A stretch of DNA of 64,000 nucleotides. Origin: Amoebophrya sp. A120 (taxonomy: Eukaryota; Protista; Dinoflagellata). Where the stretch lies: NCBI GenBank assembly GCA_905178155.1, contig CAJINV010000005.1, positions 8,893,318-8,957,317 of the forward strand. Direction: 5' to 3'. Positions 1-64,000 of the stretch are shown here, one piece after another. Both the position numbers and the translations under genes were made by a program. The stretch's first letter is position 1; every line of letters begins with the position of its first letter. Under the pieces are notes generated by a model, which made no database searches, was not told the DNA's origin, and saw only the letters and a list, made by a program, of their open reading frames with translations.

Positions 1-7
1 TCACAAG

Positions 8-243
8 CAGATCTTCCGGCACCAGAAAAAACAAACAGATGGAGGATTATATGGGTAGGCTCAGGAAAGATCCCCCTAAACATCATAATTCCTCGCTTTT
101 GCAGAACTGCCGTCTTCACACGGAGATCTTCCGGCACAAGAAAAAACACACAGATGGAGGGCCATATGGCGAAAATTAGGCTCGAGAGTACGAGTAGAGA
201 TCCCCTTAAATAAACATCATAACTCCTCGCTTTTGCAGAACTG
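8..243. repeat. Imperfect ~115-bp direct duplication
   Basis: agatcttccggcac...acagatggagg...catcataa.tcctcgcttttgcagaactg occurs at ~9-109 and ~124-243. Confidence 0.7.
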
Positions 244-793
244 GGACTGGCGTTTTTGCAACCCCTTTACTTCTAAGTATGCAGACAATTCAGAGTGTTT
301 CCTGGCTCTCAAAGCTAATACATAGCCTCTTCTTTGATCATCAGGGCAATTTACCTCTACTTGCGCGTTCTTTGTTTCATCACAGCGTTTTTTTTTCTCT
401 TCATCGAAGGAACAAACTCTTACGACTGGGACTGTCGCATTGGTCGCCTGCCCTATAAGCGCACCAAGAAAAAAGGGCAGAAAACCACGGCCGCGGCGAG
501 TCACCGGGCAAGCTTTGGTGCTGCCGGTTCGATATACAGCTGAGTGTTTACGTTTTATTCAACAAGGTTTTGACCAGTGGCTCTTATCTTTGGGCGGATT
601 CTTTGCTCTTTCTTGTCACTGTAAAGTTCCAGGAGACATCATAGATGTTTACTTAGTCTCGTTTCAGGTATGCTCGTCCTCGAAGCGTTCCTACTTGGGG
701 ACAAGATATTCTTTCGTGAACAAGTTTCATCGCCGAGCTGCCTCCAGCGCTACTTGCGGCAGAAGTAGACCGACTGTTCCTCTCAAGACCACA

Positions 794-1189
794 CTATCCT
801 GTTTGAATCTGTTGATTCTTTCCAACACCATCTCCGTTGTTCCGGTCGTCGACTAGAGCCAGCGCCTTCTGCAGCTGGGCGTTGAACAGCTCCTGAACCC
901 GCTTGTCAATTAGTTTGTTGATGAGGGAGGTCGCGGCACCGTTTCGCAGCTCCTCCGCCAGGTATCTCCCGATGAGGTCCTGGAAGTGCGTCTGGCGGCT
1001 TTGTTCTATTTCCTGGATGGCATCATTGAATTTCTGCTTCAGCTCTTCGACGTCGAGCTGCTGCTGTGCAACCCGGTTGGTTAAATCGGCCGCATGGCTG
1101 AGGTCTTTCGCCGCTTGTTCACCGAGCCCTTCCTTTGTCATTCGCACCACCTGGCTGTAAAGTGCACTAGTCCAGTTTCCGAGCTTCAC
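794..1189 (-). CDS. Hypothetical coiled-coil protein (exon or partial gene)
   Basis: 131-aa ORF with helical Q/E/L/K-rich composition (RVAQQQLDVEELKQKFNDAIQEIEQ). Same strand as all other genes. Ends not defined. Confidence 0.4.
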   Translation of the reverse strand: MKLGNWTSALYSQVVRMTKEGLGEQAAKDLSHAADLTNRVAQQQLDVEELKQKFNDAIQEIEQSRQTHFQDLIGRYLAEELRNGAATSLINKLIDKRVQELFNAQLQKALALVDDRNNGDGVGKNQQIQTG

Positions 1190-1265
1190 AACCGTCGCGT
1201 TTAGTGTGTGAAGCTTTTGCTTGTTGTCGGCGTGCCTTCTCTCCCACTTCTCTTCCTCGGTCTCC

Positions 1266-1518
1266 TATGCATTACAAATGTCTCTGGGTCTGGAAAAATG
1301 CTGCTGGAACTTGTCATGCTAAGTCTGGACCGTACGAAGACCTGTGCTGCATAATTACCACTAAAAGTCGGTTTTTGACCACGGCCAGAGGAAGCTTCTC
1401 ACGCACATGATAGGCATGATAGCGACCTCACAGAATCTGTAGCATCATGGGTCGGTCATGGAAAACCCGCATGGCAAACTTTTGATTCTTCCAGTCCCAG
1501 ACATATTTGCACTTCATA
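1266..1518. mobile_element. Introner/MITE family A (degenerate DR)
   Basis: TIRs tatgcattacaaatgtctctgggtctggaa ... ttccagtcccagacatatttgcacttcata; flanks TCTCC/TTTCG. Confidence 0.8.
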
Positions 1519-3187
1519 TTTCGTTTCTGCTCGGTCCCCGATTCCCCGTGTTCTCAGTTCCACTTTGCTCCACGTCTGACACATTCTCGTTCGCGGACGC
1601 GCCCTGAAGAGCAACTAGCTGTTCAGAAATCAAAGCCGCACGAAGCAAGTGTCGCAGCCCCATGTCTTGTACTCGTCACGGAAGATCCGCTAGCTACTAG
1701 TATTCCACGATCTGAAAAAAGGTGTGGCCCGAAGCGAGAACGAGAAGTTGAAGTACGAGGCTGAGGGCGTCGTCCTCGCCGTTCGGGGCGGTTCGTTTTC
1801 GTTCACTGCTTCTACGGTGCAGCTGCAGATGGATGGAGAAATTATTATCCAGGGATTGGCCTATCACATGGTATTCTTGCCTCCGGCTGATCGTACTGCA
1901 CTATCATGAAGCCTGGACGACCTGCTCCTCAAGGTGCCGTGCGCGTAGCGGTGCGCACGCACGGTGAATCCACTCCCACAAGAAGCTTGTGCGACGCTGC
2001 TCTCCGCAGCCGCGGCCATGCAGGATCAAGCGCGGGTGGATCCTCCAGTCGGACGAACGAAAGACACTGTTCTCTTTTTGACAGATATTATTTGCAAGAA
2101 CGAGTTGTACCGCTTAGGGCAACACAAATGATTGAATTGACATAATTTAACCTTTTTATGTGAAAGAACATGAAATACGAGCCGCACCCGCACGGCGGAT
2201 CCTGGGATCAAACAATAAGCCTGCTTATCTATCACTAACCGGACGCATTTTTCCTGCGGTGTGTGCGCAGGCACTACGTTTTGATTGATGTACTCCAACT
2301 GCAGGCTTTTATGCAGCCGCGAAGCAGCCTCGCCTCTGTTTGGTGCAGATCATCTGGAGGTTGTACCAGAACGATTAATTGGAGACGTTCCAGTTGCGAA
2401 CAACCATCACAAAAGACTGTTCTTTCGAAGCACCAAGTTCCGTCCCACATTGCGCAGCTGGGAACGATTTTCTTTATTCTTTTCGGTCGATCATCAATGT
2501 GAAGTGTATCCCTTCTACTGCTCAAAAAAAATATGTTGATTGTACAAGGCAATAAATCATGTTCAGTTGTTCATCTTCTTCATGTATACAAACTCTGCAA
2601 TGTAATATGTGAAGTCGCTGTGAAGATGTCTAAGTATATGAAATGAAGTAAATTGTATTCGAAACCGAAACGTCGTGTCATTATATTTTTTTGTTATCTC
2701 CTTTTTCACGAGTATCATGCCAACCAAACTTATTTCTCTAGGTGGCGAAATATCATCAGATTTCGAAACTCAGCATTGAAAGCGTCTTTTTCTAGTATCA
2801 TACAGTACCTACAGCTATAATCGATTCTCTGTTTCAATAAATTATACATCGGCATGAAAGCCACAGCTACCACACGACCCGGCATCCGCTCGCGATCCCT
2901 ACCGCCCGACATTCTACCACCTTGTGCTGTGTAGCAACGAAACACGAGACCGTTTCTTTTGGTAGTTGTGCTGTATAGCAACGGACTCGGACAACTTTCT
3001 ATTTCAATTTCTTTCTACTTTCTTATAAATGCGCCAACGGTGCGATGCAATGAATCAACTACAGCATGCGGACATAAATTCATTTCACCAAGAAGTACGG
3101 AGTCAACGATCTTATTCGAGTTACGTTGCTCACGCTGCTCCGTTTGATACACCAGGCGCCGGGGAATTATCGTTCCGGCGAGTCCTC

Positions 3188-3418
3188 TATCAAATGCAAA
3201 TATGTCTGCGTCTGGAAAAGTGGAACTTGTCATGCGTGTCTTGCAACCCGAGAAAATCTGTGTTGCGTCAACAGCAGAAGGGCAGCTTCCTTTGTCATGC
3301 TCATGCAACAAGAACGCAATGCTTAATGCGCAATAAACATCAAAAAGCTCGTGTTGCAATCTCACACAACAGCAAATCGGCATTACAAGTTTCCAGACCA
3401 AAACATTTGCACTGCATA
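3188..3418. mobile_element. Introner/MITE family A
   Basis: Family A TIRs; perfect 5-bp DR TCCTC. Confidence 0.9.
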
Positions 3419-3441
3419 TCCTCTGGTGCGGTATGGAGTGC

Positions 3442-3578
3442 TATCACGTGGGAAAAAGAAGTACCCACCCCAGAGACGCAGACGCGCGGCTGCTGCAACT
3501 TCTGGCTCTTGCAGCAGACGTCGAGACCTACAAGACATTAGACAGCTCTGGGGCGGTTTCATATTTTTACCTAGGATA
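3442..3578. mobile_element. Introner/MITE family B (short, degenerate)
   Basis: tatcacgtgggaaaaagaagtacccaccccagag ... ctctggggcggtttcatatttttacctaggata; DR AGTGC/GGCGC. Confidence 0.6.
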
Positions 3579-3623
3579 GGCGCAGAGCTGTCATCATCCT
3601 GGAGGTGTCTTCGTCCAATTCCT

Positions 3624-3707
3624 TATTCATTGTGAGGAAAAATCTCCCCTCCCCAGCAACACAAATTGTCTTTTGACTATGGGATGGGGGCTTTTTTCAC
3701 TTTGATA
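3624..3707. mobile_element. Introner/MITE family C (84 bp, internally deleted)
   Basis: gaggaaaaatctcccctcccc ... gggatgggggcttttttcactttgata; perfect DR TTCCT. Confidence 0.75.
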
Positions 3708-4058
3708 TTCCTATTTCCTCCACCTTCATCCGCGCAAAGCCACGGCTCTCTCACAAGAGTGTGGAGATCTTTCTGTAGCATAAAAAAATGCGTAGTTCAA
3801 TTTCCACGTCGAAGATGACAAGATCAAGAAAACAGCTCCTCGCTTTTTTGAGTATGGAATGCAAGAAAAAAACCGTCCATGGTCAAGATTTGCAAATCAT
3901 TTTAGTTCTCGAGGAAAAATTCCTTCAGCAGGTGCAGGGCGTATTTTTCTGTTCGAGGAATCGATGTGCGTCATGGAAATATAAGAACGGCGAGAATCAT
4001 CATCAAGTCACAAACCCCCATGCATCACAACTGGCATTTTCGCAAACAGAAACACCCT

Positions 4059-4323
4059 TATCAAATGTAAAAATGTCTGGGTCTGGAAGAATGCGCGATT
4101 TGTCATGCAGCTTTTCCATGCATGAGGTCTGGTTCTGGAATGCAGGACCTAGCATGACAGATTGTGGGCGATCTCTCTCATGCCTTTCCTGCATGAGAAA
4201 CTCCCTCGCGACTTGGTCAAAACTAGACGACTTTTGGCAATCATGCAACACAGATTTTTGCATGCTTCAGATTTAGCATGAGAAGTTCCATTCTTCCAGA
4301 CCCAGACATTTTTACATTTGATA
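4059..4323. mobile_element. Introner/MITE family A
   Basis: Near-perfect ~33-bp TIRs; perfect DR ACCCT. Confidence 0.92.
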
Positions 4324-4352
4324 ACCCTGGAGTTGGAGCAAAAGTAAGTACT

Positions 4353-4540
4353 TATAAAGTGCAAATGCGTCTGGGTCTGGAAAGCTGTTCTTGAGCTGTA
4401 GTGCGTTGTAACCCGGATGAGAGTTCGCGTATTTGCATGACAAATTCCCTACTCTGCATATACAGACTTCAGGAGTATGGTGCGCATTCAAGAATCCGAA
4501 TGTTACAGTCTTCCAGATCTAGACATATTTGCAATACCTA
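4353..4540. mobile_element. Introner/MITE family A (degenerate)
   Basis: tataaagtgcaaatgcgtctgggtctggaa ... ttccagatctagacatatttgcaataccta; DR not recognisable. Confidence 0.65.
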
Positions 4541-4944
4541 AAGTTCAAACCTACTCGTTTGGGCCAAGGATGGGTCATTTTCTCAGATACTGCTTTCCGT
4601 AGTCGTAGGCGTCTTTCGCATCTCGCATTATTTGCAGTACGTCAATAGGTCCTGGTCCTGCGCAATATGGGCATGCAAACTCTTCTTGGTGTGAAAAAGT
4701 GGAAGCAAGCTTCTTTGTCATGTGCGGTGGGCGGTTGAATTTATTTGTGTAATAAATTTACAAAAGTACTCATAATCTCGGATATGTCATGCAAGCATAG
4801 CAAAGTGAGTAAGTAAAAAACACTACCTGCAAACGTACACTCCATGCATGCCCCACTGACCTTCCTCAAGAGCCTTTTGCATCACAATCCAACGAGAACG
4901 AGTAGCGCAACTGCATGAGTCGACTGTTGTCTGCATCCAAGAAA

Positions 4945-5219
4945 TATCAAATGCGAATAAGCCTGGGTTTGGAAGATTGCAAGACTTGTCATGCAGGTTT
5001 TCCATGGCTCTGGTTCTGGAATGCGGTACCTAGCATAACAAACTGCTCAGTGAGATCCTTACTATGCCTATCGTGAATGAGAAGCTCCCTCTTAACTTGG
5101 TCAAAGCCGCAAACTGGACAGCTTTTGGTAATCATGCATCACAGATTTTGCTCTGCATAATCCAGACGAAGCATGACAAGTTGGAACACGTCCAGACCCA
5201 GACATATTTGCACTGGAAA
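4945..5219. mobile_element. Introner/MITE family A (degenerate)
   Basis: Family A TIRs; interior similar to 4059-4323; DR AGAAA/AGAGA. Confidence 0.75.
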
Positions 5220-5802
5220 AGAGAGTCGTGGCGTTGGAGTGTAGAGCTCTGCGCTCGATAGGGACTCGTGTTGACGCAGGAGCGTATCATGTTCATGTTG
5301 CAGAAAATGAAAAAGAAATATGCTTTGGCGTCCTCCTACTAGAAATCACAGGAAGCAAAATTTATCATGCCGTATCTTCACGAAAATTGTTTGGCGTCGT
5401 TCATCACACTCTGCGTGTACTTTCGCATTCTTACAGCCACGCTACAAAAAGAAAAACAAAAAGCGTTTTTGCATCACAGAAGAAAAAGCGAACGCCAAAG
5501 CTGGGCGACGGATAGGCGGTCGCGGTTCATCGTCCTACGCAGAAGCGAGCACCTTTCCGTACAGGAAAATCAGTATCCTGTATCAAAAAGCTTGAGTCAG
5601 TCACTTCGTACACCTCATGTCCACAAAAATGCACTAAACAAGGGCGGACGTTCCTACTCCTAGAAGATGTCTTTCGATACAAAATAAACGCAACACGACA
5701 CGCCCCCTACTCAGAAATGCAAAACGTCCTTACCTCGAGCTTTTCTCAGGATACGGAAAACAAACGCGACGGAACCGAAGGCAATAAGCACTCTTCCTGG
5801 AA

Positions 5803-8632
5803 TATCAAAAGAAAAAATCCCCCCTCCGCATGTTAAAGTGGAAACCCTTAATGCGGCATTAGTGTACACAAATTTGTCTTGCAGTAGGGGACTGCACGAA
5901 GCAGATACTAAGCCTAAGCTCGGGTCTTGTAGTGCAGGCCCTTAGCATGGCAGAAGTCCGCCCTGCAGGTCTTACAGCATTGCAAATCGCCCGCATACCG
6001 TGGCGGAGTCTACTCTGGATTTTCCTTCATGCAAGACAGACAGGATTTGTGGTCTTCCCACATCGACACTCATCTGATGATGATGATGTTGGCAGTGTGC
6101 CCCTTAAGCGGACTGCTGCTTGCTACTCCCTCCTCCAGCCCGAGAGCAGCTGAACGCCGATCTTCTATGACGAACAGTTGATCTATACCTTAGGGGCGCG
6201 GCTGTTATGAGGCTAGGTTTTTTCGGACTTGGGTGTGGGCCACACTCACTCACACGTCGTTCAGGGGGGACCAAACACGCACACACTGTAGCATTTCTGC
6301 ATGGGTGTAGGGCGAATCTGATCAGCAACCGAGCCGGGGCTATGAGCCTTGTTTTTTAGGTCCGGCGCGGAGAGTACTTAAACTCCACAACGGCTCGGTC
6401 ACTGTAGCTCGAGCACCGGACCCACTGCGTATGCCATGACGCAGCGCATACATGAACGACGTCCCACCGTCAGTGATTACTTCTAGACGAGCCTTGCCAG
6501 AAGAAGCACGCACCGACCTCCCAATCCGGCACATGGATCCTTTCCCTGCTAAGTTTTTGATTGTAAAGTGAGACCAGGGAACGCCCCCCGGGGACGGCGC
6601 GACTCACCTGCCTACCTGCGCACTAGCGCCTAGCGCTATCGAGCGGCCCCCAAATCGTCGCCATTCGCCATTCGAGCTAAAGCAAGAGGGGGGGCGGGTG
6701 CTCCATACAAAGATACATGTAAAAGGTTACGCTTTTGCCACGCACGCGCCCACGCCGTGGGATCGTGCTTCATGCAACATGTGGCAGCTTCGCTCACTCA
6801 AGGATACCCGTAAGCACGCGGAAGTAGCTGGTGACGGCGCAGACAAGGAGAAACCTGGCGGCAAGGTCCCCCCTTGCGCCAGGGAGGAAATTGAGACGAG
6901 TAGGGGAAACGGGCGCGCCATGTGCGACAGCGCGCATTTTTTTTTTTTTTTTTTCGCTCCTGGGCCTTGCCCTTTGGGTTTTTCTCCTTCCCTCGTTCTT
7001 GGCGAACAGTGAGAACAACAGCGCCCGGCTGTTCGTTGGTCCCTGCCTTGTAGCTCCAGCTCAGGCGTTCTTTTTCTCTTTGAGTTTTTTCGTGTGTCGC
7101 GTCCTTTTTTACAGGCGAAGAAGAAGTAGTGCTTTTTCGTAAGAAGAAGCAATCCTCTTGGTTGTTTCGGAAGAGACGTTTTTTCGAAGTGGAAGAAGTA
7201 GTTATTGAAGTAGCTTGCTCTAGAATAGCGACTTCCATGGTCCCCGTCTGAACTTCGACCCTGGTGAGTCGCGGAACATCGACCCTGGAATCCTTCTGGG
7301 ACCCTCTTCCCGGCTCTCCTGCGTTTCTTGTGCTGCTTGCTGCTCCGGGGCTGGGTCGTTTCCTGGTGTTGCAGGCTCCGGGCTTCGGAGCTCACCCCAG
7401 TCCCCTGAGTTGCTCCGTGCTCGTTTGCGGCTTTTCCCAGTCCCTTTCGCACCTGGGGGCTGCGAGCTCGAGGACGATGAGCTGGATGCGCTAGGAGGAT
7501 CCCCCTCTACTAGCCTGCTGAGGTATTTAGCGATCGCGTCCTCGTCGAGGCAGTCCCAGCCTAGTGGATGATATGCGTTCTTCATCGGCTGGTCTTTTCC
7601 GTTGGCCTGGTGCGCCTGCTCTTGCGCAGGGGGGCCCCCGCTTGCCTGTGCGCCGTGTGCGGCCGCTTCGCCCTGGTTTTGCGATTGTTCCTGCTCGCCT
7701 AGCAGTGCTGCCGTGAGGAATTCCGTTCGCTCGCGTCTGCTCATTTCCGGCCACTGTTGCACTGGTTCGAATTTGAAGGCATCCTCACCGTAGTCAAACA
7801 CGGGCCAGTCAGCGTAACAGTCGTGGTCTGCTACATTCACTACTGTTAGCCCAGTGGAGATCGTGGGAGGCGCTTTGGCTGTCACCCACGATCTGTCTTC
7901 GTCCGCGTCATGCCTACACTGCTTGATTACCACGTGGCCGAGCTTTTGCAACGCTTCGACTCTTTCTACCAGTGCGAGGACTATTCCTAAGCCCCTGCGC
8001 AATGGACCGCGTGTCTTGATCCAGAGCTTGCGGTAGTCCTCTAGCCGGAAGCACACGCTGGCTGTTTGTGGCCAGGATGCTATAGCGTCCATAAGCACTA
8101 TCGCATTGTTGCAATATGCCGCGAAGCGCTGCGCTTCTTCTCTTTCCTCTGTTCCTAGGTGCGCGTCGCTGGTCTTAGCCGCTAGAACCGGAATACCTTT
8201 ACCCATTTTCTCCATTTCGCAAGCTACTGTCGTGCCTATGTCGGTGTGGGCGAAGATAGAGACTGTCTTCGTGGTGCGTGCTTTCGCTTTTGGGTCGACA
8301 AGCTCCGAACGGTCTGGAACTATACCGCATGCGCGTAAGTCGGAAGAGCTTGGCAGGCGCGTGCTCGCCCCGTCGACAAGTGCTGTGGCCAGCGCTAGGT
8401 CCGCCCGGCGTCGGTTTTCGATCGCTGTAGTGTCTGCGTCGTTGACTCCAGCGAGGCCTTCGCCCAAAATACGCACCGGGAAAGTCGCCCATCTAACCAG
8501 TCCATCCATATCCGTAAGGATGTTCTTTTGGGAGAGTCCTCTCAGGATCTTCATCTGCAAGGATGTATATAAATTAAATTTTCAGAAGGATGCACTTTCG
8601 ATAGGGAGGGGGGGGAATTTTTCCATACGATA
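5803..8632. mobile_element. Family C TIR ends enclosing ~2.7 kb cargo
   Basis: 5803-5884 and 8555-8632 match the two ~80-bp ends of the family C element at 11150-11471 (inverted orientation). Flanks TGGAA/CCCTA do not match. Confidence 0.6.
7220..8560 (-). CDS. 446-aa intronless ORF, possibly a 5'-truncated retroelement C-terminus (weak RNase H-like motifs)
   Basis: The ORF opens directly at the TIR-derived end with a non-ATG start and carries no introners. It has IVLMDAIASW and LVERVEALQKLGHVVIKQCRHD motifs. An 18-nt poly(A) lies on the minus strand at 6937-6954, ~265 bp after the stop. Confidence 0.45.
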   Translation of the reverse strand: MQMKILRGLSQKNILTDMDGLVRWATFPVRILGEGLAGVNDADTTAIENRRRADLALATALVDGASTRLPSSSDLRACGIVPDRSELVDPKAKARTTKTVSIFAHTDIGTTVACEMEKMGKGIPVLAAKTSDAHLGTEEREEAQRFAAYCNNAIVLMDAIASWPQTASVCFRLEDYRKLWIKTRGPLRRGLGIVLALVERVEALQKLGHVVIKQCRHDADEDRSWVTAKAPPTISTGLTVVNVADHDCYADWPVFDYGEDAFKFEPVQQWPEMSRRERTEFLTAALLGEQEQSQNQGEAAAHGAQASGGPPAQEQAHQANGKDQPMKNAYHPLGWDCLDEDAIAKYLSRLVEGDPPSASSSSSSSSQPPGAKGTGKSRKRARSNSGDWGELRSPEPATPGNDPAPEQQAAQETQESREEGPRRIPGSMFRDSPGSKFRRGPWKSLF

Positions 8633-9219
8633 CCCTAAACCTTCTGCTTCCACCACGTGGTCCGTCAGCACACTCAGGATCACCGTGAGGCATGAGAATG
8701 AACAAGTTCCCCTCCCCCGGATTGCAAGGCATTTACAGCAACAGTGAGACGAGCACGAAGCCCAGGCTTCTGGTCTAATCTGCATGACAAACTTCCACAC
8801 GGAGGGAAGTCTCCACGGCTTTCCCCGATTCGTCATGCAACTACTGCAATGGACAAGAGAAAAAATACGAATCGCCGCGTTTTGTACTTTGCATCACAAA
8901 CGGGGAAAGCGCCAGCTGTTCACGTTCATACAACGAGAACGAAGCACGAAACTGGGAAAAAGCTGATGTGTTCCAGGAGCGCGTTCAAATTCTCGAGGAA
9001 AGTCCCGGCACCGGTGCTACTCCACGACTGGTACAGTTCCAGGGCTTATGCACGTACACAAGCGTCCCGTCAGTATACATTGCATGATAGCAACCAGCTG
9101 GGTGATCACCAGGACAACCTCGAATTATCATGCAAGCTCAGTCGGCAAAGAAAGATCTGGCATGCAAGATTGCAATGTATACAGGAGTGCGAGACTTTTG
9201 CACAGGATACTGCTTCTGT

Positions 9220-9486
9220 TATGCATTGCAAACATGTCTGAAATTGGAAGAGTTCGACGAGTCTGTCATGCCAAATCTGAATCGTGCAAAAAATCTGTGT
9301 TGCATCAAACCGCCAAAGCTGCTCATTTCTTGCCACACATCAAAAGGCAAGTCTCTCATGCGGAAGAGAAATTATAGAAGCTTTTTCAAAATTTGTCTTG
9401 CTTACAGTCCACCTGTGTAATCCACGATATGCATGACAAACCTTGCAATCTTCGTCTTCCAGACCCAGAGATATGTGCATCCGATA
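9220..9486. mobile_element. Introner/MITE family A (degenerate)
   Basis: Family A TIRs; DR TCTGT/CCTAT. Confidence 0.7.
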
Positions 9487-9620
9487 CCTATCAGGTGTAC
9501 ACAATTCCCCACTCTCCTTGTTCTTACAACTCCTGTGTTGCGGCCAGCAGCTCCCGAAGGTATTCGTGTTCTTGCCTTCGCTGATATGAATTTGAGCTTG
9601 ATTGTGATTTAAATTTTTTC

Positions 9621-11808
9621 TTAAAAAAAAAAACGCAAATGCCTTCGCTGTGCTCTGATGAAGCTAAAGCCTTGCTTAGCTGCTATCTGGTTTTTATTGC
9701 ACAAGGAAAGTGAGACGTTGTCACGCACGATATTCGTCACAGCGAGGTACACTGACACCGTACTGGTTTATCCTGCAGAAAATTACTAGCGGACGAAGAT
9801 CATGCAAAAAGTATTCAACATCGCAGCATGGTCAAGACGTATTTTATTTCGCAGAATTTCTCCTGTCTATTTAGCGTCCATCTGCAACACAAATGGGGTA
9901 CTATAGTCGGAAGTATTCAATATTTTTTCTGTAGGATAATGTTATAAGCGAGACCGACGCCATAAGGAGGAGCTGTGTGGTCTACCCTGTTTAAAAACGT
10001 CCCCACGCCGGAGTCAGGGTGCGACTTTCTGACGTTTTTCTACAGACCCTTACTTAATCTTTGACCGCTGCGCATGACAAGTTTGGGCTCGTAGCGTACT
10101 GAGGATTAGCTAGAAAAGCCGCATCACAAATCGATATATATCACGCTGATTCTAGCATCACAAAGTCGAACTTCCAGACAGCATTACAAAACGCTCCTCA
10201 TGGAGCTCCTGCGCATGAGACGCATTTCTTTAGACTCACTTAGACATGCCATTTTGCATGACAACTCTTGGGTGGGGGCGTTTTTACACGGGATATGGTC
10301 AGAGGGTAGTTTCTCTCTAGCTGGTTATGCATTGCAAACACGTCTGGGTCTGGAAGATGGATTGCCAAATTTGTCATGCTTGTCTGACAAGACTCGAGAT
10401 TCTGTGTCTGTTCTCGATGGGCGCAAATGACTGAGTGAAAAGATCCGGCTGCTTGTCATGCAAAAACGCAGCTTGCCATTCGTAGTCGAAACGCAAGACG
10501 AAGTAGCCCGGAAATTTGTAATGCGTGGCTGCGTATGGCTGCGCAGCGCACCTACCATTTGCATTCAGATTCACTTTCTAGCATTACAACTTTCCAGACG
10601 CTGACGTATTTTCAGTCGATACCACGACGCCATTTTGGTTTTCTCTTCCTCTTCGATTTTTATTATAGGGAAAGGCGTATCCCGAAAACCATATTCAGCA
10701 TTACCTTGTTTGACAAACACGTAAGCACGTACAGGTTGTAAGAGATGGCGTCATAAATGCCAGAAAACCAAGGCTCGTCGTCACGAGCAAATTGCGAAAG
10801 CGGATTGGGATTTTTGTTTATCTTTATTCTTTCCTCTGTTAGAAACACACAGTCTTGCGAAAAATTTAATATGGCATGACAAACTGCACCTTTCCCTATG
10901 ATAGTTGCACTGGTAGCGTCGGAGTGTTTGTTCGTCTTTTTCCGGTTCCGGGTAGAAGCTGCGACTTGTTCGTTCGGCCCGTCCTGCCCTCTCGGCGTAA
11001 AAAACGGCGAGGCGGGGATGAGCTGCGTCTCGTTGTCGAGCTTGAGTTTGTACGTGTTATCTCCACTGGAATTCGCCATTGCGAATGCGTCCTCCATGAT
11101 CTTCCACTGCTCGTCGTGGGCGTCCCTCGCTTCTTGCGTGTATGGTACTTATTGAGAGGAAAAATCCCCCCTCCCCATATTGAAAAGGTACGCTTCCAAA
11201 AATTTGCGTTGCGGATTTGCGGCCACAAATCACATCCGTCTTGCAAGAAGACAAGGGCAGAAGCTTCCGCCCCATTATGGAATCGATTTGTCATGCTGTT
11301 GGGCCTAAAGGGGGGCCGTTTGCCATGCTGAACTACTAGACCCATACGCCCCTACCAAACCTGGGGATCTGGCCGCAGTGCCTCTCTGCAATACAAAGCT
11401 GGTTTGTGGTCACAAATCAGCATCACAAATTTCCGTTTTGATATGGGGAGGGGGGATTTTTCATTTTGATAGTACTTTTTTGCTATTCTCCCAGGATTTT
11501 TTCTGGCCCCTCAGCTTCTGTTTCAAGTCCTTTAGCTCCTCGAGCGTGCCCTCGTTAGGGATTGTCACCAGCGAGTTCCTCGGGCGTCCGTTATTTTCAA
11601 CTTCCTCCTTCTTCTCCTCTTCTTGTTCTTCCGATTCCGGTTCTTTATTTTTTTTCATTTTCGCCTTCATTTTGTTCGCGGCTGCGGACGAAGAAGTAGA
11701 AGAAGCAGCAGCGGCTGGCGCCGACTTTTTCGCAGTGCTTTTCATGCTCCTGCTGCTACCGCTGGAGGAGACGGCCAGCTTTTTCATGGCCTTGACCATT
11801 GATTTCAT
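9621..11808 (-). CDS. Hypothetical multi-exon protein interrupted by 5 introners (3' end uncertain)
   Basis: Removing 11150-11471 plus one GTACT joins ...WENSKKV to PYTQEARDAHDEQWKIMEDAF in frame. Further joins through 10661-10903, 10326-10621, 9983-10295 and 9769-9938 keep an open frame (EEEEKTKMASW-LERNYPLT-TQLLLMASVSLIT). Confidence 0.5.
9769..9938. mobile_element. Introner/MITE (family F-like)
   Basis: tatcctgcagaaaaat ... ttttttctgtaggata; DR TGGTT/ATGTT. Confidence 0.65.
9983..10295. mobile_element. Introner/MITE family B
   Basis: Family B TIRs; perfect DR TGGTC. Confidence 0.88.
10326..10621. mobile_element. Introner/MITE family A
   Basis: Family A TIRs; reverse orientation of the 46677-46928 subfamily; DR decayed. 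Confidence 0.78.
10661..10903. mobile_element. Introner/MITE, singleton TIR family
   Basis: tattatagggaaaggcgta ... tgcacctttccctatgata (19-nt IR); DR decayed. Confidence 0.65.
11150..11471. mobile_element. Introner family C (in-frame intron)
   Basis: Family C TIRs; perfect DR GTACT; removal restores frame. Confidence 0.9.
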
Positions 11809-12519
11809 TTTTCCGTGAATGGGGCAACACGGCTCCACACGCTCACGCTCGTGCTCGTCCTCTAGGATGAAAGAACTAAAAACTTGCTATTTATTCCCCC
11901 TTCCAACGCACAACAGCTTTTTGGTGCAACACAATGGGAGCTGAATCCGTGTGCACAGTCAGGGTCGTGATCGTGTTGCTGTTGCCAACTCATACTTATT
12001 AATTATGGGTGGTAGTAAAATACTGCAATGTCTGGAAATTATCTTTCGGAGGTAAGAAGGGGCCGCGTCGTATATTTTCATGGTAATTAAGGCGTCAACA
12101 TGTTTTTTTGGGGTGGGGCTAACCAAGAGTGTACTCAACAAAGCAAAGATGGCGACAGATAACGCAGACGCCACACAAATCTCTCCTCTTGCTTGCAATA
12201 AGGAAACTGTTTAATCCTTTTCATCTCCCCGCAAACACTAAAACAGAAAACGCTCATAAATGGCTCAAGCACTGACGTGTCAAAACAATAACAGTTAAGC
12301 CTCTCGCGCGTTTCCTGCCGTAAGTATCTATAGCACATGGATTCCCGCCCCTTGAGATATCATCTGTTGAACACTTGCATCTTCACCCGGAAAGGTTCTT
12401 TATCTTTTCCGCCCCCTTTTTGACCATATAAAAACAGCACAAGCTTCGAGGCGAGAAATTACTATGGTGTGGGCTGCTTAGTACAGAAGCGCGGGCGGGC
12501 GCCAGGAAGAAACCTTCAC

Positions 12520-13011
12520 CAAGGGCACAGCAGTGGGGCCTATCCCCCCCGTGCGAAACAGGCCGGCGCGGTGGCCTTCCGAAATATATCCCCGGGGGCT
12601 CCGGGATATATAAACCGCCACCACGGGCACAACAGTCGGGCCCCTCCCCGCGCGAAACAGGCTGGGGCGGTGGCTTTCGTAGGTTTATCCCGGGCCGCCC
12701 TGGGATAAACTTCCACCACGGGCACAGCTGTGGGCTTTATCCCCGCCCAAAACAGGCTGGGCGGATGACTGTCGTAAGCTTAGCCCGAGCCGTCCTGGGA
12801 TAAACCTCCACCACGGGCACAGGAGTGGGGTTTATCCCCGCGCGAAACAGGCTGGGGCGGTGGCTTTCGTAGGTTTATCCCCGGCCGCCCTGGGATAAAC
12901 TTCCACCACGGGCACGGCAGTGGGCTTTATCCCCGCCCCAAACAGGCTGGGAGGATGACTGTCGTAGGTTTATCCCGAGCCGTCCTGGGATAAACCTCCA
13001 CCACGGGCACA
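12520..13011. repeat. 95-bp tandem minisatellite with internal hairpin, running into a gap
   Basis: ccaccacgggcac recurs at 12618, 12713, 12808, 12903 and 12998; units contain gtttatccc..gggataaac. Confidence 0.9.
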
Positions 13012-13111
13012 NNNNNNNNNNNNNNNNNNNNNNNNNNNNNNNNNNNNNNNNNNNNNNNNNNNNNNNNNNNNNNNNNNNNNNNNNNNNNNNNNNNNNNNNN
13101 NNNNNNNNNNN
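13012..13111. other. Assembly gap (100 N)
   Basis: N run. Confidence 1.
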
Positions 13112-13123
13112 GGACATGGTCCG

Positions 13124-13163
13124 AATCACGCACCTAGAAATCACGCACCTAGAATCACGCACC
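13124..13163. repeat. 14-bp tandem repeat x3
   Basis: aatcacgcacctag repeated. Confidence 0.8.
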
Positions 13164-15075
13164 CATCGCACGCACCCAAAAGGTGCGTGCTGTGGGTGCG
13201 CGCGCGCCAGGTGCGCCGAGGTGAGGCCAGGCGCGCTGCCCGGTGCGGTGCGTCGAGGTGTGGCGCGCGCGGACGACGCCGGGCGGGATTTCCAGCTTGC
13301 TAGGCCAGAGCAGACAGGCTAGGCCGCACGGCAGCGCGCCCGCGCGAGTGCGCTCGCCCCGCGCCCTTGAGGAACTTGACAGGGCCTCGGCCGGGCACGG
13401 CCTCGAGCGACCGGCGGGCCCCCCCTGGAGGAACTTGACGGGCGGAGGCTTCCGCGCGCTACCTTGCTGGCTCGAGCCCCGCCGGGCCCGGCCCATCGCC
13501 CCGGCAATCGCCTCCCGCGCGGCTGGGCTCCGCCAGCCCCGAGGGGCCGGCCGAGAAGCGGGCGGAGTCCCGCCCCCCCCAACGTCGAGTGAGGCGGGCG
13601 CCACAGCCCACCGCCGCCCGCAAGCCCGGGCCGCGGGCTGATGGTCGCGCGTCGGTTCGTCGCGGGCCGGGCAGCATGCGGGCCCGGGAGCGAGTTGGCA
13701 GGCTGGCTGGCTCCCGAGGCGAGAGCGGGCGCGCTCGCAGGCAGAGAGAAGGCAGCGGCGCGGGGACGGGCGCGGCGCCCGGCAATCGCATCGCCAGGGC
13801 CCGCCCGCGTATGCTTTCCCGGCCGCGCCGACCCTTGCAGGGCAGCAGCGTGCGCCCCGAAGGCCCCCCGACATAGGCTCGCGCTCCTGGCCGGGCAGGC
13901 GCCACCTGCCGGCCACTTACACACGCCGGGGCGCGCAGACCCATGGCGCCACGTGCTCACGCGCTTCTTATTTTCATGCCCCCCCGCGCTGGCCCGCCAG
14001 TCTAGGCGCGGGGTTACGCGCCACGGAAAGCAGTGGCGACCCCTTGCTGCATCTACGAAAAGCGACTCCCGGTCGGCGCTCCACCACCTACAAAAAAACA
14101 CCTATGACCACGAAACAGCGCCCCAAAAAACAGATATCAACATACAGAACTGCGCGCCGCCCGAACCAACGACGACGACCTAAGGCGGAAAACGAAACGC
14201 CATGCAAATCAAATCCATCTCCATGCCAAGTCTGTGTCTCTCACCTTGTTTTATCTGCCGCACGCAGCAGATGCTAAAAGTGCAGCAGTTTGCATTGCGT
14301 TTACATTTTGTCAGAGCGAATTCTGACACGAGCGAATTCTGACACTAGATCGCTCGAACTAAGAAAGAGAAAAAGGGAAGAAACCAACGACCCGATGTAT
14401 CCACAGGTAAAAATCTAGGAGCACAACCAAAGATAGCACTGCCAGTCAGCCAGATAGTATTTTGTAGCAAGCGTTAGCTACTTTCGCGTTCTTTTTTTGA
14501 TAGCTAGAAAACAAAAAATCTCCTACCAAGGCATAGTGGATAGTTTATTCCTTCTTTTCCAAATTCGTTCGGATGCCACTTTGCGTTCTTTGAGAAACAA
14601 AAGTTTAGATGTCATCTTGCTTGCATGATTTGAAAACCGAAAATTACAACTTGCGTCTATGAATGCGCAGGAGGCCGTTTGTGTACAGATATAAATATGA
14701 ATCTACGTCGCACGTACTTCCAGAAGTTTTTCCTCGTAAGCATCGCTCTTCTGCGTGCCTGGCTATGTGTCTCGTCTTTCCTTTCATTCTGAGCATCGAC
14801 ATGAATTCCGACGATGCTTCATTCATTCATAACTTATCTTTTTTACGGATGTAGATAGAGATACTCACTCACTCACTGATGTGTATCCGGGAGAATGAAG
14901 CGTGACCCTTATAAATATATTGCGAACAAATGCGACCCCTCGTTGGTGTGTGTGCACTTCCTTCACCTTCGTGTTCGTTGGTGCGGCGAGCAGGAACCTG
15001 TTGTAAGTTCAGTAGTTAAGAGTAATTATAATTTGCAATAGTGTCCCTCGGAAGATCTACGACTTGAAAAAGTGT

Positions 15076-15978
15076 ACTGCTGTGACTGCTTGGAATTGCG
15101 ACTGCTCTACGGCGTCGGCAGCCGCGGCGAGTGTGTCAGTCAGCGCGATTTACTCCTGCAAGTGTGACAAGCTCCTCTAGCATGCCCAGGACATGCCTGA
15201 AGTGCTCGGAACAAGCGCAATCAGTCCGCGCATCACTCGACTTTGAAACTCTCACACACCAACATGACGCGCATGCATTATGGGCCTGGCATCATGAAGA
15301 TGAAAAGGCACGCGGCGATTTTATTTTTCCTGTCATTTACATTCAGCCGCAGCAAAATAAATATCAAAGGCAACAAAATACCCATACCGCAGGTGCCTCG
15401 ACGTCTGGTGGTCGATCATAATGTTGATGTAAAAACCGATATTGTAATCCTTGAAGGTCGGGTGGGGCTGCTTGAAATCTATGTCGTTGATATACCTGTA
15501 ACATTGCAGAGCTTCGTATGTTCAAACTTTCCTACTGTGACTGCTTGATGGAATTGCGACTGCTCTACGGCGTCGGCAGCCGCGGCGAGTGTGTCAGTCA
15601 GCGCGATTTACTACTGCAAGTGTGCCAAGCTCCTCTAGCATGCCCAGGGCATGCCTGAAGTGCCCGGAACAAGAGCAATCAACTCGCGCATCACTCGAGT
15701 TTGAACTTTTCACACATCAAGGCGACGTAACGAAGATGAAAGATGCGCGCCGCTTTTATTTTTTTTTTTCCTGTCATAGTCATTTACATTCAGCTGTAGA
15801 ACAATAAATATTAAAGCGGCCAGCAAAATGCCCATACCGCAGCTGCTTCTTCTGGTGGTCGATCATAATGCTCCTGACACACAACCGTATATCGTAGTCC
15901 TTGAAGTTCGGGCGGGGCTACTTGAAATCTATGTTGTTGATATACCTGCAACGTTGCAGAGTTTCGTATTTTCAAGTT
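15076..15978. repeat. ~458-bp diverged tandem duplication
   Basis: gaattgcgactgctctacggcgtcggcagccgcggcgagtgtgtcagtcagcgcgattta occurs twice, 458 bp apart. Confidence 0.9.
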
Positions 15979-16564
15979 TGCATTTATGAAAAAACACAGG
16001 CTCAATACGAGGTCACTGCTTTGTGATGCATGCAAAACGCGATCTGGTCAAAATTGATGAACAACGTGCCGCGTCAAATTGCGAAGTGATGAACTCCAAG
16101 ACACGTGCAATCTGGTCAAATTGCGCACTCAAAGAAACCAGTACCATCAGACGCCACATCATTGGTTTTAACGAACGGAGCAGCGAGAATCTGGGAAGGG
16201 GGCGTTCATATCAGGCACATGTATTTCTGGATCTGGGAGGTAGAAGCGAAGTCGTGCTATAATCTGTGTTGCGTGAACCATTATTCGTGCTTGCTGAAGC
16301 GCGTGTTCCATACCTGATTGAGTTTGACAGAACCACGCAACTATCTGCACCGTGTATTTTCAAAATCGTCGCGCGCGGTGCCTAGCTCGACTAATGTACT
16401 AGGGGGGATCATCACACGGCGGAGTGGGTATGGGCGCCGCAAGTGCTTCGCGGCTTCCCAAGCTCTAACGCTTTCTCTTGGGGTTGTTAGGAGTCCCCCC
16501 GACGAGGTAGGGTGTGCGGCAGCTTGCGCCGCGACAAAGCAGGATGTCCTGCTCAGCCCTGCAC

Positions 16565-16780
16565 TCCGGTTCGGGGGTCGCTTCGCCCGGGGCAAGCGAC
16601 CCTCTCCCCGGGCTCGGACCGGGTTTGAGGGTCGGTTGGCCCGGGGCCAGCGACCCTCCTGCCGAGTCCGGACCGGGTTCGAGGGTCGGTTGGCCCGGGA
16701 CAAGGGACCCTCTCCCCGGGTCCGGACCGGGCTCGAGGGTAGATTGGCCCCGAACCGGAGCCCTCTCGCCGGGTCCTAGC
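16565..16780. repeat. GC-rich ~51-bp tandem repeat (related copies at ~17520-17665)
   Basis: ccggaccgggttcgagggtcggttggcccggg..cgaccctc units with gagggtc/gaccctc palindrome. Confidence 0.8.
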
Positions 16781-17829
16781 ATTTTGGATTCAACCCGAGC
16801 GAAACCCATGGGGATTCAGTCCGAGCGCTCATTTCTAGACCGGGCGACATGGTGGTTTTCCTTGCGCGCAAGCAAGGGACGCCTTGGCATTGCCCTTAAG
16901 ACAGAGGCGTCGCGCCGCGTTCGTACCTAGACACGATGGCGCGCGCCATTTTTCTGGATCTTTGCTGGCAGTTAGTTCTGTTTGGGCGGTCGCCGTCTCG
17001 CGACGCTACTACGCCGCGGGGCTAGAACTAAGACAGTGACCAGCTGTGACAGGGAGCAGCATTTTTCTGGCTCTTTGGAGCCCTCCTATTTTTCTGTTCG
17101 TTCCGAGAGCCTGAAAGAGAGTTTGTGGCGGTCCCTCGACACTGCGATGTCGAGGGCCCGTCACGTGCGAGCACATCTCGTAACCGCGGCGCCGATCCCG
17201 GGGTGAGGTCCGGGCTATGACCCTCGCCGGACGGGGCGCGGCGCCGCAGCAAAAGAGGATGCTGGTGCCGGCCGGACAACTCCCTCCCCACCGAACTCGG
17301 CCCGCGTACCACCCACGCGGGAACGCCGCACCACGAGGCGCCGCCGCTCTCGTCGGGCCAGCCACATTCATCATCGCCGAGTAGTAGTAACTAAGACATC
17401 CGCCTCCGCAGCCTCGTCGCAGTCACGGCGTGCGCCCGTCACGCCATGACCTTCGCGACCCCACCGCCGGCTACTAGCGGCCAGCTACCTCCCGCTAATC
17501 CTCCACTGACCCGGTAGGAGCGAGGGTCGCTTGCCTCGAACGCGGTCCGGGCCCGGCAGGAGGGTCGCTTGCCCCGGGCCAGCCGGCCCTTGAAATGAAC
17601 CCGGTCCAGGACCGGCGGAGAGGGTCGTTTGCCCCGGGCGAAGCGACTCGGTCCGGACCCGGCATGAGGTTAAGACTTCAAAGCCTCAGGCTAAGGCTTC
17701 AAAGCCTTAAATTGCTACTCTCTTTCGACGCGACCGCCATTCCCCCTCAGCATAATGTGGCCAGTGCGTGCAAATAAGATCATTAATAGGGAGAAGATAA
17801 GCCTGTACCTGTGCTGGCGCCTGCATACT

Positions 17830-20800
17830 CTACGGGCCCGGCTTTTTCTGCTTCGCGGGTTTCTGTCCGGCCTTCCGGCTCGGCCTGGATATGACCGGCA
17901 GGTGTTGTTTGCGATTTTTGTTCGTCAGCAAATCTTTCTTCCCCATTGTCTTCATCATCTTTACAAGCAGACCGACGGAAACGTAGTGCGCGAGCGCCGC
18001 CCGAACCACAGACGCGGAGAAGCGCCGGTATTGTCGATAACCTTTCGCGTTTTCGTAACTTGCCCGCGCCGTCGGCTTGATGCCAAGCCCTTTGCCATCC
18101 GTTAGAAACGCGGCCAGCTTGACTTCCCCAAGTTTCCCAAACGGAAGGGATTCGCAGAGGTTCCCGATTTCCGCGGCCTGGCATCTGGTTTCACTGGGAT
18201 TGCTGTCCTCGAGCGCCTTCCCAAAAGTCGTTTTGCCCTTGTCCGTGTTGTAGATCATCTTCATCCGGTCAAAACATATGCTGAGATGGTCGGCCATCCG
18301 GTGGGCGTTCAAGTTCTTCTCCAAGTCGCCCTATCAAATCCAAATGTTTCTGGGTCTGGAAGAATGCAAGCTGTGACACTACCTTTGGACGCTAAAACAG
18401 CCTGCGTCTTTGCATGAGCAGCAAGAGGGATCCACTGGAAAACCCGCCTCTCTACATCAACATAGCAAAGGCTGGGCTCTAGTCCTTTCTACATAGAAAG
18501 AACATTTCTCGTGCGGGATAGGCAGCATCAGCACACCCTAAAAAAATCTGTCACGGAAGCATACAAACATCACGTCTTTGAGCTTTGTCATGCACAACGT
18601 GCATGACAAAGCTTTCAGACTTAAAGACCCATACACATTTGCATCGCATATGCCTTTGGCGCGCCACTCCTGGCGTTTTTCGTCTATCAGGGTCCAGACA
18701 TACTTAACACCGTGCTTAGAGTATTTTTGGTCTGTGGCGGAAAGAACGACGCACGTCTCCGGCAGCATGCTGTGGGAAAGATGTTTCAAAACCTCGAGGA
18801 ACGCCTTCGCCTTCAATATGGAAGTGTCAGGGTCGAAATTTACAAAATCGAAAAATTTGCCATGCATAAAATGCATGACGCGAATTCTGTGCGCTGCAGA
18901 GCAGGCGAGTGAGGCCGATTTTAGGCCTCTTTGGGGTTATAGCTCGAGCTGCTAAAGCAGCATGAGGCAGTCAGTCTTCTTTGCCTAAAAACAGCAGCGC
19001 AAACTACTGGATTTAGGCACCGCCAGAATTTGTGACGCGCCATGTAGAGACTGGGCGCGAAGTCAACTGGAATCCATTTGATGCATGGCAAATCAGTTCG
19101 ATTTTGTCAATTTCGATTCTGACACTTCCATATTCCAGTCGGTCTTCGTATTGTCGCCCGAACTTGCGTATCAAATGCAAACGTGTCTGGGTCTGGGAAT
19201 TTGTGTTGCTGATGCCAGTACTATAGGGCGGCCGCTTGTACGGCATAACAGCATATATCTCAAGAAGACTTCTTGAAAGAAATCCGCATGACAGATTCCA
19301 TTTCTAACGCTGAAGTCCTAAGGCTTTGTTTGGAGGCAGGTCCGCAAATGGAATTCCTCAGCATTAGAAAGGCAATCTGTAATGTGGATTTGCCTCGAGA
19401 ATAGGAACTCTGCTTGAGGCAGATCCGCATTACAGATTCTATTTCTACTGTTGAAGTCCTAAGCTTTTTTCTTGAGGCTAGTCCGCAAATGGAATTCCTC
19501 AGCATTGCAAATGAAATCTGTAATGCGGATTTGCCTCAAGAAGTCTTCTTGAGACAAATCCCTCAAGAAGTCTTTCTGTTCTTAAGATTTTGCGCCACAG
19601 ATCCAGACCCAGACATCTCGACAATGCATAGCACCCCCTTAGTAAACAACCCCTGCAGCGCTGCGACCAGAATTTGCGCAGTTGCGTCCGTGAGCTTGAG
19701 GTCCTTCGCCTTTTCGACATCCCATGGCTGGGCCCGTATCACTTTCGGGTCGGGAATCACCTTCTCCTGGTCATACACCGTCTCGCCCATCGTGACTCGC
19801 TTGCTGTCCGGCTTCAATTCCTTGGTGCCAAGGATTACAAGCCGCGGGGCGCCGTCGTCCCTCTTCGCTCTCGTCGCCGCGGGCTCCTTTTTTTGCTCGC
19901 GGGACACGCTCCCGGCGGTTGGGTTTAGTACCGCGTACGAGTGTTCACAGATACCGATGAGTTGCTGTCGCGGGTTCGACGATATGACGATGGGTTTCTC
20001 GTCCTCCAACAATCCGGGTATCAAAATGAAAAACCCCCCTACCCATATTGAAGCGTAGACTTCTGCTGCTGAATTTGTGTACACACCTGCCTTGCAACGA
20101 GGCACTGCAGGCAAAGCCTCAGGCTGCGACGGGTTGTTTCTGTGCAGGCGCTCATCATAGCAGAGACCTTCAATGTAGGCATAACAGCATACACAAATCG
20201 CCGGCATAGAGCGCCGGACTCTTTGCATTTGCCCCCTTGCAAGAACGACAGGGCTTGTGGTCACAAATCAGCATTACAAATTTTTAGCAGGATGGCTGTT
20301 CAGCATGGGGAGGGGGGAGATTTCCCCACGATACCTGGCCGAACATGTACACAGACAAGCTGATGGAACATCTGATACCAAAAATCCACCGTGATGGCGT
20401 CTGCTGTGTCGGTGGTGTCTGTGTTCTTCAGGTCAAAATGCAGGCCCTTGTTGATCTGTTCCCAAGCGAATTGCCGCAGTTCCTCCCAGTTCTTGCATTT
20501 TCCTCGAGCCCCTCCAACAATTGCCTGGTGCAAAATCTTATGCATGACCGGATGCTTGTCCTTCATCCCCTCCTTCTCCCACTGGGTCGGGCAGTGAAAC
20601 CGGGGGAGCGTCACGAATTTCTGGTCGCCTAACTTGGTCTCACACACGTACTATCCTGAGCAAAAGCGCCTCCATCCGAGAGTCGAGGAGATGGAGATCT
20701 CGCAACACAGGTCGAGAAGTTTTGGGAGTGAAGCGTGACGAGTAGTCCGTCTCTGTACTTGTAGTACAATTTAGCGAGTACATATTACCGCACCAAACAT

Positions 20801-21238
20801 TCATCCTCTCATCCACATCCTGTTTGTCGCATTACAAAGTCCACGACACGACTGGAACTGCCGCAACACGTGGAAACTCGCACTATAATGCGTTTATTTT
20901 GCAACAATAGCTGCTGCTGCACTACTGAACGACAGCCCTGGGGAGGGGGCGCCTTTCCTCAACGTAAGTACTTCTTCTCATCCTGCTGCTCCGCCCATAA
21001 GGATAACCACTGCCGAACCTGGGTCACGTTTGGGTGCTTCGCCTGCGAACCGGCCGGAGCGGTGTCGGTTTTGTTCCAATGGCGGTTAGTCGGGCGCATC
21101 TCACCAGCGATGAACTTGCCCTTGGGGTGCGGGATGTCGCAGAGGAACTTGTCGATGTTGATCTGGAACAGGTGTGGCTTGTCGGGGTGCTGCGTCATCA
21201 GGCCCATCGCCTTATCCCTTGCTAATGTGCCGAGGGGG
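17830..21238 (-). CDS. Hypothetical multi-exon protein with 5 introners (5' end unresolved)
   Basis: In-frame joins after element+DR removal: DEKKY-VCETKL, VRPG-LLEDEK, FTKG-..SGDNTKTD, DW-KAKAFLEV, RAKG-DLEKNL. Stop at 17830. Confidence 0.65.
18332..18650. mobile_element. Introner family A
   Basis: Degenerate A TIRs; DR CGCCC/TGCCT; removal restores frame. Confidence 0.8.
18817..19132. mobile_element. Introner, singleton family with ~36-bp TIR
   Basis: tatggaagtgtcagggtcgaaatttacaaaatcgaa ... ttcgattttgtcaatttcgattctgacacttccata; DR TTCAA/TTCCA. Confidence 0.88.
19169..19630. mobile_element. Introner family A, enlarged by an internal tandem duplication
   Basis: A TIRs; interior has two ~141-bp repeats; DR decayed but removal of 5 flanking nt restores frame. 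Confidence 0.75.
20019..20333. mobile_element. Introner family C
   Basis: C TIRs; DR CCGGG/CCTGG; in-frame join. Confidence 0.88.
20652..20966. mobile_element. Introner family B
   Basis: Degenerate B TIRs; DR CGTAC/AGTAC; in-frame join. Confidence 0.8.
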
Positions 21239-21599
21239 TAGGATAGGCCCAAACCCTGCCTGCGGGCCGCTGCTGGCGCAGCTTTTTGCATTTTTGCTGC
21301 AGTGAATGAAGCTGCCCCGCTTTGGGCCCATTTTTCCGCCCTCATGGAATTCTGGGCCGGGCGCGCAAGAATTCCACGCAAATTTTCCTGGTTCTGGCGC
21401 GAGCCCGGCGCCTACAAGAGCCAGGCACTGTTTTCCCAAAAGAGCCGCTGGCCCTCGCAGTACGCCTGGCTCTTTTGGTGGTCCGGATTTCGATACAGCT
21501 CCAAAAGTTTGGAGCTGTATCGAAGCCCGGACCAACACAAGACCCAGTAAATGTCATGCACATTTGTCATGACAAATCCGGAACCCCCACAAGCAGGCG

Positions 21600-22140
21600 C
21601 CCGGGCTCCTGCGGATTTGGGACGCGACTTGCATCCCAAATCCCGCCAAGAGCAGCGGGGGCCCGCACTCTCCTCCCGCGAGCTGCGGGGGGTGGACCTT
21701 TCGCAATTTCTCCCTGTGCGAAAGCCCGACAGCCCCACCTCCCGCGAGCGGGAACTGAAACTCTCGCCGGAAGCTATTCCCCTGGCGAACGTGCGAACAG
21801 CCCAGCTCCCTCGAGCGGGAGCTGGAACCTTCCCAGTTTTCCTCCATGCAAAAGCCCGGCAGCTCCACCTCCCGCGAGCGGGGGATGGGACTTTCGCAGT
21901 TTTCCCCGATGCGAAAACCCGAAGCCCCCACTTCCCGCGAGCGGGAACTGGAACTTTCGCAGCTTTTCCGCTTGCGAACATGCGAAAGGCCCAGCTCCCT
22001 CGAGCGGGCATTGGAAGGAGCTCTACTCACAGCTTTCCCCTATGCGAAAGCCCGAGAGCCTCACTCTCCTCCCACGAGCGAGAGCGGGGACGCTCGCAGC
22101 CTTTCCCCTTGCGAACGCGCGAACGCCCCAGCCCGCCCTT
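21600..22140. repeat. ~63-67-bp GC-rich tandem repeat
   Basis: cccgcgagcgggaactgg..ctttcgcag..tttccc..tgcgaaa units, ~7 copies. Confidence 0.85.
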
Positions 22141-23410
22141 GGTTCTTTCCAACCTGAACGCCGCAGCCGATTCACAACCAGCCCCCCACGTCTTGCAGCG
22201 CTTTTCATTTTCTTCAAAAGCGGGGCCCATTAATAAGCACAGTCGCGCGCGTCTTCACGCAAACGCCCACCCGCAGCAGCCGCAAGGCCTCGCCCCTGCT
22301 CAGCGCAGAACCAAAAACACCCCCGCCCGCTCGGCACAATTGCGGGAGATAATCCACAAGCGCCGCCCACTCCGCGCGCTCGAGTGCCAGGAGAGATTCC
22401 AGCAGAGTGGCGTACTTCAGGAACTCTTTCGAAGTCCCTTCGCACCACTTCTGCCAGAATCTCTCCGCGCACTGCGATTCCGTATGCTTAAAGAAAACGC
22501 CCAAAGGGCTAGCGTTAACATTTTCGCCACCTAAGAGAGGCCAACTAGGACAAGAGTCGATAGATATAGATAGATAGATTACCCAGCAAGGGGTTAAAAG
22601 GAGCAAAACTGTTGTCGAGACAATTTCACTCTTGGTTGTTTTTTATCTATAGTTTTCTTACTTACTACTCTACGCTGTTGCGGCCTCTTCCGTGAAGCTG
22701 TGAATTTGCAGAGGAGAAAACTCAGCAGCTGGTGGAAATGCTTTCGTTGCGTCTTAGTGGTGTTACGTGCCGGCGTTTGGTTGTCCAGGGAACCATCAAC
22801 CATAGAACTAAAGGCTTCTAAATCGCATACAGGTCGGGGGGCTAGTGATTATTTTCCGAAGGACCCAAGAGAAAAGAAGATCTTGTGCGCTTTTTTTTTT
22901 TCGTTGCGAAAGCGGTAGCAAATGCCTCTAAACCGTGTACAGCTCGGGGAGATAGTGATTATTCTTTTCATCGTAACGCTGCAGGATCTTTCTTCTTATT
23001 TTTGTGCTCTAAGTCCGCCGGTGTAAATCTGCGATTTTGTTCGAAAAGCCTATGTGAAAAACAGTAAATAGCCATTTTAGCTCGGCGGGTTTAGGACTTT
23101 ATTTTTTGCTCTAGTTTTTCAAACGCAGACATTTCCTAGTGCTTCCCGTTTACGCCTATAATCCCTCGACTCTTTGTTGTAAAGTTGTGCGAAAAGGTGG
23201 AAAAAACAAGAGAAAACAACACAAACCACCTTGATCGTGCAGAAAGATCGCCGGTTTTTAAGCGTAAACTGCGAGACGCGGCGCGAGGTGAAAATTGACA
23301 AGACGCATCTTCTACCTACTTCGAGAGCAAAATGGCTGGGCGTTTGAGAATCTCTATAGGCTGAGAACGTCTATAGCGTTTTTAGAAGTTCTATAATATT
23401 TTTTTTTTTT

Positions 23411-23510
23411 NNNNNNNNNNNNNNNNNNNNNNNNNNNNNNNNNNNNNNNNNNNNNNNNNNNNNNNNNNNNNNNNNNNNNNNNNNNNNNNNNNNNNNNNNN
23501 NNNNNNNNNN
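23411..23510. other. Assembly gap (100 N)
   Basis: N run flanked by poly-T and poly-A. Confidence 1.
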
Positions 23511-23514
23511 AAAA

Positions 23515-24048
23515 AAAAAAATGCTAACGCTAACACTTTCACTATTCAAATTCAAACTTTTGTCATGATTTTCGGCGTTTTTTTTCATTTTTCATGCCAA
23601 AAAATACATTATTGTAGCTGCTCGAAATAGAACCCACGGACAACTAGCTGGATTGATAAGCTATTGTTGGCAACTAGCTAGGCTAAGGTCTGCCGGCGCG
23701 GCGGACGTGAAGGTGCGAAGATCCGGGCTATGAAGGAGCAGCTCCGCGAAGATCCGGCTCTGGGCGTGCCCTCGGCCCCATCTGGGGCCGAGGGAGCGAC
23801 TAGGACATTCTGGCTTCGTGAAGGTCGGGTCGAGTATGCCACTTTTCGGACGGAAGCGCGACGGACTCCGAGACCTTAGCCTAGCTAGCTCAAAACATAA
23901 GCGACATCATTTAGCTAGTTGTCCGTGGGTTGATATGCATTGGATTACGCATTGAATACAATTCGAGCGCAAAAGTTGACTTTTTTTCGTCAAGAAATGA
24001 GCTGAGGTTTTAGATAGTGAAAGCGTTAGCGTTAGCATTTTTTGGATA
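23515..24048. mobile_element. TIR element (left end in gap) with a nested inverted repeat
   Basis: aaaaaatgctaacgctaacactttcactat vs atagtgaaagcgttagcgttagcattttttggata; inner IR ctagctaggctaaggtct/agaccttagcctagctag at ~23674-23888. Confidence 0.65.
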
Positions 24049-26013
24049 AGTCTGCGCCTGGGTTCGCTGTTGGGCTCGTTCATTGCGGCGCGCATAACCC
24101 GCCTTTGCTTCCGTTCGTTGGCCGTGGTGGTCTTCTTGGTTCTGCCCTGCATGTAGTCCTCGAGGATCTTTATATTGTGTTAATTTAAAAATTTTTGCTA
24201 CAGATCGATATGGAGAGGAAATAGATGTTCATACGAGCTGATTTACGTTGCAATACCACCACGGCGTGGCTCAGATCGATCGCCCTTGCAGGGGCGCAGC
24301 CTGCGCCCCGAGAGGCCTGGACAGCCGCAGCACTGCGACACTGAAGCCACTTCATTAGCATTTCCCCCAAAAACAGGGGGAATTTTAAAATTTTAATTGC
24401 CAAGGGGGCGCGCGACATCGCGATTTTTCAAATTTTGCGATAGTCCCCCCTACTTCGGGGACCTCGTTTTACCGTTTTTCACAGCAGGAAGAGCACGCGA
24501 GGCCGGCCGACCCCGGCCACGAAACCTGCTGGCAGGTGCATTCATCTTTCCCCCCTAGAGGTGAAATCACGCTCGTCAGAATCTACATTGGCTACTCGAG
24601 CCTGGTAGGGCAAAGCCCTGTCGAGGCCCCATCTGAGGCTTTCAGTGTCTAAACATGGGCGCCCTCTGCCGCCCATTCTGTTTCTTCCTCGCGCGCATGG
24701 GAGCTCTGTCCCATGACTAACAAGCGCGCGCTGCCGCTATCGGAGGAGTTTCCCCATGCAGTCTTTATCAATATGCTTCTGTCGGTGTCGCCATCCGCAT
24801 CAGATACACTCTGAAGATGACGACGCCGTAGCCAGGATCCTCCCGCCCGTGGCTGGCGGCTAGATCGGAACTCACGGCCGAACATCGTTGGGGGAACTGG
24901 CACTATTTTTAGCCAATTAGGAGCGCGCGACTTTACCAAAGAAAAACTTCGATCCCGGTACATCAGGACCTGGGCCCATTTAATGCCGATTCTTCTGATC
25001 GTTTTCAAGCAATTTGGCGTCTTTCAGAGGCTCAACCAATCGCGCGAAAACGCATCTTACGATGCGACTCCTAGATGCGAGAGGGCAGCGCTTGCTGCGC
25101 TCGACGCGCACGTGCGCGCGCGACTCTTCGCGCCTGCGCACGTGCTAGAGGCGATCGATCTTGCGACTAAAATTAGCCATAATCTAACAAGTGAAGCGAG
25201 AGCTTTTATATATTGTTCGCATGTTTCCACAAATGCTTTGTATAGGTTTTGTTACCCGTTTGCTTTTTGCCTGCTATTATCTTTTGCGCAGTTATGCACT
25301 ACACGACATCACTTGCCTCTTCTTAAATTTTACGAATATTTTTGCATGCTTTACCTCTTTCCCTTCGGACAGATCCGAAGACTTTCGCCGCCGTTTTCCC
25401 GCTGCGGGTTTATTCGGTGGAAAAACACCCCCACCGCCGCGCTCGCTGTGCTAGCTCGCGACTATAGTGCGCCTGTGAATAATACTCCCGGTTGGGCTCT
25501 GGGGTGCTAGCAAAGCACGGAAAGCCTCCGAGCTTCCCAGCCCGCGGCGAGACCAGGGGGCGGGGGCGTTTTTCCTCTTCCTAAAATATCTCCCGAGCGC
25601 ACGACGCCAGGCCCGGGCTAGTCGTCGGGACTGGTCTCGACATGGCTATAATAATTCTAGTGCTCTTTATTATGTGCTCTGGTCGGTCAGCGCATTTTAT
25701 TTACTGATAGCGTATTCTAGTCAATCAGGTCTATTTATAGCATATTCTAGGTAGCCATGGTAGTTTCATGATGCTCATCTTCTTCCGCCCCCACCGAACC
25801 GCAAACCGTTTCAGCTTCCTCCCCACGTTCGCGCCTGCGCCCGATGCTGCGCCAGTGCCGGGGGTTTGGGCGGGATCGGCAGATTTTTGGGCGGGATCGG
25901 CTGTTGGCTGCGGAGATTTCTTTTCCTGCGGATAAAGATATCAGACTTTAGGTCTGGTAAAAACGCCTTGGCCAGCTTCTGTGCCTTCGACTGCAGCTCC
26001 GGCTCCTTCCAGA

Positions 26014-29000
26014 TTAGGCGACCAACAAAATCGGCGAAGGCCTTGTGCTGCGTCTGCTGATGCTGGTGCAACGATCCGGAGTGCGAGCTTCTGCCAGGTA
26101 AAGGTATCCAGGGGTCAGCTCAGGAGCTGGCTTGAAGGAGGATCCACTTCCGGGCATCGTTCCTGCGCCTGCTTTCATAAAGTTGTTACCCATCATGATA
26201 CTCCCAGGTCCACCACCAGATGATAGAAAGCCGCCCGCCGCGCCACCGCCGCCGGCAGGCAAGAAAGACGTCGACGCTCCACTTCCGCCTCCGCCCCCGC
26301 CGATCATCGCGTCCTCAGTGGCAGATTGGGACTTGTGGACCAGGGACAATATTATCTGCACCAGTTTCAAGCCGAACATGAGGAGCACCGGTTTGATTTT
26401 CTGGAAACATGCAAGGACCACCATAACAAATTGCACGCATCCTTGTGCCAGACCCGGACATATCCTACGCAAAACAAGCATCATTGAAGTCACGCATTGC
26501 AAACGTTTGCTTTTTCTCAAGGTTAAGGTAAATCAGCATTACAAATTCTATGTCTCATTCTGAGGAAATAATTTGTAGAGCATTTATACGATACTTATTT
26601 TGCAGCTCCTAGGAAGGACATACTTGCAGTTGATAAACCGACCGCGCGGGCAATCGCAAGGACTCTTCCGGCAACTTGTTCCTCGTGCCGTTCCCGCATC
26701 TTCGCCAAAAGTCCTTTCGCGCGATTTGGTGAGTGCCCAAACTTGCAGTTTTGCGCCAAAAAAGCCAGCTGCCACAGCTTCAACCGCCACCCTCGAGCGG
26801 ATGCGGCATCGCGCTTCGCTTCCGCCGACTATGAGAGTGCACAACCCCCCCTACCCCTCATCTGCAGAGCATGAACAGCAATACAAACGCCAGCACGTGT
26901 GCATGCTGTGCATGACAACCTTATGCACAGACTGATGTGCTGTTTGGGATTTCTGAATTTGTCATGCAAACAGTTCTACAAGGCAGCAGCTGGATGGGGG
27001 ATTTTGCATTACAAATGAGAGGGAGAGGGAGTTGCGCACTTCCATATTATTCGGAAGTGTTTGTCCAGTGGTCGCGGATACCGGAGAATTTTTCCAGAAC
27101 CTCGCGCGCCAGAATTCCCCCCCAGAGACGTTTATGCAATGCTAATTTGTTTGCATCTGAAAGATTCTGAGACTTGTCATGCACGTTTTGCATGAGCTGA
27201 AATGTTTCTGTCTGTAATGCATCCCGTAGCACCACAGATCTTTTGAGGGCTTCTTGATACCTATTCCGCATGACAAATGCCGTGCTCCCTGGAATTCGGC
27301 ATGACAAATGCTTACTCCGCATGACAAATGCCTACAGATTTTTTTGGAATCCAAACGCAGCTTTACAAGTTGCGTTCTCCCAGACCCAGATATATTTGCG
27401 GGCGATATCGCTGCGTTCTCTTGCGTTGTTGCTCCGTTTCAGAACCTCGGCCAGCGAAGAGGGGAAACAGACGAAATCACTCGCGGAGGAGCTGCTGGAG
27501 GTGCTCGTCCCTGTGATAGAACTCGCAGCGCCCGTCGAACTCACTTCCATACTCGTACTCCCACCCGTGCCGGTCGAAAATCCAGCTCTACCCCCGCCCG
27601 GGCCGGTGCCTATATTTGCAGTGCATACCTCCCCGTCGGAACCAAAAGCGGCGTTGAAGGCCGGCTTGTAGAACAGAATGCCCCCCGGGATGAATGCACT
27701 TCCGTAGAGGCAAAGTTTGAAGGAGAGTGTGCCCTCCTCGAGGTTCACGGCGTGCACGTCTTCTTTCTGGTACAACTTTATCGTTCCCGAAGTCACCTCG
27801 GCGTTGAGCCCGCGCGCAACGTTGTTCATGTCAGTGCCAGCACGTCGGCTGCTGGCGCCCCGACCTGCGCCCATGTGTGTGCCTCCTGCTGCGAAGGCGG
27901 AAGTGCTCGGACCGCCGAACAGCGAGCTGGCGCCCAGCCCGAGAGACTGCTCCAATGGTCCGCCGGTATGCAAGAAAAAAACTGTGTAAGTGTAAACTTG
28001 TGTTGCAGAAGATGCAACAGAGTTACACCTGTCATGCCAGACAGCCACGAAGTCCTCTTTTCATGTTTGTTTTCCTTTGCAAACCATGCATAACAGGTTT
28101 TTTCTGTCATGTAGAGCAAATTTGTGACGCTGTTCCTCAAACAAAGTTACACTTTCACACTTTTTTTCCTGGATAGCCGGCGAGCACCATGTAGTGAATC
28201 GGAAACGGCAAATTGGAACGCAGCTGGATCGTCGGCTGCAGAAACAGGGTCGACTGCACGACAGAGCCACTACGGTCCTGCAAGGGGAGCTGTTCGCAGT
28301 CGAGCGTGGCATTATCAACTGCAAAAATGTCTGGGTCTGGAAGGATGCGAATTTGTGATGTGTGTTGCGGATCATAGAGAAATCAGTGTTGCGTGACTTG
28401 CAAAAGGTCCCCATTTCTGGCCATGCTGAGAGGGTATCTCTCATGCAGTATAGGCATCACCAAGGGTCTGCAGAACCTGTGACGCGAGGCCCTGCATTCC
28501 AGATTTGGTGGAACTTGGAAAAACTGCATGACAAATCTCGGAATCTTCGAGACCCAGACATTATAGGCATACATGTGGAACCACTCCGGTTCTTCCTGCT
28601 GTTTCATGTTTCGCCGGGCGCCGGGAGCTATGCAAGAAAAAAATTATGTGAGTGTACGTCTGTGATGCAGGAAGTGCTACTCTACTCGTCATGCTGCACC
28701 CGCGTCATAGGCTACTTTAATACCTGTTTCCATGTACTAGCGTGCGCATGACAGATTTCTCTGTAATGCAAAACGAACTTGTGATGCTGCTCTTCCTACA
28801 AAGTTACACATACACAGTTTTTTTCCTGGATAGGAACGCTGTCCTCGTCGTCACTGTCGTTATCCTGTGCAAAAGTATCGTGCTCGTATGGCAATCATGC
28901 ATTACAAATCTCTTTTTTAAGGGAAACCCGCATTACAAATTTCACTTCTCATGCTGAGGAAATTTGATGTAATGCATTTATACGAGTACGATACTTTTGC

Positions 29001-30170
29001 AGTCCATAGTCGTCGCTGCTGGTCGATATCCAAGAAAAAAATTATGCTCTGTGTGAAATGTTGCAAGACAAAGAAACTTTTGCACTCGTCGTGATGCTGA
29101 GTATCCTCGTCGTAGTTACATTTCATGTGCAAGGGAAGCACTACAAAGCTCCTCTTGTGTATGTTGCGAATAAAGTTAAGTACTCACGACACTACTAAAC
29201 ACAGCTTGCTCATTTTGGATTTCATTTTCCTGGATAATCGAGGACGAGGAAACATTTTCCGATCCCCTTTCCTATTAAATGCAAAAGTGTCTGGGTCTGG
29301 AAGGTTCTGAGACTTGTCATACACATTTTGCATGAGCCATGATGTCTGTGATGCATGCCCTAGCATCACAGATTTTTTCGGGGCTTCTTGATGCCTATTC
29401 CGCATGANNNNNNNNNNNNNNNNNNNNNNNNNNNNNNNNNNNNNNNNNNNNNNNNNNNNNNNNNNNNNNNNNNNNNNNNNNNNNNNNNNNNNNNNNNNNN
29501 NNNNNNNCAGAGGGACTGGCTCCTGGTGGTCCTTGGTTCTTTTTGAAGGCCACATTATTTTTTTCCTCATACAACCGTACCTCCGGGTGTTGTGCTGTTG
29601 CCTTTTCTCCTCCTCCTCCGCGTGAGGTCACGCTGCTGTCCCCTTCCAGTATCCCGCGAAAAAGCGTCCCCAGCTCGTAGTTGTCATGCAAATCTGCATG
29701 CGTAAAATGTTTCTCATGCGGAGCCCCATGCGAGTCATTTTCTAGTCGTTTTTTGGAATTTGTGACGCTTCGATCGGCATAGTGTGCTGAATCTGTGACG
29801 CTGCTGAGCTAACTAGTACACAGGACTACACTACGAGGCCAGACCTGTCATGCGCAACAACCAAAGCTCGCCGATTTGTCTAGCAGATTTCCCTTCTTGA
29901 CTCTGGAGTGAGTACGTTTTCCTTCAGGATATCCAGAAAAAAATTGTTCGCGTTTGATAAGCTGTCCTGGTCGTCAAAGTCCTCGTCTAGCCTCGGCAGG
30001 GCAAACCGTTCCAACGGCGAAGCCCGCTTGTTCGGCTCGAATTTCTTGGATTTTTTCCCGAAAATAAACGAGGTTCTGCCCGAGGAGGAGGAGTGGGAAG
30101 TCGTCGAAGAGGAGGTGTTGGATGTCGATTGGTTGTGGGAGGAAGGGTTGGTGGACGAGGAGCCGACCAT
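26014..30170 (-). CDS. Multi-exon gene with a VPS13 VAB (SHR-binding)-like repeat; spans a gap, 3' end uncertain
   Basis: The spliced product contains TLFLQPTIQLRSNLPFPIHYMV and SGTIKLYQKEDVHAVNLEEGTLSFKL, resembling VPS13 adaptor-binding repeats. In-frame joins at 29650, 29027, 28861, 28629, 28313 and 27967. Frame below ~27100 is ambiguous. Confidence 0.5.
26391..26635. mobile_element. Family A remnant with a family D element nested in its right TIR
   Basis: gccagacccggaca|[26461-26615]|ggaca tacttgcagttgata; outer DR CACCG/AACCG. Confidence 0.65.
26830..27046. mobile_element. Introner family E
   Basis: tatgagagtgcacaacccccc ... gagggagttgcgcacttccata; DR decayed. Confidence 0.78.
27133..27407. 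mobile_element. Introner family A (degenerate)
   Basis: Interior matches 39804-40066; DR ACGTT/TCGCT. Confidence 0.78.
27967..28175. mobile_element. Introner family F
   Basis: F TIRs; perfect DR GCCGG; in-frame join VLAG-GPLEQ. Confidence 0.92.
28313..28565. mobile_element. Introner family A (right TIR shortened)
   Basis: Perfect DR GGCAT; in-frame join FHMYA-TLDCEQ. Confidence 0.85.
28629..28832. mobile_element. Introner family F
   Basis: F TIRs; DR GGAGC/GGAAC. Confidence 0.9.
28861..29008. mobile_element. Introner family D
   Basis: D TIRs; perfect DR GTCGT. Confidence 0.92.
29027..29236. mobile_element. Introner family F
   Basis: tatccaagaaaaaa ... ttttcctggata; DR GTCGA/ATCGA. Confidence 0.85.
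29273..29407. mobile_element. Introner family A (right end in gap)
   Basis: Left A TIR; interior matches 39804-40066. Confidence 0.8.
29408..29507. other. Assembly gap (100 N)
   Basis: N run. Confidence 1.
29650..29931. mobile_element. Introner family B
   Basis: B TIRs; perfect DR TCCAG; in-frame join NFFL-EGDSS. Confidence 0.9.
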
Positions 30171-31209
30171 CTTGCGAAATTCTTGGGTGAGTGTAGTTTT
30201 GTGGAGAAGGAAAATCAACTTTGTTGCACTTGCAGCAACCTACGCATGCTAGAAAAGAGCAGACTCAGTTCTCGTCGCAGGTCGTGAGCCAAGTGCTCCT
30301 GCTGTGCGCTCGTTCACCTCGCTTTACGTTCTTGTGCCACTCAAATGAAAGTTTTCGTTTTACTTCCACAGCATCTCTCTCCTCCAAGAAAGATTGTGCC
30401 TCACCGGTCCAGACCAGACACTCACTTCGTGCCTTCGTGTTGAAGAAGGAAAACAGAATGAAAAAGCATACTGAGTAAATACCAATGTCGTGAATATGTT
30501 TCGACATTCCTCAATAGATAAGCATGCATTCGGCAGGAGGAATAGCAACGAGCGTTCTGGACAAGACCAATAGCTGCGAACGCATCGCCTCATCTACGAA
30601 AAGGTCTTGCCGTTGAACTACCGATACGGGTACGAACATTCCGTCTACGAATGTTGTGACGAGGCATAGGGTGGTCTGTTTTTTTTCCTTAGTCAGGGCT
30701 TCAATAGGATGAGCTTAGTGTTGTTGTCGTCATGGTCGTTTTTCGTTTTTTTTTTTTCCCTTCGTCTTCCGAATAAAAATGTCGTCTTCGCTTTATGTTT
30801 GAAGACCTTGAGCAGGAAGTCTGGTGCTGTTCTATCACCATGCTCGTCGTCCAAAAAAATCAGTAGATAGTTGTCCAACAGATTCAACATCAAGAGATCC
30901 AACACATGGCTTCTGTAGTTCTGAGCGATTTCAAGAAGCAAAATTTAACTTCTGACTTTTCACTTATCACACACCAGGAGCTACTTTAGGACAAGGGCGA
31001 CAAGTTCTTTGCCTTGTGCTCCTCGTCGCTTTAAAAAGACTAAATGGACAGCTCCTTCGATAGAGCAGCAGACGACCGGAAGGAGATCAGCGTAGTATGT
31101 AGCAAAGCATCACAAGAACACTTTCTTCTCACCAACACAAGAAGCGACGTCGTTCTGTAGCAAACTATCTAAACCATGATAGTGCTGTACAACTATATCC
31201 CTTGATAAT

Positions 31210-34200
31210 TCAAGTTGTACTTTTTTTCGTGGATCTCCGCTTCTTGCCCGCCGGCTCGCTTGTGGTTTCCTTCGAAGTATTCGATGTCCCCGCGGTGAGA
31301 TTCTCCTTTTCCTTCGACGCATTTCTCGTCCGTTTCGACGACGTGTTTTTCTTGGCAGCACCCATTCCCGCGTTGATGCGCGTATTTTGCACCAAGAACC
31401 CGTCCTCCTCCTCCTCTTCCTCTTCCATGTTGTTCTCGTCAATCGTCGGCAGTGCCAGCGCCTGCCGCGCATTCCGCCGTTTCGCCGCAGGCGTGGCTTT
31501 TCTTGGTGGTTCGTTTTTACTGCAATTATTTCCAAGCGCATTTTTCTTCGCTGTTGGCGTGAGTGGTGCGATGTCCTCTAGCAATTCCTGGGATGCGTTA
31601 CTATGCTCCAAATTTGGCGTGAACCCGGTGTTCTTCCCGGAGGTGAGGGACGCGATCTTGTTGAAATTCAATTGCGGGGACGTCGGTCGAAGAACTAACA
31701 ACTCCCGACTGTTGTTGACCACGGAAAAATTGCTGTTTTGGGAGAATTCCGACGGCGATTCGGCGAAGGGGTTGGATTTTGTGCTGTTGTAGGGATAGTT
31801 GTTGTTATCGGAAGAGGACCCGGAGGAGTCGTTTTGACCACTACTTCCCGTCACCTTATTCGTCAACTTCTGCCACAAACTCGGCTTAGAACCGTTCTTG
31901 TATATTCCCGTTGTTCCGCTGGAAGAGCTGCTGGACGCTCCTCCTGCTGCGCTCTGCCCTCCCGCCGCGCTCATCGAGGCCATAGGGGAAATCCGGGAAA
32001 ACAGACTACCCATCACCCCGCCTGCTGAACTGGAACTCGACCCGCTAGTTGTGCTCCCGTTCCCCGGTCCCGCTGGGTTGACGTGGTTCGGTAAATTGTC
32101 TAAGACCGAAGTGTATGCACTGCAAAAGTATCGTAGACTAGTTCTAGTATAAATCGCATGACAAATTTCCTCACCATGATGACACATGAAATTTGCAATG
32201 CGGGTTTGACTTGAGAAGGAAATTTGTAATGCATGATTGTGATTCTTAGTACTAGTACGACACTTTTGCAATGCATAAAGTATCTGGTTCGCCGGAGAAG
32301 GATTGGAGCAGCCCAAGCGCGTCTTCACTTATCGACTTGGAATGCTTGTTCAGAAACGGATTCACGCCCGCCAACGTCCCCGACCCGGACACTCGTTGTT
32401 CTATCCTGTGTAAAAACATCCCCACCCCAGAGTTGTCATGCAGATTTGCAATGACAGAACCATTTGTGATGCGCATCCCCATGATAGGCATTGCCGATCG
32501 TGTTTTGGAACTTGTAATGCTGTAAACAGGATAAGCCGATGGATTTGTAATGCGACTTCCCTTGCTAAACTGCACTACGCTAGAGCCTTCGACCTGTAAT
32601 GCATGATTCCAAAACCTTCGAGGTTTGTGTTGCAAAATCCCCATCTTGACTCTGGGGTGCGGACGTTTTTCTTCAGGATATGCTCCTGCAGCATCTTCAC
32701 CGTCTCCTCGTCTTCCTTCTTCGATTGCAGTGTCAGTTCAAACAGGTGCTCGCGGATTTTCATGCCACGTTCGGCTTCCGTTTCCAGTTTGGAAATGTCC
32801 TCCAAAAACGTTTCCGTGACGGTTTTCTGGTTCATCTTTTTCGGCATGTGGATCTTGCCCGCCAGCTTGCACACCCGGGAATTCTTCAGCACGTCCGCGA
32901 GTTCCTGGGCGGTTATTCGTTCCGCGGGGTAAAATTGGAGGCATTTTTTGATGATATCCTCGAGTAAAAACTGCTTCATGCTGCTGTCCCACGGGCCCTG
33001 TTGCGGCATCTTGCCATGGTGGGGCTGATCGCTGTTGTCCAGCTCCTATGAAAGTGCACAATTTCCCCTCCCCCTTTTTGTCATGCAAAACCCCCAATCC
33101 ACTGTGTTCCTCTTGGCACTCTGTGCATGGCAAGTTCTGGTAGCCCAAATAGCACTACACTCTAGTGTAAATTTGTCATGCAGAACCGGCATTCTTGCTG
33201 ATGCTTGTATTGCCGCTCATGCTTTACAAATGAGGGGGAGGGGGAGTTGTGCACTGTCATAGTTCCCCCGAGTCCGCGATGTTGCTGCTATCAGCAAACA
33301 GCTGGTCCGGGCTAGAATATGCATTGCAAATATCTCTGCGTCTGGAAACTTGTGATGCGAGTCAGTCAAGAATAAGTGCACTGTAAAGCACCGCTAAGCA
33401 TGACAAGTTTTTTCGTGTTTCTGTGCTGCGTATTCCGCATGAGAAATGTCGTTTTTGCATGACAGACAAGAGGAGGTCTTCGTGGCCACGCAATACAGAG
33501 TTCTGAGTCATGCCAAACTAGCATGAGAAGTCTCGCAATCTTCCAGACCCAGACATATTTGCATTCGATATAGAAGCGGCGTCGTCGATGTTGGAAACGG
33601 AGGAGTTAGTGAGGGACTGTTTTTTGTCGTTTCTCGTGGTGGACTTGCTGCTCTGTTTATTCGTCTTCTCGTTCGCAGGCGCACAGAGGTTGTCCAGCTG
33701 CTTCTCCAACGCCACCCACTTCTTTTTCACCCAACTCGCCTCCTGCGTCGCCAACTGCTGGATGTTGTGCACGCCGTAGGTGATTCTTTTCCGGCCGAGT
33801 TTCGTCTTAAACGCCGTTCGGTTTATCGAGTACTGTCTCGCGAGGATCAAGTGATACGGGTTGGTTTCCGCGAACATCGAGCTCGACTCGTTGTTGCACA
33901 CCAGCATCTCGTAGAACACGCACCCCAGCGCCCAGATGTCGACGGGGAAGGAGTAGGACTCCGTGGTTTCCATGATGAGTTCCGGTGCCAGGTAGGACTT
34001 GGTCGAGCACTCCCGTCCCCCCGTCATGTGCTTCTTCGTCGACCTGGCCATGCCCAAGTCCGCGATGATGGCGTTTTGGTTCTTCGCATCGTAAAAAATG
34101 TTTTCCCGCTTGATGTCGCGGTGGAGGACCTGATAATTTTTATTTTTTTTTTAAAAATACAAATCACAAAAATAACGCAGCGAAATATCACATAGACAAC

Positions 34201-37200
34201 TTCAGATCGGAAAAGGAAATGATCCAGGCTCGTCGTCCTTGTTCTATCGCGGCATCGTATTCGTGGTTCGTAAGTGCCATCTGACCCCTTCGCCTTTCGG
34301 CTCCAGACTGCTTGCCCCTTCTCGTCGCGACATGCTACAGTTGTTCACATGGTCAGCAGGCGGTGAGTCACACCACCGAGTTGCCTTCAATCTCGCTGTG
34401 CAAGAGAGTCGACAACTGTAGTGATGCAACAGCACAGGCGCTGCATTGCTCTTCCTTTTTTCGGTGGTGATTCTGTACCTGATCCGAGTGGCCCACTGCC
34501 CCGCCCCTCACGCCTAAAAAACTAAGCCTAAAGGTCGGGAAATCTCGAATCACAATTGCGTGAGTTTTGAAGAAGCAACTTTTGGGATCCTGTTTTGCCA
34601 TGACATGCATGACTGGGCGCAGCGCGATGTTGATGGTCCTACTGGGCTCTTTTTGGAAGAATTGCTACAGGAGGAAGGCAGAGAAGGGGGTAGTTGCTGA
34701 CTTGTATTTTCACTTCGAGTCCGGCTCGAAAAAGTAAACGCATGATGAGAATATTCAGAAACTACCCCCAAGCAAGCCCTCTGAGATGCACGGCTGCGCT
34801 TTTTACGTAGCAGCAAGCCTTTCCCCTTCCCCCTGCAGTATGCTTCTTTGTTGCTTTTTAATTCTTGTCAAAAATGCTCTTTGGTATTGTCGGCGTGGGT
34901 TTGGAGACAGTGTGGCAGCGTGACTCCTGAGACCTTAGAGGGGTGAGGCAACATCAACCCTCCTACACAGTCGAGCATGAGTGAGAACTTCAACACCGCA
35001 GCAACTCAAGGAAGGGAGCAGAAGCCGGGCGAAGAAATTCACACCCGAACTTTAGGTCTCCTGTTTTTTTTTTTTGAAAAAATGTTTTCCCGCTTGATGT
35101 CGCGGTGGAGGACCTGATAAAAATTTGCATGATTTGTTTTAAAATGCGTGCGCCGTTTTTTCTGGTAAAGTGAAAGTAATATGAGGTCTCTGTAATGCGA
35201 AAATGAGGTTGAGAAATCACGACCTGTCATGCATAAGAGTCTGTCCAACAAAAGCCGAGACGTTACCCAGGTAACGTCGACGAAATTATGCATGCATGCC
35301 CACCCACCCCCCCGTTACTCGGCCCACGCCAAGAGGGAATTCATATAGTCGAGTAGCAGCGCGGGTAGGCGGTGTACGGCTCGGCCCCACCAATGCAAAA
35401 CGCTGACAAACAATCGCTGCGCGCCCTGTCGTGTGGCAGGCGCTATTCTGTTCGGGCCAGGCCAATATTGATACGCGCTGCGAATTCCTTTTCGTATCGG
35501 GCGCACGAAGCGCGACACCAAAAAAATTTGGCGCGCTGCGCGCGCTTTCGTATTTCCCTGCCCTGCCGCTGCGTTGCGGGTGGCGCAAGTTTTTACTCAA
35601 GTGGCGCCGCGCGTCGGAGGCTGTGCAATTTTTCACTTCGCGCTGCGCGCGCCGTCACGTTTTCAATTCCCTTGCGGGCGATGCGGCTCTGCTGCAATTT
35701 CTCAGCACAAAAGGGGGGCTTCCTGACTTGCCCCTGCGCGAGCCCGCGCCGCGCGCCCTCATATTAGTTAGCTTCGCCGCGAGGCGCAGCAGGGCGAGCC
35801 CCCCTCGCCCCAGTTCCTTTCGAATATTTTCCACGCGCTGCGCGCGCCCTCGTAAAAAATGTTTTCCCGCTTGATGTCGCGGTGGAGGACCTGATAATTT
35901 ATTTGGGACGTCCAAGGAATCAAGTTGGTCAAATTGTTGGAATCAAGTTGGTCACTGGAATCAAGTTAAATGGACTCAAGTTGGATCCTGGAATCAAGTT
36001 GACTGGAATCAAGTTGGGTCCTGGAATCCCGTTGCGTGGAATCAAGTTGATCCCGGGAATCCCGTTACGTGAAATCGCGTTGCGTGTCCCGTTTCCGCCA
36101 GAAGCAAAAGCACTGCGCGGGTCCCGTTACTTCCGCTGCCAAACGTTATTCACCATGCACGCGCGTGGCGAAAGCTCTCATAGATGCATGCGCGGTGGGT
36201 AAAGATCTCAGAGATCCCCCCGGGGCGGCAGGCATCTGCTCCCCCGAAGCGAAAGAAATTGCAGCCCTGCCGGCACCAACGAGCGGAATTGAATTCCTGG
36301 CTTCATCACGGAGGACAAAACCCCGGGTCTCCCCAGAAGGGAAAGTTCCACGCTTCGGGACCCCCGCCTACCTTTACCGAAGGCCGGCCCGCCTTCCGAC
36401 GGGCCATACATGTTCCGGGCCCCCGGGGCCGGCGTGGATGTGACGAGGCCCGGGGATACAAAAGAAAAAACCTGGGCCGGGCCCCCGGCGCAAAAGCTGT
36501 AAGTATACGCACGCAGCCCAAACGGCAACTTTGCGCGCTTCGAAACCGAATCCCAAACGCCTCGGCGAGCCCGGGCACAGAAAAACCCCGAACAACCCAC
36601 GTCGCGCAGGAGGTGTAAATAAGCTCGGGCCATTCAATCCCGAGAGCCAATCAAGCTGCGGACCTTCCGCCGGGGAGCGACCCGCCAGAGCTTCCGAAGG
36701 CGAGACATCCGGGGCTGCCGAAGCCAAAGAAGCTTCGGAGCCTCCGAAGGTGAAAGCTTCGGCGCTTCCGAAGCTAAACGCCCCGGATCCCCCCAAGGCG
36801 ATGAAGCGGGCGAAGTTGGCAAATGCCAAACACCTGAGGCAAAGCCTCGGCCCCTTAGTGCTGCAGGCGGAATAAACCCCGGACATCGGGAAGACAAGAC
36901 GGAACTCCCTGAGAGGAGAACCGTGCCAATCCCCAAAGAGACCTTCCGAAAGAGGCGAAATAGAATCCCCGGAGAGAACTGCCGAAGGACAAGGAAGGCG
37001 AAATGGAGGCCCCCGAGACACCTTCCACAGGAGGGCGAAATGGAGTCCCCTGAGACCGCAGGAACGCGAAACGGAATCCCCCGAGACTGACAGACACCAT
37101 CCCGAGGAAGGCGAAGTGGAAACAGAATCCCGAAAGCAATGCCATTGCCTTCCCTCGCAAGATCCATCCGTCCCTCTCAATGGGTCTCCCGAGAGGAGGC

Positions 37201-40200
37201 GAAACGGGCATGGAACTCCGAGAGGAACGGATGGATCTTCCGAGGGAAGGCGAAATGAAGACGGAATCCCCAGAGACACACACCTTCCGAACGCAGGAGA
37301 CACAAATGGAATCTCGGGAACTTCGGAAGGCGAAAGCCCCGACAACTTTCGAAAGAGGGCCGTAAAACAACCTGGGCGCGCAAAGCTTAGCTCTAACATT
37401 ATTTGCCACTTCTCTATCGACCAGAGGAAGAAAAGCCATACATGTTTGATAATCGTGGCCGCGTTTGAAAAAAAAAAATATTTTCCCGCTTGATGTCGCG
37501 GTGGAGGACCTGATAATTCGCATGATTTGTTTTCAAATGCGGGCGTCGTTCTTGTGGTAAAGTGAAAGCACTATGAGGCTCTTTGTCATGCGAAAATGAG
37601 GTTGTGAAATCAACTGGCGTCATGCATAATTATAATAATAGTGAAACGACTTTGCCCTCCCCCTTTGCTATAATCTATAGGAGGCACTTAGAAAAATAAT
37701 TCTAAACGAATGTGCTTAGAAGGTCTCGTCTAGAAGCTTCGCGTAACAGATTGAACGCGTTCCCGTTATCTGTACCCCGTACCGTCGTGCAAAATGTTAC
37801 GCTGCACGCTCTGGCGAGCAGCAGAGCAAAGCCACGCATCAACTTCAGTGTGATTTTGCTAGAGAAAGCGTGAAAATGATGGCCAAGAGCTCCCTGGCCA
37901 TCCCCTTGCCTTCGCTCGGGCAAAAGTTTTCCAAGGGGGGCATGCCCAGTCTGTCAGGCAAAAGCGGCGGCCGCGAGCTCCGGGGCCAAAAGCATCACTT
38001 ACCGGCCGGGCAAAATTGATGGCCAAAAGCCCCTCCTGGGCCATCACTTTCCGGTCGGGCAGAGTGATCCCTGGCCGTCCCTTTCCGGCCGGCAAAAGTG
38101 ATGGCCAAAAATTCCACGGCCAGCCACCAACTTTCGCTCGGGCAAAAGTGATGGCCAAGAAGAGCTCCCTGGCCATCGCTTTTGGCCATCACTTCCCGGT
38201 CGGGCAAAAGAAAGTGATGGCAGAGAGGCCCTTGGCCATCACTTCCCGGGCGGGCAAAAGCGACGGCACGGCCAGGACCTCCTTGGCCATGCATGTGTCG
38301 GTCGCTTTTCGCTCGGGCAAAAGTGTTTCCGGTTCGTCGGGCGAAAGTGATGGCCTGGAGCCACTTGGCCATCACTCTGCACGGGCAAAAGTGATGGCCG
38401 ATAGCTCCCCGGCCGCCACTTTTCGCTCGGACGGACAGCCGGGCAGCCAGGCAAAGTGATGGCCAGGAGCCCCTTGGATGGGTGGCCATCACTTTCGGCG
38501 GCTATCATTTTCGTTCCGATCGGGCAAAAGTGACGGGCAGAAGTTCCTCGGCCATCAGCATCGCCGTCCGATCGGTTCGGGCAAGTGAAAAAGTGGCGGC
38601 CGATAAAAAATGTTTTCCCGCTTGATGTCGCGGTGGAGGACCTGATAATTTGCATGATTTTCTGTAAAATGCGTGCAAAGTGAAAGTACTTGAGGTTCTT
38701 TGTCATGCGAAAATGAGGTTGTGAATAAATCAACTGCCATGCATAGAGTTACAATGTATATTACCTTGTGCCGGTGCATCCACAGCAGCCCAGACACGCA
38801 ATCCCGCATAATCGAGCAGAACTGTTTTTCGTTCCGAATAATGCCCATCATGTCAATCGACCCCGGTGTGTAAAGCGGCATCACGATGTAAAAGCACTTT
38901 AGATTCTTCTTCAGTGCCTCCTGCGTCTTCGAGTTGATCGGCTTCAATTGCTGTTCTACTTTATCCGCCGCTGTGACCGCGGGGGATTTCATTTTACTCT
39001 TCTTGTTGTTCCCCTCTTCTGTTATTTTCGCCTGCTTGCTGGGTTTTGAAATAACGGGCTGATCCTCCTCCTCCTCTCTTGCAATCTCGATGTTTATCAT
39101 TTGTAAAAACGTCCCCACTCCAGAGTCAAGATGGGGATTTTGCAACACAAACCTTAAAGTTTTGGGAGCCACGCATGACAAGTTGCAGGCTGTGATATAA
39201 TGCAGTTTAGCAAGAGAAGCCGCATAAGAAATCCAGCTCCTTATCCTGTTCACAGCATTACAAGTTCCAAAACACGATGGGAAATGCCTCTCGTGGGGAT
39301 GCGCATTACAAATGCTCAGCTCTTGTGCTTGCAGATCTGCATGACAACTCTGGGCTGGGGATGTTTTTGCACAGGATAATGTTCTGCGCCTCTTTGTTCA
39401 TGTAGATGGACACAATGGGCGTGATGTTTGGGTGCGGAAGGTGCTTCATGAAGTGGATCTCGCGGAGCAGGCGGATGTTGTCCTCCCAGTCGTTATCGAA
39501 CGCTTTTTCATGCGGGAGGGAGACCTGATAGAGTTCATTAGACGAATTTGTGAAGCAAATATCCTCGTATGTGAGGACTTCCCAGCAGTCCAACTTCCAC
39601 AAAAGTCGCTTTATGCATGCTCAAACCCGCCAGTTCTGCCTCAGTTCTCATCTGCAGCACAAACAAAACACTATACCTTCTTCACCGCGATCTGGTCGCA
39701 GCCATGGTACCGCTTCGGGTTTAACACTCGGCACTTACACACCACCCCGTATCCTCCTTCCGATAAATACTGTGCCCGGTCCGTTTCCGGTGGCACCTCG
39801 AAGTATCAAATGTAAAAGTGTCTGGCTCTGGAAGATTCTGACACTTGTCATGCACGTTTTGCATGAGCCATGATGTCTGTGATGCATACCATAGCAATAC
39901 AGATTTTTTGAGGACTTCTTGATGCCTATTCCGAATGACAAATGCCTTCTCAGCGTAGCAAAAATTGCATTCCCTTTGGTACTCATGCAATACAGATTTT
40001 TCTGGAATCCCAATGCAGCATCACAAGTTCGGATTCTTCCAGACCCAGACATTTTTACATTTGATACGAAGGTAGCGCCGTTGAGGATGGCTTCGTGGCA
40101 GGCGAGGGAGGAGCTGACGGGGTTCAATTTTTCGTCCACCACACCCGCGGCAATGGCGTTTTATGGTGAGCAAAGACGTCCTCCCCCCAGAGTCAAGATC

Positions 40201-40501
40201 GGAAACCTGCTAGACAAATCGCCAGGCTTTGGCTGTTGCGCATGACAAAATTGGGCTCGCAGTGTAGTCGTGCTTAGCTAGTGCAGCAGCATCACAGATC
40301 TAGCATACTACGCGAATTTGAGCATCACAAATCTCAAAACACCAATAGCAACTGCTTCTCCTGGGTTTCTGCATGAGAAACATTTTGAGCATGCAGGTTT
40401 GCATTACAACTCTGGGGCGGGGACGTTTTTACAAATGATACGTTGCCGAGGATCTTTTTCAACGCGTCCTTGTCCAGATGATCGAGCAACGAGGACATCA
40501 T
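31210..40501 (-). CDS. Ser/Thr protein kinase, CMGC/MAPK-like (~910 aa, 10 exons)
   Basis: Exons 40441-40501, 40067-40156, 39677-39798, 39379-39524, 38765-39089, 33571-34129, 33262-33312, 32681-33041, 32278-32396 and 31210-32108 total 2733 nt in one frame. Motifs: SEGGYGVV, IAVKK, LLREI..HPNI, HRDIKREN, DLG, YLAPE, DIWALGCVFYEM, DIIKKCLQFYPAERITAQEL. Confidence 0.88.
32114..32277. mobile_element. Introner family D
   Basis: D TIRs; DR AAGTG/AAGTA; in frame. Confidence 0.9.
32402..32680. mobile_element. Introner family B
   Basis: B TIRs; DR TGTTC/TGCTC; in frame. Confidence 0.92.
33047..33261. mobile_element. Introner family E
   Basis: tatgaaagtgcacaatttcccctccccc ... ggggagggggagttgtgcactgtcata; DR GCTCC/GTTCC; in frame. 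Confidence 0.92.
33318..33570. mobile_element. Introner family A
   Basis: A TIRs; perfect DR TAGAA; in frame. Confidence 0.93.
35915..36070. repeat. Short-unit tandem repeat (ggaatcaagtt)
   Basis: ggaatcaagttg recurs at 15-21 bp spacing. Confidence 0.85.
36890..37360. repeat. Degenerate tandem repeat (gaaggcgaaatgga..tccccgagac..ccttcc)
   Basis: Recurrent ggcgaaa / atcccc / ttccga motifs. Confidence 0.7.
37870..38600. repeat. Palindromic tandem repeat (ggcaaaagtgatggcc...ggccatcacttt)
   Basis: Multiple units with gtgatggcc/ggccatcac inverted pairs. Confidence 0.85.
39095..39378. mobile_element. Introner family B
   Basis: B TIRs; perfect DR ATGTT; in frame. Confidence 0.93.
39525..39676 (-). 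other. Canonical GT-AG intron (kinase)
   Basis: AAG|gtatag ... tatcag|GTC joins IAVKK-VSLPHEKAF. Confidence 0.85.
39804..40066. mobile_element. Introner family A
   Basis: A TIRs; perfect DR CGAAG; in frame just before the Gly-rich loop. Confidence 0.94.
40162..40440. mobile_element. Introner family B
   Basis: B TIRs; DR CGTTT/CGTTG; in frame. Confidence 0.9.
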
Positions 40502-43500
40502 CTTTGACGAGTTTAGAAGATTTTATATTTGTCGCTTTATCTTTTTCAAAAGGGTATTAATTTTCTAAAACTAAGTATAACGCTCTCGATTCTTATTGCT
40601 GGTGCTGTCCTGCTAGAAGAACAAGAAGTTGCTGTACGTATTGGTGATATAGACGGACGCTCTTGCCGCGTGGGTGCGTAAAAATGCGTGTAGAAATGAT
40701 TCGTCGCGGCGGAATGGGATTGAGTACTATGTCTATGAGGACCTGTAGTTGCAGTGTTTCAAGAAAGCTGCTATCACTATCGCTATCAACGACAGGAGGG
40801 CTACAACAGTAAATACGACGGCGACGCGGCAGAAGTGGCCTGACGATGCAAGAACTAGCTGTCTTTTGGCTTCTTTACTCTTTGACAACTCTACTCCCTG
40901 CTCCTGATGGAAACTGTTTGTTCTCCTGTGTCGCTAATTTGTCATGCTAATATGCAGAAGTACTGACTGAGAAGGTGGAAGAAACCTATATCTATAAAGA
41001 ACTACGCTACTAAAACCGGAACAAGCTTTACGACTTCAAATTGCTATCAATGACTATCGTTCGCCACCATTGACCTGACTGGGATTGGAAAATAGCATTT
41101 TCTAGCTACGAAAAATCTGCATAGTACGAGTATAATGTTGTAGACACAATTTGATAGTGGCGTGAACGTGAAGAGAACAGATGAGCCAACCATTTATGAT
41201 AGCCGCGAGGTCAACATGAGAAATTGTGCTGCTACAAAGCTGCTGCACTACACCGACTTTCAGATGTTTTCTCTTTGATTTTTTCGCACAACATGATTAG
41301 TGATCGCCATTTTGCGGCAGGGTCGATTTGCTGATCCAGTGATTTATCTGACTTTGATGCTTTCAGCTCACAAGCTTTTGCACAAAGAAAATCTTCCGAC
41401 TGTAACTGTGATTGGCACTACAGGACAAGAATGGCACTTTTTCTCGCACAAGAATTTTTCCTTCTCCATCTTGTAGTTGACGACGTCGTACGACTTTGTC
41501 GTGCCAGTGAATCCACACGACTTCGTGCCAATTCGCTCGAAAGCAGTCCCACAACGTCCGATGTCTATTTTGATTTCCACACAAGAATCAATATTGCCCG
41601 AGTTTGTCGTCCACAAAGAAGACTTGGATAAAAGAACAAGAACGCGGCAAAGTACGCAACACACGACAACAAGCGTGCACACAACACTTGCGCAGCAATA
41701 GCATTTCAATCACGCGCACGCCATTACTCCTGCACAACACGATGTTGCACTAACTGTGAGAAGACAAATCGAAGAACTAAAGAGCTTTCTTCATTGTCAT
41801 CTAAAAAAACAAAATTGAGCAGACATTTTTGAAGACGCATTTTTGTCTCATTGAAAAGAACTTTGCAGAGAGGAGCAGAGCACTAGCGCACGTCAGCTCT
41901 TTTTCCCCCCACCAGCGGTTCCCTCTCCCTCTTTTTCTGCGAGGGCCGCTAGGGAGGTCGAGTGGTTTTGATTTTTCATCCATTTTTCCCGTGCGGCATT
42001 ACCGTTTGCTTGCAGGAAGTGAAATTCTTTTGAGAAAAAAGTACAGTATGGTCCGCGTGTCGGCGAGGGGGCGTATGTACCTCTAGACCACTCCTGCATA
42101 TCTGTAGTTTTCGACGTTGTGTTCATACTTACTGCACCTAGGGTAGTTGTGCTTGTTCGGGTTGCGCTGTTTTCTCAAAAAATTTGAAGCCCCAAGAACT
42201 TCTTCACTGCAATTCATTAGTGCGATGGATTTAACAGTACTAAACCACTCTGAGGAAAGACAAAGAGATGTTCATTGTCATAGTGCACAATACGATACGA
42301 AATGATCGTGCTATATTTTTTTGCATTTGGGCGGGTTTTGAGATGTATGCAGATGAGTACGTAGGTCAGCATCAAACCCAGCTTCTTCTAAATTTTTATC
42401 TGTGGCACTTCAATAGTACTACACCTGTGTTCTCTAGACCAATGACAGCTCGATTTTTTTGTGGCGCCAGTCGAAGTACTTACTAGGACAACTGCGTGCA
42501 TCTACAGGTGTTTGTAGTAGCTCCTACTTCATGCTGATTCGGTAGTAGAACCAGCTACAAAACCCGACTCGGCTTCGAGTCGCCTGGACGAAAACGTGGA
42601 CTCTGGCTTATATACATCGTAGTTTCAGGAGGTTTGTATTCGTTTACGTTTTTTGTTTTTTCTATAGCCTCCTCATATTTTTGCAAAATCTCCGGCATTA
42701 TGCAAAACTTAACCACTAAATACTTTATTTTCTACCTGTTTTAAACTACCTGTAATTTGTTCTTGCGTCGAAGGTCCATGCGCTTTTTTTGTTCTTCGTG
42801 CTGTTGCAATTGAAGCCTCTAACTACTTATGTTGGGTTTTCATTGCAAAAGCAAAACCCGGGTCACAATCTGGTTGTTCTGCTATAAAGGTCCTATAGAA
42901 CTCTGAGAAAAGATGTGCATCGGCAAAAACCATTTTCTGCTGGTGCGGCATAGATAAAAAATGGGCAGTGAAAAGGGACTTAAAAAACCACTCGAGGTGC
43001 TTGTCGACTGTAAGAGGCCGCTATATTTCTGTGCTTGTTATGGCGGTAAAACATCTAACAGACAGGCTTCGAAACGAAAACTTCGAAGATTAGATGCACT
43101 CTGTCTAGTAGAACGCGCTACAGTAGTTGTTGCAAATTGGCTCTGTATTTTTAGCAAAACGACCTCCTACAGTGCGACAATATAGGTTCGGAGAAAGAGG
43201 GATAGTTCTAGTGGTCGAAAGTATAAGTAACAGGCCCTTCCCGCATGACAAAAGCAATCACTGGAAAAATGCGACTACTCCTGCACGACAGGAAGACTGA
43301 GGATAAAAAGAACTTCTTGCAGAGGACTTCTGAAGGAAGGAACTAAACTTCTCATGTGTAGTTTTTAGTATCTGCTGCTGTTGCTGTTCTATTTTGCCGG
43401 CTGCCAGCAATTTTCGGGAAAAAAAAATTTATCCTCCCGTATAGAGACAAGCAAACATGTGCTAAATTCCCAAATAAAAGACGAGTCATAGAGGAATTCT

Positions 43501-43713
43501 CTCCCCGCGGCTGGGGATGAAAACCCTGCTTTTGATGCAAAAGTAAAAGTTAAAAGTAAAGAAGTCGTGTCGCAGGATTGAGTATCGTATCGTCCCAAAT
43601 TTTTCCGTTTGTCGCTTTTTTCTTCGGCAGAAGATAACCTTTCTCCATGCTGTTATGCGCAGGAGACGAGCGGAGAAGATGTCACCTCCGGATCAACATT
43701 ATTCATTGTCGTC

Positions 43714-46643
43714 TTAATTCATGTTGTCCATTGCGTTCTTAATCTCCGGTCTCGCAAACATCTTCAACAGAGAATCTAGCAACTGCGACAGATTGCTGCA
43801 ATCGCACCACACCGGCTGCCCATCGTCGCCCGTTTCCTGGTGCTCTGCACCGGTTTCTAGTGTTGGTGAAGAATTCGAATGGTCGCACTCGTGAAAGTAG
43901 TACAGGAAAACCATGAGCCCCGCGCCCGCTGCCACGAAGGTCTGTTTTAATAGTACGATTTTTTTTTTGATGACGATTCAGAACCAGACACTAGATCGCG
44001 TCGCAACAAATGCATGACAACTTGTTCCACTTCAATAAACGACGAGTATGTTGCAACACTGTCATTTTGCTGCACTAGTAGCACTACTGCAGCAGCAAGC
44101 GAAGTTGAAAAATAAGTAATTGCAACCACCTATACCACGACCACCTTTTATAGCAACATGTTGAGAAACAAACAATCTCCATTCTCATATACCAAAAACT
44201 TCGCCGCCGCCTTGCTCGCGCTTTTCGCGGTGTCGCACTCAAACACTTCCGGCACAATTTCCGTTACTCCTACGTAGATCAACGTCCCGCACGCCAGAGC
44301 GTTCAAATACGGCCCAATAATTTGCATCTGCTCCTCCGCCACGTTGTGTGCCGCCGTGTAAATAATCACCCCGATCGGACTGCTGCAGGCGCAGAGGAAA
44401 TTCAACAAAAAGAATTTACACCCGTCGAAGTCCGCTTTCAACAGCGACAAAGACAACACAAACCCCTCCACCCACTTGTGCGCGGCTAACGCTACCACCG
44501 TCGCCATTCCGTTCGACCAGGGGTTCGTCCCCTTAAAGGTCGAAGCCGCTGCCCACCCCTCAAACACCCCGTGTAATGACAGCGCGAGCATGAGGAAAAC
44601 CGCGGACATGGTGCTTGCGCCGAGCGGAACTCCGTGTTGGTGCCCGTGGTTGTCGTGGCCGTGGCAACCGAGGTCCTCGTCGGAATGGTGGTGGTGCTCG
44701 TGAACGTAGTGGGAGTAATTGGATTTTCGCCTTTGCTGGGACAAAATGCTGTTTCTGGGGCTACCCCTTCCGTGGATGTAGTGGTTGCCTGAGGGAGCGT
44801 TGCTGATTATCAAATGCAAAAATGTCTGGGTCTGGAAGATTGCGAGACTTGTCATGCTAGTTTGGCATGACTAAAAAGTTTGTGATGCGTGTCCAAGAAG
44901 AGACCCTCTTGCCTGTGATGCAAAAACGCAGTTTGTCATGCGAAAAACGCAACACAAAGAAGCGCAGATATTTCTCATGCTTGGCTGTGCATTACAGAAC
45001 ATTCGCTATTCCCAACGCAGCATTACAAGTTTCCAGACCCAGACATTTTTACATTTGCTACTGATTCTTCCATGATTTTCTTTTGATTTTATCGCCGAAT
45101 CGTCAATCCCGACTTTGGACTTTTTACTTGCTGTCGACCGGTCGCTCATTCTACTAGACGGGTAAAGAAGATTATTGGGCGTGGCGAGTAAGTGTTGCGT
45201 CTGCTCATTGTGCAGCAAATGGTGGCCGCCCGGATGTCCGCTGGTCAGTTGGTTCTCGATATCCTCGGGGGCCTCTGGTTCGTCAAGGACTTTGATTTTG
45301 TCATCCTCTTCGTCACTGTGGTCGTGCTGGCAGCCATGGCTATGTGATCCGCAGTCGTGCCCGTGGCTGTCATGTGCACCAGATACTGCACCATGCTGAT
45401 GTCCGTGTCCGTGACTAACGTGATTATTTCCCTGTCCGTGCACGTGTGAGTGCCCGCACGTATGATCCTCGAAGTCCTCTCCATCCTCCAAACTATTTCC
45501 GTGCGCGTGACAGCCGCTGGCGTGATGATTATCAAATGCAAAAATGTCTGGGTCTGGAAGAGTGGAACTTGTCATGCAGATTTTCCATGACCCATGAGGT
45601 CTGGAATGCGGGACTTAGCATGACAGGCTCTGCGAGGTCTCTGCCATCCCTATCCTGCATGAGAAACTCCCTCCCAACTTGGTCGAAAGAGGACAGCGAC
45701 AGCTTTTGGCTCTCATGCAACACAGATTTTTGTATGCTTCAGACTTACCATGACAAATTACCACCTTCCAGACCCAGACATATTTGCAATGCATACTGAT
45801 GTTCTTTCGCGGGCGAGGATTTCGGGGTAAACCACAATGCGAACACCCGTTCGAAAAAGAGAATCAAGCTGTACCCGCCGAATAAAGTTACGCCCATCAA
45901 CTGCAACTTCCCCTCCAGTGCCTCCGTGTCGTCATGGGGAAGGGACATAAAGCCCGGTGGCGTGTTCGGGTCCCCGTGCGAATGGCCGTGGCCGTTACCG
46001 GCAGCAGCTCCGTGGCTGGTATTCCCAGTGTCCACCATCTGGGGGTTTATCTGCGGTCCGTACTCCCGAAAAAACCTCTCGTTGGGCTTGTGGTGTACGT
46101 GGCCGTCGTGTTCGAACTTTCTCAGATACAGACTTTTCCACTTCTCCGCAGAGGACTGCTGCACCGCGGTGAGCAAATCCATCACCACTTCCGGAATGAT
46201 GTGGAAGCAGGCCATGGCGAGGAACATCCCAGCCGCACCGACGTTGAAAAGGTCGAGGACGAAGAGGGAGATTCTGCCGCGGAGGATTTTCGCCAGATAG
46301 GACCCGAATAGAACGATGGAAATGAATATCGAATGCAAATATGTCTGGATGTCTGGAAACTTGTAATGTTGAATGGTCATGATGGCCTGTGCCTGTAAGT
46401 GCAGTGCAGCATGACAAATGTTTCAAACGCTTTCTCATGCGCAGAACGCATTACAAACTGCGGTTTTGCATGACGAAACAAGTGTGACGCTTTATAATTT
46501 GCTGCTTATGCAATACAGATTTTTTAGTAATGCAAAACATGCAATACAGGTTCAACCTTCCAGACCCAGGCATATGTGCACTCGATAATGAAGATCGAGA
46601 TGGTCGCCAAAGCGAACATCCACTGCTGCTGGTGGAAATCCAT
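43714..46643 (-). CDS. ZIP (SLC39/ZRT-IRT-like) zinc/iron transporter (~627 aa, 5 exons)
   Basis: Exons 46588-46643, 45796-46321, 45061-45524, 44193-44802 and 43714-43941 total 1884 nt. Motifs: NVGAAGMFLAMACFHIIPE, His-rich loops, LALSLHGVFEG, AHKWVEG, ACGTLIYVGVTEIVPE. GT-AG intron at 43942-44192. Confidence 0.92.
44808..45060. mobile_element. Introner family A
   Basis: A TIRs; perfect DR CTGAT; in frame. Confidence 0.94.
45530..45795. mobile_element. Introner family A
   Basis: A TIRs; DR ATGAT/CTGAT; in frame. Confidence 0.94.
46327..46587. mobile_element. Introner family A
   Basis: A TIRs; perfect DR ATGAA; in frame within TM1. Confidence 0.93.
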
Positions 46644-46676
46644 CTTGACGATAAGGAATTTGTTGTACTTGTGTTA

Positions 46677-46928
46677 TATCAAATGTAAAAATGTCTGGGT
46701 CTGGAAACTTGTGATGCTGTGTGGCATATCATGAGGAGGCCACAGTTGCTGGCTCAGCATGACAAGTTTCTGAGCTTCTAGGTGTTGCCTATTCTGCATG
46801 ACAAACTACGTTTCTGCATGACAGAAAAGTGGGGCTCTTTGGTGATGTGCATGACAGATTTAAGAGTCATGCCAGACAAGCATGACAAACTTGCATTTTT
46901 CCAGACCCAGACATTTTTACATTTGATA
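46677..46928. mobile_element. Introner family A (probable 5' UTR of ZIP gene)
   Basis: Near-perfect TIRs; perfect DR TGTTA. Confidence 0.93.
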
Positions 46929-47895
46929 TGTTATGCTGGTTCACAATTTGGATCTTCTTCCCTCAACTTAAATTTTCTTATAAATACCTCGCCAAGAAGA
47001 ACTTAACTTCTTTCTCGAAATTCAATTCAGGGTGCACCACGAGTAATAGATGTTGTTGCAAGTTGTTGTACTAGAGCAATTTTAGTGCCTGGTGCTCCAG
47101 AAATAATAAGTAAAACTTTTGAAACCACTAGAAAACGATCCTAAATGCCGATACACAACAACATCCTAGAGTCTTTATTCAATTCAACCACAAATAACTC
47201 ATGTACCACCCCTGTTAGATTGATGTAAATGACGTTGATTGATTCGGTTTCGGAGATTTATTTGAGCTCGCAGAGAATAAACAAAAGTAGAGCAGTACAT
47301 TGCTGCTTCTGGTATTTTTGTGTCCTAGATGCTACTTTCGTCTAAAGATCTCGCGATTATTATGGGAACTCGTGCAAAAAGATCCAAATCGCTGGATTTC
47401 ATTTTTGATCTGGATCACGATTTCGGTTGCAGATGTTGCAAAAAATGCATTACAAGTTTCGGAAAAATTTCGTACGCTGCGGATCTTCCAAAAAGCATTT
47501 TATGATTTCAACATAGCAGGATCCTTACCTTCTGCTCTGGGATTTGAGTTGAAATTGATGCAACACATGCGTACAGAAATGCGAACAAAATCAACATTTT
47601 CAAGCGGTTCGTTTCCCTCACATGATTAGATTAGAGTCCTGCCTCAAGACAATATTCCGCTTCGTCTTTAAAAAAACCTGATTACTCGCCCGCATTTGGC
47701 TCTATTTCAGAAAAAAAACTCACAGGGAAGAAGTTCAACAACTTCAATAATATTCGCTTCACAACAGTCGCTGATGTTTCATTTTCGCTACACACATTCA
47801 ATCATCACAGGTTTAGAAGATGTCGGGTTCCTTAAAAAATCGGCACATGACTTGACAGGCAGCACAGGAACTACGCCTGTAGCCCCTTACTGTTG

Positions 47896-49340
47896 TCACC
47901 TCTTCCTTACCGGCACCGAGGACCCACTTGCCGTCGCTGCTTTCGGCTTCCGCCCTGCGGTCTGCGAGGAAACGCCCGTTCCGGCAGCCTTCGCAGCTCT
48001 ACCGGATTTGTTGTTGTTGTTCCCAGCATATCAAATGCAAAAATCTCTGGGTCTGGAAACTTGTGATGCTGGGTGGCGTCTCATGATGAGGCCACAAATG
48101 CTGGCTCGGCATGACAAGTTTCTGAGCTTCTAGGTATTGCCTATTCTGCATGACAAACTGCGTCTCTGCATCATAGAAAAATGGAGCTGTTGGGTAACGT
48201 GCATGACAGATTTAAGAGTCATGCCAGACAAGCATGACAAACGTGCATTCTTCCAGACCTAAACATTTTTACATTTGATACAGCACCTCCGGACGAGGAC
48301 GACCCGTTATTCCCCCCGCCTTTCACCACCGGTTTTGCCAGTTCCTGCTTTTTATCAACTGCAAAAATGTCTGGGTCTGGAAGAATGCCAGACTTGTCAT
48401 GCAGGTTTTCCATGACCCATGAGAGATGGTATGTAGGACATAGCATGACAGATTCTGTGAGAGTTCTATCATGCCTATTCTGCATGAGACACTGCCTCTC
48501 GATTAGGTCAAAAGTGGACAGCTTTTGGTAATCATGCAACACAGATTTTTTACATGATTCAGATTTAGCATGACAAGTTGCTTTGTTCCAGACCCAGAAA
48601 TTTTTGCATTTGATACTTTTTGTCGTGCGTCGTTATTCTCGTCACCGACTTCGGTCCGAGCGACTCCTGTGCGACTACTTTTCGCACCCCGAAGGTCGCC
48701 TTCTCGTCCCGTCTCTCCTTCAGCATTTTTCGGTAGGTTTCATCCGTGTCTAGCGGCGTGAAAGAGTACACGCCGGTGACTTTTTTCGCGTTCAGGCTGT
48801 TGGAGGTCGTTCTTGATGCACCACCGGACTTCGCCTTGCTACTTGCAGACGAAGTAGACGAAAGGCCTTCCATTGTATACCTGATGTGATTTATTTTTAG
48901 CAGCTTCGATAAAAATCACTAGATTTTCACTTTTTATTGCGGAGCTGCGACTACTGAATAAAGATCTTCATAAACCTGTCATGCTAAAAAGGCTCGCAAA
49001 TAAATAAGTCTGCTCACATCATCTTGAAAAAAAAACCCGAAAAACAATACGTCGCTTTGGCCGGTCGCAGGAAGTTTTGCTGCATGACGTTTGGCAAATT
49101 CATTTCCCCCTCATCCCTCGCCAATTTATCGTTCAGTAAATTTACCGATTTCCCGTCCTCCGAGATCTGCGCCACCGTAGACCCATCTTCTTGTTTCAGC
49201 CAGAGTTCGTGCAGCCAGTGCGGCACGTGAATTATCTGCACCTCCTCCAGTGGCTGATGTCTATTACTTGCTGCTGCTGCTCCTCCTGTGCTCATTGGGG
49301 CCTTGTTTGCCGTGCTGGCCTGCTGCCTGGTGCCGTTCAT
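47896..49340 (-). CDS. TFIIF beta subunit (RAP30/Tfg2)-like N-terminal domain protein (~249 aa)
   Basis: Exons 49051-49340, 48616-48880, 48281-48347 and 47896-48023 total 750 nt. VQIIHVPHWLHELW..VAQI and VTGVYSFTPLDTDETYRKMLKER resemble the TFIIF-beta N-domain. The first intron donor is ambiguous. Confidence 0.6.
48029..48280. mobile_element. Introner family A
   Basis: A TIRs; perfect DR CAGCA; in frame. Confidence 0.94.
48353..48615. mobile_element. Introner family A
   Basis: A TIRs; perfect DR CTTTT; in frame. Confidence 0.94.
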
Positions 49341-51887
49341 TTTTCCATACGTACTACCGCGAGGTAGAGATGACCAGGAAAATGGTCATGCGTTTTTTGT
49401 GTAAGATGTGTCGATGAAAACTACACCAAGCTCGAGCAATTTCCTAGCTTGAACTTTACTGCGTTGAGGAGCAGTTCAGTATTTCTTATCGTCATCCTCA
49501 CAAGCTCTGCTCCAGTTCTACTGTCTCACTGTAGTAGTTTTCTCGTCTCACAGTGAAGTTTTCTCATCAATCTGAAACAGTTGTAATAGACCGTAGATTA
49601 AGTACGTGGAAGATCATGATGGTCCATCTGATTTATTTGGGGAATTTTTTCATTTAGGAACCCAGACTTGATCATGAGGTCGTTGCATTTCACATTCTTC
49701 AGGAGATCTTGTTCTGTGATTTTTCTTGCTCGTCCTCGTCGGACAGTGCGTTATAGTTTTCGTGTGGACCACCCTTTGAGTGGGTCCGAATAAATCGCTC
49801 CTCAGAACAAGTCAACATGATTTTCCAGCTGAACGCTTTAGTAATATTCTCAACAAGCACCACAACTCTCCAGTCGTGCATTGTTTCTGCCGAACAAAAC
49901 TCAAGCGCGGCTACTGTTGCTTCTCCCGAACTGTGATATGTTTTTTTTGCTTTTTTCACAAGTATCTGTAGAAAGAACTATTTTTGAATTTTTGTTTGCC
50001 CTAGTAAAAATTCGGTCTTCCGTTTTTGATGACACCCTGTAGAACAATCGCTTTAGGCCGACAGTAGTCTTCTATGTGGCCGGCTACAAAACTTCTACTT
50101 ATCCGAAGTTAAAACAACCTGAAGGCGCGTTTCTTTGCCCTATCATTTCATTAGGAAAAGATATAAGCAAATCGAAACTAAATCTTAACTTTTGGAAATA
50201 GGACATCGACTAAAGTGCTGCTGCTCATTCAATTGCACAAGTTGCACGACAACCCAGCTAGGATAGTGCAACTACAATCTTCTGAAGCTGCAATGGGATC
50301 TAAAAAGCTGCGAATAGAGCCTACGATATAGATATTTTGGTAGAAATAGTAGGATGGTGGGCACCAGGATCGTTCCGCAACTTCGACGAGCTGCCTGAGC
50401 GTCGTACAAACATATAATGGTCGTAGATTTCGTCCTTACTGCAACGACGCTCCACGACTTTTGCTGTAGCGCTGTAGCAAGTAGCCCCATGCTTGTCCTG
50501 CACCGTGCCTAGGGATAAGTATTTTGAAATCGTTTTTCTGCCGTTCTAAATATAAACCACTGCGTTCGCTCCGCGATAGTAAATCGAGTCTTCGTTTTTG
50601 TTCTGAGCATTGTGTAGTTTCGCAGAAGTAGTAAGTAACCGCCTGAGCCACCAACTACTGTCGAACCGTTCTTGATGGGAACCCTATCCCTAAACCCTTT
50701 ATAAGTGTGGAGAAAAAGGCACGACTTGTTTTGGCCGCAGTGTTGATCACGCATCTCTTCTTGCAGGCAAGTGGAGGTGGCACCGGTCGTTGTACTAGAT
50801 AGTGCTGTATATTATCTGGTATATTTTTATGCACCGCCGTCGCCCAAGCTACAACTCAGTTGGATCATTGCAACCCCATGTCTACTTACGTACGTGATTA
50901 GTTAGAGACGATGTGGAATGAGACTAGCTTCTCTTTGAGGATAAAACTCTATCAGATTGACTAGTATTTTTTAGCCTGTGATTACAAACGAACCTTACAA
51001 ATAGTAGCTTAGGTTCGAGTTAATAGTGCAGCAAATCTGGTCACAAACGCTTCAGGCTACAAAGACAGCAAAAGCTCGTTTAAGAAGACTTTGACCGTAG
51101 TGAAACAGCTAGCCTTTTCTTCAACATCTTCAAAAACTCTTGCCTTACGTCCTCTCGCCTTTCGCGGGCGCGAAGAGACCTACTAGGGGATGGATTCATA
51201 AAGTGGGTTTTCAACATAACCGCCACTTTTGATCGCCTTTTTTCTTTGGTAAAGTATGTTTTTTGCAAAGAGCTTCCGTAGGAGATATCGAAGAAATTAA
51301 AAATTATGCACTGTCGTAGATCATATTTAGGTTGGTCGAGCTTGTAAAAGTAATAATTCGTGGCACCATCCTATCAGGTCACAAACGCGGTCGCTTGCTG
51401 GTACTGATAGAGAAAGTGTCTACACGAATGGAATGACGGACAGAAGTTAAGCTAGTTTTCAGATGCCATAGTACCTTGATGAAAAATAACGTTCTTTATC
51501 CCTGATCGATTAACAGGGACAAGTTTACAAACGCTTTTTCAACAGTAGTACACGTACAAAGAAACAAGAGCCCACAACTAAATCTTTAGTACAATAGAGA
51601 CAAAACTTTTATGAATATAGAGTGGGGGTAGAAGGAGTCAAGCTAAAGAACGTGCTCGATGTGCTCGATTTGGTTTTGTTACCGCACAACGATGCAACGA
51701 TGCAAGTCACACCTTTTGGAAATGATACCTCCTGGTGGTGACGATTTTTGCGTGCTTCAATACTATTATGGGGATCTTCATCTTCATCAAAAGCTTTGTA
51801 CTTCGATAAATTTATTTTCTCCATCCGACAGCTAGAAAATCTATTTCCAAACTGTCGCCCGATAGAACAAGAGTAGAACTCATTGTC

Positions 51888-54800
51888 CTACGCCCCGGCT
51901 GCCGCCACAGAAACCGCAGTAGCAGAGGACGAGGAACTGGAAGCGGCAGTACTAGCCGCAGCCCGAGCTGCCACCTCCGAATTAGCTGCCTCAGATTCCT
52001 CCGGAATGGTTTCCATCTTGTCCAGCTTCTTGGAGGAGGATTTTTTCACTTTTTTGCCCGAAGCGGAGGAAGACATCGCAGGAAAAAACTGTTTCACTGT
52101 GATGATTTTGCAAGATCTGCATCACAAGTTTGTTACACATGGCGCAGACAATTTGTCATGCGCACTTCCCAAGGGAAAACACCCTTCAAAATCCAATGTC
52201 TTGCATGTGTAGCAAGACAAATAGTATTTGTGTGTTCCATTCCATGCATCACAAGTTCACAGTGAAACAGTTTTTTCGTGGGATAGAAGAGGAACTAGAA
52301 CTGCTGGAACTTTTACTGCTTTTCGACGAGGAACTTTTTGTCATCTTCACGGCTGTCGGAACAACTGCAGGGGTCGTCTGTGACAATACAACGCTGGAAG
52401 TAGAGGATGAACTTCCTACGGACGTCGAGGAGCCTGAGCCACAAGAACTGGACGGAACAATTGCAGTTATCTTGCCCTCACTGGCCAGCGCCTGTTCCCT
52501 TGCCAATAAAATCGCCGACTTTTTCTTCTTCTTCTCAACCGGTGGATGGAAATCCTCCTTCGGCAAGAGCGTTTCGGGCTCTTCCGGCGGCAACAGGGTT
52601 TCCTTGGCAGAAGCTGGCGCCGTGGTTTTCTTTTCCGCAGAAGAGGAAGATTTCTTCTTTTCCTTCTTCTCCGACTTGACCTTCTTTTCCGACGGCACAG
52701 CGGAATCTTTGTTTTCTTTTTCAACATGAGCATGAGCATCATCTTCGGTTTTTGTACTAATGTTGGCGCTGGCAGTACTAGTGTGCTTGGTGGTACTGGT
52801 TTTTGATGCAGTAGCAGCTTTCGCCTTCATCAGCTCAGATAAAGTTTTCGCTTTCTCGGTGGTTAATATCGTTTTCTTGTCGGAGGTCAGAATAGTTTTC
52901 TCGTGCTCCGCTTCCTCCCCAGTAGTTGTGCAAGACGATGATGAAGAAGACGAAGACGAAGATAAAGAGCTGCCACCTTGTAGTTCTCCTGCCGTAGGAG
53001 CGCCACCACCTCCTCCAGCGACTTGGACTTCCTCCTCCCCTACTTCCTCAAACGTCACTTTTTTCGCCGCCGCGGCCCGCTTGGGTGCCTTCTTCGGCTT
53101 CGAGTTGAACTGAAACAGCGAGGACCCGGAGAACATTTGAAACGACCCGCTGTCCTTTTGCGGCGTTGTGCTGTTTGTTTTGCCCTCCTTGCCCTCCTCG
53201 GAGTCCCCGACCGCCTTGATCAGCGGGTTGGCGGCCGTGTATTCCACTTTCACCGGGCCATACATCAGCTCGTACTCCTCCCGCTCCAAACGCTCGAGGA
53301 TGGAAATGTAGTCCGTGTTTTTCTCGAACTTGCGCGGCTCGAGCCGCATGTTCTGCTCCACGTAGTCCTTGTCCACGATGAAACCGTCGAACTGGTTGTA
53401 GACCTTGTGCAAAGTCGTCTCGATCGCTTGCATTGCGTACTCGTACGCTTCCTGGTTGCTCGTCTCGACGTGCTGTTTTGTTTCATTTTTTGAAGTTGGA
53501 TAATTTATTCAGTAGATAAAATTTCGTGCATCAACAGTTCTTGGCATCAAGGATTATAGGCTACAAAGATATTTGCTTTGTGGAGGGGCGGGGGACTACA
53601 CTGGCCCAAGGAGGGCGGCAACTTAAATCGAAAAGTGCTGGTGCCACAGCCTCCAGGTGGAAAAATGAAGATTGGCACTGAGTGATCCTGTCTAGCCACC
53701 ATATAATGAATTCTACGACTTTATCAAAACAAGTTCGAAGCGAGTTATCGAAAAACTTATAAACCAAAAAATCAAAAACTCTGTAAGTACAATGATCAGC
53801 GCTTCATCCTTTTCCCCCTTGATCAGCAGGTGGACTTCCGGGTTGTAGCGGCAGATGTTCCGCATGTTCTCCCCGTCGTTCCCGCCCAACCGCATGACGC
53901 AGCTGAATTCCTCCTGTTCGTCCTGAATCTGCACATCGTAGACGCAGGCGTAGCGGAAGTGCTTCCGCCGACGGAGCCGGATCGCGTCCAGCCCCCGCAC
54001 CCCGTACATCTTCCGCAGCTCCTCTTCTGCGTGCCGGCGGACGATGATGTGCGGCCCGAGGAGCAGCTCGTCCCGGGTGCCATCATCGCGGTTATATTCC
54101 TCCATTTCCCGGGTCTTCTTATGCATTGCAAACATATCGGCGTCTGGAGACTTGTAATGCTGGGCGGCGTATCATGAGGAGGCCACAAGTGATGGCTCAG
54201 CATGACAAGTTTCTGAGCTTTTAGGTGTTCTTGCCTATTCTGCATGACACACTGCGTTTCTGCATGACAGAAAAATTGGGGTCTTGGGTTGCAACGTGCT
54301 GCATGACAGATTTTATAGTCATGCCAGACAAGCATGGCAAACTTGCATTCTTCCAGACCCAGACATATTTGCACTTGATACTTCTCCTGGACTCGCAGCA
54401 GCGCCTCCCCGGTTAACGGGTTCTGCATCTTCCGCTGTTTCGCCTCTTCCGCCTTCTTCATGGCTTTTTTGCGTTTCGAGCTGGAGTATCAAGTGCAAAT
54501 ATGTCTGGGTCCGGAAAGAAGTAATGCAGATATGCTATGAGCCGTGACGTCTGGAATGCAGAAACTAGCATGACAAATTCTGTGAGATCTCTATCATGCC
54601 TGTCCTGCATGAGAAACTCCCTCGCAATTCGGTCAAAAGTGGACCACATTTGGTAATCATGCAACACAGATTTTTGCAGAATGCAGACCTAGCATGACAA
54701 GGCACACTCTTCCAGATCAAGACCCAGACATATTTGCAATGCATATGGAGCACGTGTTCCAGATCAGCGCTTGCATCGACTCCTGCAAAGCCTCCATCGC

Positions 54801-57800
54801 CGGGTAGCGAATCGGATTGCCGTACTCGTCCAGCGGGGCGTCGTTTTTCCACCAATATCCTATGTAAAAACGTCCCCACCCCAGAGTCAAAATGGGGAGT
54901 CTGCGTACACAAATCCACAACTTGAACTTTTGGCTGTTTTGCATGACAAATTTGAACTGGTAGTGTAGTACTGTTTGAGGCAGTTCAGCAGCATGACAGA
55001 TCTAGTATATAATGCTGATTGGAGCATGACAAATTGCAAAACGCGACTCGATAGTATGTCTCATGAGGCTCCGCATGAGAAACATTTTCAGCATGCAGAG
55101 TCGCATTACAGCTATAATGGGGTGGGGACGTTTTCAAATACGATAACCAGCATTCCTTCTTCAAATTCCACCATTTCCCTTCCTATCCTGTGCAGAAGTA
55201 TCGTACTCGTATTGCGATAACGCATTACATTTTCCTAAGGTAGATCCGCATTACAAATTTTATTTCTCATGCTGAGGAAATTTGTAATGCATTTATACGA
55301 GTACGATACTTTTGCAATGCATACTTCCCTGGTCTTGATCCAGGTCTTTTTCCGCTGCTCCTCTTCTATTTGCTCCGGAGTCAGCGTCTGCGCATCCTGG
55401 TCCTGGTTGATATTATTCGCCGTCCCGTTATACGCGTAGTAGTTGTTGTAAGTCGGGTCCGTGGAGGTCCCATTCATATTCGTTCCTTTTCCGCCCTTCC
55501 CATACTGGCTCGTCATCATCTTGCCCTGCTTGCCGGCCGCCTTTGTCCCGAATTTATTGCCGACTACATGTGGAGGAACGACTTGCCCGTTTTCGTCGTA
55601 CTGGACGTATTGCTGCGATTGTGGGTCCCAGTGCCAATTATTGTTCCACCAGCCTTTCTGGTTTGCTGCAGAAGCCGCTGCACCTTGGTTGCCCTTGGTG
55701 TTCCATTTCTGGAGGTGGTTTTGATGCCAGCTATTGCCGTAGGATCCAGCAGCACCAGCTCCCCATTGATTGTTCCACGAATTATCGACCCAGTTCCCGT
55801 GTTCGTCATACCAGCCTTCGTCTTGCTGCCCGGGCCCGCCCCAAGAACCAGGCATAGTGTCCATCCCTTTCCCGCCTTTCCCATAGTAAGACCCAGCGGC
55901 TCCACTGTCGTAAAATTGCTGATGTTGACCTTGTCCGCCCTTCGCGCCTTTCGCTGCCAGGTTCTGCTGCATCATTTGCTGCATGTGATGTTGTCCTTTC
56001 TTCATTCCTTTTTTGCCGTTGTTCCAGTACGCCGCGTTCGGATCTACTTGGGCGGATGCAGCAAATCCGTGGTGGTACAGGTTGGCCGGATCTGCACCAT
56101 TGTACATCATATTTGGCGGACCACCACCGGAAGTGTTGACCCACACACCAGTCATCGGGTCGAAGTAACCGCCTGCAGTAGCTGCACCGGGAGGTGGTAC
56201 TGCGCCCATAGCAGCAGCTGCTGCTGCACTGGGGTCGACTGGATTGAATCCGGGTGTAAATGCCACTGCGTTCGGGTCAAATGTCATAGGGTTCACGTTG
56301 AAGGCAGCCATAGAACAAGTGGTCGCCGGAGCAGCGGTTGTCGCGTCGCCCCCCGGATGTAGTGGTTGTGTCGTGAGAGCAGTATCTAGCGCGCCGACGG
56401 TGGAAAGAAGGTCGGGGCCACAGGTTGTAGGATCGGCCCCAATTCCGTTGGCCCCTCCCGCGGTGGTAGTTGCAACAACCTCCGACGTCCCAGAGCATGA
56501 GGAACTGCTGCTTGCCTCTCGAAGTAGATGTTGTTGTCCACTACTGGCTGCCATCGCACCAGTATTTCCCTGTTGCAGCCTCAAGGCCCCGGGCAAAGCG
56601 GGCGGCGGCGGGCCGATCTTTGCCGCTTCGGCTTCCAGCAGCGCCTGCTTCAGCTGCTCCTCGGCATGCTTTAAGGCCGGGTCCTTGTCCCCAACGGGCT
56701 TGATCAGTTGCTTCAGCTGGTCCGTCTTGGATAAAGAAGACGAATTATTTTGCAGCAATAAAGGGTGAGGAGCTACATCGTCGTGAGTGGAAGTAAACCC
56801 ATGTTGACAATTCGAAGTAGTATTTACATTTTCATCTTCTCCCGACGTAAGTAGAGTTCCAGCCTCCCCATCGCCACCACAATCTCCACCGGGCGGCACC
56901 CACTGGCCGTTTTTCCCCAAAGTAAACCCCATCGCGAGAAAGTCGTAGTCTCCGTAGCCGGCCGGATAGTTCTCGACGTTGCAGCTCTGGTTAATGGCAT
57001 TAACATCTTCTACCCCGTGTGTTCTTGAAGATGCAGATGTCGGATGATCATGCAGCTGCTCATGATTCACCGCTTCAGTAATCGCTCCATCGCCAAGAGC
57101 CTCTCCCCCGTGCAGAACATGGTCGGGAAGCTTGTACCCCGCTCTGTAAAACGTGTTCGGAACGCCGGAGACGTCCGGGTTTATTTGGTCCGGAGACATG
57201 GTTCCCGCACTCTGGCTGAGGGTAGTAGTTGTTCCGGGATTTTGCAGTTGGTCCCACGAGCTGCTGGCGGTCGTTTCCGCGGTTTTGTTCAGATCTTCGG
57301 TCATGTTGGTTCCGGGCGAAAGTTGCTGCTTCAGTTTGGTGCTACCGTGCAGCTGCGGGTCCTCATCTGTCGTCGTTGTTCCCATCATCTTGCGGTGATG
57401 CAAGTAAAACTGCTCCGGGGTGGCAAGAGAGGATGAAGAGGAAGGATCTATTCTCTCACCAGGTATCATTCCAAGCTGCGGCACCTCGCCTTTCGTAGGA
57501 GTTTTGTTGGACCCGGATCCCTTCTGCTCATGTTGATCTCCAGCGGTAAGTTGTTGGCCGGGATGAAGCCCAGGCGGAGCACGCGCAGGAGGACCTGTTG
57601 GTGGTCCTGCAGCTGCAAGAGAACAAGCAGGAGGTGGATTAAGAACAGTCGACGCGACCCCAGTTCCGTCTACACCCGGCAGGAGCTGTGCCGGTTCTCT
57701 ACTTTTCGATCCTGAAACTACAGAACTGTTCTTCACGTTCCCCGGAGCGGCCGGCGGCAGCATGTCCGGCAGCGCGGGGGGCAGCGTTGGCGGGAGCGAG

Positions 57801-58799
57801 AACGCCTGATCCGCCAGGGCCTCAACAGACGTCACGCTCTCCGGAGGCGTCGTGATCCCCAGTGTTTTTATTTTGTTCATTTTCTTGTCGACAATCATCT
57901 CGTCGTCCGCCGAAGCTGCAGCTAGTGCCACGGCGCCGGGTGGCATGGTTTGTGATTCTTGTGCCGCGGCGGTCGGTGCATCTGGGTAGGAAGAACCGGG
58001 AAAATTATTTTCGAAAGGTAGTTCCGGCGCTCCTGGTGCACCTCCAACTATCCCTGGTGGTCCCTGTCCTCCCCCACCGCCGGCGCTAGCCCATAGTACG
58101 TTTTGATGTCCTTTGTAGTTCTGCGGCTGCTGCTGCCAGCACTTGTGGTTCTGCGGCTGGTTGTACAACTGCTGATAGTTGTTCTTTGTCTGTTTATATC
58201 AAGTGCAAATATGTCTGGGTCTGGAAACTTGTAATGCTAAAAGTGAATGATAGACGCACTGCAACACGCAGCTACGCATGACATATTGTTTGGCTGCCAT
58301 GTCTTACGTATTCCGCATGGCAAACTGCGTTTTTGCATGACAGGCAAGATGGCCTTTTCGTGCCTATGCAACACAGATTCTCGAATCATGCCGGACAAGC
58401 ATGACAAACTTGCATTCTTCCAGACCCAGATGACATTTTTGCATTTGATAGTTTATTACTCTGTTGCGGCCCACCAGGTAGTTGTGCTTGTGCACCGCCT
58501 CCAGCGCCTTTTTGGAGGTTTTTGTTGTAATTCTTTCCGCCGCCCGCAGAGGGTTGGCCAGGATGAACAACAGCTCCTCCATACGACCCACCGCCCGGTC
58601 CTCCCGCCCAGCCGTGCCCATCGTAGTACGCATTGACGCCATAGGGGTCGCTGAAGCCCGCGTGGTACGCGGCTGCGTACGGATCGCCGTAAGCGTTGGG
58701 GTTGCTGCTCCAGGTTGCGGCAACCTGCTGTGCCTGCTGCCAGGCAGGGTCGGCGTTCCAGGACGGGTCCCAGGTCCCGGGTGGATGTTGCGCGGCCAT
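51888..58799 (-). CDS. Large low-complexity protein with a KH (KHDC4/STAR-like) RNA-binding domain (~1715 aa, 8 exons)
   Basis: Exons 58451-58799, 55324-58191, 55146-55178, 54746-54850, 54381-54481, 53791-54114, 52286-53472 and 51888-52068 total 5148 nt. FSCVMRLGGNDGENMRNI..LLIKG..EALIIHVETSNQEAYEYAMQAIETTLHKVY is KH-like. GT-AG intron at 53473-53790. Confidence 0.8.
52074..52285. mobile_element. Introner, singleton TIR family
   Basis: catcgcaggaaaaaactgtttcactgtga ... tcacagtgaaacagttttttcgtgggata; perfect DR GAAGA; in frame. Confidence 0.92.
54120..54380. mobile_element. Introner family A
   Basis: A TIRs; perfect DR CTTCT; in frame. Confidence 0.94.
54487..54745. mobile_element. Introner family A
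   Basis: A TIRs; perfect DR TGGAG; in frame. Confidence 0.94.
54856..55145. mobile_element. Introner family B
   Basis: B TIRs; DR ACCAA/ACCAG; in frame. Confidence 0.92.
55184..55323. mobile_element. Introner family D
   Basis: D TIRs; perfect DR CTTCC; in frame. Confidence 0.94.
58197..58450. mobile_element. Introner family A
   Basis: A TIRs; perfect DR GTTTA; in frame. Confidence 0.94.
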
Positions 58800-58828
58800 G
58801 AAAGGCGATGTAAATGTGATGTGTGTAT

Positions 58829-58966
58829 CTGTTGAAGAAAATTTTTAAATGATGAGTTTTATTATAGTATTTTGATAGAACCACGGTATTTTTGATGACA
58901 CTTCTGCGCATCAACTGAAGTGATTTCAAGTGATGAAAAAGCGCTATTGTAGGTCCACTTACTTAC
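58829..58966 (-). other. Probable GT-AG 5' UTR intron
   Basis: gtaagt donor and tttttcttcaacag acceptor ~30 nt upstream of the ATG at 58799. Confidence 0.45.
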
Positions 58967-59223
58967 GACAAACATAAACTGCACAAGAAGAGTGCAAGAG
59001 GCGATAATCATATAAAAAATACCGTTTAAATATGTCTCGTTGCCACGACCTCGTCGATCCTAGATCTAGTGCGAGGAGAGGAAGCGCGCGTCGGCTTTAC
59101 GCGTAGTACCCGTGGTTGCGTAAAAGCCCGCGTTTTTTCACGGAAAAAAGCCGGCTCACGAGTGACCGTCGTCTCCGGCAGATTCGGGTTCGAAGTCAGA
59201 AGAGTGTGTCACTCGCCTGTCGA

Positions 59224-59475
59224 TATCAAATGCAAAAATGTCTGGGTCTGCAAGAGTCATGCTGCTTTTGCATGACACAAAAGGTCTGGCATGGAAGCTC
59301 TAGCATCACAGGTTTCGAGAAGCTTCCGCAATGCCGAATCTGCATCACAAATGCCCGACTTTGGTGACAGAAAGTGGGCAGCTTGTGCTGCCTATGCATG
59401 AGAGATTTTTATGTGTTGTGAAATGCGCATCACAAGTTTGTATTCTTCCAGACCCAGACATATTTGCAATTCATA
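59224..59475. mobile_element. Introner family A (upstream/5' UTR)
   Basis: A TIRs; perfect DR GTCGA. Confidence 0.92.
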
Positions 59476-59816
59476 GTCGAACCGGTTCGGCGATTCTGCA
59501 AAACTGGATTAATCCGCAACAGAAACCGCCATTTCTAGAAATCATATGTGCAGAGGTACGGAACTGCTACATCTTTTTGTTTTTTTTTTTTGGAAGCTCG
59601 CTAAAGCCGATGAATTGCATATAAGCATATGATTCGGTGGATTTCCGAAAGTGCAAGGAAGCGGTTAAAAAGTTGTCGCTTCGAAAAATGTTGAAGACCG
59701 TAGTGCAAAACTACGTGCGCAAGTAACTATCTCGCGCTCCGCTACCGGTAAGTTCGCTACCTACCGCCCCCGTGCAAGAACGAGAGCCGTCCGCAAGGAC
59801 GGGAATCTAACGGCTG

Positions 59817-59949
59817 CTACCCGCTTCGAGGGCGTTCTCCTGTCGACGAAGCGCTGCAAACCTCGCACCACCTTCTGCCGTTGCCGATCAAAAGTAAACG
59901 CGAAGCTCACGGCGCTTCGTCGACAGGAGAACGCACTCGAAGCGGGTAG
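59817..59949. repeat. Foldback: 38-bp inverted repeat, 1 mismatch
   Basis: ctacccgcttcgagggcgttctcctgtcgacgaagcgc / gcgcttcgtcgacaggagaacgcactcgaagcgggtag. Confidence 0.9.
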
Positions 59950-60714
59950 TAGTTCAACAAGAAGAAGCTCAAGAAACTTTTCTACTCACACAGAAACGAC
60001 TTCTTGTGATGTATGCAGGAGAGCTTCTCGAACTTCTTCTCGTTGAACTACTTCTCGACTTTCGAAAAGAGCCGACAGAAGCTACGAAGAGTTGCCTCCA
60101 CGTATCTTCCGTTCTTGCCGCGAAACCGTAAGGTTCTCTGTTAGTATTGATTTTTAGGTCGTTCAAGGAGGTAGAGTAAGAATTAGAAAGTACAGGTGAG
60201 CGCGCGTTCAAAAGTAATTTCAACATCAACATCTTTACTAGAACATCATTCTGATTCTCTGTACAATTCTAGATCACAGAACCTCGCGACGTAGAAAATT
60301 ATTGGCTCGCGAAACTGTACAAGCTCAGCATTTCTTTCCGTACTAGTAGTGCCATAATATTTTTTCTAGAAGATCTAGATCTCGGAGTCGGACCTCAAGT
60401 ACAACGTGGAAGCGCTTATTTCGCCGGAGCTGTACTTCTGTTGACACTTGTTCTACGAAGATTTCACTCTGCGAGCGGAACAACAGCAATCTTCCCCAGA
60501 AGTGTAAGTAGAGGAAAAATTTCGTTTGCGGTTTCATTGCTAGGAACAGACTGGGGGACTTACTGCAGCAAGAACTAGGCATGGTACGGAATAACAGCAG
60601 CTCCATCGTGTTTCGTGTTTTTGCTCTAAAAGGAATTGGAAAAGTAACGAATAAAGATCCTAAAGGAAGCTCATTTAGAGAATTGCACTACATAAAGCGG
60701 TAGACACTTGACAC

Positions 60715-61080
60715 ACATACAAAGGAGGTTGCTGGTCTCCGGTCCTCGGTCCTCACTCCATCACGAGGTAATATATGAGGAGATAAGAAGGTAGAAGCAC
60801 CAGACACATAAGAAGGAGGTTGTTGGTCTCCGGTCCTCGGTCCTCACTCCATCGCGAGGTAATATATGAGGAGATAAGAAGGTAGAAGCACCAGACACAT
60901 AAGAAGGAGGCTGCTGGTCTCCGGTCCTCGGTCCTCACTCCATCACGAGGCAATATATGAGGAGAGTAGAAGGTAGAAGCACCAGACACATAAGAAGGAG
61001 GTTGTTGGTCTCCGGTCCTCGGTCCTCACTCCGTCGCGAGGTAATAGATGCCGTAATAAGATAGAAGGCACAAGCACCAG
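60715..61080. repeat. 91-bp tandem repeat x4
   Basis: ggagg.tg.tggtctccggtcctcggtcctcactcc at 60724, 60815, 60906 and 60997. Confidence 0.93.
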
Positions 61081-64000
61081 GCGCATGCGCGGGGCGGAGC
61101 CTGCCGACCCGGGTGCGTTTCGCAGTGTTGCCAATGCTTTTCTTTGCCTTGGCGGCGCCTGCGTGTAATTCGCAGGCGGTGGGGCCGGGACGACTTTTGG
61201 CGCCCGCCCCCTTGGTGCGTTTCGCAGCGCGGCCCGTGAGTCGTTGCGGGCAAATCTGCGTGTAATTCGCAAGGGGGCAGGGGGCCGCCGCAGGCCGGGT
61301 GCGTGCGTTTCGCAGTGCTGCCGATGCTTTTGCCTTGGCGGCGCCTGCGTGTAATTCGCAGGCGGCAGGGCCGGGACGACTTTGGGCGCCCGCCCCCTTT
61401 GTCCGTTTCGCAGTACGGGCCGCGATGCGTCGCGGGCTGTATCTGCGTCCAGTTCGCTTGTGTTGTAAGATCTTTTTATTTTTTGAAGAAGAAGAAGAAG
61501 ATCCTCATCTTCAAAAAAAAAGATCGTCTTCTTCTTAGAAGAAAAAGATCTTTTTTTTTGAAGAAGAAGATCAAAAAAGATCGGCTTCTTCTAAGAAGGA
61601 GACGATCGGTTTTTTTGAAGAAGAAGAAGATTCTCTGCTTCTTCTTCTTCAAAAAGAGCTTCGTTTGGAAGGAGAAGATCTTCGTCGGGGGCGGTCCCCC
61701 CCGGATCGGTTTGCGGCCGCGCGCATGGCGCCTGCGTTTCGGCATGGCGGGCGCCCGCTCGTGGCGCCCCCCGCGCACCGCAACGCCCGCGCCCACTATC
61801 TGTTGGGCCCCCGGGCCGCGTTTTGTTTTGGGCCCGAGGGCCGTGCCGCGAAAGAATCTATCACGAAGCCCGGCAGCGCGCGCATTGTTGCTCCGCGCCT
61901 GCCCTGGCACTGCCGTTCCCGCGCTTGTGCGTTCCTCGCCTGCTCGGACGCTTTGGCTGCGGGCCTCGTGCCTCGCTTTTGTTTGTCGCCCCCCCCCCGA
62001 TCTATTTGCTTCTGCTGTTCTGCTCGTCATAAGTGATTGCGTTTCTCGTGACCCTGCGGCGCGTGGGTTTGTTGTTGCCTAGTGTCTCGTGGCCGATATG
62101 CCAGCGCTGTGCTGTGTACATGTTTGCGCATTATGTCACTAAAAGCTTCTACGTATTCTATTGGCGCGCCTTCGTATCTATTGTCGGGAAGCGTTTCCCG
62201 TGTGTATCTATCCCGAGGGCGATTGTTTTTCGTGTGCGGCCCTGTTTCGGCGTGTGGCGCCCGCCGTTCGCCACCCCAATGCGCGCCCCGCCCGCGCCCT
62301 CCCCCGCCGTCGTGTTTCCCCCGCCCCTGGTCCCTAGGTCCCGCGGCCATCGGGGGCGCGGGGCGCGTCTTCTTCGTTCCGCCTCGCCCTTGGCTCGTCG
62401 CTGTGGTCCCTAGGGCCCGCGACAGCCGACAGGGGGGGAGGTAGGGCGGCCGGTTTCCGGCACCGCCTGCCCCGCCCGCGGGCGGGGTTTGCGCATCTCT
62501 CCTTAGGACATAACTGCGACGTGCGGAGCGTTCGCGCTTCCCGTTTTGGCGGGTTATGCCTGTGCCCGTCGTCTTCGCGCCTCCCTGGCCCCGGTGGTTC
62601 GATGTGGTCCCTAGGGCCCGCGGCCATCGGGGGCGCGCGTTGCGTCTTCTTCGTTCCGCCTCGCCCTTGGCTCGTCGCTGTGGTCCCTAGGGCCCGCGAC
62701 AGCCGGCAGGGGGGGAGGCGGGGCGGCCGGTTTCCGGCACCGCCTGCCCCGCCCGCGGGCGGGGTTTGCGCATCTCCCCTTAGGACATAACTGCGACGTG
62801 CGGAGCGTTCGTGCTTCCCGCTTGGGCGGGTTATGCCTGTGCCCGTCGCTCGTCTTCGCGCCTCGGCCTTCCTTGAGCCCCGGCGCAGCGTTCGCGTTTT
62901 CTGCTTGGGTGGCCCCCCGGATCGGTTTGCGCCCGCGCGCCGGGCGCCTGCGTTTCGGCAGCTCGTGGCGCCCTCCCCCGCGCGGCGCGCCCGCGCCTGC
63001 AAAAAAGTAAGATCTTCTTCTTCTAAGAAAAAGCCGATCTGTTTTTTTGAATGAAGAAGACGCAGAAGATCTTTTGTTTGAAAAAGAAGCGTCGTCTTTT
63101 TCAAAAAAAAGATCTTCTTCGAGAAGTGATCCTCTTCAAAAAGATGAAGAGGGCGATCTTCTTCATTCTTCGTGAAGAAGATCTTTTTCTTCTTCAAGAA
63201 AAGAAGATCGCGTTCTTCTACGACGAAGATGATCTGTTTTTTCAAGACGACGAAGAAGATTTTTTTTTTTTTTGAAGAAGAAGAGTCTTCTTCTTCACAA
63301 AAAAGACCTTCTTCGAGAAGTGATCTTCTTCAAAAAGATGAAGAAGAGGATCTTCTTCGTTCTTCTTTTTTGAAGGAGAAACGCTTCGTCTTCGTGAAGA
63401 AGATCTTCTTCTTCGTGTTTGAACGAAGATAGAAGATCTTCTTCAAAAAGGTCCTCTCGCTGAAGAAGAGGAGCTTCTTCATTCTTCGTGAAAGAAAAAG
63501 CTCTTCTTCTTCGTGGAGAAGATCGTCTTTTTGGAGAAGATCTTCTTCCGCTCTTCCGCTCGTGAAAGTGTGGGGCGCGCTTGCTCTCCTGCTCTCCTGC
63601 GTCTTCTTCGTTCCGCCTCGCCCTTGGCTCGTCGCTGTGGTCCCTAGGGCCCGCGACAGTCGACGGGGGGGGGCGGGGCGGCCGGTTTCCGGCACCGCCT
63701 GCCCCGCCCGCGGGCGGGGTTTGCGCATCTCCCCTTAGGACATAACTGCGACGTGCGGAGTGTTCGTGCTTCCCGCTGGGGCGGGTTATGCCGGTGCCCG
63801 TCGTCTTCGTTCGCGCCTCGGCCTTCCTTGCCCCGGCGCAGCGTTCGCGTTTTCTGCTTGGGTGGCCCCCCGGATCGGTTTGCGCCCGCGCGCCGGGCGC
63901 CTGCGTTTCGGCAACTCGTGGCGCCCTCCCCCGCGCGGCGCGCCCGCGCCTGCTACCAGCGGGGCCCCCGGGCCGCGTTTTCTTTTGGGCCCGAGGCCCG
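61081..64000. repeat. Composite satellite: GC-rich duplicated blocks alternating with GAAGA/TCTTC low-complexity blocks
   Basis: The block cgtcttcttcgttccgcctcgccc...cttaggacataactgcgacgtgcggag occurs three times (~62366, ~62643, ~63600). gaagaagatcttcttc tracts at ~61470-61690 and ~63000-63550. Confidence 0.85.

Follow-up and report, generated by a model that had tools for sequence, protein, structure and literature searches.

In a kinase gene of Amoebophrya sp. A120, the end of one intron and the start of the following exon, which encodes the HRD catalytic loop, occur five times in succession with long inserts between them. How did such an array arise, and how does the gene cope with it? 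The locus is also a splicing puzzle: the five acceptors offer the same last 7 bases of intron and first 37 bases of exon, yet only one core appears in the mature mRNA, in direct continuity with exon sequence found behind the last copy alone. We analysed the locus in its window, the whole 64,000-nucleotide stretch of DNA under study. The five-fold repetition reported by the first-pass annotation was confirmed, with exact coordinates; a degenerate VLHRDIK pattern has exactly five matches at the locus and none in 100 dinucleotide-preserving shuffles. The strand had to be corrected, as the kinase gene and all five acceptor and core copies lie on the minus strand. Coordinates are given below in plus numbering.

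Layout of the repeated acceptor and exon start

The 44 nt common to all copies comprise the acceptor TTATCAG and a 37-nt core with which the HRD exon begins, reading GTCCTCC..CATTTTTT. Cores 1 to 5 lie exactly at 34093-34129, 35077-35113, 35854-35890, 37473-37509 and 38605-38641, and the TTATCAG 5' of each at 34130-34136, 35114-35120, 35891-35897, 37510-37516 and 38642-38648. The sole substitution among the five is AAC to AAT in copy 4, whose T-run is also longer. Only copy 1 (from 34129 downward) reads on into YDAKNQNAIIADLG; copies 2 to 5 reach a stop after 12-28 further codons. Besides acceptor and core, copies 5, 4 and 2 include about 100 nt of intron, and these intron parts diverge by 14-17%, plus indels.

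Read in the direction of the gene, the array is preceded by the upstream kinase exon (..CFYIVMPLY..LLWMHRHK, 38765..39094), which ends at a GT donor, as judged from frame, donor, an RNA-derived contig and alignment with an orthologous public contig, L068. Then comes a resident 123-nt GT..AG intron (38642..38764), seen in an RNA joint and also present in L068, whose last ~100 nt are the intron part of copy 5. Core copy 5 (38605..38641, by pattern match and frame) is a decoy that runs into insert W and a stop; W occupies 37626..38602, with an AT filler at 38603-38604. Copy 4 (37473..37625) consists of an intron part from (AT)GCATGAC, TTATCAG and the AAT variant of the core, with the T-run lengthened at 37468-37472. 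Insert X (35906..37472) has a CAAAT filler after its 3' end (35901-35905) and is followed by copy 3 (35854..35900), in which AAATTATCAG and the core form the 47-nt target duplication of X. After insert Y (35234..35852), copy 2 (35077..35233) holds an intron part from TGCATGAC, an acceptor with an extra TTT and the core. Insert Z (34137..35076) adjoins copy 1 (33571..34136), which is made of TTATCAG and the real exon, exon F (VLHRDIKRENIFYDAKNQ.., which encodes the kinase domain from the catalytic loop onward to its end), identified by the Pkinase profile and an RNA-derived contig. The limits of the four inserts were set by comparison with their families. A 15-nt block present in L068, copy 4 and copy 2 is missing from copy 5.

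This layout is fully resolved as four events of the form duplication, element, duplication. The duplications are nested: 47 nt flank X and Z, about 150 nt flank W and Y, and the right-hand end of all four is the same TTTTTT|A. All four inserts are in gene orientation. Searches of the organism's own genome with the intron plus core and with the intron part of copy 2 matched only this locus, and an origin of the repeated unit from a paralog or a repeat family was therefore rejected.

Expression and integrity of the kinase gene

When the exons were searched one by one, exon F alone matched Pkinase (PF00069) over profile positions 119-219 with an E value of 1.5e-22. Compared with L068, it differs synonymously in 24 codons and nonsynonymously in 1, and on this codon comparison exon F is shown to be under purifying selection. 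The L068 contig, 84-95% identical, has one core and the intron, with no W, X, Y or Z; judged by the alignment, it is the empty site of the array. At least six MITE introns of the TAT..ATA type also occur in this gene.

At the RNA level, we observed one RNA-derived contig (X3) that covers 39094-38763 and is joined to the core, through a GT..AG joint 38639>38763 on the minus strand with a depth of 104. Another (X3) runs from 34121 to 33571, from the core into exon F, with a depth of 144. The flanking exons thus stand at 104-144, compared with about 2-4.5 on W and Y. Raw RNA-seq reads from 2026 (X11, X12) contributed no more than 5 partial matches, too few to be informative. The contig data show that the 4.5-kb array is spliced out of the RNA and that the gene still works. 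The first-pass annotation had considered that upstream copies act as decoy acceptors producing truncated kinase. There are indeed four intact acceptors upstream of the productive one, and an RNA contig leads from W into core 5, as expected if they served as regulatory decoys yielding truncated kinase or NMD-targeted transcripts. However, the low depth of this contig, 4.5, equals that of intronic Y (3.7) and fits unspliced precursor, and the ortholog L068 does without such acceptors. We consider this role very improbable, and at these depths truncated kinase is a minor by-product at most.

It has also to be asked whether the true locus is single-copy and the array an artefact of assembly or gap filling. 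The published Amoebophrya assembly consists of Illumina scaffolds ordered on Nanopore contigs (PMC7789003), no read in the data examined spans the array, and copy 4 has a depth of only 2.8 in the DNA contigs, which is probably an effect of the short-contig filter. Two junctions are nevertheless bridged by contigs of independent runs: a short-read DNA contig (X1, 35638-35879) joins Y to copy 3, and a contig from a separate run (X3, 38311-38633) joins W to copy 5; at the remaining junctions, which have no bridging contig, the k=31 contigs break in the repeat. Moreover, the copies are not identical, each having private substitutions and indels, every junction lies at a family 3' terminus with a correctly nesting target duplication, which an assembler would not invent, and the same design is found at other loci. 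An artefact is hardly credible in view of these observations.

The four inserts and the origin of the array

The inserts had been described as unrelated sequences, but all four are recognisable fragments of repeat families. Each is a 5'-truncated copy of a different dispersed family with the family 3' end intact, and this 3' terminus adjoins the left edge of a repeat copy. W comes from a non-coding family of about 3.6 kb with GGCCATCACTTTTGCCCG subrepeats; its 3' end ..TATTATTATAATTAT is intact (four other copies also end in ..ATAATTAT), and it is 99% identical to copies on C22 and C18 that extend more than 1.3 kb further 5'. A W-family copy on C12, with both flanks readable, has no evident target duplication. 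X belongs to a 1.8-kb TIR-like family. Its truncation point, at family position ~290, lies in a T-run of the family itself, which amounts to microhomology with the target T-run; the 3' end of X, ..CTTGATTCCTTGGACGTCC, is intact (four other copies likewise end in ..GGACGTCC). Y has one other genomic copy (C4:5646848, 91% identical), which extends further 5'; its 3' end ..GGACAGACTCTTA is intact (..ACTCTTA as in this relative) and its 5' junction shows CGA microhomology. Z is the 3' 930 nt of a 1.29-kb polyA retroposon, with about 355 nt missing at the 5' end, and its tail A10TAA adjoins the duplication. It has about 40 genomic matches, up to 99% identical, many of them 5'-truncated with a common 3' end.

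The Z-family sequence is the 3' UTR of a LINE with APE endonuclease and reverse transcriptase (RT): an ORF at L043:2071-6081 has Exo_endo_phos and RVT_1 domains and a Z-like 3' UTR. The full-length partner of Z was read at C3:8288500, as the candidate at C3:1183000 is N at 3205-8560. The genome has more than 100 RT loci with long open frames; the partner found is tied to Z alone, and none was found for W, X or Y, which have no polyA, X having TIR-like ends. At gathering score, the inserts contain no known RNA families (hammerhead and others, as in Penelope-type elements). Target duplications were also seen elsewhere in the genome, of 32, 44/47 and 54 nt at other X copies and of 9-17, 33 and 77 nt at other Z-family copies, in which the primer strand is T-ended in 8/9. 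The 47-nt duplication and the AATTT/G nick at the locus are thus within the range of the Z family.

The array was probably built by serial LINE-type insertions, in which long duplications carry the 3' splice site and exonic hits become intron. The ancestral kinase gene would have had a 123-150-nt GT-AG intron directly 5' of the HRD catalytic-loop exon, and would have received at least four separate retroposon-type insertions by target-primed reverse transcription (TPRT). The antisense strand would be nicked in the intron or at its end, at one of two positions: p1, which immediately precedes AAATTATCAG, or p2, which immediately precedes (AT)GCATG. The nick in the sense strand would follow after 47 or about 150 nt and would in every case fall at TTTTTT|A, 37 nt downstream of the exon start. 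Fill-in of the staggered ends would double everything between the nicks, including the 3' splice site and the exon start. In the downstream copy, the acceptor would stay joined to the intact exon, and therefore the upstream copy and the element would just be added to the intron; an exonic insertion, otherwise lethal, would thereby be neutral. Subsequent insertions may have struck nick positions that had already served, in one copy or another, with Y or a precursor of W as the earliest insert and X and Z following Y; the long-short-long-short nesting would result. For W, X and Y the enzymology is inferred, as are the succession of the insertions and the cause of the repeated use of these sites.

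Three features argue for TPRT: the family 3' terminus beside the duplication, 5' truncation at variable points (about 355 nt in Z and 290 nt in X, with longer 5' relatives for W and Y), and duplications with a single-copy empty site. The earlier proposal of repeated insertion at TTTTTT|A, with 50-160 bp duplications rebuilding the exon each time, is essentially borne out, with the additions that the inserts are 5'-truncated and retroposon-type and that a related genome holds the empty site. The sharing of one sense-strand nick by four insertions is far beyond chance. Nine other Z-family duplications surveyed showed no T-run preference at the sense-nick end, and the anchors of two stacks at another locus, L047, are also not T-runs; hence endonuclease specificity alone is insufficient for the anchoring.

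A single anchor position for all copies with variable left edges could also be the mark of one complex event, in which a polymerase or RT repairing a single break or nick at the T-run switches several times among element RNAs or cDNAs and the target, each time leaving at the T-run and starting again upstream, in the style of MMBIR/FoSTeS or of RT template jumping. Junctions with microhomology and short fillers or stutters would agree with it, as would an insert of an L047 stack that starts with an 18-nt patch including a 14-nt copy of the upstream target. But the duplications must differ in age, since each of the three intron-part copies has indels and 2-5 substitutions of its own; the similarity of the four inserts to their relatives is very unequal (99, 99, 91 and 78%); and all four end exactly at family 3' termini, which DNA-templated switching would not produce. 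We therefore judge such an event unlikely.

The first-pass annotation stressed that the exon part is all but identical while the intron part has diverged. This difference is present but weaker than it appears: given the outgroup, the decoy cores should have collected about 5 changes, and 1 is seen (Poisson P ~0.03). Strong selection on all five cores was downgraded once outgroup branch lengths were taken into account. In the intron parts, no tree accommodates both TGACAAAGA, shared by copies 5 and 4, and AAAACAAATC, shared by copies 4 and 2, which points to gene conversion as the simpler homogeniser. Hypermutation of the intron parts of the RIP or deaminase type was rejected by eye, the changes being mixed transitions, transversions and indels. 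W and Z match other copies at about 99% identity, and the intron parts flanking W differ by about 10% lineage-specific substitutions and a 15-nt indel; on these identities, W and Z look far younger than the duplications around them, a mismatch of ages that tells against simple serial insertion.

Could the five copies be functional and kept under selection? The CAG|GTCCTC found in each of the five might allow recursive splicing, or a non-canonical intron reaching from core 5 to core 1 might be excised under guidance of the repeats. Recursive splicing of the Drosophila Ubx type takes place at AG|GT ratchet sites, and here the core starts with GT, so that AAG|GT is regenerated by splicing to any copy and stepwise removal is formally possible. 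In this organism, non-canonical introns bordered by direct repeats make up more than 60% of the total, and U1 snRNA has not been found (PMC7789003). Against this, the excess conservation of the 44-nt core is marginal and gene conversion would explain it more simply, the regenerated donor GTCCTC does not look like either GTAATA or GTATAG, the two donors used locally, inverted repeats such as mark the organism's non-canonical introns are absent, and direct splicing to copy 1 yields an identical mRNA product. Selection on all copies, as first suggested, is not needed, and we hold it to be improbable.

Known systems and other loci of the same design

The first-pass annotation recognised no matching system. 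In fact, the parts are ordinary LINE-type target-primed insertions, and what is unusual is their stacking and the long duplications. Shared with LINE insertions are the 5' truncation, the intact 3' end, the polyA of Z, the flanking duplications, the 5' junction microhomology, an APE and RT partner for Z, T-ended primer strands and T6/A at the shared nick. LINE target duplications vary in length and can be very long; those of human L1 are mostly 7-20 nt. With 47 and about 150 nt, the duplications at the present locus belong to the longer ones; three nick positions are common to four different families, and three of these families have no polyA and no partner found. The consensus nick of the L1-type APE endonuclease is 5'-TTTTT/AA (PMC8565326).

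The introners of A120 derive from non-LTR, LTR and TIR elements (PMC12130899). Like the inserts, introners of Amoebophrya (PMC7789003) are mobile elements in coding sequence that are removed from RNA, with a duplication giving splice-relevant sequence, in the same type of organism. Unlike them, W, X, Y and Z are truncated fragments without splice signals of their own and make no new intron: an existing GT-AG intron is enlarged through its duplicated acceptor, the resident intron supplies the donor and every acceptor, and the inserts are internal passengers. In the Rogers model, introns are reportedly gained by tandem duplication of an exonic AGGT segment. There too, a duplicated splice signal lets the sequence between copies be spliced out with the protein unchanged, but here the duplication is a transposon by-product that repeats an existing acceptor and makes no donor and acceptor pair. 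Site-specific LINEs such as R2 in rDNA and cassette arrays such as integron-like stacks resemble the array in repeated insertion at one sequence and in inserts separated by copies of a short site; they differ in that the present target is an ordinary single-copy gene, the insert families are several and the repeats are target duplications, not recombination sites. A literature search found, among the papers covered, no report of an acceptor duplicated by target duplication, which is not proof of absence. Serial insertion of this kind would be a route by which a gene survives transposon hits in a catalytic exon, the duplicated 3' splice site turning the insert into intron. The intron would have grown from ~125 nt to about 4.6 kb in few steps, which adds a mechanism to the debate on intron growth and spread in a lineage known for invasive intronic elements.

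The same design was observed elsewhere. At L017, a single X copy has a 44/47-nt duplication starting at a splice-acceptor-like CAG, and L047 holds two further stacks. Since anchored stacks recur in the genome, they may reflect a property of the local retroposition machinery. More tentatively, retroposition might be target-regenerating genome-wide: the duplication would hold both nick sites, and each insertion would double the target rather than destroy it, giving growing stacks of unrelated elements at one anchor. If so, exon stacks would survive only when the duplication reaches an upstream acceptor, which would be an undescribed route of intron growth. Nicking the right site of one copy and the anchor of the preceding copy would, under such a mode, swap the insert, and this cassette replacement would explain why W looks much younger than its duplication.

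Layout of the array and transcription of the kinase gene

The first-pass annotation described a splice acceptor and kinase catalytic loop (HRD) reiterated five-fold. A degenerate VLHRDIK pattern matched five times in the window, always on the minus strand, and never in 100 shuffles, and the exact motif positions also bear out the reiteration. We called the first 37 nt of the HRD exon the core and numbered its copies 5 to 1 in gene direction, the inserts between them being W, X, Y and Z. By minus-strand reading and motif location, the upstream exon ends at 38765 and is followed by a GT..AG intron (38764-38642); core 5, placed by exact motif location, lies at 38641-38605. Then come, on the same strand, an AT filler and W (38602-37626), copy 4 (intron part 37625-37510; core 37509-37473, its T-run lengthened to 37468), X (37472-35906), a CAAAT filler and copy 3 (AAATTATCAG plus core, 35900-35854), an A and Y (35852-35234), copy 2 (35233-35077), Z (35076-34137) and finally copy 1, made of TTATCAG (34136-34130) and the real downstream exon, exon F (34129 to 33571). 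TTATCAG and the core, 44 nt in all, are the same in the five copies except for AAC>AAT in copy 4, the single exon-part change already noted. Reading all five confirmed that the kinase frame stays open past the core in copy 1 only, while copies 5-2 hit stops shortly beyond. The GT-AG introns at 39524-39676 and 38642-38764 share the borders AAG/GTA ... TATCAG/GTC, which amounts to a direct repeat of the 4 nt AGGT on either side of the intron; some canonical introns of Amoebophrya are reported to have direct repeats of this type.

To what extent is the array supported by independent sequencing runs? A DNA contig of run X1 bridges Y into copy 3 and a contig of run X3 bridges W into core 5; the remaining array junctions have no bridging contig in these two runs because contigs built from 31-mers are interrupted in the repeat. 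The junctions of copy 4 with W and with X are thus without independent contig support, and the X1 depth is 2.8 over copy 4 (37430-37628) against about 46 for single-copy sequence, which probably reflects filtering of a short contig between two repeats. As far as it can be checked, the array is real. Fragments of the window are present in marine plankton runs.

The X3 contigs lack the GT-AG intron and the MITE introns, which indicates that they are RNA-derived. They connect the upstream exon to the core across 38764-38642 (depth 104), and a 2.4-kb contig begins inside the core at 34121, crosses exon F (depth 144) and omits the MITE at 33570-33312. Since these exon joins are deep and the depth of W and Y in the same contigs is only 2-4.5, the mature mRNA is devoid of the entire array. 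The locus is therefore not the untranscribed pseudogene that had been envisaged: the gene is functional and the array is spliced out. The contigs are compatible with the use of any of the five acceptors, which are identical; whether splicing goes straight to copy 1 or proceeds stepwise, the product is the same. The sequence upstream of copy 1, namely the 3' end of Z, is the richest in U, which may favour the copy 1 acceptor.

An empty site in a close relative

With the 30-nt core we found a public contig, JACKZZ010023870.1, that aligns to 31454-46163 of the window with 84-95% identity. It contains the GT-AG intron and a single core with ACGATGCGAA.. directly after it, and W, X, Y and Z are absent from the aligned ortholog span. 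In this span none of the window's eight MITE-type introns is present but both GT-AG introns are, and the contig consequently comes from the genome of a close relative and not from cDNA. The exons were searched singly, with no joined model; exon F alone matched Pkinase from the HRD region onward (E 1.5e-22). Between the window and the relative, exon F shows 24 synonymous and 1 nonsynonymous codon differences; the kinase is under purifying selection.

The eight introns missing from the relative are TAT..ATA inverted-repeat elements, at 32402-32680, 33047-33260, 33318-33570, 39095-39378, 39804-40066, 40161-40440, 44809-45060 and 45525-45804. They are located in the kinase and neighbouring genes, are devoid of GT-AG and carry 4-5-nt target duplications (aacg, cttcg, aacat, ttcta). 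Two of them, at 39095-39378 and about 33312-33570, are exactly removed in the RNA-derived contigs. The abundance of introns without GT-AG borders, bearing inverted repeats and direct repeats of 3-5 nt, matches what has been published on the invasive intronic elements of Amoebophrya sp. A120 (PMC7789003).

Insertions and nested target duplications

The spacers had been regarded as unrelated inserts. We searched each one against the window's own genome and compared it with other family copies, and in fact all four match families elsewhere in the genome. Z corresponds to the 3'-most ~930 nt of a polyA element of 1.29 kb. The genome contains about 40 matches to it; several are 98-99% identical, and many are truncated at the 5' end but share one 3' end. 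The sequence of Z is also the 3' UTR of a LINE with an ORF of 1337 aa, at L043:2071-6081, containing Exo_endo_phos and RVT_1 domains. In the stretch carrying this ORF with APE and RT domains (L043+L044, G000:C3:8288500-8304400), the Z-like 3' UTR is interrupted by a second RT-bearing element with an open frame of 1839 aa; in another stretch (L033, G000:C3:1183000-1192999), 5356 N at 3205-8560, either an assembly gap or withheld sequence, immediately precede a full-length Z-family copy. X belongs to a family of 1.8 kb; its truncation, at family position ~290, falls within the family's own T-run, and it ends as the family does, in ..CTTGATTCCTTGGACGTCC. W comprises the final 977 nt of a subrepeat-rich ~3.6-kb family and ends in ..TATTATTATAATTAT, as do four other copies, and Y has one relative, 91% identical and extending further 5', which shares its 3' end ..GGACAGACTCTTA.

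All four inserts lie in gene orientation, with the intact 3' end abutting the left edge of a repeat copy and the truncated 5' end abutting the T-run; at this junction X and Y show microhomology, in the T-run and at CGA, respectively. Such ends are the signature of target-primed reverse transcription, and more than 100 RT loci with long open frames are present in the genome. At X-family 3' junctions, short "stutters" between the terminus GGACGTCC and the duplication (CAAAT+AAATTATCAG at 35901-35905; CATCAGC+CCATCAGCC at about 3024-3030 of the stretch L014) resemble copying begun anew on the target.

Deleting Z and X each with one 47-nt copy, and Y and W each with a ~150-nt copy, gives back intron, core and exon. 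The repeats are nested target duplications, and their layout fixes the order of events only in part: X and Z came later than Y. The sense strand was nicked four times at TTTTTT/A, in agreement with the canonical APE-type motif (PMC8565326), and the antisense strand twice before AAATTATCAG (X, Z) and twice before (AT)GCATG (W, Y), within a microhomology ambiguity of 1-6 nt. Four insertions at one nucleotide, with kilobases of neutral insert DNA adjoining, define a true hot spot. A preference for T-runs at the anchor end was not seen in the other Z-family duplications surveyed. These are of 9, 9, 11, 12, 15, 16, 17, 17, 33 and 77 nt, the primer strand being T-ended in 8 of 9; those of other X copies are of 32 nt (L013), 54 nt (L014) and 44/47 nt (L017). 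Long target duplications are normal for Z- and X-family elements.

Repeated insertion with target duplications, one of the three options first proposed, is thus right in substance, given the nested duplications, the truncated inserts and the empty site. The array is best read as LINE-type insertions stacked on one another, each with a long target duplication that includes the 3' splice site. It had been said to match no recognised system; the signature of target-primed reverse transcription makes it a variant of known processes, and what is new is this variant only, not a new system.

Divergence among the copies and recurrence in the genome

With the relative's contig as outgroup, the polarised intron-part sites are private to copy 5 (5 sites), copy 4 (5) or copy 2 (2), or common to 4+2 (3), 5+4 (2) or 5+2 (1). 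Several indels are added to these, including a 15-nt block lost in copy 5 and kept in the others and the outgroup, and the intron parts have indeed diverged as described. For the decoy cores, about 5 changes are expected from branch lengths and 1 was observed (P about 0.03); the identity of the first 15 codons of exon F in the window and the relative does not exceed chance expectation (P about 0.2). No tree accommodates both of the site groups TGACAAAGA (5+4) and AAAACAAATC (4+2), which makes gene conversion among the copies likely. Such conversion is sufficient to explain the clean cores without any need for selection on all copies.

Other family copies match W and Z at about 99% identity, whereas the two intron parts that flank W show a difference of about 10% in addition to indels. 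It follows that the duplication is older than the W now found in it. An older insert of the W family may have undergone ectopic conversion, or a later element may have inserted through nicks at the copy 5 anchor and the copy 4 left site, displacing the insert already there.

Similar stacks occur elsewhere in the genome. One stretch (L047, G000:C5:2048500-2058400) contains two, whose anchors are not T-runs. At 620-3146, TTTCACGAG..GCTGTAGGT is present in four right-anchored copies of 36 to ~215 nt, and one core SNP tracks the nested pairing (copies 1,2 versus 3,4). At 3590-5893, a 47-nt repeat occurs three times around two elements: an X copy, whose intact 3' end abuts the repeat, and a full-length member of another family, 1.17 kb long. 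The 5' junction of the latter has an 18-nt patch including a 14-nt copy of the upstream target. The simplest form of the same rescue, a one-insert counterpart in another gene, is found in L017 (G000:C3:4196373-4200034; minus orientation, 1450-3041). There, one copy of the X family, whose truncation is at family position 416, lies 44 nt inside an apparent exon between perfect 44-nt repeats (47 nt if CAG is counted), with an 18-nt AT-rich filler before the right-hand CAG. The duplication starts at a splice-acceptor-like ..ctgcttttcag/GTCGATC. In the short cases the left edge of the duplication is only 3-10 nt upstream of the exon, as predicted from survivorship: because long duplications are rare, those that just reach the acceptor dominate the survivors.
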